From the NCBI RefSeq assembly GCF_963921235.1, contig NC_086107.1, positions 112,532,001 through 112,596,000 on the forward strand: a DNA stretch of 64,000 nt. The letters run 5' to 3'. Shown piece by piece: positions 1-64,000 of the stretch; position 1 is the first letter of the stretch, and every line of letters starts with the position of its first letter. A program made the translations under genes and the position numbers. The stretch is from Mobula hypostoma. Lineage: Eukaryota. The notes below the pieces were generated by a model. The model saw only the letters and a list, made by a program, of their open reading frames with translations, was not told the origin of the DNA and did not search any database.

Positions 1-335
1 ACAACAGGAATTCTGCAGATGCTGGAAATTCAAGCAACACACATCAAAGTTGCTGGTGAACGCAGCAGGCCAGGCAGCATCTCTAGGAAGAAGTAACATC
101 GAGGGCTGGAGAGGAAGGGGTCTGATAGGAGAGAAGAGTGGGCCATAGGAGAAAGAGAAAAAGGCAGAGGGGCACCAATGGGAGGTGATAGGCAGGAGAA
201 GAGAAGAGGTAGGAGGCAAAAGTAGGGAACAGAAGAAGAGAGGAGGGGAAGGTGAAAAAAATGATCCCACCCACCTGGCTTCACCTGTGGACGCTGCCTG
301 ACCTGCTGAGTTGCTCCAGCATTTTGAGTGTGTTA
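1..335. mobile_element. Penelope-like terminal fragments in both orientations
   Basis: 1-95 is the reverse complement of the Penelope end at about 16810-16900; 290-335 is a plus-strand terminus. Confidence 0.7.
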
Positions 336-689
336 TACAACTTATTTGCTCTCTTTCGTAAATCTACTTCCCACTTGGTCTTAAACTAATTGCCGATGTC
401 CCTACGCAGATTTCTACATTCATATTAAAAAATTTAGGTATGAACTTTATTAAGTCACTCTCAAATTCAATTTAAAATGCTGTCATACTATTATCTGTCT
501 TTCTCAGAATTGTTAATTAACTAACGCACTGCATAACAATAAATTTTAAATGGGTTGCCCCTAGTTAGTTCCTTGATTTAGAAGACAATTAAATCTCTGA
601 CTGGATCAGGACACTGAATAGCAATGGTTATGTACAGACCATCCCTGGGTTATGAATTCCTAACTTATGGACCTTTCTCCATATGAGCC

Positions 690-1420
690 CATAAGACCAT
701 AAGAGATAGGAGCAGAATTAGGCCATTTGGCCCATCGAGTCTGCTCCACTGTTTCATCATGGCTGATCCATTTTCCCTCTCAGCCCCTATCTCCTGCCTT
801 CTCCCTGTAACCCTTCATACCTTGACTAATCAATCAACCTCTGCCTTAAATATACCCAATGACTTAGCCTCCACAGCCACTTTCCACAAATTCACCACTC
901 TCTGGCTAAAGAAATTCCTCCTCATCTCTGTTCTAAAAGGATGCCCCTCTACTTTCAGGCTGTATCCTCTGGTCTTAGACTCACCTACCATAGCAAACAT
1001 CCTCTCCACATTCACTCTCTCGAGGCCTTTCGACATTTGATAGGTTTCAATGTAGTCACCCCTCATTCTTCTGAATTCCAGTGAGTAGAGGCCCAGAGCC
1101 ATCAAGTCCTCCTCAGATGACAAATTATTCGATCCCAGAATCATTTTCATGAACCTCCTTTGAACCCCCTCCAACGTCAGCACATCCTTCCTTAGATAAG
1201 GGGCCCAAAACTGCTCACAATACCCCAAGTGAAGCCTCACCAGTGCTTTATAAAGTATCAACATTACATCCTTGTTTTTATATTCTGGTCCTCTCGAAAT
1301 GAATCCTAACATCACATTTGCATTCCACACCACAGACTCAACCTGCAAATTAACCTTTAGGGAACCCTGCACAAGGACTCCCAAGTCCCTTTGGCCATCA
1401 GATTTTGGAATCTTCTCTCC
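690..1420 (-). mobile_element. CR1-clade LINE 3' fragment
   Basis: ORF 830..1471 contains LYKALVRLHLGYCEQFWAPYLRKD...RRNFFSQRVVNLW, the CR1 ORF2 C-terminus; CATAAGAC-type tail at about 690-705. Confidence 0.9.
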
Positions 1421-1589
1421 ATTATTATTCTCTCCAATAATATGAACCAAATTATAACTTAAGTCCGACATAATTTTAGATATTATTTCCTAATGGCAGT
1501 ATTAGTCTCCTCTCTCTCTCTCTCCAATTTTAGTAATTGTTTCTTTTTTTATCAGTCTTATTTGATTTTGATAGCATTTCTTTATTTAT

Positions 1590-1870
1590 TTTACTTAGAG
1601 ATACAGAGTGGAACAGGCTCTTCCGGCCCAGTGACCTGCACCACCCACCGACTTAACCCCAGCCTAATCACAGGACAATTTACAAAGACCAATTAACCTA
1701 CCAACTGGTGCATCTTTGGACTCTGGGAGGAAATCGGAGCACCCGGAGGAAACCCCGTGCACACGGGAAGGAACGTACAAACTTGCTTACAGAGGAGGTG
1801 GGAACTGAGCTCCGAATTCCGACGCCCCGAGCTGTAGCAGCGGTGAGCTACGCTACTGTGGCACCCCAGT
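1590..1870 (-). mobile_element. V-SINE (HE1-like), minus strand
   Basis: Reverse complement of the V-domain core GGGTTTCCTCCGGGTGCTCC at about 1735-1757. Confidence 0.75.
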
Positions 1871-2004
1871 GCTATGGAGGTGTGGTTACCATATTGAATG
1901 ATTTTGTGTCCTTTCCAACGAAGGAATAAAATCTATTGATGGACGCCATTAAAAACGGAACCCGTTCATCATTTGAGGGCGGCGTACAACTGGACAATGA
2001 CCTG

Positions 2005-2700
2005 GAAGTCTAGACTAATGATTGACAGATGAGAGTTCCAATCTAGCCATGGGAGCTGAGATATTTAAACTCAGCTAATTAAGTAAATAGGGTTGCAGGG
2101 TGCAGATGCCTCTCTACCAAGGGAGGTGTAAGGTTCTCCTTCCCTCTGTTAGCCTGCAGATCCCCTGCTTAGCCTCCCGCACCCTCCCCCCCCCCACCGA
2201 AGATCAGGGTCACGTGAAACCATGGGAGCAGGTGGTGGATGGTCGTATGAGCAGCTGGTGCATATCACAAGTCCTGGTTACACTACCACTGACGCCAGGC
2301 AGACCATCTCTGAAAAGTATTGATAATGGCTGGGGTCACCCATCTTGTAAAGACACTGCCCAGAAGAAGGCAGTGAATGGCAAGCCACTTCTATCGAAAA
2401 GTTTGTCAAGAACATTCATGGTCAAGGAAAGACGATGATCGCCTACGTCATTCATCACAGCACATAATGAATGAACAAATTAAATAATCTAGCACTTATA
2501 AGAAAGTGAGTAACTGTAACTATGAACCTACTGGATTACTGTGCAATCTACCTGGTTCCTAACATCTTTCAGGGAAGAGATCTGCTGCCTATCCAGACCG
2601 ACCAATATGCTTGATTTGTAACTGGTTAATGAAAGGGTTTAGCAAGACACTGAACTCAGAGGGCTTCTAGAGAGAGACGTTTTATGCCTGACTTCACAAA
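2005..2700 (+). mobile_element. Old degenerate tRNA-derived SINE (DeuSINE/SacSINE1-like) split by a younger insertion of about 390 bp (about 2090-2475)
   Basis: GTCTAGACTAAT...GAGTTCCAATCTAGCCATGGGAGCTG 5' part resumes after about 2478 (ATGAACCTACTGGATT...CTTTCAGGGAAG...AGCAAGACACT). Recognised from memory of the elasmobranch consensus. Confidence 0.45.
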
Positions 2701-3314
2701 CACAGTCCTATCCCATGGACAATCACTGAACAAGTTCTGTGAACTTACCTTCTACAGTGTTAATGCACAACTGATTCACCACATGTGAAGGCCAGGGGCT
2801 GGACTTGGTTGTCAGAGGCTATTTGAGACGCATGCCATTGGGAGCATTTTGATAGATAGTGGGAGCTTCTCCCCAGTTCCACCCCCTGGCTATGACAACC
2901 TTACATTTGTATGTTCTCCCCGTGGCTACATGTGTTTCCTCTAGGGTCTTCAGTTTCTCCTACATTCCAAAAGCGTACAGGTAGTACATTGTGGGCATGC
3001 TATGTCAGTGCTAGAAGCTTGGGCGATACTTGTGGGCTGCCCCCAGCCCATTCTTGGACCGTGTTGGTTGTTAACACAAACATCACATTTCACTCTGAGT
3101 CTTGATGTTTCAGCTTACATGTGACAAACACAGCTAATCTTACTTCTTACTTCCAATACTCTGTTTGATCCATAAGGCTAATTGCGTAATGCAGAGGATT
3201 CTGATTAATTGGGACCAGTATGTATTGGCTCGATTAAGCAGCTGCCCCAATGAGCCGAATGTCAATGGAAATAGTTTTTAAAAGTATGAAAAAGACAAAC
3301 TCCACCGTAAACTG

Positions 3315-3880
3315 GGGTATCGCTTCATTGAGCACCTCCACTCCAGCCACCTCAAGCGGACGGCCAAACATTTTAATTCCCATTCCCATTCCCATTCCCA
3401 GATGTCAGTTCACGGCCTCCTCTTGTGAGGCCACCCTTCAGGGAGCGACACCTTATATTCCGTCTGGGTAGCTCCAACCTGATGGCATGAGTATTGATTT
3501 CTCCTCCCGGTAAACAAATTTCCACCCCCCCCTCTATTCCCGACTCTGACCTTTTACCTCTTGTTACCTGCCTATTGCTTCCCGCTGGGTCCCCTCCTCC
3601 TTCCCTTTCTCCCATGGTCCACTCTCCTCTCCTGTCAGATTCCTTCTTCTCCAGCCCTTGACCATTCCCACCCACCTAGCTTCACCTATTGCCTTCTAGT
3701 CAGCCTCTTTCCCCTCTCCCCACCTTTTTATTCTGGCAATTCCTCCCCTCATTCTCAGTCCTGAAGAAGGGTCTCAGCCCAAAACATCGACTGTTTACTC
3801 ATTTCCATAGATGCTGCCTGACCTGCTGAGTTCCTCCAACGTTTTGTGTGTGTTGCTTTGGATTTCTAGCATCTACAGGC
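3315..3880 (+). mobile_element. Penelope-like element 3' fragment (GIY-YIG C-terminus plus pLTR with degenerate hammerhead)
   Basis: Degenerate HFNS...HLIFRLGSLQPDGM coding remnant, pyrimidine-rich UTR, CTGAAGA..CCCAAAA motif at 3761-3784. Confidence 0.75.
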
Positions 3881-3954
3881 TACTGGTTAACTGAGTAAAA
3901 AAGTATGCATTTAAATTAGAACAGATCAGAACACAACCAATGCCACTGGTAATA

Positions 3955-4330
3955 GTCTGTCTTCTCCGACAATGACAGGAAACCTGTGCGGGAGAGTTTT
4001 AAAAGTGGATAAGAGAGTTCTACTCTCTCGACCTCAGAAGTCTGGGTCCAGTTTGACGTCACAACTGAGGTCTTCCTTGGTTGCAGTGGATGACCATGAT
4101 GTCTTCTGTACCTGGTCGTGCCCTTCGCTCTCCACGGAGCGTTGCACAGCTGCCTTCCTGGCCGTTGGACCTCGTCGTGTCTCTCATCCACCCAGTCTAA
4201 TGGGGATGACTTCACATGCTAGGACAGGTACGTCTCTATCTCACCGGGTATCAGGCCCTCTGGCTCTCCTCACCTGGTTAGCCCCCCTGTTGAAGTGGTG
4301 TACCATAACCATCTGTTGCAAAGATCACTG
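3955..4330 (-). repeat. Unclassified interspersed repeat; second copy on + at about 59835-60090
   Basis: GGAGAGCGAAGGGCA...CATCCACTGCAACCAAGGAAGA...CTTCTGAGGTCGAG shared in inverse orientation between the two loci. Confidence 0.65.
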
Positions 4331-5047
4331 CTTTTTCAACATAAACACATGCTATTTAAAACCTGTTCGCTCTCAGCACAAGTGCACGCGACTGACTCTA
4401 CTTAGCAAGTTTCCTGTCCCAAGTAAGCGGCACAGTGCCCCGTCCAAAGGGACTCCCAGTAACGCCCTCGATTCGTTTTTGCTCTTTAAGGGTTGACCCA
4501 AATAAGCAGCTGCCCTGATTAACCGATGGCCCAATTAACCAGAATCCACTGTATTTAGACGCTGTCCACCTACTCCATCAGATCACTTGCGGAAACAGCT
4601 AATACCTTCCGGCCATCAAAGGATCTGCTCATTTGGGTATGGACTGCCAGTCATTTAGAGTCACTCTGCCTCAAAATTGTCTCTTCTCCACAGAGAATTG
4701 TCATGCAAAAGGTGACCAGGTGAGCACCTGGTCTCCAGAATAACCTTTCACAAGCACCTGTCACACCGGCCGTTTCCGGAACAGTTACTACCCGACCAGC
4801 ATCAGACTCCTGAACCAGTGGGGACAGCTTCAGACTTCGCTCACCTCAGGTGCACTTATTCCACAACCCGTGGACTCTACAATTCAGCATCATTTTTTTA
4901 CTTTTTAAAAGTTATTTGAATGATTTGTCTTCACTTGCACTTTAGTTGTTCATCAGTTTCTTTTAGGTTTTTCTTAACTTCTATTGAGTTTCTTTATTTT
5001 CCTGTAAATGCCTGCAAGAAAATTAATTTCAAGGTGCCATATACGTA

Positions 5048-5587
5048 CAGTACTGTAAAAAAAGTCTTAGGCACATATATATAGCTAGGGTGCATAAGAC
5101 TTTTACACGGTACTATATTGGTCAAGGTGGGGGGAGAGCAAGTTTGTAAACGTCATGGGAGCAAATGATGTTCGGAATGGCAAAGGTGGAGTGCCACAGG
5201 AGGGGTGTGGGACAGGTAGCAGAGAAGCACAGCCAGGGGCAGGTGGCGTGGGGAGGTGCACCCAGCCCTGAGACACCAGGCAAGGTAATTTGATTCCGAA
5301 CAATTGGTTTATTGATCATTACAGAATGTCTCTCTGGTGCTTCCTGCTCCGTCCCCTCTCCCTTCCCCTTTTCCCAACCATGATTCCCCTCTCCCTGCCC
5401 CCTTCCCGCTCCCAGTCCACGATAGAGACCCATATCAGAATCAGGTTTATCATCACTCATCTATGTCATGAAATTTGTTTTTTTTTGTGGCAGCAGTACA
5501 GTGTAATACATAAAATTATTACAGTACTGTGCAAAAGTCTTAGACACCCTAGCTAGATATACGTCCCTAAGACTTTGCACGTTACTG
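5048..5587. mobile_element. Tc1/mariner-type non-autonomous element bounded by two palindromic modules of about 67 bp (5048-5115 and 5522-5587)
   Basis: Each module approximates TA|CAGTACTGTGCAAAAGTCTTAG...CTAAGACTTTTGCACAGTACTG|TA; the module cores are in opposite orientation. Confidence 0.65.
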
Positions 5588-5724
5588 TATTTAGATGGTA
5601 AAGTTACTTCGTACTTTGAACGATGAAAGAGGCCATTTGACCATCTAGCATCCAATTACCTTAATCCTCTCCCTGTCCCATTTGATTCTCCCCATATTCC
5701 CAACAATTCCTCCAACTTCAAAAA

Positions 5725-5935
5725 ACAAGAGAAAATCTGCGGATGCTGGAAATCCAAGCAACACAGACAAAATGCTGGAGGAACTCAGCAGGCCAGGCAG
5801 TATCTATGGGAAAGAGTCAACGGTCAAGGTTTCAGGCTGAGACCCTTTCCAGTCCTGATGAAGGGTCTCAGCCCAAAACCTCGACTGTCCTCTTTTTCAT
5901 AGATGCTGCCAGGCCTCCTGAGTTCCTCCAACTTT
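5725..5935. mobile_element. Palindromic (fold-back) Penelope terminal element
   Basis: Minus-strand pLTR end joined to a plus-strand pLTR end at about 5850. Confidence 0.75.
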
Positions 5936-6289
5936 TCAACTTTCATGTCTTTGATATGGGGGAGGAAACTGAAGCACTCGGGAGAAACTCGCGCCTTGAC
6001 AAGGAGAACGTGCAGACTCCACACAGAGAGCAATAGTCGCTGGATCCATGAGGCTGAAGCTTTAGTAGCTGTTGTGCGGTGCCACTCAAGCATGCGACAA
6101 CAGATTGAAGGAAGGCAGTGGATTCTGCTCTTGCCATGTCCAAATAGGTGACACCCCAACAGAAGTAATCTGATGGGCATCCACAGGAACCCTAGGACAT
6201 AGTGGCATTGAAGGAAGTGGGTTTGAACTGCATCCTTCGTACTTCTACAATATAGCCCACTGCTTCCAAATTTCTGCCCCAATCACCTC

Positions 6290-6580
6290 AACAAGAACAT
6301 GAGATAATGAGATAAAGAGTCCTTAAAGTAAGATCATTGGATGTGGGAACATCTCAGTGTATGGGCAAGTGAGTGTAGTTATCCCCTTTTTTTCGAGAGC
6401 CTGATGGTTGAGGGGTGGTAACTGTTCTTGATCATGGTGGTGCGAGTCCTGAGGCTCCTGTACCTTCTACCTGATGGCAGCAGCGAGAAGAGAGCATGGC
6501 CTGGGTGGTGAGGGTCCCTGATGATGGATGCTGCTTTACTACAACAGCGTTTCATACAGATGTGCTCCATGGTTCGGAGG
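6290..6580 (-). mobile_element. Rex1/Babar LINE 3' fragment
   Basis: AASIIRDPHHPGHALFSLLPSGRRYRSLRTRTT, the Rex1 ORF C-terminus. Confidence 0.8.
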
Positions 6581-6589
6581 GATTTATTT

Positions 6590-7950
6590 GTCTATTGAGA
6601 TACAGCCCGGAAAAGACCCTTTGGTCCTTCGAACCGCACCACCCAGCAACCTGTCGATTTAATCCTAGCCCAATCACGCGACAATTTACCAATTAACCTA
6701 CCAACCGGTATGTCTTATGGTCATACTTTATTATCCCGAGTATGACTATAAGACATACCAGTTGGTAGGTTAATTGATAAATTGTCGCGTGATTGGGCTA
6801 GGATTAAATCGGCAGATTGCTGGGTGGTGTCTTTGGACTGTGGGAGGAAATGGGAGCCTACAGCCTCAGGGTGTATCTGAGTGGTAGAGTCTGCTGTAGT
6901 TAATAGGAATTTTATTTTATTTCTTTTAGTTACAGCAAGAAATAGGCCCTTCCAGCCCGTCAACCTGCACCGCCCAGCAAACCCCAACAACAGTGATTTA
7001 ACCCTAACCCTGTCACGGGACAATTTACAAATGACCAATTCTCTCACCCAATACGCCTCAGGATTGTGGGAGGCGACCGGAGCACATGGACGAACCCACA
7101 CGTTCCATGGGGTGTGCGTACAGATGACATCTGAATTGAACGCCGAACTCCGACACCTCGAGCTATAATAGTACTGCGCTAACCGCAGCACCCACGGAAT
7201 GCTGGGAGAATAACTGAGGTGGCACAGTAGCGCAGTGGTTAGCACGACGCTCCACAGTACCGCTGATCCAGGTTCAATTCCCGCTGCTGCCTATAAGGAG
7301 TCTATACGTTCTCACCGTGACCGCGTGGGTTTCCTCCGGGTGCTCTGGTTTCCTCCCACAACCCAAAGGCGTACTGGTTGGTGGGTTATTGGTCATTGTA
7401 AATAGTCCTGTGATTAGGCTAGGATTAAATCAGGGATTGCTGGGAGGTGTGGCTCAAAGGCTCAGAAGGGCTTATTCCTGGCTGTATTAGTTAATTAAAT
7501 AGGACCTAAACAGGTCTCTCATGGTCAGTGTGAAACCAGTGGACTGAGGGGCCTCGAACTTTGCTGGCTGCTCCATGATTTAAGAGTTCTGATTGAACAC
7601 GTTGCCCGTGAGGTTGTTAGTCGGTGAGGAGTCTGCACGCCCTCCCTGTGCCCACATCAGCTACCTCCACGGGCAGGTTGGTGGGTTAACTAGGCACTGT
7701 AGTTGTCCCTGGGATGCAGGTGAGTGGTAGAATAAGGTGGGGAGGGAATTGCTGAGACCTCGCAGAGGTCGGCAAGATCATACGGCACAGTAACTGGGTG
7801 CGCTGGCTTCCTCCCACAGTCCAAAGACGTGCCGGGCATTGTAAATTGTCCCGTGATCACATTAGGGTTAAACCGAGGTTGTCAGGGGTTGCTGGATGGC
7901 GCGGCTGGAAAGGACAGGCTGTTCCACGCGGTAACTCAATAAATAAATAA
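6590..7950. mobile_element. Cluster of V-SINE (HE1-like) copies and fragments in mixed orientation; best copy 7218-7500 (+)
   Basis: The 7218 copy has A box TAGCGCAGTGG (7228), B box GGTTCAATTCC (7271) and V-core GCGTGGGTTTCCTCCGGGTGCTCTGGTTTCCTCCCAC. Minus copies at about 6590-6715 and 6920-7190. Confidence 0.75.
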
Positions 7951-8186
7951 ATTCATTTGGAGGTCAGGATTGAACTGGATCAGCTTATGACCCTCGTACT
8001 CCGTGAGGCTATCATGTGAACGGATCTAGGACCGTTGCGCGGGCTAACTGCTACACCTGGACTACACACTGCAAGCAGAGCGGTGCAGCGCGGAGAGCCA
8101 ATACAGCTTATCCCACGCTGTTTCTCTCAGTAAGGACTGACACAGGGTGGGGAAAAGGTCTAAGACATGATGGCATAAGTTGTCCA

Positions 8187-9005
8187 ATGCATAACGACAA
8201 GAGTGGTCTGGACGGGAAACAGCTTCTTCCCTCAGGCCATTAGGCTTCTGATCTTTCTGCCGCATCGCATTAAAGTATCACTGGTTAATCTGTTCTGTAC
8301 CTTACAATATTTATGCACTTTAATTTAGGCAACACGCTCAAAATGCCGGAGGAACTCAGCAGGCCAGGCAACATCTATGGAAAAGAGTAAACAGTCGACA
8401 TTTTGGGCCGAGACCCTTCATCAGGACTCTCATCGCCCTTCATCAGGGTCTCGACCCGAAACGGCGACTGTTCACTCTTTTCCACAGATGCTGCCTGGCC
8501 TGCTGAGTTCCTCCAGCATTTTGTGTGTGTGTTGCTTTGGATTTCCAGCATCTGCAGATTTCCTCTTGTTTGTGATATACACTTTAGTTTACTTATGTGT
8601 AATCCATCCGTAGATTTCATCCTTACTTTCATAAGTTATTATGTGTTATGTGTGTTCTGTGTACACCCTGCTTTACACACTGGTTCGGAGAAACATTGTC
8701 TCATTTGACAGATACGTGTATATAGTTAAATGACAATAAACTTGACTTGACTTGATGTCCACAATGTTCATCAGAGCTACAGAAAAAACAACATGTTGTC
8801 CTCTCTTGCCTATGAAAATACTCCTCTGTCTTTGCCCTGAACCCAACTGAACTGAACTGAACTATACTGAAATGTGCCTTTTGTGCTTTATATTCTGTTT
8901 TAAATCATTTTCTGCTGTCATTTGCATAATTTTTTTGCGTATGATTGGGAAGAGGGGTTTGAAGTTTTTCTTTGGGCAGGTTAGTTCCATGGTTTTCCTT
9001 GTTTC
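8187..9005 (+). repeat. Copy 1 of a composite duplicated block (Rex1 3' end + fold-back Penelope + spacer + retroposon tail); resumes at 11771-11803 after a CR1 insertion
   Basis: Colinear with 16902-17744, with the same nested junctions and the spacer TGTCCACAATGTTCATC.GAGCTACAGAAA. Confidence 0.9.
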
Positions 9006-11770
9006 CATAAGACCATAAGACCATAAGGCAAAGGAGCAGAAGTCAGCCATTCGGCCCATCGAGTCTACTCTGCCATTTTATCATGAGCTGATCCATTCTC
9101 CCATTTAGTCCCACTCCCCTGCCTTCTCACCATAATCTTTGATGCCCTGGCTACTCAGATACCTATCAATCTCTGCCTTAAATACACCCAATGACTTGGC
9201 CTCCACTGCTGCCCGTGGCAACAAATTCCATAGATTCACCACCCTCTGACTAAAAAAATGTCTTCACATTTCCGTTCTGAATGGGCGCCCTTCAATCCTT
9301 AAGTCATGCCCTCTCGTACTAGACTCCCCCATCATGGGAAACGGCTTTACCACATCCACTCTGTCCATGCCTTTCAACATTCAAGATGTTTCCATGAGGT
9401 CTCCGCTCATTCTTCTAAACTCCAAGGAATACAGTCCAAGAGCGGACAAACGTTCCTCATATGTTAACCCTCTCATTCCCGGAATCATTCTAGTGAATCT
9501 TCTCTGTACCCTCTCCAACATCAGTACATCCTTTCTTAAATAAGGAGACCAAAACTGCCCACAGTACTCCAAGTGAGGTCTCACCAGCGCCTTATAGAGC
9601 CTCAACATCACATCCCTGCTCCTATACTCTATTCCTCTAGAAACGAATGCCAACATTGCATTCGCCTTCTTCACTACTGACTCAACCTGGAGGTTAACTT
9701 TAAGGGTATCTGTACGAGGACTCCCAAGTCCCGTTGCATCTCAGAACTTTGAATAATAGTCTGCCCGTTTATTTTTTCTGCCAAAGTGCATAACCATACA
9801 CTTTCCAACATTATACTTCATTTGCCACTTCTCTGCCCATTCTTCCAATCTATCCAGGTCTCTCTGCAGACTCTCCGTTTCCTCAGCACGACCGGCCCCT
9901 CCACCTATCTTCGTATCGTCAGCAAATTTAGCCACAAAGCCATCTATTCCATAATCTAAATCGTTGATGTACAATGTAAAAAGAAGCGGCCCCAACACGG
10001 ACCCCTATGGAACACCACTGGTAACCGGCAGCCCATCAAAATAGGATCCCTTTATTCCCACTCTCTGTTTCCTGCCAATCAGCCAACGCTCTATCCACAT
10101 ATGTAACTTTCCCGTAATTCCCTGGGCTCTTATCTTGTTAAGCAGCCTCATGTGTGGCACCTTGTCAAAGGCCTTCTGAAAATCCAAATATACAACATCC
10201 ACTGCATCTCCCTTGTCTAGCCTACTGGTAATTTCCTCAAAAAATTGTAATAGGTTTGTCAGGCAGGATTTTCCTTTAAGGAATCCATGCTGAGTTCTGC
10301 CTATCTTGTCACATGCCTCCAGGTACTCTGTAACCTCATCCTTGACAATCAACTCCAACAACTTCCCAACCACCGATGTCAAGCTAACAGGTCTATAATT
10401 TCCCTTTTGCTTCCTTGCCCCCTTCTTAAATAGCGGAGTGACATTTGCAATCTTCCAGTCCTCCAGAACCATGCCAGAATCTATCAACTTTTGAAAGATC
10501 ATCGCTAATGCCTCCGCAATCTCCACAGCTACTTCCTTCAGAATATGAGGTTGCATTCCATCTGGTCCGGGAGATTTATCTACCTTTAGACTATTCAGCT
10601 TTCTGAGTACTTTCTCTGTCGTAATTGTGACTGCGCACACTTCTCTTTCCTGCCACCCTTGAGTGTCCGGTATACTGCTGATGTCTTCCTCAGTGAAGAC
10701 TGATGCAAAATACTCGTTCAGTTCCTCTGCCATCTCCTTATCTCCCATTACAATTTCTCCAGCATCATTTTCTATTGGTCCTATATCTACTCTCACCTGT
10801 CTTTTACTCTTTATATACTTGAAAAAGCTTTTAGTATCCTCTTTGATATTATTTGTTAGCTTCCTTTCATAGTTAATCTTTTCCCTCTTAATGACCTTCT
10901 TGGTTTCCTTTTGTAAGGTTTTAAAAACTTCCCAATCCTCTGTCTTCCCACTAATTCTTGCTTCCTTGTATGCCCTCTCCTTTGCTTTAACTTTGTCTTT
11001 GACTTCTCTTGTCAACCACGGTTGCATCCTTTTTCCACTCGAAAATTTCTTCTTTTTTGGAATATACCTGTGTTGCACCTTCCTCATTTCTCACATAAAC
11101 TCCAGCCACTGCTGCTCTGCTGTCTTTCCTGCCAGTGTCCCTTTCCAGTCAACTTTGGCCAGTTCCTCTCTCATGCCACTGTAATTTCCTTTACTCCCCT
11201 GAAATACCGACACATCAGATTTCGGCTTCTCTTTTTCAAATTTCACAGTGAACTCAATCATGTTATGATCACTGCCTCCTAAGGGTTCCTTCACCTCAAT
11301 CTCTCTAATCATCTCCGGTTCATTACACAATACCCAGTCCAGTACAGCCGATCCCCTAGTGGGCTCAACAACAAGCTGTTCTAAAAAGCCATCTCGCAGA
11401 CATTCTACAAATTCTCTCTCTTGAGATCCAGTGCCGACCTGATTTTCCCAATCCACTCGCATATTAAAATCCCCCACAATTATCATAACACTGCCCTTCT
11501 GACAAGTTTTAATTTGTAGTCCACATCCCTGCAGCTGTTTGGAGGCCTATAAATAACTGCCATCAGGGTCCTTTTACTCCTGCTATTTCTTAGCTCAACC
11601 CATAAAGATTCTGCACCTTCCGATCCTATATCACCTCTCTCTAATGATTTAATATCATTTTTTACCAATAAAGCCACGCCTCCCCCTCTGCCTACCTTCC
11701 TATCCTTCCAATACACTGTGTATCCTTGGACGTTCAGCTCCCAGAGACATGCATCCTTTAGCCAGGTTTC
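9006..11770 (-). mobile_element. CR1-clade LINE, 5'-truncated, about 2.77 kb; ORF2 (partial APE endonuclease + RT) broken by a few stops, frameshifts and small deletions
   Basis: ORFs 11716-11483, 11486-11091 (GDFN, GSDHN), 11087-10005 (SPGPDG, NYRPVSLTS, YLDFQKAFDKVPH), 9998-9741 (KFADDTK) and 9674-9381; (CATAAGAC)n tail at 9006; GTTTC on both flanks. Confidence 0.95.
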
Positions 11771-12913
11771 ATGGCTGTCTGTGAGGAAGACAAATCTCAG
11801 GGTGCGGAAAACAGTCTAAAACTAGATGGCATAGGTTGTGCGTTTAGAATTTCAATATTATTTGAGTAATCTTGTATAAATATTGTTTCAGCATTCTTCT
11901 TCATTTAAATAATCAATTATGGGTTATATGTAAAAATATCTAAAGTGCATACATCATCACTCTACCACGTGATACGTGCACACCTCGCTAAAAGTAAGGA
12001 CGAAGTTACACCTGCATTCCCGTACTCCTGAATTCATTTGAATTAGCTTTATTGTTTTGAACTTACAAAACATAACACCATATTTTTAAGTTCAGAGAAG
12101 AAAGATTCAAAGGGGGCCAAAGGATCGAGTTTGCTGGCACAGAGGTTGTTATTGGGGTGTAGAATTGTTATTTTTCTTATCGTTTAACTTTCTTATAATT
12201 GTTTGTATTTTAATATATTCAGCCTAAATATATGTGATTGCTCAGTGAGTTTTCTATTTACAGTTGCCTTTGTATTTTTCTGGAAACTTCTTGGTTTTAG
12301 TGACAGGAGTCATATTATGAGAATCAGGCCATTTTATTGGTTGACTCTTATCAATGGAATTTTCTGTTATCAGTAGTCCGGCCTGAGAAGACCACAACTA
12401 TTTTTTAGTCTTTCTCCTTCCACTTTTTATCTCACCACGATCCTTCTCCTCCATCTTTGTTCTTTGCAACACTTAAAAAAACGATCATCAGCAAGTTTTA
12501 TGCCTCATTCTTGACTTCCAAAGTCAAAAGCATCAGGAAACAATGGTACGTCTGTGTCATAAGCTGCCTGAGGCAGTGGTAGAGGTAGGTTCAATTACAC
12601 TTAAAAGCCATTTGGATACATTCACAGATAGAAAAGGTTTAGAGGGATATTGGCCGAATGCAGGCAAATGGGACTAGCCTTGGTCAACATGAACAAGTTG
12701 GGCTGAAGGGCCTATTTCCATATTGTATAGGTCTACGACTCTGTGAGTGGAGAATGGGAAATGGATTTAACACAGGATTAGTGTAAATGGGGGTTATTAG
12801 TCAGTACGGACTCAACAAACCGAATACCCTAGTCCCGTGCTGTATTGGCCCATAAAGTTCCAACAGGGCTAGAGCGTAGACGGAGTCGAAGATGTCTACA
12901 AACCACAGAGAAG

Positions 12914-12919
12914 ACTTAC
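12914..12919 (-). promoter_or_regulatory. 5' splice donor GTAAGT of the Kv3 exon
   Basis: Perfect consensus G|GTAAGT after EINRA, the position where Kv3 C-terminal isoforms diverge. Confidence 0.9.
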
Positions 12920-13853
12920 CTGCCCGGTTTATTTCGATGATCTCCTCTTGGGCTAGAGGGCAGGAGTCACCTTGGGCACTCCTCTGTGGGGACTTGATGT
13001 CAGGCTTACAATAGTTGGGAGAGCCCGGCTGGGGTGCCCGGGGAATGTGCTTGTTCTTCTTTTTTGGTAACTTTTGCTTGGCCATAGCCAAGGAATAGTA
13101 CATGCCAAAGTTATTGACTATGACGGGGACCGGCATAGCAATGGTCAGCACCCCGGCCAAGGCGCAGAGAGCTCCCACCAACATCCCGGACCAGGTTTCC
13201 GGATACATGTCCCCGTAACCCAGGGTTGTCATGGTTACCACAGCCCACCAGAAGCCGATGGGAATGTTCTTGAAGCTGGTGTGCTTGCTGCCCGTGATGT
13301 CTTCGGGGTCGGCCCCTATCCTCTCGGCGTAGTAGATCATGGTGGCGAAGATCAGGACCCCGAGGGCCAGGAAGATGATCAGCAGGAGGAACTCGTTTGT
13401 GCTGGCCCTCAGCGTGTGGCCCAGGACACGCAGCCCGATGAAGTGGCGGGTGAGCTTGAAGATACGCAGGATCCGGACAAAGCGCACCACGCGCAGGAAA
13501 CCCAAGACGTCCTTGGCAGCCTTGGAAGAGAGTCCACTCAGGCCGACCTCCAGGTAAAAGGGGAGGATGGCCACAAAGTCAATGATGTTCAGCGTGTTCT
13601 TGATGAACTCCTTCTTGTCGGGGCAGAACAGGATGCGCATCAGGAACTCAAAGGTGAACCAGACGACGCACATGCCCTCCACGTAGGTGAGGAATGCCTC
13701 CGTCTCAATCTCCACGTCCTCCACCACGCTGGTGACGTTGCCCCTGACGATCGTCTCCGTCCTGTTCACTTGGTGGTTGAAAGCTTCATGGGTCTCAAGG
13801 CAAAAGGTGGTGATGGATATCAAGATGAAGAAGAGAGATGCAAACGCCACGTA
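12920..13853 (-). CDS. KCNC3: Internal coding exon (exon 2 equivalent) of a voltage-gated potassium channel of the Kv3/Shaw subfamily, most likely Kv3.3; encodes S1-S6, pore and proximal C-terminus (311 codons + 1 nt)
   Basis: Translation runs YVAFASLFF to EEIIEINRA. It contains S4 [19 protein letters not shown], filter TTLGYGD, S6 PVPVIV, basic motif [11 protein letters not shown] and two S1-S2 N-glycosylation sequons (NRT, NVT). Acceptor TTTCTTCCCTGCAG|TAC at 13854/13853; donor GCAG|GTAAGT at 12920/12919. The Kv3 family call is near-certain. [32 protein letters not shown] and [11 protein letters not shown] match my recollection of Kv3.3 better than Kv3.1, so the paralog call is less certain. 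Confidence 0.85.
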
Positions 13854-13875
13854 CTGCAGGGAAGAAATAAAAGAG
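13854..13875 (-). promoter_or_regulatory. 3' splice acceptor and polypyrimidine tract of the Kv3 exon
   Basis: Minus strand reads CTCTTTTATTTCTTCCCTGCAG directly before the conserved YVAFAS start. Confidence 0.9.
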
Positions 13876-14330
13876 GGAGAGGCAAGTTAAGAAAATCAGA
13901 ACAAACACCACTAAGCACTGGCTAAGGCTCATCTTTCATACTGATATCTGGATCTAGGTCGTAGACATTGCATCCCTGGCCCCACGATGATCTCTCTCAG
14001 GTACATGGGGAGAAATATGTCCTCAGCCATATCTGCTCAGTGCACAATATAGCAACAACCATTCCAATCAAATTTACAAAGTAGTGGACAATATCTAAGC
14101 TACTCTATTGTGTGATCATACAGCAGAACGTAGAACAGTACAGTACAGGCCCTTCAGCACACAATGTTCTGCCAACCTTTTAACCTACTCTGACAAATCT
14201 GTCTTCCCTCCTACATAGACCCCCATTTTTCTGTCATCCATCTGCCTATGAACAATTTCTTGCCCCCCTTCCTCTATTCCCTGCTCTGACCTTTCACCTC
14301 TTCTCGCCTGCCAATTACTAGGTATATCTG

Positions 14331-14392
14331 TATATATATATATATATATATATAAAAGATGTGTGTATGTGTGTATATATATATATATATAA
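14331..14392. repeat. (TA)n/(TG)n microsatellite
   Basis: Seen directly. Confidence 0.9.
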
Positions 14393-14474
14393 TATATCTT
14401 ATTGCAATTTATATGTGTTTTATGCATTGTGCTGTACCGGTGATGCAGAACAACGGTACGTTGGTGATATTGTT

Positions 14475-15075
14475 ACTGAGATATATTCTGGAATGCGCTG
14501 AGACACATCATCTGTGATGTAACCTGGGCCATCGGGCGTTTTATCATCAGGCACCCTCACCCAGACGACCCAGCCAGGGTTATCAGGCCCCGGCTTGTGC
14601 CCCAGTGGCATTGGTCCACGGGTCACACCTCTTGACCCAGAGCCATCTGGAGGCTCGCCCACGTGCCACTGCGGCTCTTCCCTTTGCAGTGCCCCTGTAA
14701 TGCCAAGAAGAGAGCAGGTTCTGCAGAGCGGGCAGCCAGCAAAGCCTCTACACCCCACCTCACATCCTGCACTCCACCTAGTGCTGGCACTGCTCCACCA
14801 GCTCCTGGTGTTTGGCTTTCTTACGGTCAAACGCCTTCTCAGCCTGGTCTTCCCAAGGCACTGTCAGTTCTACCACGACCACCTGCTTCGAGGTTTCTGA
14901 CAGAGTGACCATGTCAAGCTCAGGGACGACGATGCGATGAAGACAGGGAACTTTAACTGCTTGCCCAGATCGACTTTCAGTTGCCAGTCAGACCCTGTGG
15001 CGGACAAGCCTGCTGGTGATCTGGGCAGAGGCTGTGGTTGGTCTCCAGCTTTGACGAAGGCGGTGGGCTTTCAGG
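14475..15075 (-). mobile_element. 3' remnant of a HERO-like (R2/NeSL group) non-LTR retrotransposon with a restriction-like endonuclease domain
   Basis: Manual minus-strand translation across a frameshift gives AFVKAG...DWQLKVDLGKQLKFP...KQVVVVELTVPWEDQAEKAFDRKKAKHQELVEQC...EVGCRGFAG (ELTVPWED at 14870-14847, EVGCRGF at 14761-14741). Confidence 0.75.
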
Positions 15076-15184
15076 GTTAGCGGAGGTACTTACCGTTGTA
15101 AATGGAACCTGATTCTGATTTTGATTTGGAAGTGTCACCACACATTCCAGCAACAAATAAACCAAGTTCCTAGGACTTCACACA

Positions 15185-15561
15185 CATGGATTACCTCAGC
15201 TGGTCCCTCAAAATCGCCTCCCTGAGCAAGAAGGCACAACAGCACCTCCACTTCCTGAGGAGACTGAGGCATGCGAGGCTCCCCTCCCCCCAACCTTAAC
15301 TGCATTGAGAGCATCCGAACAAGTTGCATCTCCATCTGCCATGGGAGCAGCCAAGCACTGGACCGGAAATCCCTACAAAGGACTGCGAGAATGGCTGAGA
15401 GGATCACAGGGGTCTCCCTAACGTACATCAGGAGCGCTGTGAGCACAGGGCCCTTAGTATTGTCAAGGATCCCAGCCATCCATCCAGCATCCTCTTTGAC
15501 TTTCTACCATCAGGCAGGAGACTCCGATGCACAAAGACAAGAACGGTCAGGATGGGAAACA
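15185..15561 (+). mobile_element. Rex1/Babar LINE 3' fragment; continues at 16902-17450 after a Penelope insertion
   Basis: CIESIRTSCISICHG...DRKSLQRTARMAERITG remnant; (CTTGA)n tail at about 17436-17450. Confidence 0.8.
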
Positions 15562-15618
15562 CACATCAAAGTTGCTGGTGAACGCAGCAGGCCAGGCAGC
15601 ACCTGTAGGAAGAGGTAC

Positions 15619-15654
15619 AGTCGACGTTTCGGGCCGAGACCCTTCGTCAGGACT
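15619..15654 (-). ncRNA. Minimal type I hammerhead ribozyme motif (Penelope pLTR), sense to the KCNC pre-mRNA
   Basis: Minus strand reads AGTC-CTGACGA-A-GGG-TCTCGG-CCC-GAAA-CG-TC-GACT: stem I AGTC/GACT, core CUGANGA and GAAA, palindromic ACGT stem III, GUC cleavage triplet. Confidence 0.75.
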
Positions 15655-16772
15655 AACTGAAAGAAGAGACAGTAAGAGATTTGAAGGTGGGAGGGGGAGG
15701 GGGAGATCCAAAATGATAGGAGAAGACAGGAGGGGGAGGAATGGAGCCAAGAGCTGGACAGGTGATTGGCAAAAGGGATATGAGAGGATCATGGGACAGG
15801 AGGCCCAAGGAGAAGGAAAAGGGGGAGGGGGAAAAACCCAGAGGATGGGCAAGTGGTATAGTGAGAGGGACAGAGGGAGAAAAAGGAGAGAGAGAGAAAG
15901 AATGTGTGTATATAAATAAATAACAGATGAGGTACGAGGGGGAGGTGGGGCATTAGTGGAAGTTAGAGAAGTCAATGTTCATGCCATCAGGTTGGAGGCT
16001 ACCCAGACGGAATATAAGGTGTTGTTCCTCCAACCTGAGTGTGGCTTCATCTTTACAGTAGAGGAGGCCATGGATAGTCATGTCAGAATGGGAATGGGAT
16101 GTGGAATTAAAATGTGTGGCCACTGGGAGATCCTGCTTTCTCTGGCGGACAGAGCGTAGGTGTTCAGCAAAACGATCTCCCAGTCTGTGTCGGGTGACCC
16201 TATCTCTTGCTCTCACAGCTGTCTGGACTATTCCTCTTCTCACCCTGTCTCTTGCAAAAATGCCATCCCCTTCTCGCAATTCCTCCGTCTCCGCCGCATT
16301 TGCTCTCAGGATGAGGCTTTTCATTCCAGGACGAGGGAGATGTCCTCTTTTTTTAAAGAAAGGGGCTCCCTGCCGCATCGCATTCAAAGTCACACTCAGG
16401 TTGGAGGAACAACACCTTATGTTCCGTCTGGATAGCCTCCAACCTGATGGCATGAACATTGACTTCTCTAACTTCTGCTGATGTCCCACCTCCTTCTCGT
16501 ACCCCATCCGTTATTTATTTATATACACACATTCTTTCTCTCACTCTCCTTTTTGTCCCTCTGACTATACCCCTCGCCCATCCTCCGGGTTTTCCCCCCC
16601 TCCCCCTTTTCCTTCTCCCTGGGTCTCCTGTCCCATGATCCTCTCATATCCATTTTGCCAATCACCTGTCCAGCTCTTGGCTCCATCCCTCCCCCTCCTG
16701 TCTTCTCCTATCATTTTGGATCTCCCCCTCCCCCTCCCACTTTCAAATCTCTTACTCACTCTTCCTTCAGTT

Positions 16773-16808
16773 AGTCCTGACGAAGGGTCTCGGCCTGAAA
16801 CGTCGACT
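16773..16808 (+). ncRNA. Minimal hammerhead ribozyme motif (Penelope pLTR)
   Basis: AGTC CTGACGA AGGGTCTCGGCCT GAAA CGTC GACT. Confidence 0.7.
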
Positions 16809-16901
16809 GTACCTCTTCCTAGAGATGCTGCCTGGCCTGCTACGTTCACCAGCAACTTTGATGTGTGTTGCTTGAATTTCCAGCATCTGCAGAATTCCTC
16901 G

Positions 16902-17744
16902 AGGATGGGAAACAGTTTCTTCCCTCAGGCCATTAGATTTATGAACTCCCTGCTGCATCGCATTCAAAGTATCACTGGTTAATCTGTTCTGTACCCAACA
17001 ATATTTATGCTCTTTAGTTTAGGTAACACACTCGAATGCCAGAGGAACTCAGCAGGTCAGGCAACATCTATGGAAAAGTGTAAACAGTCGACATTTTGGG
17101 CCGAAACCCTTCATCAGGACTCTCATCGCCCTTCATCAGGGTCTCGGCCCGAAACATCGACTGTTTACTCTTTTCCACAGACGCTGCCTGGCCTGCTGAG
17201 TTCCTCCAGCATTTTGTGTGTGTGTTGCTTTGGATTTCCAGCATCTGCAGATTTCCTCTTGTTTGTGATATACACTTTAGTTTACTTATGTGTAATCCAC
17301 CTGTAGATTTCATCCTTACTTTCATAAGTTATAATGTGTTGTGTGTGTTCTGTGTACTACTGTGCTTTACACCCTGGTTCAGAGAAATATTGTCTCGTTT
17401 GACAGAATACTTGTATACAGTTAAATGACAATAAACTTGACTTGACTTGATGTCCACAATGTTCATCGGAGCTACAGAAAGCACAACATGATGTCCTCTC
17501 TTGCCTAGAAAGATACTCCTCCGTATTTGCTCTGAACCAAACTAAACTGAACTAAACTATACTGTACTGAAATGTGCTTTTTGTGCTTTATATTCTGTTT
17601 TTAATCATTTTTTGTTGGCGTTTGCACAATATTTTTGCGATCGGTTGGGAAGCGGGGTTTGATGTTTGATGTTTTTCTTTGAGCAGGTTGGTTGCATGGT
17701 CTTCTGCGTTTTATGGCTGTCTGTGGGAAGACAAACCTCAGGGT
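16902..17744 (+). repeat. Copy 2 of the composite duplicated block
   Basis: Colinear with 8210-9005 plus 11771-11803. Confidence 0.9.
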
Positions 17745-17999
17745 TGTATACTGCGTTGACACTTTGATAATAAATGTACTTGGAACTTCGATCATTTTGA
17801 ACAACTATCAAATGCCCCCCTTGCTCGGTTTTTAAAATAACGCTTTTTGTGTTAGCTCAAAATTAAACGTGTAACACAAGCAGCTGCGTTGAAATGTCAC
17901 TTTCCTCTCATTAGTCGTTCACTGAGGCAAGAAACTGAATTTACAAAGCAAGTTGTGGCCCAGACACAGCCAGCGAAGTATTTATGTAATAATTTTTCC

Positions 18000-18430
18000 G
18001 GTAGTTTCTCCCTCTTCCCTTCCCTCTTCTTCCATTCCCCAGTCTGGCTTCCCTCTTACCTCTTCTCCTCACCCGCCTATCACCTCCCTCTGGTGCCCCT
18101 CCTCCTTCCCTTTCTCCTGTGGTCCACTCTCCTCTCCTATCAGATTCCTTCTTCTTCAGCCCTTCACCTCTTCCACCAATCACCTCCCACCTTCTTACTT
18201 CAACCTCCCTTCCCTCACCCATTTTGCTCCCCCCTTCACTTGGTCTCACCTATCACCTGCCAGCTTTTCATCCTTCCCCTCCCTCCGCTTTCTTGTTCTG
18301 GCTTCCTCCCCTTCCTTCCCCATCCCGAAGGAGGGTCTCGGCCCAAAATGTCGACTGTTCATTCCTCTCCATAGACGCTGCCTGACCTGCTGAGTTCCTC
18401 CAGCACTTTGTGTGTGTTGCTCTGGATTAC
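18000..18430 (+). mobile_element. Older Penelope 3' UTR/pLTR fragment
   Basis: Pyrimidine-rich UTR, degenerate hammerhead at about 18322-18357, GCTGCCTGACCTGCTGAGTTCCTCCAGCA end. Confidence 0.7.
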
Positions 18431-18677
18431 AGGCAGTGGTGCTGGGTTGATAATCCAGAGGTCTGGACTAATTATACAAAACTGCCAGGTCAAATCCCAC
18501 TTGGAGTTTCAGTAGAGCTAATTCTGTAAGCTTGAAATAATTATTCCAGTATTCCATATCTGGACTTCTAACTTTATTTTTATATAACTCTTTATACTGC
18601 TTAATTGTTGAATGTTGTTATCCTCTATTGTACATAGCACCAACGCACCACAGAAATTTCCTAGTACATGTAAACCC

Positions 18678-19205
18678 ACAATTAGTGGCTTATCTGCTCA
18701 TGAATGTAAATATCTAATCAGCCAATCCGCAACTCACTGCCTAAAAGCATGCAGACATAGTCAAGAGGTTCAGTTGTTGTTCAGACCAAACATCAGAATG
18801 GGGAAGAAATGTGATCCAAGTGACTTTGACCATGGAATGATTGTTGGTGCCAGACGGGGTGGTTTGAGTATCACAGAGACTGCTGATCACCTGGGGTGTT
18901 CACGCACAACAGTCTCTAGAGTTTACAGAGAATGGTATGAGTAACAGAAAACATCCAGTGAGGGGCAGTTCTGTGGGTGTTAATGAGAGAGATCAGAGGA
19001 GAATGGCCACACAGGTTCAAACAGGCAGAAAGGTGACAGTGACTCAAATAATCAGACGTTACAACAGTGGTGTGCAGAAGAGCATCTCTGTGTGTACAAG
19101 TCGAAGTTTGAGGTGGATGGTCTACAGCGGAAGAAGACCACAAACATACACTCAGTGGCCACTTCATTTGCTGCAGCGGGTACCTAACTAAGTGGTCACT
19201 GAGAG
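18678..19205 (+). mobile_element. Tc1-like internally deleted DNA transposon
   Basis: Transposase N-terminal remnant MGKKCDPSDFDHGMIVGARRGGLSITETADHLG; CACTCAGTGGCCACTT-type TIR sequence at the right end. Confidence 0.8.
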
Positions 19206-20519
19206 TATTTGGCGAATAAAATTGATCCTTGATCCTTCATTAGTATCAACAATGGTGATTACAGAACACATCAATCCCACTAATACCCTTATGCCAATTA
19301 CATATGTAATGCCCTGGTTAAGTTTTCTACTGCTATGCTGAAGATATTTCATTTTAGCAGTTTTGTGCAAAGTCTTGTGTCCTGCTGGTAGAATGTTTTG
19401 GTTTTGGCTGAAGGTAAGAAGCCTGTTGTTCAATTTAGGAATGTTGTGTCAGCCAATTAGCTGTGGAAAATGGAGAAAGTTCTAGAGAGAGCAGAGTGGA
19501 GAGAGCTTTCTGAAGGATAGGTTTGGGGTCTTCTGGCAGAAGCTGCAGAGCAGGACAGAAGAGAAGATGCCTTCATCAAGGGTTACGGGGAGAAGGCCGG
19601 GAGTTGAGGAGGAGATTTAAAAAAAGGATCAGCCATGACTGTATGGCCTAATTCTGCTCCTATGTCTTATGGTCTTATGATCTTATGCCACAGAATGCTG
19701 TTGGAAGTAGAGGCACCATTGCAAGAAGTTCTTTGTGCAGATGAATGGCTCCAAGGCGCAAGGACAATCGTCCTGAGAGAGAGAGCCAGTTTGCTCGAGA
19801 TGGTCTTCAAGGGGAGTTCGAAAATGTGGTGGGTGTTTTCACTGCACATTCATGTGACTATCTAAGAGCCTCTAAAATGCCTCTATCATATGTGCCTTCA
19901 CTGCCACTCCTGGCAACGCCTACCAGACATCCACCACTCTTCGAGTAAAAACCTTGCCCCGCACATCTCCTTTCGATCTTCACCCCTTTCACCTTAAATG
20001 CATGGCCTCTAGTATTAGGCAGTTCAACCCTAGGAAAAGGATACCGGCCAGCTGTCCTATCCTTGAACCTTTCAATAAGACCATTTTTCTGCCCGGCCTA
20101 TATGTGTCTAGACCAAGAGCAGTCATCTCTTAACTACCCCCAATGAAGTGCTTTGAGAGTTCAAAGCTGTCCTTACCACTGATGTCCATATCTCATGGAA
20201 AATCAATTTAAGAGGAGGGACCATACTCTTTCTAGGTCTGTGGACTTCTACGGTCACAGAGTTAACCAAACTACTGACAGTGCCAGAAGCCTGGGTTCAA
20301 TCCTGACCTCTGGTGCTGTCTATGTGGAGTTTGCACAATCGCCCTTTGGCTGAGTGAGTTTTTTCTGGGTGCTCCAGTTCTCTCCTACATCCCAAATACA
20401 GTCATAGATTAATAGAGTAATATAGCATTTAACCCAGCCTCTCGGACCAACAAGTTCATGCAGACCATGTCACTTTGAAACTTGTCCCATTTACCTGAGT
20501 TTGGTCCACATCCCTTTAC

Positions 20520-20598
20520 CGGGGGTTCCCAACCTTTTTATGCCATGGACCAATATCAGTAAACAAGGGGTCCATGGATACAAGGTTGGGAACCCCTG
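20520..20598. mobile_element. hAT-Charlie-like MITE of about 79 bp
   Basis: TIRs CGGGGGTTCCCAACC and GGTTGGGAACCCCTG; same family as 22409-22488. Confidence 0.7.
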
Positions 20599-20616
20599 CC
20601 ACTTCCTATCCATATG

Positions 20617-21165
20617 CACTCAGTGGCCACTTTATGAGGTACACCTGTACACTTACACATTACTGCAAATATCGAATCAGCCAATCATGTGGCAGCAACT
20701 CAATGCATAAAAGCACGCAGACATGGTCAAGAGGCTCAGTTGTTCTGACCAAACATCAGAACAGGGAAGAACTGTGATCCAAATGATGTTGACCGTGAAA
20801 TGATTGTTGGTGCCAGACGGGGTGGTCTGACAATCTCACAATCTGCTAATCTCCTGGGATTTTCACGCACAACAGTCTCTAGAGTTTACAGAGAATGGTG
20901 CAGAAAACAAAAACAAGATCCTCGGACTGGCAGTTCTGTGGGTGAAAATGCCTTGTTAATGAGGGAGGTCAGAGGAGAACATCCAGACTGGTTCAAACTG
21001 ACAGGAAGGTGACAGTAACTCAAATAACCACACGTTACAACAGTGGTGTGCAGAAGAGCATCTCTGAATGCACAATACGTTGAACCTTGAAGTGGATGGG
21101 CTACAGCAGCAGAAGACCGCAAACGTACACTCAGTGGCCACTTTATTATGTGCGGGAGGTACTCT
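20617..21165 (+). mobile_element. Tc1-like internally deleted DNA transposon
   Basis: Left TIR CACTCAGTGGCCACTTTATGAGGTAC; MIVGARRGGLTISQSANLLGFSRTTVSRVYREW HTH remnant. Confidence 0.85.
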
Positions 21166-22144
21166 AATGCTCCCCCCCCATCTATTAATGTTATCACCAT
21201 ACTGCTCTGCAAACTCTTTGAACTACTGTTTATAATTCTATTTACATTGTAAATACCTGATGGTGTTTATGTATTTATGCACATTGGCCAAGTGGTTAAG
21301 GTGTTCGTCTAGTGATCTGAAGGTCGCTAGTTCAAGCCTAGGAGAATGCTTTCTACGGTACATCTATAAAAATTAGTGAGGGCTTTAGGGGACGGGCCAA
21401 ATTTCTTTAGCTTTCTCAGGAAGTAAAGGCACTGGTGGGCCTTCTTGGCAGTGGACTCTGCTTGGTTGGACCAAGTCAGGTCACTTGTGATATTCTTTAA
21501 TCTTCATAATTTTTTAGAGTTATTTTTATATAAATCTTTATTCTTTATAATCGATGAATACTTTTTTTTCGGTTCCATGTCACACCAACACACCACAGCA
21601 AGTTCCTGATACATGTAAATGTATATGGCGAATAAAGTTGAGAGTAAGTGAGAGCTGATGGTTGGCATTGACCAGATGGGCTGAAGGGCCTATGACCATG
21701 CAGTATAACTCAATGACAAGACTGCGTGCTAGCACAGCTGTCTTTGAAGATCTGTAAAGTTGACATCAATACTTCATCAACAGAGATTGTTTTCGAGCTC
21801 CCACCTACATACACCCTGAAACACTGCAATGAGCCTTGTAATTTCTACACAAATAAAGTACAACTACAAGATTTATGACAGTACATCTGCAGCTCAACGC
21901 TGTCTTGGAAACTGCTGTTGCCTCTAGAAACAAGTAGGTATGCTCTGAGCAATCGTAATAATATCTCACCTCCTCGCCCTCTTTGGTAATATGACAACAT
22001 CGCGGCATTCCCCATAGGCTCATTAGCAAAAGTGTCAGAGGGAAAACAGATTCCAAAATTGCCGAGCTTAATACTTGAAGAATTCACCACTCACGATGTT
22101 TCTGCTGTAGCGAGGCAGCTCCAAATGATTCATTGTTAAACATG

Positions 22145-22792
22145 CACTCAGTGGCCACTTTATTAGGTACACCTATTTATGCATTGCAAATATCCAAACA
22201 GCCAATCAGGTGGCAGCAACTTGATGGATAAAAGCATGCAGACCCGGTCAAGAGGTTCAGTTGTTGTTCAGAACAAAGATCAGAATGGGGAAGAAATATG
22301 ATCTAAGTGATTTTGATCATGGAATGATAGTTGGTGCCAGATGGGGTGGGTTGAGTATATCAGTAACTGCTGATCTCCTGAGATTTTCACTCACAACAGT
22401 TTCTAGAGCAGGGATTCCCAATTCTTTTTATGCTATGGACCACTACCATTTAGCAAGGGATCTGTGGACCCTAGTTTGAGAACCTCTGCTCTCGAGTTTA
22501 CAGAGAATGGTGCGAAAAACTAATAAGCACCCAGTGAGCAACAGTTTTGTGGGTGAAAATGCCTTGTTAATGAAAGAGGTCAGTGGAGAACGGTCAGACT
22601 GGTTCAAGCTGACAGGAAGGTGACAGTAACTCAAATGACCAGAAATTAACAATGGTATGCAGAAGAGCATCTCTGAACACACAACACATCAAACCTTGAA
22701 ATGGATGGGCTACAGCAGCAGAAGACCATGAATGTACACTCAGAGGTTACTTTTTAGGTAGAAACGGTACTTAATAAAGTGGCCACTGTGCG
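22145..22792 (+). mobile_element. Tc1-like internally deleted DNA transposon with a nested hAT MITE
   Basis: Both TIRs present; MGKKYDLSDFDHGMIVGARWGGLSIS remnant. Confidence 0.85.
22409..22488. mobile_element. hAT-Charlie-like MITE nested in the Tc1 derivative
   Basis: 8-bp TSD TTCTAGAG/CTCTCGAG; empty sister copies read CTCTAGAG, matching the NTCTAGAN Charlie target preference; CAGGG...CTCTG ends. Confidence 0.75.
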
Positions 22793-22944
22793 TATTTTAA
22801 GATTATCGGCTTCCCTTGAAGCCTGTTCCCATGGTAACCCTTAATTGCAATGGAAAGAGAGACTGGGACCATTTTATCATGTGCTCAGACAATGTAGGCC
22901 GAAGGTCCTGTTCTTGTGCTATACTGTTCTATCCTCTCGGAGGA

Positions 22945-23260
22945 TCGTTCCTGAGACCCCGAGAGCGAAACCGTCTGGAGTTTAGCCATCTGGAGCTTAG
23001 CTCCTGGGAGGGTCACCCAAGGCGGTAAGGTCAAGGGCGAGGTTCCAGACAAACAGCGATCCGACCGAGAGCTCAACAGTGGGGCTGGCGGAAGATGATG
23101 ACACATCACAACGGCAGTGACGGCGGAGGAAGGGTGCAACAGTGAAAGGTCCCCAGTCATCTTGCGTTCCAAAACACTGGACCCTGACCCCGATCTGTCA
23201 AGGACCCTGTGGCGGCTGCCCGTGCATCAGCCTTCTCACGTTATACATTAAGGGAATCCA
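22945..23260 (+). mobile_element. Possible RTE-clade LINE 5' UTR fragment
   Basis: AGGGTCACCCAAGGCGGTAAGGTCAAGGGCGAGGTTCCAGACAAACAGCGATCC resembles RTE/Expander 5' regions, from memory only. Confidence 0.35.
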
Positions 23261-23399
23261 CCCCAGCATCACAGATTAAGCCCCGTGGTGATCAGCAAGT
23301 GGCGAAGGGGGCAGGATTATAAAGTCTGGCCCACACTGCACCAGATTACGTGGATCCCAGATCGGCCTCCACAGCTACCTGAGGACCCACCAGTAGGAG

Positions 23400-24078
23400 G
23401 AGGAGAAGATGGCGGCGCGACACAGCTTGCGTGGCCACTCCGGTGAATGATATCTGTAATCTGTCAAGTAGGGTGCCGTGCACAATCCTGAATTGATGGA
23501 GACAGACGTGAGAGAACGGAGGAACATATGGAGAAACTTCTGAAATGCCTTTTTCGCTGCCGCTGTTACTGTGTGATCCAGAATCTTCGGAGGGGAAGGC
23601 CCCGAATCCTTGGCTTTGCTTGTTGCTCGGCGGCCGGGGCCAGGGTCGAAGCGCTCGGCGGAGATGGTGCTCGGTGTCGAAGGGCTGGTCGGAGGCTCAA
23701 AGTTTTCGGATGGACTCAAGAGTCGGCTGTGGTTGGGTGCTTCCAATGCATCGACAGTTGTCAGTGCCTGGAGGTTTATGGCAGAGAGAGTTTCTCCCTT
23801 CTGCTGCCTGCTATCAGGGACTATCGGGAGTCGGTCGGAACTTTGAGACTTTTTTTTACCGTGCCCATGGTCTGCTCTTTATCAAATTATGGTATTGCTT
23901 TGCACTGCTGTAACTATATGTTATAATTATGTGGTCTTGTCAGTGTTAGTCTTTGGTTTGTCCTGGGGTTTTTTTGTGATATCACTCTGGAGGAACATTG
24001 TATCATTTCTTAATGCATGCATGCATTTCTAAATGACAATAAACGAGGACTGAGTGTCCTGATAATCTAATCTAATCT
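23400..24078 (+). mobile_element. Young CpG-rich non-coding retroposon with a Rex1-type (AATCT)n tail
   Basis: Starts GAGGAGAAGATGGCGGCG, ends GACAATAAA...AATCTAATCTAATCT, flanked by TAGGAG (23394-23399, 24079-24084); no credible ORF. Confidence 0.65.
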
Positions 24079-24674
24079 TAGGAGAACATCATACTCAACT
24101 TGAGTGAGCGCACCGGTAATGCTCTATATTCTAAACAACAGGCACAAAGTGCTGGAATAACTCCGCAGTTCAGGCAGCGCCGATGGAAAACAGTCCGATG
24201 TTTCGGGCCGAGACCCTTCATCAGCGCTGGAGAGGAAGCTGCTTCCGGCCGGAAGCCGGAGCAAGAAGGTGAGAGGGGGGAGCAGGGAGGTATAGAAGCT
24301 GACAGGTGATAAGTGAAGCCAAGTGAGGGGGAAGGTAGGGGGGTGGGTGTGAGAAGCTGAGAGGGGATAAATGGAAGAGGTAAAGGACAGAAGAAGAAGT
24401 ATATACTGTGCAAGGTTGTAGATTAGTTATCCAGTGCAAATTACCCCCGGTGCGATGAGACTGTGTGATAGAATGGGTTGCAGGTAGTATATATACAGAA
24501 TGGTATTGTTCTGCTAAGCAGTATAGACTCGATGGGCCAAGTGGTCTCTTTTTAATACATTGAAAGTAAAACTTTGAATCTAAGCCAGTTGTACGGGGCA
24601 AGTAACCCATTTGGATCTACTGTTCTCCTTGCGACTTTGAATGACCCTCTCGAGCTTAGCTCTCACGTGAGGGC

Positions 24675-24965
24675 GGGATGGTAGCAATGCGTTGCAGCAC
24701 AAGCTGTAGGATCAGGGGTCAATTCCCGCTGCTGTCTGTAAAGAGTTTGCACATTCTCCCCATGAGGCGTGGGTTTCCTCCGGGTGCTCTGGTTTCCGCC
24801 CACATTCCGAAGACGTACAGTTCAGGCCATGCTAGGTGGCACTGAAAACATGGTGATGCTTGTGGCTGCCACCAGCACAATCCTCGGTGAGTTGATTTGA
24901 GGTAAACGGCGCACGTCACTGTCTGTTTCCATGTACATGTGACAAATAAAGCTAATTTAGTATCA
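24675..24965 (+). mobile_element. V-SINE (HE1-like)
   Basis: B-box-like GGTCAATTCC, V-core GCGTGGGTTTCCTCCGGGTGCTCTGGTTTCC, tail ACATGTGACAAATAAAGCTAAT. Confidence 0.75.
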
Positions 24966-25810
24966 TCTAATCGTCAGTATATGAATGTTGTATTAAAGAT
25001 GTGTGCAAAAACTGCAGATGCTCAAAATCTGAAATAAAGATAGAAAATGCCGGAACACTCAGCTGGTCAGGTAGCCTCTGGAGGGAGAGAAACAAAAGGT
25101 TAACAACTCTGCTTGCTGCCCTTTCGTCAAATCTCAAGCAGTTTGCTATCTGAGGAAGTCGTCGTTGCTTTCGTTGTTACTGAGGAAACTTGAGAATCCA
25201 AAATATTATTATGTTTTCTTCTTCAGCACAGGTTTACTTGTGTCAGTAGCTGCAGTATCGAATATTGAAAAGCTTAAATAGAGTGGACATGGAGAGGATG
25301 TTTCCAACAGTGGGAGAGTCTAGGACTAGAGTGCACAGCCTCAGAATATGAGGATAGCTGCTTAATTGGTCCAAATGTACTAGTCCCAATGTGTCCCAAT
25401 TATCCAGAATCCACTGTACATCCAATATGCCCTGTCCTGAAAAATATCTATGACTAGGAGCTTCGCCAATGGTCTGGGCATCAAACTCCAGCTGTTGCTC
25501 ATACAGGCCTAGGTTCAGGTGACCTGGCCCCTAAGTTACCAGGAACACATGGATCCTATTACATCGCTTCCTGGAGAGAGAGGTTGAGTAAGCTCGGACT
25601 TCATTCAAAGTTCGAAAGTTCAAAGTGCATTTTATCGAAGTATGTATACATTATACAATCTTGAAATTCATCTCCTTACAGGCAGCCATGGAACAAAGAA
25701 ACCCTAAAGAACCCAGTAAAAGCAAAGGAAAACCGTCAAACACCTGGCGGGCAGAGAGAGAGGAAAAACAATCGTGCAAAACAATAAAAGGAAGCAAACA
25801 GCGTTCGGAA

Positions 25811-25924
25811 ACAACAGGAATTCTGCAGATGCTGGAAATTCAAGCAACACACATAAAAGTTGCTGGTGAACGCAGCAGGCCAGGCAGCATCTCTAGGAAG
25901 AGGTGCTGCCTGGCCTGCTGTGTT
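25811..25924. mobile_element. 114-bp Penelope terminal insertion with a short fold-back hairpin
   Basis: 15-bp TSD AAACAGCGTTCGGAA (25796-25810, 25925-25939); internal AACGCAGCAGGCCAGGCAGCA...TGCTGCCTGGCCTGCTGTGTT. Confidence 0.85.
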
Positions 25925-26171
25925 AAACAGCGTTCGGAACTGAAGTTCGCAGAACCAGATATCGCTCCAGCCGATCTAGATGTCCACTAGTTGCAGGCCA
26001 CAGCTGCAGACAAGCATAGAGTCGAGCAAACTCCAGAGAGCAGCGAGCTGAACCAGCCCGTCTCTGACACCCCGGCCATTTCAATCTGGCCCGGCGCTTA
26101 AATCATCCAAACCTCAGGTCGCTCCTCACTCTCGGACTTGGGCTCAGCCACTTCGATATGGCCAGTACCCA

Positions 26172-27045
26172 AGAAGAAGATGGCGCCAGTGAACTACGCT
26201 ACCAAAGGCAACATCCTCAAGATGATTCAGGAAATAATTCCTTTCACTTCTCTTAGATCTTTTGTATTTCAGATATGGTTCTACCACTGTTAGAGCTGGT
26301 TACCTACATCCTGGGAGTGTGATCCCGGGCCGACTGAGCGATCTGGCACTTGGCTGGCTCCGAGAGTGTTCCACGAGGCTGCGTTAAAGCATGCGGTGTG
26401 GAGGCCAGGAAGCCTGGAGATGGGGCACGAGGCCGTGATCAACTCCATCTCTCGCCGATTAAAGCGTCGAGGAAGATTGAAATCATCGCGGTGGATGCGG
26501 AGGGCAAGCGAGTGTTCAGCGCCAACTACCGGCCTCTCACTCGCTGCTGTCAGAGAAGGGCGTCTGCACGTGGCGACCTCTCTCTCTCATTCGCTCGCTA
26601 CTCCCGAGGGAAGGTCTTTGCATTTGAGTGATCTCTCACTCTCCCTCTCCCTCCCTCCCTCTCTCCCTCGATGCTGGCAGCGGACGGTGCCGTAGGAAGG
26701 TTTAAGCGACGTAGATTGTAGATTTGGACTCTAATTCGGTTTTCATGATTTGATCTTGTTCTGGTCGCTCTTTTTCTTGTTACTTAATGTTGGGTGATTT
26801 TTGAATCAGGACAGCCTGCAGATAATGAAAACTGAGCTGAACTGAAATGCGCCTTTTCCGTTTTATATTCTGTGTGTTTTGCACCAATTTTGCAGTGATT
26901 TGCGTGATTTTTTTCGCACACGGGTTTGATATTTGAAGTTTTTCATTGAATGGGGTGGTTCCACGGTTATTCACTGCTCCGTGACTGTCTGTGGGGAAGA
27001 TGAATTTGAGAATAAATACTTTGAGAATGAATGTACTTTGACCTG
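26172..27045 (+). mobile_element. CpG-rich non-coding retroposon-like repeat; related copy at about 56640-57325
   Basis: Starts AAGAAGATGGCGCC; shares GTGTTCAGCGCC...TACCGGCCT.TC...GCTGCTG core and CTGTCTGTGGG.AAGATGAA...ATGTACTTTGA tail with 56640-57325. Confidence 0.55.
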
Positions 27046-27539
27046 GAGGACAGCTACTCCCCTTCAACCTTTCGGCAGATGGCGAATCACTGCAGCTCAG
27101 TCCAACACTGAGACCACTTTGATCACCTTGCACTAAAATAGATATTTTTTTAAATTCTAATTGTTTAACAGATGTTTTTCCTGCGAATGCTTCCTTTCTG
27201 ATGCCGTGTGCCTGCGATGCTGCGGCAACTGAGTTTTTCACTGGACCTGTGCAGGCGACAGTAAACTTGACTTTGTGTATGGAATGAGCTGGCTGAGAAA
27301 GTTGTTGAGGAAGGTACATTAGCAATGCTTTGACGGCAGGTACATTGGTGGGAGAGGTTTAATGGGATATGGGCTAGGATGGGGCAAATGGAGTGGGCTG
27401 ATCAGAATGAACAAGATGGGCTGAAGGGCCTGTTTCTGCACTGTGTTGCTTTATGACTCTAAAGTGGTGGCTAATCAAGAAAGACTAGTCTATCCATTTA
27501 CCAGCCTTGGTGTTTGGCCACTCATTATGAATGTTATTT

Positions 27540-27826
27540 ATTTATTTATTCGTTTATTTATTTATTGAGGCCCTTCAATCCGCGCTGCCCAGCAACCGCC
27601 AATATAACCCTAGCCTCAACATGGGACAACTTACAATGACCAATTAACCTACCAATCAGTATGTCTTTTTTGGACTGTGGGAGGAAACCCGAGCAGCTGG
27701 AGGAAACCCGGGCAGTCACTGGGAGATACGTGCAAGCTCCTTCCAGACGGCGCTGGAACTGAAGTCGGGACTCTGGAACGCCCCCGAGCTGTAATAGCGT
27801 CACGCTGACCACTACGTTACCACAGT
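27540..27826 (-). mobile_element. V-SINE (HE1-like) with (TTTA)n tail
   Basis: Reverse V-core GGGAGGAAACCCGAGCAGCTGGAGGAAACCC; (TTTA)n at about 27533-27566. Confidence 0.75.
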
Positions 27827-28259
27827 GCCATTTATGCAGAGAAGTAGGACATTTCACCCACAGAGCAATTCACCCGTCAGAATTCGCCATACCTTGCCCG
27901 TTAAACTTCCGCCTTCAAATGCCCAATTTCACTTTACAAGCCACAATTGAACCTGCTTTGACCAAAATCGCAGCTCTAGACCATTTGGCTAATATCGAAA
28001 TTGTTCGACAACGGTCTGAAAGGAAGCACGCTGCTAAATGAGACTTTACTGGGCCAATACCGCACTGGACTTCAGTTGCCTTATTTCTGCTCAAGTCTCT
28101 GAAGTGAGACTAATACTTTCTAGACTTTCACTCTGCTGCAGGTATAAAATAGCCTGTTTAGTGCCATTGTTGTACTTCTAGACATCAATCATGTGTTTCA
28201 ATCTCAAAGTAATTTTATTATCAAAGTACACACTTTGATATTTAGTAATCATACTTTCA

Positions 28260-28877
28260 CACTCAGTGGCCACTTTATTAGGTACACCTGTACACCTGCT
28301 CGTTAATGCAAATTTCCAATCAGCCAATCATGTGGCAGCAACTCAATACATAAAAGCATGCAGGCATGGTCAAGAGGTTCAGTTGTTGTTCAGACCAGAC
28401 ATCAGAATGGGGGAGAAATGTGATCTAAGTGCCTTTGACCGTGGAAGGATTGCTGGTGCCAGACGGGGTGGTTTGAGTATCTCAGAAACAGCTGATCTCC
28501 TGCGATTTTCACGCACAGAAGTTTCTAGAGTTTCAAGGCTCAAGGTACACTCATTATCAAAGTATGTATGCAGTATACAACTCCGAGATTCATCTTACAG
28601 AGAATGGAGCGAAAAGCAAAATAAAAATCCAGTGAGAAGCAGTTCTGCGGCTGAAAATGCCCTGTTAATGAGAGAGGTCAGAGGAGAATGGCCAGACAGA
28701 TTGAAGCTGACAGGAAGATGACAGTAACTCAAATAACCACACATTCCAACAGTGGTGTGCAGAAGAGCATCTCTGAATGCACAACACGTCAAACCTACAG
28801 CGGCCAGAAGATCACAAACATACACTCAGTGGCCACATTATTATGTACAGAAGGTAACAAATAAAGTGGCCACTGTG
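28260..28877 (+). mobile_element. Tc1-like internally deleted DNA transposon
   Basis: TIRs CACTCAGTGGCCACTTTATTAGGTAC and ATAAAGTGGCCACTGTG; MGEKCDLSAFDRGRIAGARRGGLSISETADLL remnant. Confidence 0.85.
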
Positions 28878-29675
28878 TATATTTCACTATATGCAACCTT
28901 GAGGTTCATTTTTTGCAGGCATTTACAGGAAAATAAAAAAAATACAACAGAATTTATGAAAAACTATAAATAACATAGATTGACAAATAATCAATGTGCA
29001 AGAGAAGGCAGAGTGTGCAAAAATAAACTGTTAATAAATAATACAGAGAACATGAGCTGTACAGTCCTTGAAAGCGAGTGTCTGTAGGTTGTGAGTGAAA
29101 TCACTTGCAAGGTGGAAGTGACACGTGAGGGCCTCTGTTGGTCTGGGGCAACCATGGATGTTGCATCCCAGCTGCCTAGATACGCAAGCCAGGGCAGTAC
29201 AATATGGAGAGCAAGCTGTTGCCCATGCAGCAGGCTCCCCCTCTCCACATAGCTGCTGAACCCAAAGGAACGGCAGAGACCAATACGGTTTGGTACCGGT
29301 GAGGTCGCAGGAGCCCCGTTTGCCTGAAGCAACTGGCTATAAGGCGCCATTGCCTATTCTCCAGTCAATAGAAACAGTTCCACCAGGCTTAGCAGCTAAG
29401 CCACACATGAAGGCCAGGAGCTGGACTTGGTTGTCAGAGGCTATTTGGGATGCACACCGTTGGGAGCATTTAATAGGCAGTGGGAGCTTATCCCCACCAC
29501 CTCCCCTCACCAATGACAACTTTAAAGAAACATGTAGCACTTACATTTGGGAATAATACAAGAGATATCCATGCTTGATTGACAATTCAGAATCATCCCA
29601 TCATGCCACTTGGAAGGCGGGATGCAGTGTGATGGACGGGTCTGAAGTCCAATGGGGGAGTGAGGGTCGGAGGTC

Positions 29676-29928
29676 ATAGAAACATAGAAACATAGAAAAT
29701 AGGTGCAGGAGTAGGCCATTCGGCCCTTCGAGCCTGCACTGCCATTTATTATGATCATGGCTGATCATCCAACTCAGAACCCTGCACCAGCCTTCTCTCC
29801 ATACCCCCTGACCCCTGTAGCCACAAGGGCCATATCTAACTCCCTCTTAAATATAGCCAATGAACTGGCCTCAACTGTTTCCTGTGGCAGAGAATTCCAC
29901 AGATTCACCACTCTCTGTGTGAAGAAGT
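29676..29928 (-). mobile_element. CR1 3' end
   Basis: (CATAGAAA)n tail and reverse-strand FTQRVVNLWNSLP segment. Confidence 0.8.
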
Positions 29929-30749
29929 CATGGGGGAACTGGTTCAGAACCCCATCGGTATAAAAATAAAACTTCCCTGAAGCAGCAACTGGTTCTTGTT
30001 GCTATTGACATCAACTACCTTATTAAAGTTGTCACATCAGCCTCCCCTAGTGGTACACAGACACCACTTAACATCGCATTGAAGTCACAAATCAGAAGAA
30101 CGCAGTCTAACCTAGAAAGAATTCTGCAAGAGCTGCGAAGTGTGTTAAAAAAAACAGTATCCGGAATTCAGGGATGGAAGGGGATGTTATCCTAGTTTCC
30201 CATTCCTGATCAACGTCTAGTGACAGCAACAGGTTTAATTTTAATTTTTTTAATTAATTTTTGATTTCGAAATACAGTGCAGAGTGGGCCCTTGTGGCCC
30301 ACCAAGCCACGCCACCCAGAGACCCACCAATTTTAACCCTGGACTAACTATGGGACAACTTACAATGATCAATTAACCTACTAATCGGTACGACTTCGGA
30401 CTGTGGGAGGAAACCGGAGAATCCGGCAGAAACCCACGCGGTCACAGGAAAGACGTACGATCTGCCTCACAGAGGACACCAGAAGTGAACTGTGAACTCC
30501 GATGCCCCGTTGTGCTAACTGCTACGGTACCATGGTTCCCTAAAGTTAATGTGCACTTTTATAGCATCTTTCACATTGTCCAATGGCTAACGTAATCATC
30601 TGTTAAAGACAGGGTACGCTCGGCAAGATCCAACAAGAAGCGGTGTGTTAGTGATCATGTTGTGAGATCGCACATGGGTCAGTAAATTCCCTAAAATCAG
30701 GGGTGGTTCCTGTAACTCCTGTATTTGAAAACGCAGGGGATTATAGGCC

Positions 30750-31294
30750 ATCAGACCATAAGAGAGAGGAGCAGAATGAGGACATTCGGCCCGTCAAGTC
30801 CACTCCACCATTCCATCATGGCTGGTTTATCAACCCCCTCAACGCCATTCCCCAGCCTTCTCCCCGTAGCCTTTGAAACCCTGACTGATCAAAAGCCTAT
30901 CAATCTCCACCTTAAATACACTCAATGACTTGGCCTCCACAGCCCTGTGTAATAATGATGCAGCAGACACTAGCTAAAAAAATTCCTCCTCATCTCTATT
31001 CTAAATAGATGTCCTTGAGTTCTGGGGCTGTGCCCTCTGGTCCTAGACTCCCCCCAGGAAACATCCTCTCCACATTCACTCTATCTAGGCCTTTCAATAT
31101 TTCAATGGTTTCAATGAGATCCCCCCTCTTTCTTCTAGATTCCAGTGAGCGCAGGCCCAGAGCCATCAAACGCAGCTCACACATTAACCTTTCCATTCCC
31201 GAAATCATTCTCATGAATCTCCTCTGGACCCTCTCCAATGCCAGCACATCCTTTCTTAGATATTCCAAATGTATTCTGACCAATGCCTTATAAA
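30750..31294 (-). mobile_element. CR1 3' fragment
   Basis: LYKALVRIHLEY..LRKDVLALERVQRRFMRMI...RGDLIETIEILKG. Confidence 0.85.
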
Positions 31295-31769
31295 GCCACT
31301 TGGAAGGCGGGACACAGTGTGATGGACTGGGCATTATGTTAATATGGAAGTCAGTAGCGAAAGGTAAATTTACAAGGTAATTCATCGAATCATAGAATCA
31401 GGGAGCAAACAAGTGCAGAATTAGGCCCTTCAGCCCATCTAGTCTGTCAAACTGTTCTGCATAGTCCCAGTAATGCACACCTGGACCAATTGCTCTCCGT
31501 AGTCCTCCCAGCCATGTCCCTACCCAAACTTCTCATGAACGTTGAAATTGAACCCACATCCACCACTTGTGCTGGCAGCTCGTCCCACACCCTGAGGGAA
31601 GATATTTCTCCCTCGGCTTTCCCTAACCAGACAGGTGTCAACATGAAAGGCAAGTCACATTCAACTAACTCATTGCAGTTTGTTGAAGGAGAATGTGATG
31701 TGGGGTACGGGGAACGTGTGGGTGGACTATATTTTGATTTCCGGAAGGCATTCGATAAGGCATTGATAT

Positions 31770-32398
31770 CATCTCCCTGAACAAGAAGGCACAGCAGTGC
31801 CTCCACTCCCTGAGGAGATTGAGGTAAGCAAGGCTCCACCCCTCTCCCCCAATTCTTAACTGAATCTTACAGGGCCACCATTGAGAGTATCCTGAGAAGC
31901 TGCTTCTCCATCTGGTATGGGAGCAGCCGAGCATCGGACTGGAAGTCCCTACAAAGGACTGTGAGAACAGCCTAGGGGTCTCCCTACCATCCACTGGGGA
32001 CTTTTAACAGGAGCCCTTAGTATTATCAAGGCTCCCACCCATCCACCCAGCATCCTCTTTGACTTTCTACCATCAGGCAGGAGACTCTGATGCATAAAGA
32101 CAAGAACGGTCAGGATAGGAAACAGTTTCTTCCCTCAGGCTATTAGGCTTCTGAACTCCCTGCCGCATTGCATTCGAAATATCACCAATTAATCTGTTCT
32201 GTACCTATTTAATTTATGCACTTTAGTTTGTTTATTTATGTATAATTCACCTGCAGATTTTATCCTTACTTTCATTAAGTTATTCTGTGATCTGTGTACT
32301 ACTGTGTTTTACACCCTGGTCCGGAGAAACGTTGTCTCATTTGACGGTATACATGGATACGGTTAAATGACAATAAACTTGGCCTTGACTTGACTTGA
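31770..32398 (+). mobile_element. Rex1/Babar 3' fragment inserted in an old CR1 RT remnant (FDFRKAFDK at about 31730-31760)
   Basis: Same subfamily as 15185-17450; GACAATAAA...(CTTGA)n tail. Confidence 0.75.
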
Positions 32399-32569
32399 TC
32401 AATGACTATTAAGCTAATAAAGACTCATGGTGTGGGAGGCAACTTATTGACATGGACAGTAGAATGGGGGGCTAACAGGACGGAGAGTAGAAAGAGGTCA
32501 TTCCTCTGACTGGCAAGATGTATCGAGTGATTGGTCCTGGGACCTCAACTTCTTACAAGAACTAGCATT

Positions 32570-33300
32570 CTTCAACATGCTTGTCAGTAGAAACACAGAC
32601 AGCACTTTGGGAACTTCCGTTCATCGTAAGGAAACACACACAGATCAGATCCTAATCTATCTCAGCAGCCTCCCAAATGCACACAAGGAGAGCTGATCAA
32701 AACTTTGTTCCGAAGAGCAGAGACACACTAAACAGCACGGCAGAACTAAAGGATGAAGAGAACAAACATCTCATTAAAGTATTCGCACAAAGCGGATACC
32801 CGTAGAACTTCATACGAAGATGCCTACGAGGTTGACAGTGCACCAACCAAAAAGCAACCAGACATTGTGATTCCATTCATTTGAAATATCTTGGAAATGA
32901 CGGCCCAACTACTCCAAGAACGTGGAATTTCAGTCACACAAAAGCCAACAGAAACATTGAAGAGAGTACTTTGCAAAAGCTGGTAAACAAAACCAGCGTT
33001 GTCTACAAAATCCAATGTGGAGACTGCCACAAATATTACGCCTACAAGGATCCATGAACATCAATTGGCTGTCAAGCAGCATAACCAACCCTTCTTGGTC
33101 TCTACACATGAAGATCCAGAGGGGCACAAATTCGACTGGGCATCAGTGAACGTCATGGCACAAACAAACACACAGCACTCCTAGAAGAATTCCTAGAAGC
33201 ATAGTTTTCCGTGAACAATTCTGTAAGCAAACACGTAGACCTCAATCCTTTTTATGAGCCAATGAAGGCAAAATTCCTGACCACAATGTACAAAGTTCAC
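32570..33300 (+). mobile_element. Degenerate Penelope-like element of a second family (RT C-terminus + GIY-YIG)
   Basis: Remnant motifs VHRKETHTDQIL and VVYKIQCGDCHKYY, then RIHEHQLAVK...HKFDW. Confidence 0.6.
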
Positions 33301-33883
33301 CACACAGGCAATCAGCAAAGACATTTGTTGACTGGAGTAAGAGGTATAGATAGAGAGTACAGCCAGATAGACTTTATCCCAGGGAAGAACTAGCTAATGC
33401 AAGAGGCCATAATTTTGGTGGAAGGTTACTGAGGTAGTTTTTTTTTACACACAGAGTGGTAGATGTGTGGAACACCCTGCCAGGAGTTTTAGTAGAGCCA
33501 GATACTTTGGGGAGATTTAAGAGACTCTTAGGCACATGGCTGACAGGAAAATGGAGGGTTATGGGGGAAGATTGAGCTTAGAGTAAGTTAAAAGGTCAGC
33601 ACAAAAATCGTGGGCCGAATACCCTTTACTCTGCTGTACTGTTCTCTACGTTCTGAGGCATCGAAGATACAAATCAGAATCAAAACCAGGTTTAGTATCA
33701 CTGACATGTGTCATGAAATTTATTGCTGTGCATGTAGTGCAATAGATAACAAATATATTATAAATACAGTAGGAAAATGCATAAAAATAAATAAGTCATG
33801 CAAAAAGAGTGAGGTAGTTTTCAAGGGTTCAGTCATTGTCCATCCAGAAATCTAATGGTGGAGGGGAAGGAGCTGTTCATAAA

Positions 33884-34568
33884 ATGTGTGTGTGTAAGTG
33901 TGTGTGTGTGTGTGTGAGTGTGTGTGTGTGCGTGCGAGTGTGTGTACACGTGTGTGTGTGAGTGTGTGTGTGCATGTGTGTGTGTGTGTGTGCGTGTGTG
34001 CGTGTGTGTGTATGAGTATGTGTATGTGCGCACGAGTGTGTGTATGCGTGTGTGTGAGTGTGTGTGTGTGAGTATGTGTGTGTGTGCGTGCGTGTGTGTG
34101 TGAGTGTGTGTGTGCGTGCGTGTGTGTGTGCAAGTGTGTGTGTGCTGCGTGTGTGCGTGCATGTGTGTGCGTGAGTGTGTGTGTGTGAGTGTGTGTGTAA
34201 GTGTGTGCGCGCGTGTGTGTACACGTGTGTGTGTGTGCGTGCGTGTGTGTGTGCGCGTGTGTGTGCGCGTGTGTGTGTGCGCGTGTGTGTGTAAGTGTGA
34301 GTGTGTGTATGAGTATGTGTGTGCGCGCGAGTGTGTGTACATGTGTGTGTGAGTGTGTGTGTGTGTGTGCGAGTGTGTGTGTAAGTGTGAGTGTGTGTAT
34401 GAGTATGTGTGTGTGCGCGCGAGTGTGTGTACACGTGTGTGTGTACGCGTGTGTGTGTGAGTGTGTGTGTGTGGATGTGTGTGTGTGAATGCGTGCGTGT
34501 GCGTGTGTGAGTGTGTGTGTGGATGTGTGTGTGTGCGTGCGTGTGTGTGTGTGTGTGGATGTGTGTGC

Positions 34569-34618
<50 letters not shown>
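33884..34618. repeat. Compound (TG)n microsatellite of about 735 bp with CG/AG/TA interruptions
   Basis: Seen directly; explains the THTH and CVCV ORFs. Confidence 0.97.
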
Positions 34619-34621
<3 letters not shown>

Positions 34622-35449
34622 TTTCTGTGTCTTCAAGCTGACGGTAGTAACGAGGAGACAGCACGTTTGCCAAATTTGCTGATGCCACTAAGAAAGGCAG
34701 GAAAGTAAGCTGTGAAGGAGACTACGAAGGGACACAGGTAGTTAAGTGGGTGGGCAAAGATCCAGCAACGTGTGAAATAATGATATTTTACATCTTCACA
34801 GGGGGAAGAAATGTAAAAAGCATATTATCTGTGGCGATGGGCTGCGACGCTCTGCGACGCAGAGGGATCTGGGTGATTTAATCCACAATTCACAGAAGGC
34901 TAGCATGCAGATCGAGCATATAATGAGGAAACATAACAAAATGTATAGTTAAATGCCAGGGGAACTGAATATAAAAATAGGCAGGTTATGCTTCAGTAAC
35001 ACGTAGCACTGGCGATGCATGTTCAGTACTGGGTCTCCTTATTTAAGGAATTATTAGCTGCACTGGAAGCGGATCAGAGAAGGTTTACATCGAAATGTAG
35101 GTAACAGGAACAAGAGGAGACCAGTCACGACTTGAATGTACTCCAACATTCAATACAATCATGGCTGATCCAGTCTTGGCCCCAGTATCACCTTTCAGCT
35201 CTACGCCAGAAACCTCAATTCCCTTGTGGGTTAAATGCCTGTTAACCTCCAAGTTGATTATATTCATCAGCTCTGCCTTCGCCGTTCTAGTTTGAGATTT
35301 CCAAAAATGCACAATTTTCTGAGAGATGTTCTCTCCTCACTTACATCTGAAAAGGGTCACATTTTAATCTGAAACTTTGCTCCCTATTTCTAGATAACAC
35401 CATTAAGGATACAGTACATATTCTCGGGATCCACCCTCAGAATCCTATA

Positions 35450-35987
35450 CATCCAGTGGCCATTTTATTAGGTACACAAATATCTAATCAGCCAGTCATG
35501 TGGCAGGAACTCAATGCATAAAGCATGCAGACATGGTCAAGAGGTTCAGTTGTAGTTCTGACCAAACGTCTTAATGGGGAAAAATGTGACCTAAGTGACT
35601 TGGACCGTGGAATGGTAGTTGGCGCCAGATGGGGTGCTTTGAGTATCCCAGAAACTGCCGATTTCCTGGGATTTTCACATACAACAGTCTCTAGAGTTTG
35701 CAGAGAATGGTGCAAGAAACAAAAAGCATCCAGTGATCAGCAGTTCTGTGGGTGAAAAAGCTTTGCTATTGAGAGAGGAGAATGGTCAGACTGGTTCAAG
35801 CTGACAGGAAACCGATGGTATCTCAAATAATCCCCCGTTACAACAGTGGTGTGCAGAAGAGCATCTCTTAATGCACAACACATTGAACCTTGAAGTGGAT
35901 GGGCTGGAGCAGCAGAAGACCATGAACATACGCTCAGTGGCCACTTTATTCTGTACAGGAGGTATCTAATCAAGTAGCCACTGAGTG
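35450..35987 (+). mobile_element. Tc1-like internally deleted DNA transposon
   Basis: GEKCDLSDLDRGMVVGARWGALSIPETADFLG remnant; right TIR ...GTAGCCACTGAGTG|TA. Confidence 0.8.
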
Positions 35988-36199
35988 TATGTTACAGTAA
36001 GTTCTTCTCTCGTGTTTCTAGACTCCACTGAATGCAGTCCATTCTGCTTGATCCTTCTTCATACGCCGACTTCTTCATCCCAAGAATCAGCCTAATGAAC
36101 CTTATCCATCCTTAGTTACGGAGATAAAACTAGATGCAGTACCTCAGACGTGCCTGCGACGTTTCGTCACAACTTCCTCCTTTATAGTCTCCCGTTTGG

Positions 36200-36727
36200 T
36201 GATGGACTGGGCCGTATCCTTACAAAAGATGGCGGATACAACCCAGTCCATCACAGGCAAAGCCCTCCTCACCATTGAGCATAGGAGCGTTGTTGCAGAA
36301 AGCAGCATCCATCACCTAGGACCCCCGCCACCCAGGACATGCTCTTTTCTCACTGCTGCCATCAGGAAGAAGGTACAGGAGCCTCAGGACTCAAACCACC
36401 AGGTTCAGGAACAGTTATTAACCCTCAGCCATCAGGCTCTTGAACCAAAGGTAATAACTTCACTTGCCCATCACTGAGATGTTCCCACAAACTATGGACT
36501 CACTTTCAAGGACTCTTCATTTCATGTCTTCAATATTTATTGCTTATTTATTTATTTTTTCCTCTTTCTTTTTGTTGTTGCGCAGTTTGTTGTCTTTCCT
36601 GCTGCATGCGGTCTTTCACTGACTCTGTCGTGTTTCTTGCATTTTCTATGAATGCCCACAAGAAAATGAGTCTCAGGGTTGTACATGGTGATACATATAC
36701 ACTTTGATAATAAATTTACGTTAAACT
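36200..36727 (+). mobile_element. Rex1/Babar 3' fragment
   Basis: QSITGKALLTIEH remnant; tail TCTCAGGGTTGTACATGGTG...TTTGATAATAAATTTAC. Confidence 0.75.
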
Positions 36728-37099
36728 AAGGCCAACATTTGATTCACTTTCCTAAATACTTCCTGTGCTTCCATGCTAACTTCCTGTGTTTCTTGATTTA
36801 ACTTATTTTTCATTCACATTCCAAAGACGCACAGCTAGGGTTAGTGAGTCGTGGACAAGCTATGTTGGCGCCAGAAGCGTGGAGACACTTGCGGGCTGCC
36901 CCGCACAATTCTCACTGATTTGATTTGATGCAAACGATGCATTTCACTGTACGTTTTGATGTTTCAATATGTAGGTGACAAATAAAGCTAATCTTTTTCT
37001 TTAAACAATATTTCAAATCTTTTTTCTCCTTAGATACGGCCCTTATGGGCCAAAAAAACCCTGTCACCACCAATTGACTTCCTAACCCGTACATCTTTT

Positions 37100-37825
37100 A
37101 TATTACATATATATTAATGACTTGGATGAGGGAATTAAATGCAGCATCTCCAAGTTTGCGGATGACACGAAGCTGGGTGGCAGTGTTAGCAGTGAGGAGG
37201 ATGCTAAGAGGATGCAGGGTGACTTGGATAGGTTGGGTGAGTGGGAAAACTCATGGCAGTTGCAATTTAATGTGGATAAATGTGAAGTTATCCACTTTGG
37301 TGGCAAAAATAGGAAAACAGATTATTATCTGAATGGTGGCTGATTAGGAAAAGGGGAGGTACAACGAGACCTGGGTGTCATTATACACCAGTCATTGAAA
37401 GTGGGCATGCAGGTACAACAGGCGGTGAAAAAGGCGAATGGTATGCTGGCATTTATAGCGAGAGGATTCGAGTACAGGCGCAGGGAGGTACTACTGCAGT
37501 TGTACAATGCCTTGGTGAGACCACACCTGGAGTATTGTGTGCAGTTTTGGTCCCCTAATCTGAGGAAAGACATCCTTGCCATAGAGGGAGTACAAAGAAG
37601 GTTCACCAGATTGATTCCTGGGATGGCAGGACTTTCATATGAAGAAAGACTGGATGAACTGGGCTTGTACTCGTTGGAATTTAGAAGATTGAGGGGGGAT
37701 CTGATTGAAATGTATAAGATCCTAAAAGGATTGGACAGGCTAGATGCAGGAAGATTGTTCCCGATGTTGGGGAAGTCCAGAACGAGGGGCCACAGTTTGA
37801 GGATAAAGGGGAAGCCTTTTAGGAC
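37100..37825 (+). mobile_element. CR1 ORF2 RT C-terminal fragment, little diverged
   Basis: ISKFADDTKLGG...WQLQFNVDKCEVIHFG; LYNALVRPHLEYCVQFWSP...RGDLIEMYKILKG. Confidence 0.9.
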
Positions 37826-37995
37826 CCCCCCCCAAAAGCACTATGCTTGGGTCCCATGACCTCCAGACCCCTTTGAGTAGCCACATTTTGTAGTACAACT
37901 CTGTGTGAATAATTATTCTTCCTTCCAAAGTGAATAACCTCACAAGCAGTTAACAATCTGCCGGAGGAACTCAGTGGGTCAGGCAGCATCAGAGT

Positions 37996-38577
37996 AAGGG
38001 TGTCCGCCAGAGAAGGCAGGATCTCCCAGTGGCCACACATTTTAATTCCACGTCCCATTCCCATTCTGATGTGTCTATCCACGGCCTCCTCTACTGTAAA
38101 GATGAAGCCACACTCAGGTTGGAGTCCGTCTGGATAGCCTCCAACCTGATGGCATGAACATTGACTTCTCAAACTTCCGCTAATGCCCCACCTCCCCACC
38201 GTACCCCATCTGTTATTTATTTATATACACACATTCTTTTTCTCTCTCTCCTTTTTCTCCCTCTGTCCCTCTCACTATACCACTTGCCCATCCTCTGGGT
38301 TTTTCCCCCCCTTCCCCTTTTCCTTCTCCCTGGGCCTCCTGTCCCATGACCCTCTCGTATCCCTTTTGCCAATCACCTGTCCAGCTCTTGGCTCCATCCC
38401 TCCCCCTCCTGTCTTCTATCATTTCGGATCTCCCTCTCCCCCTCCCACTTTCAAATCTCTTACTAGCTCTTCTTTCAGTTAGTCCTGACGAAGGGTCTCG
38501 GCCCGAAACGTCGACTCTACCTCTTCCTAGAGATGCTGCCTGGCCTGCTGCATTCACCAGCAACTTTGATGTGTGTT
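37996..38577 (+). mobile_element. Young Penelope 3' fragment
   Basis: 10-bp TSD GCATCAGAGT (37986-37995, 38578-38587); closely similar to the arms of 15562-16901. Confidence 0.85.
38481..38516 (+). ncRNA. Minimal hammerhead ribozyme motif (Penelope pLTR)
   Basis: AGTC CTGACGA AGGGTCTCGGCCC GAAA CGTC GACT, fully consensus. Confidence 0.72.
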
Positions 38578-38726
38578 GCATCAGAGTGAGCAAATGAAGA
38601 GATGACGTTCCGGGTCTAGGCAAGCTCATGTCTGCTCATCTTCCAACTTCCTGCGCACTTGTCCAACCAGTCTCTGTGTTCCCCTCACAACTCGTCAGCA
38701 CCCCCCCCCAGTTATATATCAGCAAA

Positions 38727-39215
38727 GGGCAGCACGGTGGCGTCGCGGTTAGTGCGTTGCTTTACAGCGCCAGTGATCTCCGATCAGGCTTCAATTGCTG
38801 CTGCTGCCTGTAAGGAGTTTGTACATTTTCCCCGTGACTGAGTGTGTTTCCTTAGTGACCTGCAGTTTCTTCCCACATTCCCAAGAGAAACTGGGTTAGG
38901 GTTCGTGGGTTGTGGGCAGGTTATGTTGGCAACACCTGCGGGCCGCCCAGCTCAATCCTCACTAACTGATTTGACACAAACGACGCCGTTGACTAACAAG
39001 GGAAAATCTGCAGACGCTGGAAATCTGAGCAACGCACACAAAATGCTGCAGGAACTCAGCAGGCCAGGCAGCTTCTGTGGCCTGAAAAGTCGACTGTACT
39101 TTTTTCCATAGATGCCGCCTGCCTGCTGAGTTCCTCCTGCATTTTCTGTGCATTGCAGTACTTTTCACTGTATGTTTTGATGTTGGCAAATAAAGCTAAT
39201 CTTTGATCTTTAAAT
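38727..39215 (+). mobile_element. V-SINE interrupted by a fold-back Penelope terminal element (about 38995-39155)
   Basis: GGGCAGCACGGTGGCGTCGCGGTTAG head and AATAAAGCTAATCTTT tail; inner inverted GGAACTCAGCAGGC / GCCTGCTGAGTTCC. Confidence 0.7.
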
Positions 39216-39347
39216 CTGCCTGTAGAACACTCATCTAAATCCTCACTACAGATTTAATAGACTAATACCTGGAATCGGTTGATTGCTCTATGAGTTGGAC
39301 CAGGCCTCTCAATATTAACTCCAGTTATACCAACTAAATTGAAACAT

Positions 39348-39653
39348 ACAGGATCATGAGGAATGTGGCTTCTGGTTTAAGATGGCACTACAGAAGGTGA
39401 GCAACAGCTCACTGGTAGCTCAAAGGGCAAGAAATCTGACTAAAAACGTAATTAATAACACCACTTCTGAGGTAAATTGTGGTAAACTATCACCACAAAC
39501 ACAGGATCATGAGGAATGTGGCTTCTGGTTTAAGATGGCACTACAGAAGGTGAGCAACAGCTCACTGGTAGCTCAAAGGGCAAGAAATCTGACTAAAAAT
39601 GTAATTAATAACACCACTTCTGAGGTAAATTGTGGTAAACTATCACCACAAAC
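39348..39653 (+). repeat. Tandem duplication, 2 x 153 bp
   Basis: Copies start at 39348 and 39501; the only difference I see is C/T in CTAAAAAC versus CTAAAAAT. Confidence 0.95.
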
Positions 39654-41479
39654 AATGAAGAGGTTAGCGAAGGCGAAGTCGATTGGAGGGATGAGCTGTG
39701 CTGGTGCGTTGGAAAGTCAAAGCCTAACGTGTTAGAGATGGGGTCACAAATGGAGTTGGAGTGAGCGAATCAGAGAGGGGGAGTCGAAGCGGAGGAGTTT
39801 TGATGGTCACCCAACTAACCCGGATACTAGGTTGGATCACTGTAAGCGCCAAGCCGATTTGGAGAGGTCGAGAACAGCTTCGGACGGGGCGGTGAGGTCT
39901 AGGCCCAGAGCATGCCCATGCGAGGCATGATCTGCTATATGGACAATTTAAACGCCGGCCCAGATAGACTGGAAAGGCAGGGTGTTGGAACCGGAGGGGA
40001 GCATCAGGCCAATTTCACATGGAGGCTGTGAGACTGCCCCGGCTGCAAGCTTCGGGGCAATTTGCCCTGCTAATATGATGAACTGAGGCACAGGCTTTGG
40101 GCCTACTCCGGCAGCTCCAGGGATTCAGATCTAAGGACTCAATTTGGTTCGGAACATTGTTGTTCGCTTTTGCTGTTTGCGTGATTTGTTTTTTTTTCTC
40201 TTTCTCTGCGCATTGGGTGTTGATTTTTTTTAATTGGGTTCTTCCAGGTTTCTTGCCTCGTGGCTGCCTGTAAGCAGACAAACCTCAAGGGTATATAATT
40301 TATACATACTTTGATAATAAATGTACTTCAAATTTTTTGAATCTTAACAGGGGGATATAGAAAGGCTGTTTCACGGGGAACCTGGAACTAGGGTAACTGC
40401 TAGGATCTCTGCTTAAAAATAAGAAGTCGTCCATTTAATAAAGTTTAAAGTTCAAAGTAAATTTATCATTAAAGTACAGATATGTCACCATATACAACCC
40501 TGAGATTCATCTTCTTGCAGGAATTCACAGCAAGTACAAGAAACACCATAGAATCAATGAATGACTGCGCCCAACAGAACGAACAAACATCCAATGAGCA
40601 AAAGACAACCGACTGTGCAAATACAAAAAGAAAGAGAAAATAATGATAATAATAATAAATAAATAAGCAATACATATCAAGAACATGAGGTGAAGAGTCA
40701 TTGAAAGTGAACAAACCAATGAGACAAATTATTTCATCTCAGAAGTTTGTGATTCTTTGAAACTCTCCTCCTCTAGGGCACTGGAAGCAGAAAATCTTTG
40801 TACATTAGAGTGTTGGAGTCATACTGCACAATCAGGCCATTCGGTCCATCTTGTCTGTGCTGACTCTCAAGCACCATTCTATGCGCATCTCATTGACCAG
40901 CACTTGGTCCGTAGCTGTAAGTCTGTCAGATTTTTAAGACATAGATAGGTAGATTTTTGAGAAACACGGAAGTGAAAAGTTGCCAGGGGGGTAGTAAGAA
41001 TGCAAAATTGAGGTGGCACCATGATCTTTTTGAATAGCAAAGTCCAGTGGTCACTTCCTGCTCATGCATGAGGATCCCGAACCAAAATGTTGACCACCCA
41101 CGGATGCTGTTTAACCTGCAGCGTTCTTCCTGCAGTTTGATCTTTTGCTCCAGATTCCAGCATCACTTGTGCTCCATTAGAAAGGTCAATGACTAATCAG
41201 CCATGATAGAATGGTGGGGCAAACTCAATGGGCTGAATGGCCTAATTCTGTCCCTGTGTCTTATGGGTTTATGGGTCTAAACCTGCAATGAAGTGGTTTA
41301 ACCCTTCCTTAGATAAAAAAACACCCATACTGTTTGCAAGTGTGATCTCACCAACTGACACATAATCTATCTGTTATTCTATTTCATTCCACCTCACAAA
41401 ATAGTAATAACATTGTATGAGCTTTCTTGACTACTCAGCAGTCCTAAGTACCAGTCATTAGGGAATCATGCATCATGAT

Positions 41480-41980
41480 TCATTGGAGAGGGTCCAGAGG
41501 AAACCATGAGAATTATTCCAGGAGTGAAAGGGTTAATGTGTGAGACGTGTTTGATGGCTCACTAGAGTTCAGAAGAATGGGATGGGATGGGATGGGTGGG
41601 TGGGGGGGGGGAATTCTCAGTAAAACCTGTCGAATATTGGAAGGCCCAGTTAGAGTGGATATTTCTTTTAGTGGGAGAGTCTCAGACTAGAGGCTATACC
41701 CTCAGAATTGAGGGACATCTATTTAGAACAGAGAAGAGGAGGAATTTCTTTGGCCAGAGGGTGGTGAATCTGTGGAATTCATTGCCACAGACTTTATAGA
41801 GGCCAAGGCACTGAGTATATTTAAAATGGAGGTAAACAGGTTCTTAATTAGTCAGGGTACCAACTTTTACAGGGAGAAGGCAGGAGAATGGAGTTGAGAG
41901 GGATAATAAATCAGCCATGATGGAATGGCAGAGCAGACTTGATGAGCTTGAATGGCCTAAATTGCTCCTATGTCTTATCG
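41480..41980 (+). mobile_element. CR1 3' fragment, degenerate
   Basis: TRGYTLRIEGHLFRTEKRRNFFGQRVVNLWNSLPQ plus 3' UTR. Confidence 0.8.
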
Positions 41981-42164
41981 ACTCCCAGATCCCTCTGCAA
42001 ACCCTCATCATCGACACAATATGCTTTTTTAATTTTAATTTTATTTCTCCTGCCTCGCGATGGGATTTGAGCGTCACCTTGTGAGCTTAGCAGTGCGGCA
42101 GTTATTTACTGAGCTAACACCCTGCAGCCTCAGCCAGAGGAGATTCCCAGCGCGTTTGGAACGT

Positions 42165-42377
42165 AACACACACAAAATGCTGGAGGAACTCAGCAGGTCA
42201 GGCAGCGTCCTTGGAGGGAAATAAGCAGTCGACATTTCAGCCCGAGACCCTTCATCGGGACTTATCATGAGGACTGGTGCTGATGAAAAGTCTCGATCCA
42301 GAACGTCGACTGTTTATTCCACTCCATCAACACTGCCTGACCTGACAAGATCCACCAACATTTTGTGTGTGTTGCTT
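42165..42377. mobile_element. Fold-back Penelope terminal element
   Basis: AACACACACAAAATGCTGGAGG...CCAACATTTTGTGTGTGTT inverted arms with two degenerate hammerhead motifs. Confidence 0.75.
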
Positions 42378-43028
42378 GTAATTTTGTATACTTAAATCTC
42401 TCTGTCTCAGCCCCCTCCACTTTAAGGTAAATAAACCCAGCATAAACGCTGGAACACAGTATTCTTCAGTAACTTTTGATATGTAATCTATTTAATTGTC
42501 TTTCCAAATGTATTTTAAATGGAGTAACGCACATAAAATTCTGGAGGAACTCAGCAGGTCAGGCTGCATCTATGGAGGGAAATTATCAGTTGGCAATTCG
42601 GACTGAGGCCCCTTGTCTGGACTCATCATAGGTAGCTGATGCTCTGGTGAATCTCCCCTGCACCCTCTCCAGTGCAGTCACATCTTTCAATAGAATGGTG
42701 AACTGCTGACCCAAAGGTTCTTGGTTAGTAAGGGCTTCAAAGGTTAGGAGGTGAATACAGGATTGTGGAGTTGGGAGGGAAAATAAATCAGCCATGACCT
42801 GGAGCAGTCCTGTTGGGCCAAAGGGTCCAGTTCTGCTCTCATTCTCTTAAACTTCACAGTAAATTTCATTATAAGAGTACACATATGTCACCACATACAA
42901 CCCTGAGCTTCATTTTCCTGTTCAAGAGCCTGATGGTTGTGTGGTAGTAACTGTTCTTGAACCTGGTGGTGCAGGTCCTGAGGCTCCTGTATCTTATATT
43001 CATACAGAACATATGGTTTTATACGTGT

Positions 43029-43311
43029 GGGCACGTGGCCAAGTGGTTAAGGCATTCGACTCGCTAGTTCGAGCCCCAGCCGAGGCAGCGTGTTGTGTCC
43101 TTGAGCAAGGCACTTAACCACACATTGCTCTGCGACGACACTGGTGCCAAGCTGTATCGGCCCTTGCCCTTCCCTTGGACAACATCGGTGTCGTGGAAAG
43201 GGGAGACTTGCAGCATGGGCAACCGCTGGTCTTCCAGACAACCTTGCCCAGGCCTGCGCCCTGGAAACCTTCCAAGGCACAAATCCATGGTCTCACGAGG
43301 TACAGATGCCT
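43029..43311 (+). mobile_element. tRNA-derived SINE with a CORE-like domain
   Basis: A box TGGCCAAGTGG, B box GTTCGAGCC, GTGTCCTTGAGCAAGGCACTTAACC central domain; inverted copy at 49703-50020, head fragment at about 21285-21340. Confidence 0.75.
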
Positions 43312-43484
43312 TAAAAATATGGTTTTATGTTCCAAAGTGACAATAATGATTTGAACTGGCATCCAGATAAAATTATTCCTTAATTCAGTAATCTTAAATT
43401 CTGCAACATTCATCGGGACTGTATACAATGTGAGGGTCTTTAGCAGAGAAGGTGTGGACCATAAGACCATAGGTTTCGCGGGTC

Positions 43485-43785
43485 CACTCAGTGGCCACTT
43501 TACGAGGCACCTCCTGTACCTAATAAAGTGGCCACTGAGTCTATACTTGTGATCTTCTGCTGCTGTAGCCCATCCACTTGAAGGTCCGACGTGTTGTGCA
43601 TTCTTAGATGTTGTTCTGCACACCACTGTTGTAACGCATAGTCATTTGAGTTACTGTCACTTTCCTGTCAGCTTGAACCAGTCTGGCCATTCTCCTCTGA
43701 CCTCCCTCATTAACAACAAATTTTCACCCACAGGACTGCCACTCACTGGATGTTTTTTGTTTCTCGCACCATCCTCAGTATCACT
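43485..43785 (-). mobile_element. Tc1-like derivative, partial, minus strand
   Basis: Reverse complement of the right half of the family; TIR hairpin at 43485-43541. Confidence 0.8.
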
Positions 43786-43883
43786 GAAAACTGATCGCCC
43801 GATCCTTATTGCTGTTTTTGGGAACGTATAGTTTCAGATTCAGATTTAGTTTTCTGTATCACATGTCTGTCAAAACATACAGC

Positions 43884-44944
43884 TCTTTCATACTCACACT
43901 TTCTGCAATACCTTCAAGTTAGACATTTTCTACAAAAATATTTAAGTAATTTCCCTTACATATTGGAGGCTGACCTGTTAGATACTATTATGAGTATGAA
44001 TCCTTTGATTAAGGGTTCTATTGGAAGAATTTATAATTTACTATTACAGTGGGATAAGCATCCTTTGTCTAAGATAAAACAGGATTGGGAAAAGGAACTT
44101 AATTTGACTTTTGTGACGGAGGATTGGATGCGGATATTGAAGTTGGTTAACTCTTCTTCAATTTGTGCTAGCCATTCATTGATTCAATTTAAAATTGTAC
44201 ATCGTTATCATTTGACAAAGGAGAGATTTTCTAAAATCTTTCCTAATGTTGATAGTCATTGTGATAGATGTAAAACTGAGATAGCTACACTGACACATAT
44301 GTTTTGGTCTTGTTCTATATTGGAACAGTTCTGGAAGTCAGTTTTCTCAACAATTTCTAAAGCACTTAAAATTAATTTACAACCTAATAAATTATCTGTG
44401 CTTTTTGGAATGGTTCCTCAGAATGTATTTCTGTGTCTGACCAACATGTTATTGCATTTGTTACATTGATAGCTTGGAGGGCCATTTTGTTTAAGTGGAA
44501 GGATACATCAGCTCCCACTTTGTCACAATGGTTCTCTCAAGTGATGCTATGTCTTAGTTTGGAGAAAATTAGAAGTCAAACCTTTGAACCTTTATTTGAT
44601 TTTGAGAAAAGATGGGGCTCATTTGCTCGTTATTATCATTTGAGTTAATTGATATAATTTTTCCACGATCAAATTGTAAATTTTTTTAGTATATTTTCTT
44701 TTCTTGCTGGCGGTTTGATGTTTATTTTTAGAAGCTTTTTGCATGACGCATGGCTCCGGGGTTGTACACCTAATGGGTTCTCTTTTTTCCTCACTTTTCT
44801 GCTTAGTAGGTTTTTTTTGTTATCACAAAATTTTGTTTTCAATCTTTAAGATGATGGGTTTTTTTGAGGCATTCTAAGTGTTGTTACTTCGATGTACTCA
44901 TGTTATTTTTCCTATATATACAATAAAAAGATTTGAAAAGAAAG
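43884..44944 (+). mobile_element. L1-clade LINE 3' end (ORF2 C-terminal CCHC region, 3' UTR, A-rich tail) inserted into a minus-strand V-SINE
   Basis: IQFKIVHRYHLTKERFSKIFPNVDSHCDRCKTEIATLTHMFWSC; AATAAA and A-rich tail at about 44922-44944; 12-bp TSD AAAACATACAGC (43872-43883, 44945-44956). Confidence 0.9.
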
Positions 44945-45120
44945 AAAACATACAGCGAAATGGGTCGCTTGCGTCAACACCCAAGGATGTGCTGGGGGCA
45001 GCCCGCAGGTGTCACCACGCATTCTGGCGCCAGCGTAGCAGGACGGCGATGTTCAGCAGAACAACACAGAACACAACAAGCAACGAAGCAACAGCAGTGA
45101 AACAAGCCCCCTTCCTCCCT

Positions 45121-45133
45121 CGCACGCACACAC

Positions 45134-45178
<45 letters not shown>
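45121..45178. repeat. (CA)n microsatellite
   Basis: Seen directly. Confidence 0.95.
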
Positions 45179-45179
<1 letters not shown>

Positions 45180-45212
45180 GTGCGGTCTGATAAACCACTG
45201 GGCAGGCCATCA

Positions 45213-46055
45213 TCCATAAGACCATAAGACAATGGAGCAGAGTGAGGCCATTCAGCCCATCGAGTCTGCTCCACCACCCCGGATCCCACTCAACCCCATA
45301 CACCTGCTTTCTTGCCATATCCCTTGATGGCCTGACTGATCAGGAAACGATCAACTTCACCTTAAATATACCCACAGACTTAGCCTCCACCGCAGTCTGT
45401 GGCAGAGCATTCCACAGATTCACTACTCTCTGGCTAAAAATATTCCTCCTTATCTCTGTTGTAAAAGGTCTCCCCTCAATTTTGAGGGTGTACCCTCTAG
45501 TTCTGGATTCCCCCTCCACAGGAAACATCCTCTCCACATCCACCCTCTCTAGTCCTTTCAACATTCGGTAGGTTTCATTGAGATCCCCACAAATCCTTCT
45601 GAATTCCAGTGAGTACAGGCCCAAAGCTGCCAAATGCTCCTCGTGTGGTAACCCCTTCATTCCCGGAATCATCTTTGTGAACCTCCTCTGGACTCTCTCT
45701 AATGACAACACTTTCTTTCACAGGCCCAAAACTGTTGACAGTACTTCAAGTGTGGCCTGAGTAGTGTCTTATAAAGACTCAGCATTGTCTCCTTGCTTTT
45801 ATATTCTATTCCCCTTGAAATAAACGGCAACATTGCTTTTGCCTTCTTCATCACAGACTCAGCCCGTAAATTAACCTTTTGGGAGTCATGCACGAGGACT
45901 CCTAAGTCACTCATCACCTCTGATGTTTGAGCCTTCTCCCCATTTAGTTAATAGTCTGCACTATTGTTCCTTTTACCAAAATGCATTATCATACATTTCC
46001 CAACACTGCATTCCATCTGCCACATTTTTGCCCATTCTTCCAATTTGTCCTTGTC
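45213..46055 (-). mobile_element. CR1 3' fragment
   Basis: DLGVLVHDSQKV...LYKTLLRPHLKYC; LERVQRRFTKMIPG...FSQRVVNLWNALP; (CATAAGAC)n tail. Confidence 0.9.
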
Positions 46056-47885
46056 CTCCTCGGCCTCCAGCGGACTCATAGAGTCATGAAATCACAAACA
46101 TATTGTATGTGAATTGGTCCCTTGGTCTCCTACATTGTGGCAATGCGCATAATTCAAAAATATTACCCTGGCTGCAAAGAGGACAGCTGTGCGATCGTAA
46201 AGAGTGCATCGTAAAAGCTGATTGTTCTATTTAGTGTTTACAAGGCTCTCAGTCTTGCCTCGATGCAGTCCTGGAGGCTGGATGGCGGACAGAGGCAGAT
46301 TTGTTCTGCCAGTCAGGCAAAGCGAGTGCCAGCAGTTCAACATTCATAAGGCACCTCGGGGTGTCTCTGAACAAAGTGAAATGCTGCGATGCTAAGCCAA
46401 CTCTCATCCTCCATAATCAGAAGGTTGGTCTGTGGATAGCTCCACCAAAACCCCTTGTAACTGTGCTGAGTCCTGAACATCCAAGCTCTTCCTTATTTAC
46501 TCCCACTGGGAAAACACTGTCCAGAAGACTAATCCCAGCCAAACCATCTCCATTATGTTCAATCACGTGACAGAATTTCTACCCATTCACTTTCATTGTT
46601 AGAAATACTTTTAAACCTAAGTGTCTTCCATTTATGAATGCTGTTTGGCCAAAGCCATTCACAGAGTCTTAGAGCACTGCAGCACAGAAACAGCCCTTCA
46701 ACCCATCTAGTCCCTGCCGGACTAGACTTCTGCCTACACCCAGAGCAAAATCTGCCATACTTCGCTCATTGATGTACCCATTCAAACTTCTCTTAAACTG
46801 GAGTTCCTCTTCACGCCGTGTTTGGTGCATCAGGCGGTAACCTTGCCATTTCTTCGGCATTCAAAGCCGACTTGCCAGCTCAACGCTCAGCCAGCGTGGA
46901 TGGGAAGCGTGCAGGGAGCCGGCTGGATTCGAACCCGGGACCCCCAGTCGCCTCGATGTGGATGCCACTACACCACCGGGGCATGTTAAATGTTGCACTT
47001 AAACCCGCATCTACAGGCAGCTCATTCTACACCTGCTCAACCCTCTGAGCGAAGAAGACACCCTCAGATTCCTCTTGAATATTTCACTCCTCACTCTAAA
47101 CACCTGACCTCTGATTTTAGTCTCACCCAACCTGAGGGGAAAAAGCCTGTTTGCTTTTACTCTGTCCGTACCCCTCATAATTTTTGTATACCTCTATCAA
47201 ATTTCCCCTCATTCTAATCTGCTCCTAACCTATTCAACCTCTTCCTATAATTCAGGCTTTCAAGTACTGGGAAGATTCTTGTAAATTTTCTCTGCACTTT
47301 TTCAAGCTTATTGATATCTTTGCTGCAGTAAGGTGACCAGAACTGTACACAATAGCCAAATTCAGCCTCACCGTCTTATGTAACTTCAACATAACATCCT
47401 GTACTCAATCCTGTTCACATCCATTTTGTAGACTTCCAGTGGACAGGAAGGTCAGAACCATAGAACCATAGAACACTACAGCACAGAAAACAGGCCATTC
47501 GTTAGAACTAGAGGGATTGAGTTATAGAGAGAAAGGCTGGGAAGGCTAGGACTTTATTGCTTGGAGCACAGGAAACTGAGGGGTGACCTTATAGAGACAT
47601 ACAGAATCATGAAGAGCATACATAAGGTAAACACACAGTATCTTTCCCCAGAAAAAGAAAAAAAAAGACTAGAGGGAACTGGTCTTCATGCAGTAGGTAT
47701 TGCATTTATGAAAGGAGCTGTCAGATGAAGCGGTTGAAGCAGGTACAATAAAAAAAACATTTACAAAGCACTTAGACCAGTTTAGAGAGATATGGGCTAA
47801 CCGTGGAACTAGCTTAGACGGGCATCTTAATTGACATGGATGTGTAAGACCAAAAGCTCTGTTTCCATGATGTATGGCTCTATGA

Positions 47886-48755
47886 CACAAACCCTTCCCA
47901 TTCACAATATTGTGTAGAGTTCCAATGGACCAAACCATTCCCATTCACAGCCACTGTGATGAATCCCAGTGGACAAAATTCTTCCCATTCACAACCATTG
48001 TATGCAGTTCCAATGGACCAAACGATCCCATTCACAAACATTGTGTAGAATTCCAATGAGCCAAACCTTTCCCATTCACAAACATTGTGTAGAATTCCAA
48101 TGGACCAAACCCTTCCCATTCACAACCATTGTATGCAGTTCCAATGGACCAAACCATCCCATTCACAACCATTGTGTAGAATTCCAATGGACCAAACCCT
48201 TCCCATTCACAACCATTGTATGCAGTTCCAATGGACCAAACCATCCCATTCACAACCATTGTATGCAGTTCCAATGGACCAAACCATCCCATTCACAACC
48301 ATTGTGTAGAATTCCAATGGACCAAACCCTTCCCATTCACAACCATTGTATGCAGTTCCAATGGACCAAACCATCCCATTCACAACCATTGTATGCAGTT
48401 CCAATGGACCAAACCATCCCATTCACAACCATTGTGTAGAATTCCAATGGACCAAACCCTTCCCATTCACAACCATTGTATGCAGTTCCAATGGACCAAA
48501 CCATCCCATTCACAACCATTGTATGCAGTTCCAATGGACCAAACCATCCCATTCACAACCATTTTGCAGAATTCCGAATGACCAAACCTTCCTATTCACA
48601 GCCATTGTGTAGAATTCCAATGGACCAAACCATTCCCATTCACAGCCATTGTGTAGAGTTGCAATGGGCCAAACACCTTCCAACCTACATCCATTATGTC
48701 GCATTGCAACAGACCAAAGAGATTCCCGTTCACCTGCACGGAATGGAACTTCAAT
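47886..48755. repeat. Minisatellite of about 18-20 units of 43/44 bp, with three exact 130-bp higher-order repeats (48161-48550)
   Basis: Unit A (43 bp) ATTCACAACCATTGTATGCAGTTCCAATGGACCAAACCATCCC; unit B (44 bp) ATTCACAACCATTGTGTAGAATTCCAATGGACCAAACCCTTCCC; B-A-A starts at 48161, 48291 and 48421. Confidence 0.97.
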
Positions 48756-49039
48756 AAATTAATCATGCTCCAAGAGTACAGGCTTTTATTTTTCTCAGTT
48801 AAATTTTCTCATGTTCACTCACAATGTCATATATGCTCTTTCACCAAATATTGCAAAGTAACCAAATCTAATCAAAGCAATTTTAAAATAAAGATCTAAG
48901 CATTAATCTAAGTTACAAGTCTCTCAGCTGCCATTACCTCCAGAGCAGCAAGCAATCCTTTAACATCTGGACATTCACTTTATCCCAGTAGTCACGGAGA
49001 AAGCAGTTAGAAAATTACATCATCTATCTTATTGATGAA

Positions 49040-49613
49040 ATCACCTGGTCCTTCAATATCACCTCCCTGAATAAGAGGACACAGCAGAGCTTCCCCCTCC
49101 TGAGGAGACTGAGACAAGTGAAACTCCCCTCTCCACCCCATCTGTACTGAATTTTACAGCAGCACCACTGAGAGCATCCTGACAAGGTGCATCTCCATCT
49201 GGTCTGGGAGCAGCCAAAGGACTGTGAGAACGATCAAGAGGATCATAGGGGTCTCCATACCATTCTTCGGGGACATTTATCAGGGGAGGGGGTGCTGCGT
49301 ATTAGTATTATCAAGGATCCCACTCGTCCGTCCAGCATCCTCTTTGACTTTCTACCATCAGGCACCAACAGATGGGAAACAGCTCCTTCCCTCAGGCCAT
49401 TAGGCTTCTGAGCTCCCTGCCGCATCACATTCAAAGTGTCACTGGATAATTTGTACTGTACCCTAAATATTTAGTTTCTGCACTTTACTTTCTTACTTTC
49501 CTAAGTTGTTGCATGTCATGTATACTATTGTACTTTACCTCCTGGTCTGGAGAAGCATTGTCTCGTTTGGCAGAATACATGTGTATAGTTAAATGACAAT
49601 AAACTTGACTTGA
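49040..49613 (+). mobile_element. Rex1/Babar 3' fragment
   Basis: Same subfamily as 31770-32398; GACAATAAACTTGACTTGA tail. Confidence 0.75.
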
Positions 49614-49702
49614 TGTTGCTTCCCCACTCTCCAGTTTAGTTTCAAAGCTTTAGAGAGATTCTAAGTAAAGTTCAAAGTGAATTTCTTATCAAAATACATA
49701 TA

Positions 49703-50020
49703 AAGTAAAGTAAAGGCATCCATTAGTCTTGCAAGAGCATGGATCTGCACCTGGTAAGTCTTCATTCTCCAGGGCGCAGGCCTGGGCAAGATTGTATGGA
49801 AGACCAGCAGTTGCCCATGCTGCAAGTCTCCCCTCTCCACAACACCAATGTTGTCCAAGGGAAGGGCATTAGGATCCATACAGCTTGGCACCAGTGTCGT
49901 CACAGAGCAATGTGTGATTAAGTGCCTTGCTCAAGGACACAACACGTTGCCTCGGCTGGGGCTCGAACTCACAACCTTCAGGTAGCTAGTCCAATGCCTT
50001 AACCACTTGGCCACATGCCC
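49703..50020 (-). mobile_element. tRNA-derived CORE-like SINE, full length
   Basis: 12-bp TSD AAAATACATATA (49691-49702, 50021-50032); reverse complement of the 43029-43311 family. Confidence 0.85.
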
Positions 50021-51817
50021 AAAATACATATATATCACCATATACAACCCTGAGATTCATTTTCTTGCGGGCATACTCAATAAGCCTATAATAGAATAAT
50101 AAACAATACAGAATCAATTTGGATTTACTGAGAAAGCAGTTCAGAAATAATTCCATCATATTGTTTCCTCCCTCTAAAAGCTTCAGAAAGATTCAATGTC
50201 AAGTCCAGTAGACCTGACTCCAATTCCATGGATTCTGTTCGACTGAGGAACAGATTGGGATTCTTCCCAGATGGATACAATGATCCATGTCAGTATAACA
50301 CCGGAGAGTCAACTTCACAGGATAAGTGCTTTAGTGTAATATCTGTGAACTTATTTTGTATTTTCCATTGTTTCTGCTCAGAGAGTGGGGCAGAAAGTTG
50401 CAAATTGTCTGAAAATATCTGTCCGTCAAAGCCCCACGGGAACATAATTGCATCCAGGCAATTTCATACATCACAAGTCTGCTGCAGATGATTGACACAA
50501 GTATTGAACGGGATCCTAAATAGTACAAAGTGAGCCATCTGTACGTCCAGTGGAGCATTGCTGTATCCTGTTAACATCCTGTGTGTGTCTGCAACTGGGC
50601 ACCAATTACTCCACCCAAGGAGAAAGCAAGAACCTACGTTTCCGTAGCAACTATCACTTTATAGCTAATGAGGTACCTTCTGAAGTATAGACATTGTTGT
50701 AAGGTCCCTTTGTACTACTCCAATGTACTTACGTTTGGAATGATCAGTCTGGATGCAAACAAGAGCTTTACACTGTATCTCGGTGCACGGGACAATGATA
50801 AACCAATTAACAGCAAGGTAGCAAAATTGCACACAGCAAGCTCCCGCATCAGATAATTTGCTTGAGTGATGATATGATACTGTAAATATTAGAGCGCAAG
50901 AAATAGGAGCGTATGTGGGTCATCAATTCTGCCATGCCTTTCAATTAATAATTTGAATAATTCAGTGGATTGATTCAAATCAAATGTTTTAAATGGTTCA
51001 GTTTAATAGCAGAGAATATATACAATATACAACCTGAAATTCTTACTATCCACAGACATCCACAAAACAGGAAACCCCATAGAATTAATGATAGTAACAC
51101 CAGAACCCCGAAGACCCCTCCCATGAACAAGCAGCAGCAAAGCATCGACCCTCCCTCTACTCGCACTACCCCCACAATGCAAGCAACAGCAAAAGCCCCC
51201 AAAGAGACTTTGGTCTAGATGCCATCAAAAACTACAGTCCGTAACCCAGCACCTCAGTATCTCAGACAGGCTCTCTTCCGCGGCACTTCTCCAAGACCCC
51301 CAACTTGGGGACCCACAGGGTCTCACTTTCCATTAAAAGACAGAAAGAAAGAGGGGGACTGCTCGAGAACGGGGGCCTTCTTCTGACAGCAAGCGCCCTC
51401 CGCCTTCTGTCCCAATCTTTCCGACTCCCACGAAGCTTCAGACAGCGAAAACGGTGAGGAACTGAGTCGTCTTCCCTGGAAGGAGCACATCTTCCAGGCT
51501 GCTCCTCGCCATATCGAAATGTCAAGCCACACAGCTGGTGTGAAAACCCACCGTTTCTTACCTCCAGTTCCAATTTCCCATCTGTTCCCCATAACCCTTG
51601 TAATCAAAAAATAAGCCAGTCTGAGCCTTGAATACATTAGAAGACTCCGCCTTAACCATTCTCTGAGGTAGAGAACACCAAATCTTCTGTGGTCCTCTGA
51701 GTGATGAAAATCAGCTTCATCTTTATCTTAAATGGGCACGCCATTTTTCTAAAACTATGCGTCTTTTAGTTGTAGGTTTCTCAGGGAAAAGAAAATCACA
51801 GCAGCATCTACCTTGCC

Positions 51818-52430
51818 AAGTTCTTCAAGTTCCTGGGCATCAACATCTCTGAGGATCTGTCCTGGGCCCAACATATCGATGCAGTTACAAAGAAGGCATG
51901 ATGGCGACAATATTTCATGAGGAATTTGAGGAGATTTGCTATGACACCAAAGGCACTCACAGGTATTTACAGGTGTACTGCAGAGAATTCTGACTGGCTG
52001 CATCACCATCTGGTATGGGGTGGGGTGGGGAGTGGGGACTGCACAGGATGGAAATAAGCTGCAGCGTTGTAAACTCAGTCAGCTCCATCACAGGCCCTAG
52101 CCTCTCCAACATCCATGACATCTTCAAGGAGCAACACCACAAAAAGTTACCATCCATCGTATAGGACCCCCCATTATCCAGATCATGCCCTGTTCTCACT
52201 GCTACCATCAGGAAGGAGGTACAGGAACCTGAAGGCACACACTCAGTGATTCAGGAACAGCTTCTTCCCCTCTGCCATCTGATTTCTGAATGGATATTGA
52301 ACCCATGAACACTACCTCTCCACTTTCAATTCTCTTTATGTGCTACTTATTTAATATAACTTTTCAAATATATATACATACACACACACACATACGTGTG
52401 TGATATTAAACCAGATTCTGATTCTGATTC
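51818..52430 (+). mobile_element. Rex1/Babar 3' fragment
   Basis: FKFLGINISEDLSW RT C-terminal motif; (GATTCT)n tail at about 52414-52430. Confidence 0.8.
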
Positions 52431-52559
52431 TTAAATATGTTTTATAATCACGAGTGATTCTGCAGATGCTGGAAATCCAAACTAACACACTCAAAATGCC
52501 GGAGGAACTCAGCATTTACTGAGAGGCATCTTTTACATTGCTTCTCCTTCTTTTACAGT

Positions 52560-53030
52560 GTTGGGTGCTGCCTGGATTGGAGGGCGTGTGTTATCATGAG
52601 AGGCTGGACAAACTTGGGTTGTATTCTCTAGTGAGACAGAGGCTGAGGGGAGATCCGAAAGAGGTTTATAAGATTATGAGAGGCAAAGATAGAGTAGACA
52701 GGGAGTATCTTTTTCCCAGAGTTGGAATATTTAATATCAGAGGGCGTGCATTTATGGTGGGGGGGGGGGTAATTTCAAAGAAGGTGTGAGAAGCAAGTCT
52801 TTTTCCACTGAAACTGGTGCATGCCTGGAGGGTACTGCCTGTCATGGTGGTAGAAGCAAATACCTTGGGGCTTTTTAAAGATGTTTAGATAGGCACATGA
52901 ATGTGAGGAAAATGGAAGGATATGGACATTGTGTAGGCAGAGAAGATTAGTTTAATTGACCACTTAATTGTTAATTTAATTGGTTCAACACAACATTGGG
53001 GGCGGAAGAGTGTTCTTATGCTCTAGTGGT
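52560..53030 (+). mobile_element. CR1 3' fragment
   Basis: LPGLEGVCYHERLDKLGLYSL..RLRGDPKEVYKIMRG. Confidence 0.8.
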
Positions 53031-53084
53031 CAATAATATATGTATGTTCTGTGGTCTATAAAAGTTTGCAACAATCTCTCTAAC

Positions 53085-53560
53085 GCAACATTGAGCGCAC
53101 CTACATGAAACGCTGTCGTAGGAAAGCAGCGCCCATCATCAGAGATCCTCACCACCCAGGCCGTGCTCTTTCCCCGCTGCTGCCGTCAGGTAGAAGGTAC
53201 AGGAGCCTCAGGACTCGCACCACCAGGTTCAAGAACAGTTACCACCCCTCAACCATCAGGCTCTTGTGCAAAAGGGGAAAACGACACTCACTTGCCCATC
53301 CATTGAGATGTTCCCACGACCAGTGATCTCACTTTAAGGACTCTTTATCTCATTTGCTCATGTTCTCGTTATTTATTGCTATTTATTTATACTTGCATTT
53401 GCACAGTTTGTTGTCTTCTGCACTCTGGATGATCTTTCATTGATCCTGTTATAGTTACTATTCCATAGATTTGCTGAGCACGCCCACAAGGAAGTGAATC
53501 TCAGGGTTGCATATGCTGATACACATGTACTTTGATAATAAGTTTACTTTGAACTTTGAA
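53085..53560 (+). mobile_element. Rex1/Babar 3' fragment
   Basis: IIRDPHHPGRALSPLLPSGRRYRSLRTRTTRFKNSYHP; (TTTGAAC)n tail. Confidence 0.85.
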
Positions 53561-53999
53561 CAAATCTCTCCTTAACAAAAGAGGTCATTCCTTCCTAGAA
53601 ATGAATGGAATATTCCATTTGAAATCTAACCAAAGCCTCAGATCACAGAACATTGAAGCATAGTTTGGGCCCTCAGCCCACAATGTTATTCTGACATTTT
53701 ATCCTACTCCACAATCAAACTCCAGTTTTCTTTCATCCATGTGCCGATCTATCAGTCTCTTAAATATGCCTAATGTATCAGCCTCTATCACTAGCCTGTT
53801 AACGTTAGTTAACCAGACAATAGGTTCCATGTACTTCCCATCCTCTGTGAAACAAGGTCTTCCTCTGACATCTCTCCGAAACTTCCACCCCCCCCCCCCA
53901 CTCACCATAAAAGGATGTCCTCTGGTTTGAGAAAATCCTTGATAAAACCATATTTTTAAAAAAGTCCCCGGTACGGGCTGTGAAAAGCTATTTTCAGAG

Positions 54000-55095
54000 T
54001 GATAAGACAATTCCGACTGAGGTTAGGGAGAGAATTGGATACACGTCAGCGCTGGCAGGGTTGGCAGGCCGTCACTTCCTACAAAGTGAAACCTAACCTT
54101 ATGAATGGCACTGAAGCTTCACTCCCGGCGGAGCTCAACGCCTCTTATCCTCGCTTTGAAAGGGAGAATAAAATTACATCTATGCGAATCCCTGCAGCAT
54201 CCAGTGATGCTGTTATCTCTGTCTCAGAGCCAACGTCAGGACATCGTTCAAGAGCGCTACTCCTCGCAAGGCAGGCGTTAGGCCCTGATGGTGTAGCTGG
54301 TAGCACTCTGAAAACCTGTGCTATCCAACGGCGGGGGTGCTCAAGTACATCTTCAATCTCTCACTGCTGCAGCCGGAATTTCCCACCTGCGTCAAAAGAG
54401 CTACCATCATACCAGTGCCCAAGAAGAGCAGGATGAGCTGCCTCAGTGACTATCGTCCAGCAGGACTCACAGTGACTGTGAAGAAGTGCTTTGAGAGGTT
54501 GGTCATGTCTAGAGACAACTCCTGCCTGAGAAAGGACCTGGACCCGGTGTAATTTGCCTATCAGCGCAATAGATCTCATTGGCTCCTCACACGGCCTTCG
54601 ATCACCTGGAGTTTGAGGAGAATTGATACGTTACTGGAGATATTCACAAATTTGGTTGCACCAACATCTGGTATGGAGGGGCCACTGCACAAGGTCGAAA
54701 AAAGCTGCAGAAAGTTAACTCAGCCAGCTCCATCATGGGCACAAGCCTCCCCAGCAATGAGGACATCTTCAAAAGGAGATGCCTCAAAAATTATTATTAT
54801 GGATAGCTAACACCCAGAACAAGCCCTCTCTCATTGCTACTATCAAGGAGGAGGGGTACAGGAGCCTGAAGACACACACTCAACAATTCAGGAACAGCTT
54901 CCTCCTCTGCCATTAGATTTCTGAGTGGACATTGAACCCATGAAAACTACCTCACTTTTCCTCTCTCTTTTTTGCACTACTTTTTAAATTTATATACTTA
55001 CTGTAATTTATAGTTATTATTATCTATTACAATGTACTGCTGCTGCTAAGTAACAAATTTCATGACATACAGATATTAAACCTGATTCTGATTCT
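54000..55095 (+). mobile_element. Rex1/Babar LINE, internally deleted (RT N-terminal part + 3' end)
   Basis: ALGPDGV, IFNLSL...ATIIPVPKKSRMSCLSDYRP...KCFERLV; (GATTCT)n tail at about 55084-55095. Confidence 0.8.
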
Positions 55096-55411
55096 CTGTC
55101 TGTGCTTCTTGTACACCTCTAACAAGTCACGTCTCACCCTCCTTCACTCTGAAGAGAAAAGCCCCAGCGATACAAAATAATAACTATAATTTGCAATATT
55201 TATATGTAAAAAAAGAAAATTGAATTAAGTAAGTAGTGCAGCGAGAGAGGGAAAGAAGAATACCGAGCCAGTGCTCACGGATTCATTGTTCCTCGTAAGA
55301 CATGTTCTCTAGTACAAATAGCATCCTGGTAAATCTCCTCTGCACCCTTTCTAAAGCTTCCACATCCTTCCTATAATGAGCTGAACACAACTGAGCACGA
55401 TATTGCAAGGT

Positions 55412-55508
55412 ATTATACGTCTGCGTAGCCTCCAACCTGATGGCATGAACATTGACTTCTCTTACTTCTGTTATTGCCCCACCTCCCCTTCGTACCCCAT
55501 CCCTTATT

Positions 55509-55558
<50 letters not shown>

Positions 55559-55897
55559 TCTCTCTCCTCTCTCTGTCCCTCTCACTATAACTCCTTGCCC
55601 ATCCTCTGGGCTCCCCTCCCCCTTTTGTTCTCCATAGGTCTCCCGTCCCATGATCCTCTCCCTTCTCCTATCCCTTTTGCCAATCACCTGTCCAGCTCTT
55701 AGCTCCATCCCTCCCCCTCCTGTCTTCTCCTATCATTTCAGATCTCCCCCTCCCCCTCCCACTTTCAAATCTCTTACTATCTCTTCTTTCAGTTAGTCCT
55801 GACGAAGGGTCTCGGCCTGAAACGTCGACTGTACCTCTTCCTAGAGATGCTGCCTGGCCTGCTGCGTTCACCAGCATCTGCCGATTTCCTCCTGTTT
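55412..55897 (+). mobile_element. Young Penelope 3' fragment with (CT)n expansion
   Basis: RLRSLQPDGMNIDFS; (CT)n at about 55513-55565; imperfect ACGATATT flanking duplication. Confidence 0.85.
55795..55830 (+). ncRNA. Minimal hammerhead ribozyme motif (Penelope pLTR)
   Basis: AGTC CTGACGA AGGGTCTCGGCCT GAAA CGTC GACT. Confidence 0.7.
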
Positions 55898-57714
55898 ACG
55901 ATATTACAGGTGTGGTCTAACCAGAGTTTTATGGAGCTGCAACATTACCTCATGGATCTTGAATTCAGTCCCCCGACTAATGAAGGCCAGCACACCGTAT
56001 GCCTTCTTAACCATCCTATCAACATGAGCAGCAACTTTGAGGGATCTATGGATGTGGACGCCAAGATCTCTCTGTTTCCGCCAGGAATCCTGCCATTAAC
56101 CTTGTACTCTGCCTTTGATTTAGTAGTTTCATCCCACTCGTTCAGACTCTCCCAAGAAGATGAGAGGAGACTTGACAGACAACAAGAGGCATAACTAGAG
56201 TGACTAGCCAGCTACTTTCTCCCAGGGTGGTAATGGTTCATATATGAGGGCATAATTTAATGGTGATTGGAGGGAAACATGGGGGGGGGCGGATGTCGGG
56301 TTCCACAGAGACTGGTGGGTGCCAGAGGTGGTGGTAGAGGCAGACCCATCAGGGACATTCAAGAGATTCCAAGTGTGGTCTGACTAGAGTTTTATAGAAC
56401 TGCAACACTACCTTGCAGCTCTAGAATTCAATCCCCCCACCCCAACTAATGAAGGTCATCACACCATAAGTGTTTTAACCACCCAATGTGCTCTATATAA
56501 AGGTTTAGGATAATATCACTTCTGTCCTCTGTTCCTCTCTGGATCTGGTGTGTTTTGTTAACATTCTTCTCAACTAGTTCAATACATTCTCTCTGACCCT
56601 CAATGCTTTCAATGGCACCTTTAAGCTTATGTATGGTTGCATAACAACTGTGCAGAAGTCTAGGTCTACGTGTCGAGGCCAAGAAGCGAGCCCATAATTA
56701 ACTCCATTTCTCTCCAGTCTTGCTAATTGAAGCTCTGAGGAAGATTGCAATCATTGAGGAGTGAGCGGAAGGTGAGGGGGTGTTCAGCGCCGCCTACCGG
56801 CCTGTCTCCCGCTGCTGCCGGAGGAAGGAGTCTGCGTGTGCCGGTCTGTCTCGCCTTCTCGCTTACGGCTCCCGAAGGAAACCTCCGCGTTCATATGGTC
56901 TCTTTCTCTCTCCCTCGATGCGGTCGGAGGATTGTGCCTGAGTTCAGGTGTTGGGCAAGGTCTAATCGACGTGGTTTGAGGATTGGGCTCTGTACTTCAC
57001 GTTAGGATGTGTTTCTGGTTCTGACCGTTTCCTTTTTTTGTTGTTATTTTGGGCGATTTTGAATCGGGGCGGCCTGCTGATAATGAACACTGAGCAGAAG
57101 CTGAATATGCCTGGACTTCTTCAATTTTGTGTTTTATACTCTGTGTTTTTCACTTTTTTTTGGTTGTGATTTACGCAATTTGTTTTTTTTGCACATGGCA
57201 AGGTTGATACTTTTCTTTGAACAGGTTCCATGGTTTTTTCTTTGCTATGTGGCTGTCTGTGGGAAGATGAAGCTCAGGATTGTATACTACATACAAACTT
57301 TGATAATAAATGTACTTTGACTTTCACTTGACTGGACGATTGTTCTTCCAACTATATTTTAGAAAGGATGTGAAGGTCCTTGAGAAGGCAGAGAAAAGGT
57401 CTACTGGGATGGTTCCAGGGATGAGGGATTTCGGTGACAAGGTTAGACTGGAGAAGCTGATACGGTTCTCCCTGGAGAAAAGAAGGTTGAGAAGACATTG
57501 GTGTAGAAGATGACGATGGATTTAGATACGACCTTTTTTATGCCATGGACCAATACAGGGGTGGGAACCCCTGGGATAGAGAGAAGGGGAAAATTCCAGC
57601 AACTGGGTTCAGACCTGATCTCAGGTGCTGTCTACAAGACGTTTACCTGTCCACCCTGTACAGTTCCTCCAGGTGCTCCAGTTTCCTCCCACATCCCAAA
57701 GACGTGGAGCTCAG

Positions 57715-57990
57715 CGGCCACAGTAGCATAGTGGTTAGCACAACACTAGCTCAGGGCGTCGCAGTTCAGAGTTCATTTCCAGCATCCTCCGAAAGGAAGT
57801 TTGTACGTTCCTTGCAATGCGCACGTGGGTTCCCACTGGATACTCCGGTTTCCTCCCACAGTCCAGAGACCTACCAGCTAGTTGGTTAATTAGTCATTGT
57901 AAACTGCCCCCAAGAATAGGCTAGGGTTAAATTGGTGCGTCACAGAGGGCTGAAGGGGGCTGCCCCACACTGTATCTCAATAAATAAATC
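57715..57990 (+). mobile_element. V-SINE (HE1-like)
   Basis: GGCCACAGTAGCATAGTGGTTAGC head, CTCCGGTTTCCTCCCACAGTCC core, AATAAATAAAT tail. Confidence 0.75.
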
Positions 57991-58124
57991 TGTAAATAGA
58001 TCAGCCACAGAAAATCGTGCCCAGCGTAGTCTGGTGGCAGAATGGTTGGGAATGTCAGGAGAATGGGTTAGAAGGAATATAAATGGGGGAATGGGATTAT
58101 TCCAAGAACTGACACAGGCTCAGT

Positions 58125-59680
58125 GCACTAAGTTTGCTGATGACACCACCGCTGTGGGCCAAATCAAAGGTGCTGATGGATCAGCATGCAAGAGAAAGAT
58201 TGAAAATTTGGCTGAGTGGTTTCATTTCCTGAGGAGCATCAAGAAAGCTCACCTCTGTCCCAGGATACTGACGGGCTTTTACCGCTGTACCATTGAGAGC
58301 ATACTCACCAACTGTATCTCAGTGTGGTATGGCAATTGTCCCGTATCGGACCGCAAAGCACTCCAGCGTGTGGTGAAAACTGCCCAACGGATTATCAGCA
58401 CCCAATTGCCCACCATTGAGAACATCTACCATAATCGCTGCCTGGGCAGGGCGAAAAGCATTATCAAGGATGCATCTCACCCTAACCATGGACTTTTTAC
58501 TCTCCTCCCATCTGGTAGGCGCTACAGGAGCCTCCGCTCCCGCACCAGCAGGCACAGGAAGAGCTTCTTCCCTGAGGCTGTGTCCCTGCTGAACCTCTCA
58601 TCACAGCGCTAAGCAGTATTGCACCCATATTGTACTGTCTCAGTACTTTTATATTTGTGTGCTGTAGTACTTACTTTTTATTCGCAGTTATTTTGTAAAT
58701 AACACTATTCTTTGCATTTCTGGTTAGATGCTAACTGCATTTCATTGGCTTTGTATCTGTACTCGGCACAAAGACAATAAAGTTGAATCTAATCTAACCT
58801 AATCTAATCTAATTAAAAACAACCTCTCCCTCAATGTCAGCCAGACCAAGGAACTGATTGGAGACTTCAGGAGAGGGAAACCAGAGGTTCATGAGCCAGT
58901 CCTCATTGGAGGATCAGAGGTGGAGGGGGCCAGCAAATTTAAATTCCTCGGTGTTTTTATTTCAGAGGACCTGTCCTGGACCCAGCACACGAGTGCAATT
59001 ACAAAGCAAGCATGACAGCGCCTTTACTTCCTTAGACGTCTGCAGGGATTCAGTACGACATCTAAAACTTTGACAAACTTCTATAGATGTGCAGTAGAGA
59101 GTATATTAACTGGCTGCAACATGACCTGGTATGGAAACATCAATGCCTTTGAATGGAAAATCCCTCAAAAGGGTAGTGGATTCAGCCCAGTATATCACGA
59201 TCAAAGCCCTCCCAACCATTGAGCACATCCACATGAAACATTGTCGTGGGAAAGCAGCATCCATCACCACCCAGGCCATGCTCTCTTCTCACTGCTGCCT
59301 TCGGGTAGAAAGTACAAGAGCCTCAGGACTCACACCACCAGGTTCAAGAACAGTTACCACCCCTCAACCATCAGGCTCTCGAACAAAAGGGGATAATTAC
59401 ACTCTCTTACCCCGTCATTGAAATGTTCCCATAACCAATGGTCTCACTTTAAGGACCCTTTATCTCATTATCTTATGTTCTCATTAGTTATCATTATTTA
59501 TTTATATTTGCATTTGCACAGTTAGTTGTCTTCTGCACTCTGGTTGATCTTTCATTGATCCTGTTATAGTTACTGTTCTGTAGATTTGCTGAGTATGCCC
59601 ACAGGAAAACGAATCTCAGGGTTGTATATGGTGACAAATATGTAGTTTGATAATAACATTCACTTTGAGTTTTGATCTTT
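58125..59680 (+). mobile_element. Older Rex1/Babar RT-to-3' fragment split by a younger Rex1 insertion
   Basis: KFADDTTAVGQI...IENLAEW stops at about 58220 and resumes NNLSLNVSQTKELI at about 58818. Confidence 0.85.
58221..58812 (+). mobile_element. Young 5'-truncated Rex1/Babar element nested in Rex1
   Basis: Open frame HFLRSIKKAHLCPRILTGFYRCTIESILTNCISVWYG...LLPSGRRYRSL...SFFPEAV; (AATCT)n tail at about 58786-58810. Confidence 0.9.
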
Positions 59681-60555
59681 AAAGTGGCCTCCCTTTTTGT
59701 CAAAAGGAATAAAAGAGAAATAGATTAGCAAGACTAGGGACAAAAACTAAATTGATTAAATATCAGACCAGGGAGGAAGGGTGGGTGGAGCAAACTCTCT
59801 CTGATACTGAAAGTGGTAATTATATTTCACATGATCCTACCTAGCGGCCAGGAGGGCGATACAGAAACGCTTCGTGGAGAGCGAAGGGCATGACAACATA
59901 CGGGAGATGTCATGATCATCCAGTGCAACCAAGGAAGATCCCAGTCTGTGACACCCTGTTAGTACTACTGGACCCAGACTTCTGAGGTCGAGGGAGTGGA
60001 AAAGCTCCTGTGAAATGGTGTTTCCACTTTGAAAACTTTCCCGCACAGGTGTCCTGTCATTGGCGGACACGATGGACAACCACCCAGATGTTCTCCCTCC
60101 CATCAGGCAGAAGATGCTAAAGCCTGAAAGCACGTATCACCAGGCTCAAGAGAGCTTAAATCCTGTTAAAACTACTGAAGAGTCCCCTTGTACGATAAGA
60201 TGGAATCTTAACCTAATTATTTACCTCATCATGGCCTTGAGGAAGGTCACTGACATGCTAAAGGAAAACTGCCTGAGATGGAGGACCTTCATTGCTGCCC
60301 TAAACGCAATGGGCAGTAGGTATCTCCATGTACTGACCTCCATGTTGTAAAGTGGTCGATGTGGATGGCATACAAAACAGAGATTTTCACTGTAGCTCGA
60401 TATATGTGACAGTAATAAACCATTTTACCAAAAGGGAGTCAGGCCCATACTTGAGGTAAAATTTGTCTGAAGTCTACAGGAATGGGACTAACTGCATCGC
60501 TTCTTAGTGACACAGCAAAGACCTGGGCGAATGCTTGTCTCCACTGCCAGAAGTG

Positions 60556-61079
60556 CACTCAGTGGCCACTTGGTTAAGTACGCCGGTACACCTGCTCATT
60601 AATGTAAATATCTCCTCAGTCAATCATGTGGCAGCAACTCAATGCATAAAAGCATGCAGACACGGTCAAGAGATTCAGTAGTTGTTCAGGCCAAACAACA
60701 GAATGGGGAAGAAATGTGATCTAAGTGACTTTGACTGTGGGATGATTGTTGGTGCCAGATGGGGTGGTTTGAGTATCTCAGAAACTGCTGATCTCCTGGG
60801 ATTTTCATGCACACAACAGTCCCTAGAGTTTACAGAGAGCAGTGTGAGAGAAAAACAACATCATCCAGTGAGCGGCAGTTCTGTGGTTTTTTGATGGGAG
60901 AAGTTCAGAGGAGAACGGCCAGACTGGTTCAAGCTGACAGTAACTCAAATATCCACATTTACAACAGTGGTGTGCAGAATAAGATCTCTGAACGCGCAAC
61001 ACACCAAACCTTGAAGCGGATGGGCTACAGCAGAAGACCATGAACATACAGGGCTACCTAATAAAATGGCCACTGAGTG
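60556..61079 (+). mobile_element. Tc1-like internally deleted DNA transposon
   Basis: Both TIRs; MGKKCDLSDFDCGMIVGARWGGLSISETADLLG remnant. Confidence 0.85.
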
Positions 61080-61409
61080 TATTTTATGATTCTGTGATTT
61101 GTATCTCCTTATTCTTCCTTCCAGGTTAACACCCTTTGATCCTGATTGGCGCTGGACCAAAGAAAATTCAGAATACAGAAATCATCTTCCTCTGAGCAAG
61201 ACACTCTTCTTTTCAACTATCGGATACATAGTGGTTCCCAGAATTGCCCATAAACTAAAGTTTCTATAGGTCAGAAAGGCTGTTTGCCGAGGTCACAAAA
61301 GTTGCTCTGAAGGGTTCATTATCTGCAGATTAATACAGGTTTATGTTATCTTTAGATATTAGAATTCATTAACTAGTATTGATTAGTACTACGGCATCAA
61401 ACTTATGGC

Positions 61410-61700
61410 AATGTGGCTAGGCACAGTTCAGATGCCATCTATAAATTTGCTGGTGACACAATTATCATTGGCAGAATCTCAGATGGCAATGAGAGGGCGT
61501 ACAGGAGCGAGATATATCAGCTAGTTGAGTGGTATCGCCACGACAACATTGCGCTTAACATCAGTAAGACCAAAGATCTAATTGTGGACTTCAAAAGGGC
61601 AAGACGAGGGAACAAACACCAGTCGTGAGGGATCAGAAGTGGAAAGAGGGAGCAATTTCAAGTTCCTGGGTGTCAATGTCTCTGAGAATCTATCCTTAGA
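61410..61700 (+). mobile_element. Rex1/Babar RT fragment
   Basis: IYKFAGDTIIIGRISDGNERAYRSEI...LNISKTKDLIVDF. Confidence 0.8.
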
Positions 61701-63699
61701 CTCCAGTTTGAAATCCGACCCACCATGATGAAAAACTCTGGGATTTAAGGACTGAATTTTGAAGATAATTTGCTCCCTAAAGTTTAGATAGCTCATGAAA
61801 GGAACAAAACTCAATACTGTTAGCTAAATAGCAATATCTATTGTTAGTTATTTGGAGATACAGTGTGGAACAGGCCCTTCTGGCTCCTCGAGACACACCA
61901 CCCAGCAACCCACCTACTTAACCCGAGCCTAATCACAGGATAATCTATAAAAACCAATTAACCTACTAACCGGTACATCTTTGGACTATGGGAGGAAACC
62001 AGAGCGCCCAGAGAACACCCACAGATCACACTGCTTTATTTCCATCTTTAACATCTTTATTTTTCCCTTTCAGGGTTCTTTTGAAGACCTCGACCTGGAG
62101 TACACGCTGACTACGGTTCTTCGCGGGAATGGGACCCGCTCTCGAGGTTTCATGACTGGCCGTTGTTCGGCACGCCAAGGGCTCAGCCTACGTATTCGGC
62201 TCGGCTTTGGAAGCCTAGGATCTCGGGGCTCTGGAGACGGTCGGATCGAGGGTTGGTGTCATGACAGGAGACCCATGTGTCATTGGGGGAGTTGGAATAT
62301 CTGCGGCTGTGTTCCCAGAGACTGGTGATCTTTGGGCACAGAGCTCAAAAAAAATGACACAGCGAACTTTTAACATTGTAAACCAGCGAGTTGTTTGTTA
62401 TGTCTCCCCCCCTCGCTGTGAAGATGGAGACATCTCTTTCTTCCTTATTAGGGAGAGAGAGAGAGAGCCTCTGGTATGTCAAATACCAGGTGAACAAGTA
62501 GTCTTTGGAGCACAGCAAGTCTGTGTTTTTGCTGTTGTTTTGCTCACGCTTGACTGCTCAGTGGTGGGTGCCAGTGGGGGAGAGGGGTGATTGTTGCTTA
62601 CTGCCGCTTACACGTGGGAGGGAGGGGAGTTGGGGGCGGGGACTTTGGGGTTCTAACGTTTAACTGTTGTCCATTCTTTGGGGGTACTCCTCTGTTTTTG
62701 TGGATGGCTGTGAAGAAAAAGCATTTCAGGATGTATATGGTATACATTTCTCTGATATTAAATGAAACCCTTGAATACTAATCACTGGTATTGAAGGGGT
62801 TAAGAACTGAAGCTGGAGTGTAAAGGTAGATATTAAATAAAGGTGGGGAGTGCAAGAGAGGGCAGCTTAGGATCTTCTGATCTAATTGAAAAGTAGAACA
62901 TGAGGTCCTGCTGTTCCTACATTCTTGGTGGTAGCCCACGGATGTTTTGACAACTTGGCACTGCCCCTGGAGATTAATAAAGCTTATTCCTTATCAGAAG
63001 GCATGAGGAGCCATGCAATAAATAGCACAGATACTCTTTGTTCCCAGAAGAACAATGCTTCATCTGTCAGAAGCAGCCGGGAATCAACGGGACGGTGTGA
63101 CCTCTGGGGATGTGGCCTGAACTCCGAGCGATCAGATAGCAGGAGACGGTAGACCGTTTATTAGAGCACCTGGTGCCCCAGAACTTGTCTCCGGGAAGGT
63201 GGCTCGTAGATTTGTGCCGAGGGAGAAGCCGAACTGCCGGGGGGGGGACAGACCTGTAGTCTGAGCAATGTTTAATTCTGGAACGACATGCGGGGACCGT
63301 CATGTATTACAGCTCCACCCACCCCAGAACCACCAAGCGCAGACTCTAACCTCACGTTCAACAGCTTTCGTTCATAACTCCGGTTTAGGATTTCCTGGTC
63401 AGCCACCTCACTGTTGTTTATTTTAACTGCTCTGTTTCCACTCCGGCATCCTCTTGCATATCGACTCCTCTCCATCCACTCGCCATCAGCAACTCTACAG
63501 TCAGCACCATTTCAACATTCGGGTTTCTGGCTCTCATTATTTCACAGGGCTTCATGTGAGAGAACCGTATCTCCCTCGTTGACAAAACAGCTTGGCAGAA
63601 GATGGCAAAACTCCACCTTCGCCAGAACCTACTGGTACAATTCTACACCGTCATCAGACATCAGAGAGAGCAACCTCACGTCAGTCGCATCCGACGCAA

Positions 63700-63922
63700 G
63701 GGGGACTCCCCGTTGGCCAAACATTTTAATTCATACTCTGAGGTGTCGATCCACGGCCTCCTTGTGTGCCGCGATGAGACCACCCTCAGGGCAGAGGAGC
63801 AAAGTCTGAGCACCCTCCAACCCAATGGCATGGATATCGATTTCTCCATCCAGTAAACAAATTTCCTTCCCCCTTCCCCTATTCCCTATTCTGTCCTTTT
63901 ACCTTTTCTCACCTGCCTATTA
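63700..63922 (+). mobile_element. Penelope 3' fragment
   Basis: PLAKHFNS...HGLLVCRDETTLRAEEQ...LQPNGMDIDFS. Confidence 0.75.
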
Positions 63923-64000
63923 CTGGTTTGACTAATCTTCTGGAATTTTTTGAGGATGTAACTATGAAAATGGACAAGGGAGAGCCAGTGGATGTAGTGT
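63923..64000 (+). mobile_element. CR1 RT fragment running off the window end
   Basis: LTNLLEFFEDVTMKMDKGEPVDVV. Confidence 0.8.

Follow-up and report, generated by a model that had tools for sequence, protein, structure and literature searches.

The Penelope-like retroelements (PLE) of metazoans carry minimal hammerhead ribozymes (min-HHR) in their pLTR. Those described by Cervera and De la Pena (2014, PMC4209133) have a type I layout with a short helix I, an extra base between positions 9 and 10.1, a G10.1-C11.1 pair and a palindromic 15.2-16.2 strand with no loop 3. Most are single dispersed copies, and close opposite-strand pairs also occur. The published min-HHR are very slow; in Schistosoma, where helix II is 7–8 bp, the monomer did not cleave and cleavage of the dimer was low (PMC4209133). 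The EN+ PLE are 5'-truncated on insertion and have inverted pLTR with a target-site duplication and an optional tail at one end (PMC3846280). Those of the Neptune clade encode a reverse transcriptase (RT), a cysteine linker and, at the C terminus, a GIY-YIG endonuclease (Craig et al. 2021, PMC8557442). In the Poseidon element PAc of Anolis, the hammerhead is upstream of two tail-defining RT starts and the main template is uncut RNA (Frangieh et al. 2024, PMC11167929). The anole motif does not cleave without protein, no RNA-seq ends were reported at its site, and the ribozyme is dispensable for insertion in vitro (PMC11167929).

Ribozymes are also found in the introns of host genes. The CPEB3 HDV-like ribozyme (PMC10919898) and the amniote intronic hammerheads (PMC6765202) are on the sense strand of neuronal-gene introns, upstream of an exon. 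Such intronic ribozymes are described as conserved, that of CPEB3 over 100 million years, and the CPEB3 ribozyme has a half-life of 2–3 min (PMC10919898). Splicing is not disturbed by intronic ribozymes that cleave slowly (Fong 2009, via PMC10919898). The non-LTR retrozymes of vertebrates, including one chondrichthyan genome, have PLE-derived type I hammerheads arranged head-to-tail, one strand bearing two or more of them (10.64898/2026.07.22.740005).

The motif described here is at 15619..15654 (-) of a 64,000 nucleotide stretch of the Mobula hypostoma genome (NC_086107.1, positions 112,532,001 to 112,596,000), referred to throughout as the window. It has the layout, short helix I, extra base, G10.1-C11.1 pair, palindromic strand and pLTR location of the metazoan PLE min-HHR, and its family likewise consists mostly of single dispersed copies with close opposite-strand pairs. 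It differs in having a helix II of 4 bp, and the commonest variant of the family has U at 11.1. The element that carries it has the domains and linker of the Neptune clade and the truncation, inverted pLTR, target-site duplication and one-ended tail of EN+ PLE, however a contiguous tandem master was not recovered at 10 loci. Its hammerhead is upstream of two ends resembling the RT starts of PAc, and its main template is apparently also uncut RNA, although the two belong to different PLE clades. As with the CPEB3 and amniote ribozymes, the motif is on the sense strand of a neuronal-gene intron, upstream of an exon, yet it is a young repeat copy, would depend on dimer formation, is predicted to be masked and is known from sequence alone. 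It is not a retrozyme, since its two motifs are arranged head-to-head, one to a strand, whereas a retrozyme has its intact motifs, two or more, in head-to-tail tandem on the same strand. Our literature search, which mostly covered journals outside subscription, returned no paper on PLE hammerheads in cartilaginous fish, and one of the two supplement files of PMC4209133 contains no shark or skate terms.

The hammerhead motif and its copies in the window

Intact copies of the motif are present at 15619-15654 (-), 16773-16808 (+), 38481-38516 (+) and 55795-55830 (+), at the positions given in the initial annotation. The motif sequences at 15619 and 38481 are identical and those at 16773 and 55795 have a single C-to-T change at position 11.1. 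The annotation counted these as four intact copies and all four exist, but those at 15619 and 16773 are the two arms of one insertion and are not independent. The six decayed copies that it named were recovered, each within a few bases of its place, and there are at least five more in the window. Scanned with a generic minimal-hammerhead descriptor, the window yields 4 sites, while 30 Markov-resampled windows average 0.1, with a maximum of 1.

On the minus strand, stem I of the motif pairs 15654-15651 with 15622-15619, giving 4 bp plus a U-G. It is followed by the CUGANGA box (15650-15644), the extra A (15643), stem II (15642-15639 with 15634-15631), GAAA (15630-15627), the self-complementary 4 nt strand of stem III (15627-15624) and C17 (15623). 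From hammerhead numbering, the scissile bond is predicted between 15623 and 15622. The core boxes first recognized hold, however stem II, as first drawn, is better read as 4 bp (three G-C, one U-G) with a 4 nt loop. In sequence, descriptor and features the motif corresponds to the minimal type I hammerheads listed in PMC4209133. The core boxes CUGANGA, GAAA and UH are present, helix I, which has 4–5 bp in hammerheads of this kind, closes the 5' and 3' ends, helix II is present, and the palindromic 15.2-16.2 strand does not form a stable helix III. The extra nucleotide between 9 and 10.1 occurs with G10.1-C11.1 at 15619 and 38481, while the motifs at 16773 and 55795 have U at 11.1 in place of C. 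The motif is in the pLTR on the sense strand of its element, approximately 300 nt after the stop codon of the open reading frame (ORF) on the same strand. The proposed identity, a PLE-type minimal type I hammerhead in a pLTR, is borne out by the published descriptor and the element context. No Rfam hammerhead family was matched, either across the whole window at E<=5 or across a 161 bp stretch at E<=10, and the identification is accordingly made with the published minimal-hammerhead descriptor.

The U-11.1 variant has two possible pairings, a G-U with the extra base and, after a shift of register, a 3 bp stem II closed by A-U that has no extra base. It is not a decayed form; it is both the majority and the youngest form in the genome, with 32,886 exact copies against 4,891 of the C variant. 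A pyrimidine tract ending in AG abuts the 5' start of stem I at 15653-15680 (-). The same arrangement is seen in most copies and in both the young family and the older related one.

The Penelope-like insertion

The stretch 15562-16901 is one inverted insertion of a 5'-truncated PLE with a 13 bp target-site duplication. The sense arm, 15562..16195 (-), matches the 3' end of the element's long-ORF copy in locus L028 at 92%. Within it are the C-terminal portion of the GIY-YIG endonuclease, with its stop near 15953, the pyrimidine-rich pLTR and the hammerhead; the arm ends approximately 65 nt past the cleavage site without a tail. At the junction of the arms, 16210..16374 (+) encodes a C-terminal fragment of the RT of the element, which we take to be the thumb region (94.6% to L028 5864-6029). 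The inverted arm, 16387..16899 (+), has the end of the ORF, the pLTR and the hammerhead at 16773-16808 with U at 11.1. It ends approximately 95 nt past the cleavage site, with a tail. The two arms form a 491 bp inverted repeat of 92% identity by BLAST. The copies of the target-site duplication are at 15549..15561 (+) and 16902..16914 (+), and the insertion splits an older repeat into a left half, 15408..15561 (+), and a right half, 16902-17020, of which an uninterrupted copy exists at 31974-32229. Because the duplication flanks the whole unit and the older repeat is split by it, both arms arrived in one event. The insertion is young: over 203 bp its identity to dispersed copies is 97%.

The other two intact motifs are in separate 5'-truncated copies, 38001..38579 (+), which has a 10 bp duplication at its flanks, and 55418..55879 (+). 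An older related family is represented by a palindromic relic at 17026..17223, with decayed motifs at 17086 (-) and 17127 (+), and by similar relics at 3757, 5851, 8393/8434, 18321, 24193, 42227/42276 and 42588. The palindromic relics of this family span 5723-5936, 8322-8570, 17026-17263 and 42163-42377. The regions 8210-8606 and 16903-17299 share 93% identity over 398 bp including flank, as a local duplication or a composite element. A 120 bp inverted mini-insertion at 25810-25931, flanked by a 15 bp duplication, is made solely of sequence downstream of the cleavage site (starting at +4 and +18), and a similar tail-only piece is at the start of the window, 1-91.

Counted from the cleavage site, the 3' ends of the copies group around +65 and +101, a two-ended 'tail' signature. 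Ends at these places are expected from two reverse-transcription starts of the kind described for PAc (PMC11167929). In the genome there are copies with long open frames; frames of 728 and 790 aa have RT and C-terminal GIY-YIG matches in that order in Pfam (RVT_1, E 2e-5; GIY-YIG, E 0.002-0.009), both below the curated cut-offs. The ORF fragments of the window itself have no Pfam match but are 89–95% matched to the long-ORF copies. Both long frames have a C-x4-C-x2-C linker between RT and endonuclease. A CX2-5CxxC linker marks Neptune and Nematis (PMC8557442), and only Neptune and Poseidon were found among vertebrate PLE in a preprint (10.64898/2026.07.22.740005). Together with the inverted or direct pLTR, the tail at one end and the target-site duplication, this identifies what appears to be a Neptune-type EN+ PLE, the clade being set by linker and host. 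None of the 10 long-ORF loci has a contiguous pLTR-ORF-pLTR (partial-tandem) master copy. L028 was considered as a full pLTR-ORF-pLTR element and rejected, since it consists of two insertions.

Close opposite-strand pairs, that is, inverted insertions, are common in the genome listings, and all 6 inverted pairs examined have duplications of 12–16 bp. The two arms of a pair can carry different subfamily alleles: of the 29 differences between the arms of the window pair, 8 fall at sites where each allele is present in 5 or more of the other copies. In three other pairs that align well enough for this comparison, such sites account for 8 of 50 (L028 3265-4489), 4 of 16 (L035 1975-4623) and 6 of 18 differences (L019 1068-3045); L016 and L022 were left out because they included unrelated flank. 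We suggest tentatively that the arms of single inverted insertions may be copied from two RNAs, primed from both nicked strands, although this is somewhat less probable than the alternatives taken together. It fits the observation that a dimeric protein extends both strands in vitro (PMC11167929). The alternatives are gene conversion, nested insertion, unlike source pLTR and misalignment in the pyrimidine tract. In the same literature search, most subscription journals being outside it, no paper on PLE mechanism was found by title for twin priming.

The remainder of the window contains other repeats. Hairpins at 19144, 28818, 35926, 43480, 6694 and 39049 have sub-threshold matches to microRNA families on both strands and are probably miniature inverted-repeat elements. 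Fragments of other non-LTR retroelements, with RT-like frames, are at 10005-11546 (-), 830-1489, 37344-37859, 45340-45717, 43795-44469 and 57920-58612, two of them with zf-RVT and ALKBH8_N matches. There is also a tandem repeat at 47963-48581 with a unit of approximately 43 codons; another at 39343-39735 has two copies, and 33833-34721 is a long tract rich in CA.

Abundance, decay and activity of the family

In the 3.48 Gb genome the C variant has 4,891 exact copies and the T variant 32,886, a total of 37,777. Within 3 mismatches there are 121,096 copies of the motif, with none for a reversed-pattern control, and an ORF piece of the element has 165,873 first-look candidates. The 37,777 exact intact copies exceed the approximately 4,000 motifs reported from the coelacanth and 9,000 from Xenopus (PMC4209133), although the methods of counting differ. 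One exact intact copy is present per 92 kb, so that 0.41 sense copies are expected in a 76 kb intron and the chance of one or more is 0.34; for the C variant alone, the chance of a sense copy in intron 1 of Kv3 is 0.05. Under a uniform model, a 64 kb stretch with four exact copies has P = 0.006, although a single event accounts for two of the four. Given the 37,777 exact copies and the 0.41 expected, the sense copy in Kv3 is unremarkable, and the notion of a motif special to this gene is not supported. Nor is it single-copy, as would be expected of a host-domesticated ribozyme of the CPEB3 type, having 4,891 exact copies and 97% flanking identity to dispersed copies.

Decay was assessed in 23 older copies of the 67 found at <=8 mismatches in 279 kb. 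Differences occupy 13 of 207 cells at the non-CpG core positions, compared with 29 of 368 in the stems and loop (P = 0.51). Of the 23 copies, 8 have a changed G12, and the other CpG sites are changed in 7–10 of 23. The change of GAAA to AAAA is therefore CpG decay, and selection to switch off the ribozyme was rejected as its cause because the rate equals that of the other CpG sites. In intron 1 of Kv3, 1 of 9 sense motif copies is intact compared with 3 of 6 antisense; preferential inactivation of sense copies has no support from this (P = 0.24), the comparison being of low power.

With reverse transcription initiated 65 or 101 nt past the cleavage site, a template already cut there would yield a very short insert that starts at the site. 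Copies whose homology begins at the site number 448; at the two control positions, +4 and -4, the counts are 223 and 319, the patterns not being normalized to each other. The site thus has 1.4 to 2 times as many junctions as the controls, without a sharp peak. By-eye inspection of the first 100 site-starting copies listed found one of two upstream trinucleotides in 31 (approximately 7 expected), and these trinucleotides repeat or mirror the 5' half of the motif itself. The 5' ends of the element were therefore rejected as a mark of cleavage in vivo, microhomology to the 5' half of the motif being the simpler cause, and a small fraction of cleaved RNA could also explain the excess. Site-starting copies amount to <1% of the 121,096 that read through the site, allowing for a pattern capture rate of approximately 0.42. 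This suggests that the main template is uncut (or re-ligated) RNA, as in the anole element.

That more than 99% of copies read through an uncut site raises the alternative that the motif no longer cleaves anywhere in the family and either persists as a signal for protein binding or folding close to the RT starts or hitch-hikes. The majority variant has lost G10.1-C11.1, insertion of the anole element in vitro does not require its ribozyme (PMC11167929), and the Naiad elements thrive without a ribozyme (PMC8557442). However, the young and older families differ mostly at N7, loop II and CpG sites and have the core boxes in common. The majority variant can still form the A-U closed stem II without an extra base, and the anole motif does cleave with protein and is rescued in C3/G8 experiments (PMC11167929). 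Loss of cleavage across the family is a credible minority reading, which we consider unlikely.

The motif in the Kv3 pre-mRNA

Exon 2 of a Kv3 (KCNC) gene, which encodes S1-S6 and the pore, is at 12920..13853 (-). The best solved relative of its product is Kv3.1 (E 3e-178); the paralogue is presumably KCNC3. Exon 1, encoding the T1 domain in 600 coding nt, is 26 kb beyond the window, with the start codon at window-relative 90616 and the donor after 90017. Intron 1 is therefore approximately 76.2 kb and contains all of 13854-64000. The motif is on the sense strand of the Kv3 pre-mRNA, as claimed, and the 1.8 kb first given as its distance upstream of the pore exon is confirmed as 1.77 kb, measured from the predicted scissile bond to the exon 2 acceptor at 13853. 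The inverted arm, 38001..38579 and 55418..55879 are all antisense in this transcript, the inverted arm being transcribed ahead of the sense arm. A match of 90 bits to Rfam K_chan_RES, the potassium channel RNA editing signal, at 13110-13223 (-), within exon 2, is probably coding similarity to Kv channel S6. The exon 1 frame (L011 5954-6706 (-)) has an N-terminal peptide matching the Shal-type family of Pfam (E 9e-10), which we assume to be an inactivation peptide.

The motif is very probably an ordinary PLE passenger in intron 1 of Kv3, masked in the transcript, with the intron spliced normally. A 5'-truncated Neptune-type PLE was inserted recently, head-to-head, into an older repeat in the intron. 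The motif would be able to cut only as a double hammerhead, formed by two copies through their self-complementary stem III strands and swapped stems I. Many PLE hammerheads reportedly cleave as dimers, as the title of a 2016 paper by Lunse has it. Cutting would probably be helped by the protein of the element and take place in the element's own tandem RNA. In the Kv3 transcript the polymerase would read the antisense arm first, and the emerging sense arm would form a duplex of approximately 490 bp that buries the motif. If unmasked, the monomer would be expected to prefer a rod, and the transcript would offer it no intact partner. Intron 1 would then be spliced normally and the motif would decay at the neutral, CpG-driven rate of its older neighbours.

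Masking by the complementary arm had been offered as an alternative to cleavage, and it is the part of that proposal which the predicted fold of the whole insertion upholds: 35 of the 36 motif nucleotides are paired with the arm containing 16773-16808, at a mean pairing probability of 0.97. Masking is favoured by the order of transcription, in which the antisense arm comes first. The RNA duplex of the two arms is predicted at -925 kcal/mol. Alone, the motif is predicted to fold as a rod that pairs the catalytic box with the cleavage triplet. The probability of stems I and II is 0.02–0.15 across five local contexts that leave out the antisense arm. A double-hammerhead fold has -16.7 kcal/mol, against -25.8 for two rod monomers; these nearest-neighbour energies ignore tertiary core contacts and co-transcriptional kinetics.

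Sequence from exon 2, or part of it, is present in 20 of the 22 sequencing runs listed, which consist of assembled contigs and whose type is guessed. Run X1, from the same species and only guessed to be RNA, has all of the sampled words of exon 2. One of its contigs, of 1,860 nt, covers the 5' part of exon 2 and departs from the genome at 13854, with 730 other letters upstream. This fits exon 1 spliced to exon 2, since the length matches 600 coding nt plus UTR. The break at the acceptor is as a spliced mRNA would have it, and a partial loss of transcripts is still compatible with it. A contig of run X2, from another organism, has the same break. The intron adjoining exon 2 has no contig cover in the runs compared.

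A duplex of 490 bp with the predicted stability given above, 1.7 kb from the acceptor, could act on Kv3 without catalysis, through editing or slower splicing, or the AG 5' of the motif could act as a decoy acceptor. The pyrimidine tract preceding this AG in the young and older families would suit such a role, and in Drosophila an intron of Penelope ends at helix I (PMC4209133). Against this, a splice junction tested with one candidate donor in the ORF has 0 matches among genomic copies, and a joint of the arm to exon 2 is absent among 15 of 36 joints. The AG would be buried in the duplex and inverted insertions are common in the genome. We regard an effect of this type as improbable.

It was originally suggested that the motif could cleave the nascent transcript. 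This is not supported, there being no intact partner on the same strand and its published relatives being inactive as monomers or active only with the protein of the element. No second intact sense copy was found by an ungapped scan of 124 kb, which spans the whole of intron 1 and a further 43 kb past exon 2; only 1 of 13 minus-strand copies is intact. Four more keep the core boxes, without the palindrome and with damaged stems, and the generic descriptor has 1 minus-strand site in the 124 kb. On these models, cleavage of the Kv3 pre-mRNA by the motif is unlikely. A version in which family transcripts pair with the sense copy in trans, perhaps chaperoned by PLE protein, and so tune or lower Kv3 output in the manner of the CPEB3 intronic ribozyme could draw on the intact core positions, G10.1-C11.1 pair and palindrome and on the long open frames with RT and endonuclease in the genome. 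Sequence of the family is in all 4 runs compared (2,685 to 11,153 contigs each), where it is not assignable to a locus, and fast intronic hammerheads reduce mRNA in a fish (PMC11856399). In the Kv3 transcript, however, the partner in cis is absent and the earlier-made antisense arm pairs with 35 of 36 nt. At mammalian rates transcription from the cleavage site to exon 2 takes approximately 0.4–0.5 min (PMC10919898), against the very slow cleavage of published min-HHR (PMC4209133). The insertion, at 97% identity over 203 bp, is young and therefore gives no sign of long retention. Cutting of this kind is very improbable.

Equally remote is a latent network in which expression of a Neptune protein would let family RNAs pair with intronic copies as double hammerheads and cut host pre-mRNAs, including Kv3, its premise being the approximately 38,000 exact intact copies with half of the intronic ones in sense. 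If such a network existed, it would be a transposon-controlled route to the cutting of many host pre-mRNAs; cutting would have to precede closure by the antisense arm, and the inverted arm would let sense insertions be tolerated.

As an ordinary passenger, the motif matters little for Kv3, being one more copy of a transposon motif that has already been described. Although no sharp footprint of cleavage was found here, the size of the family allows the action of PLE hammerheads in vivo to be tested from the genome only. It also serves for the study of selection against sense intronic copies and of how inverted PLE insertions arise.
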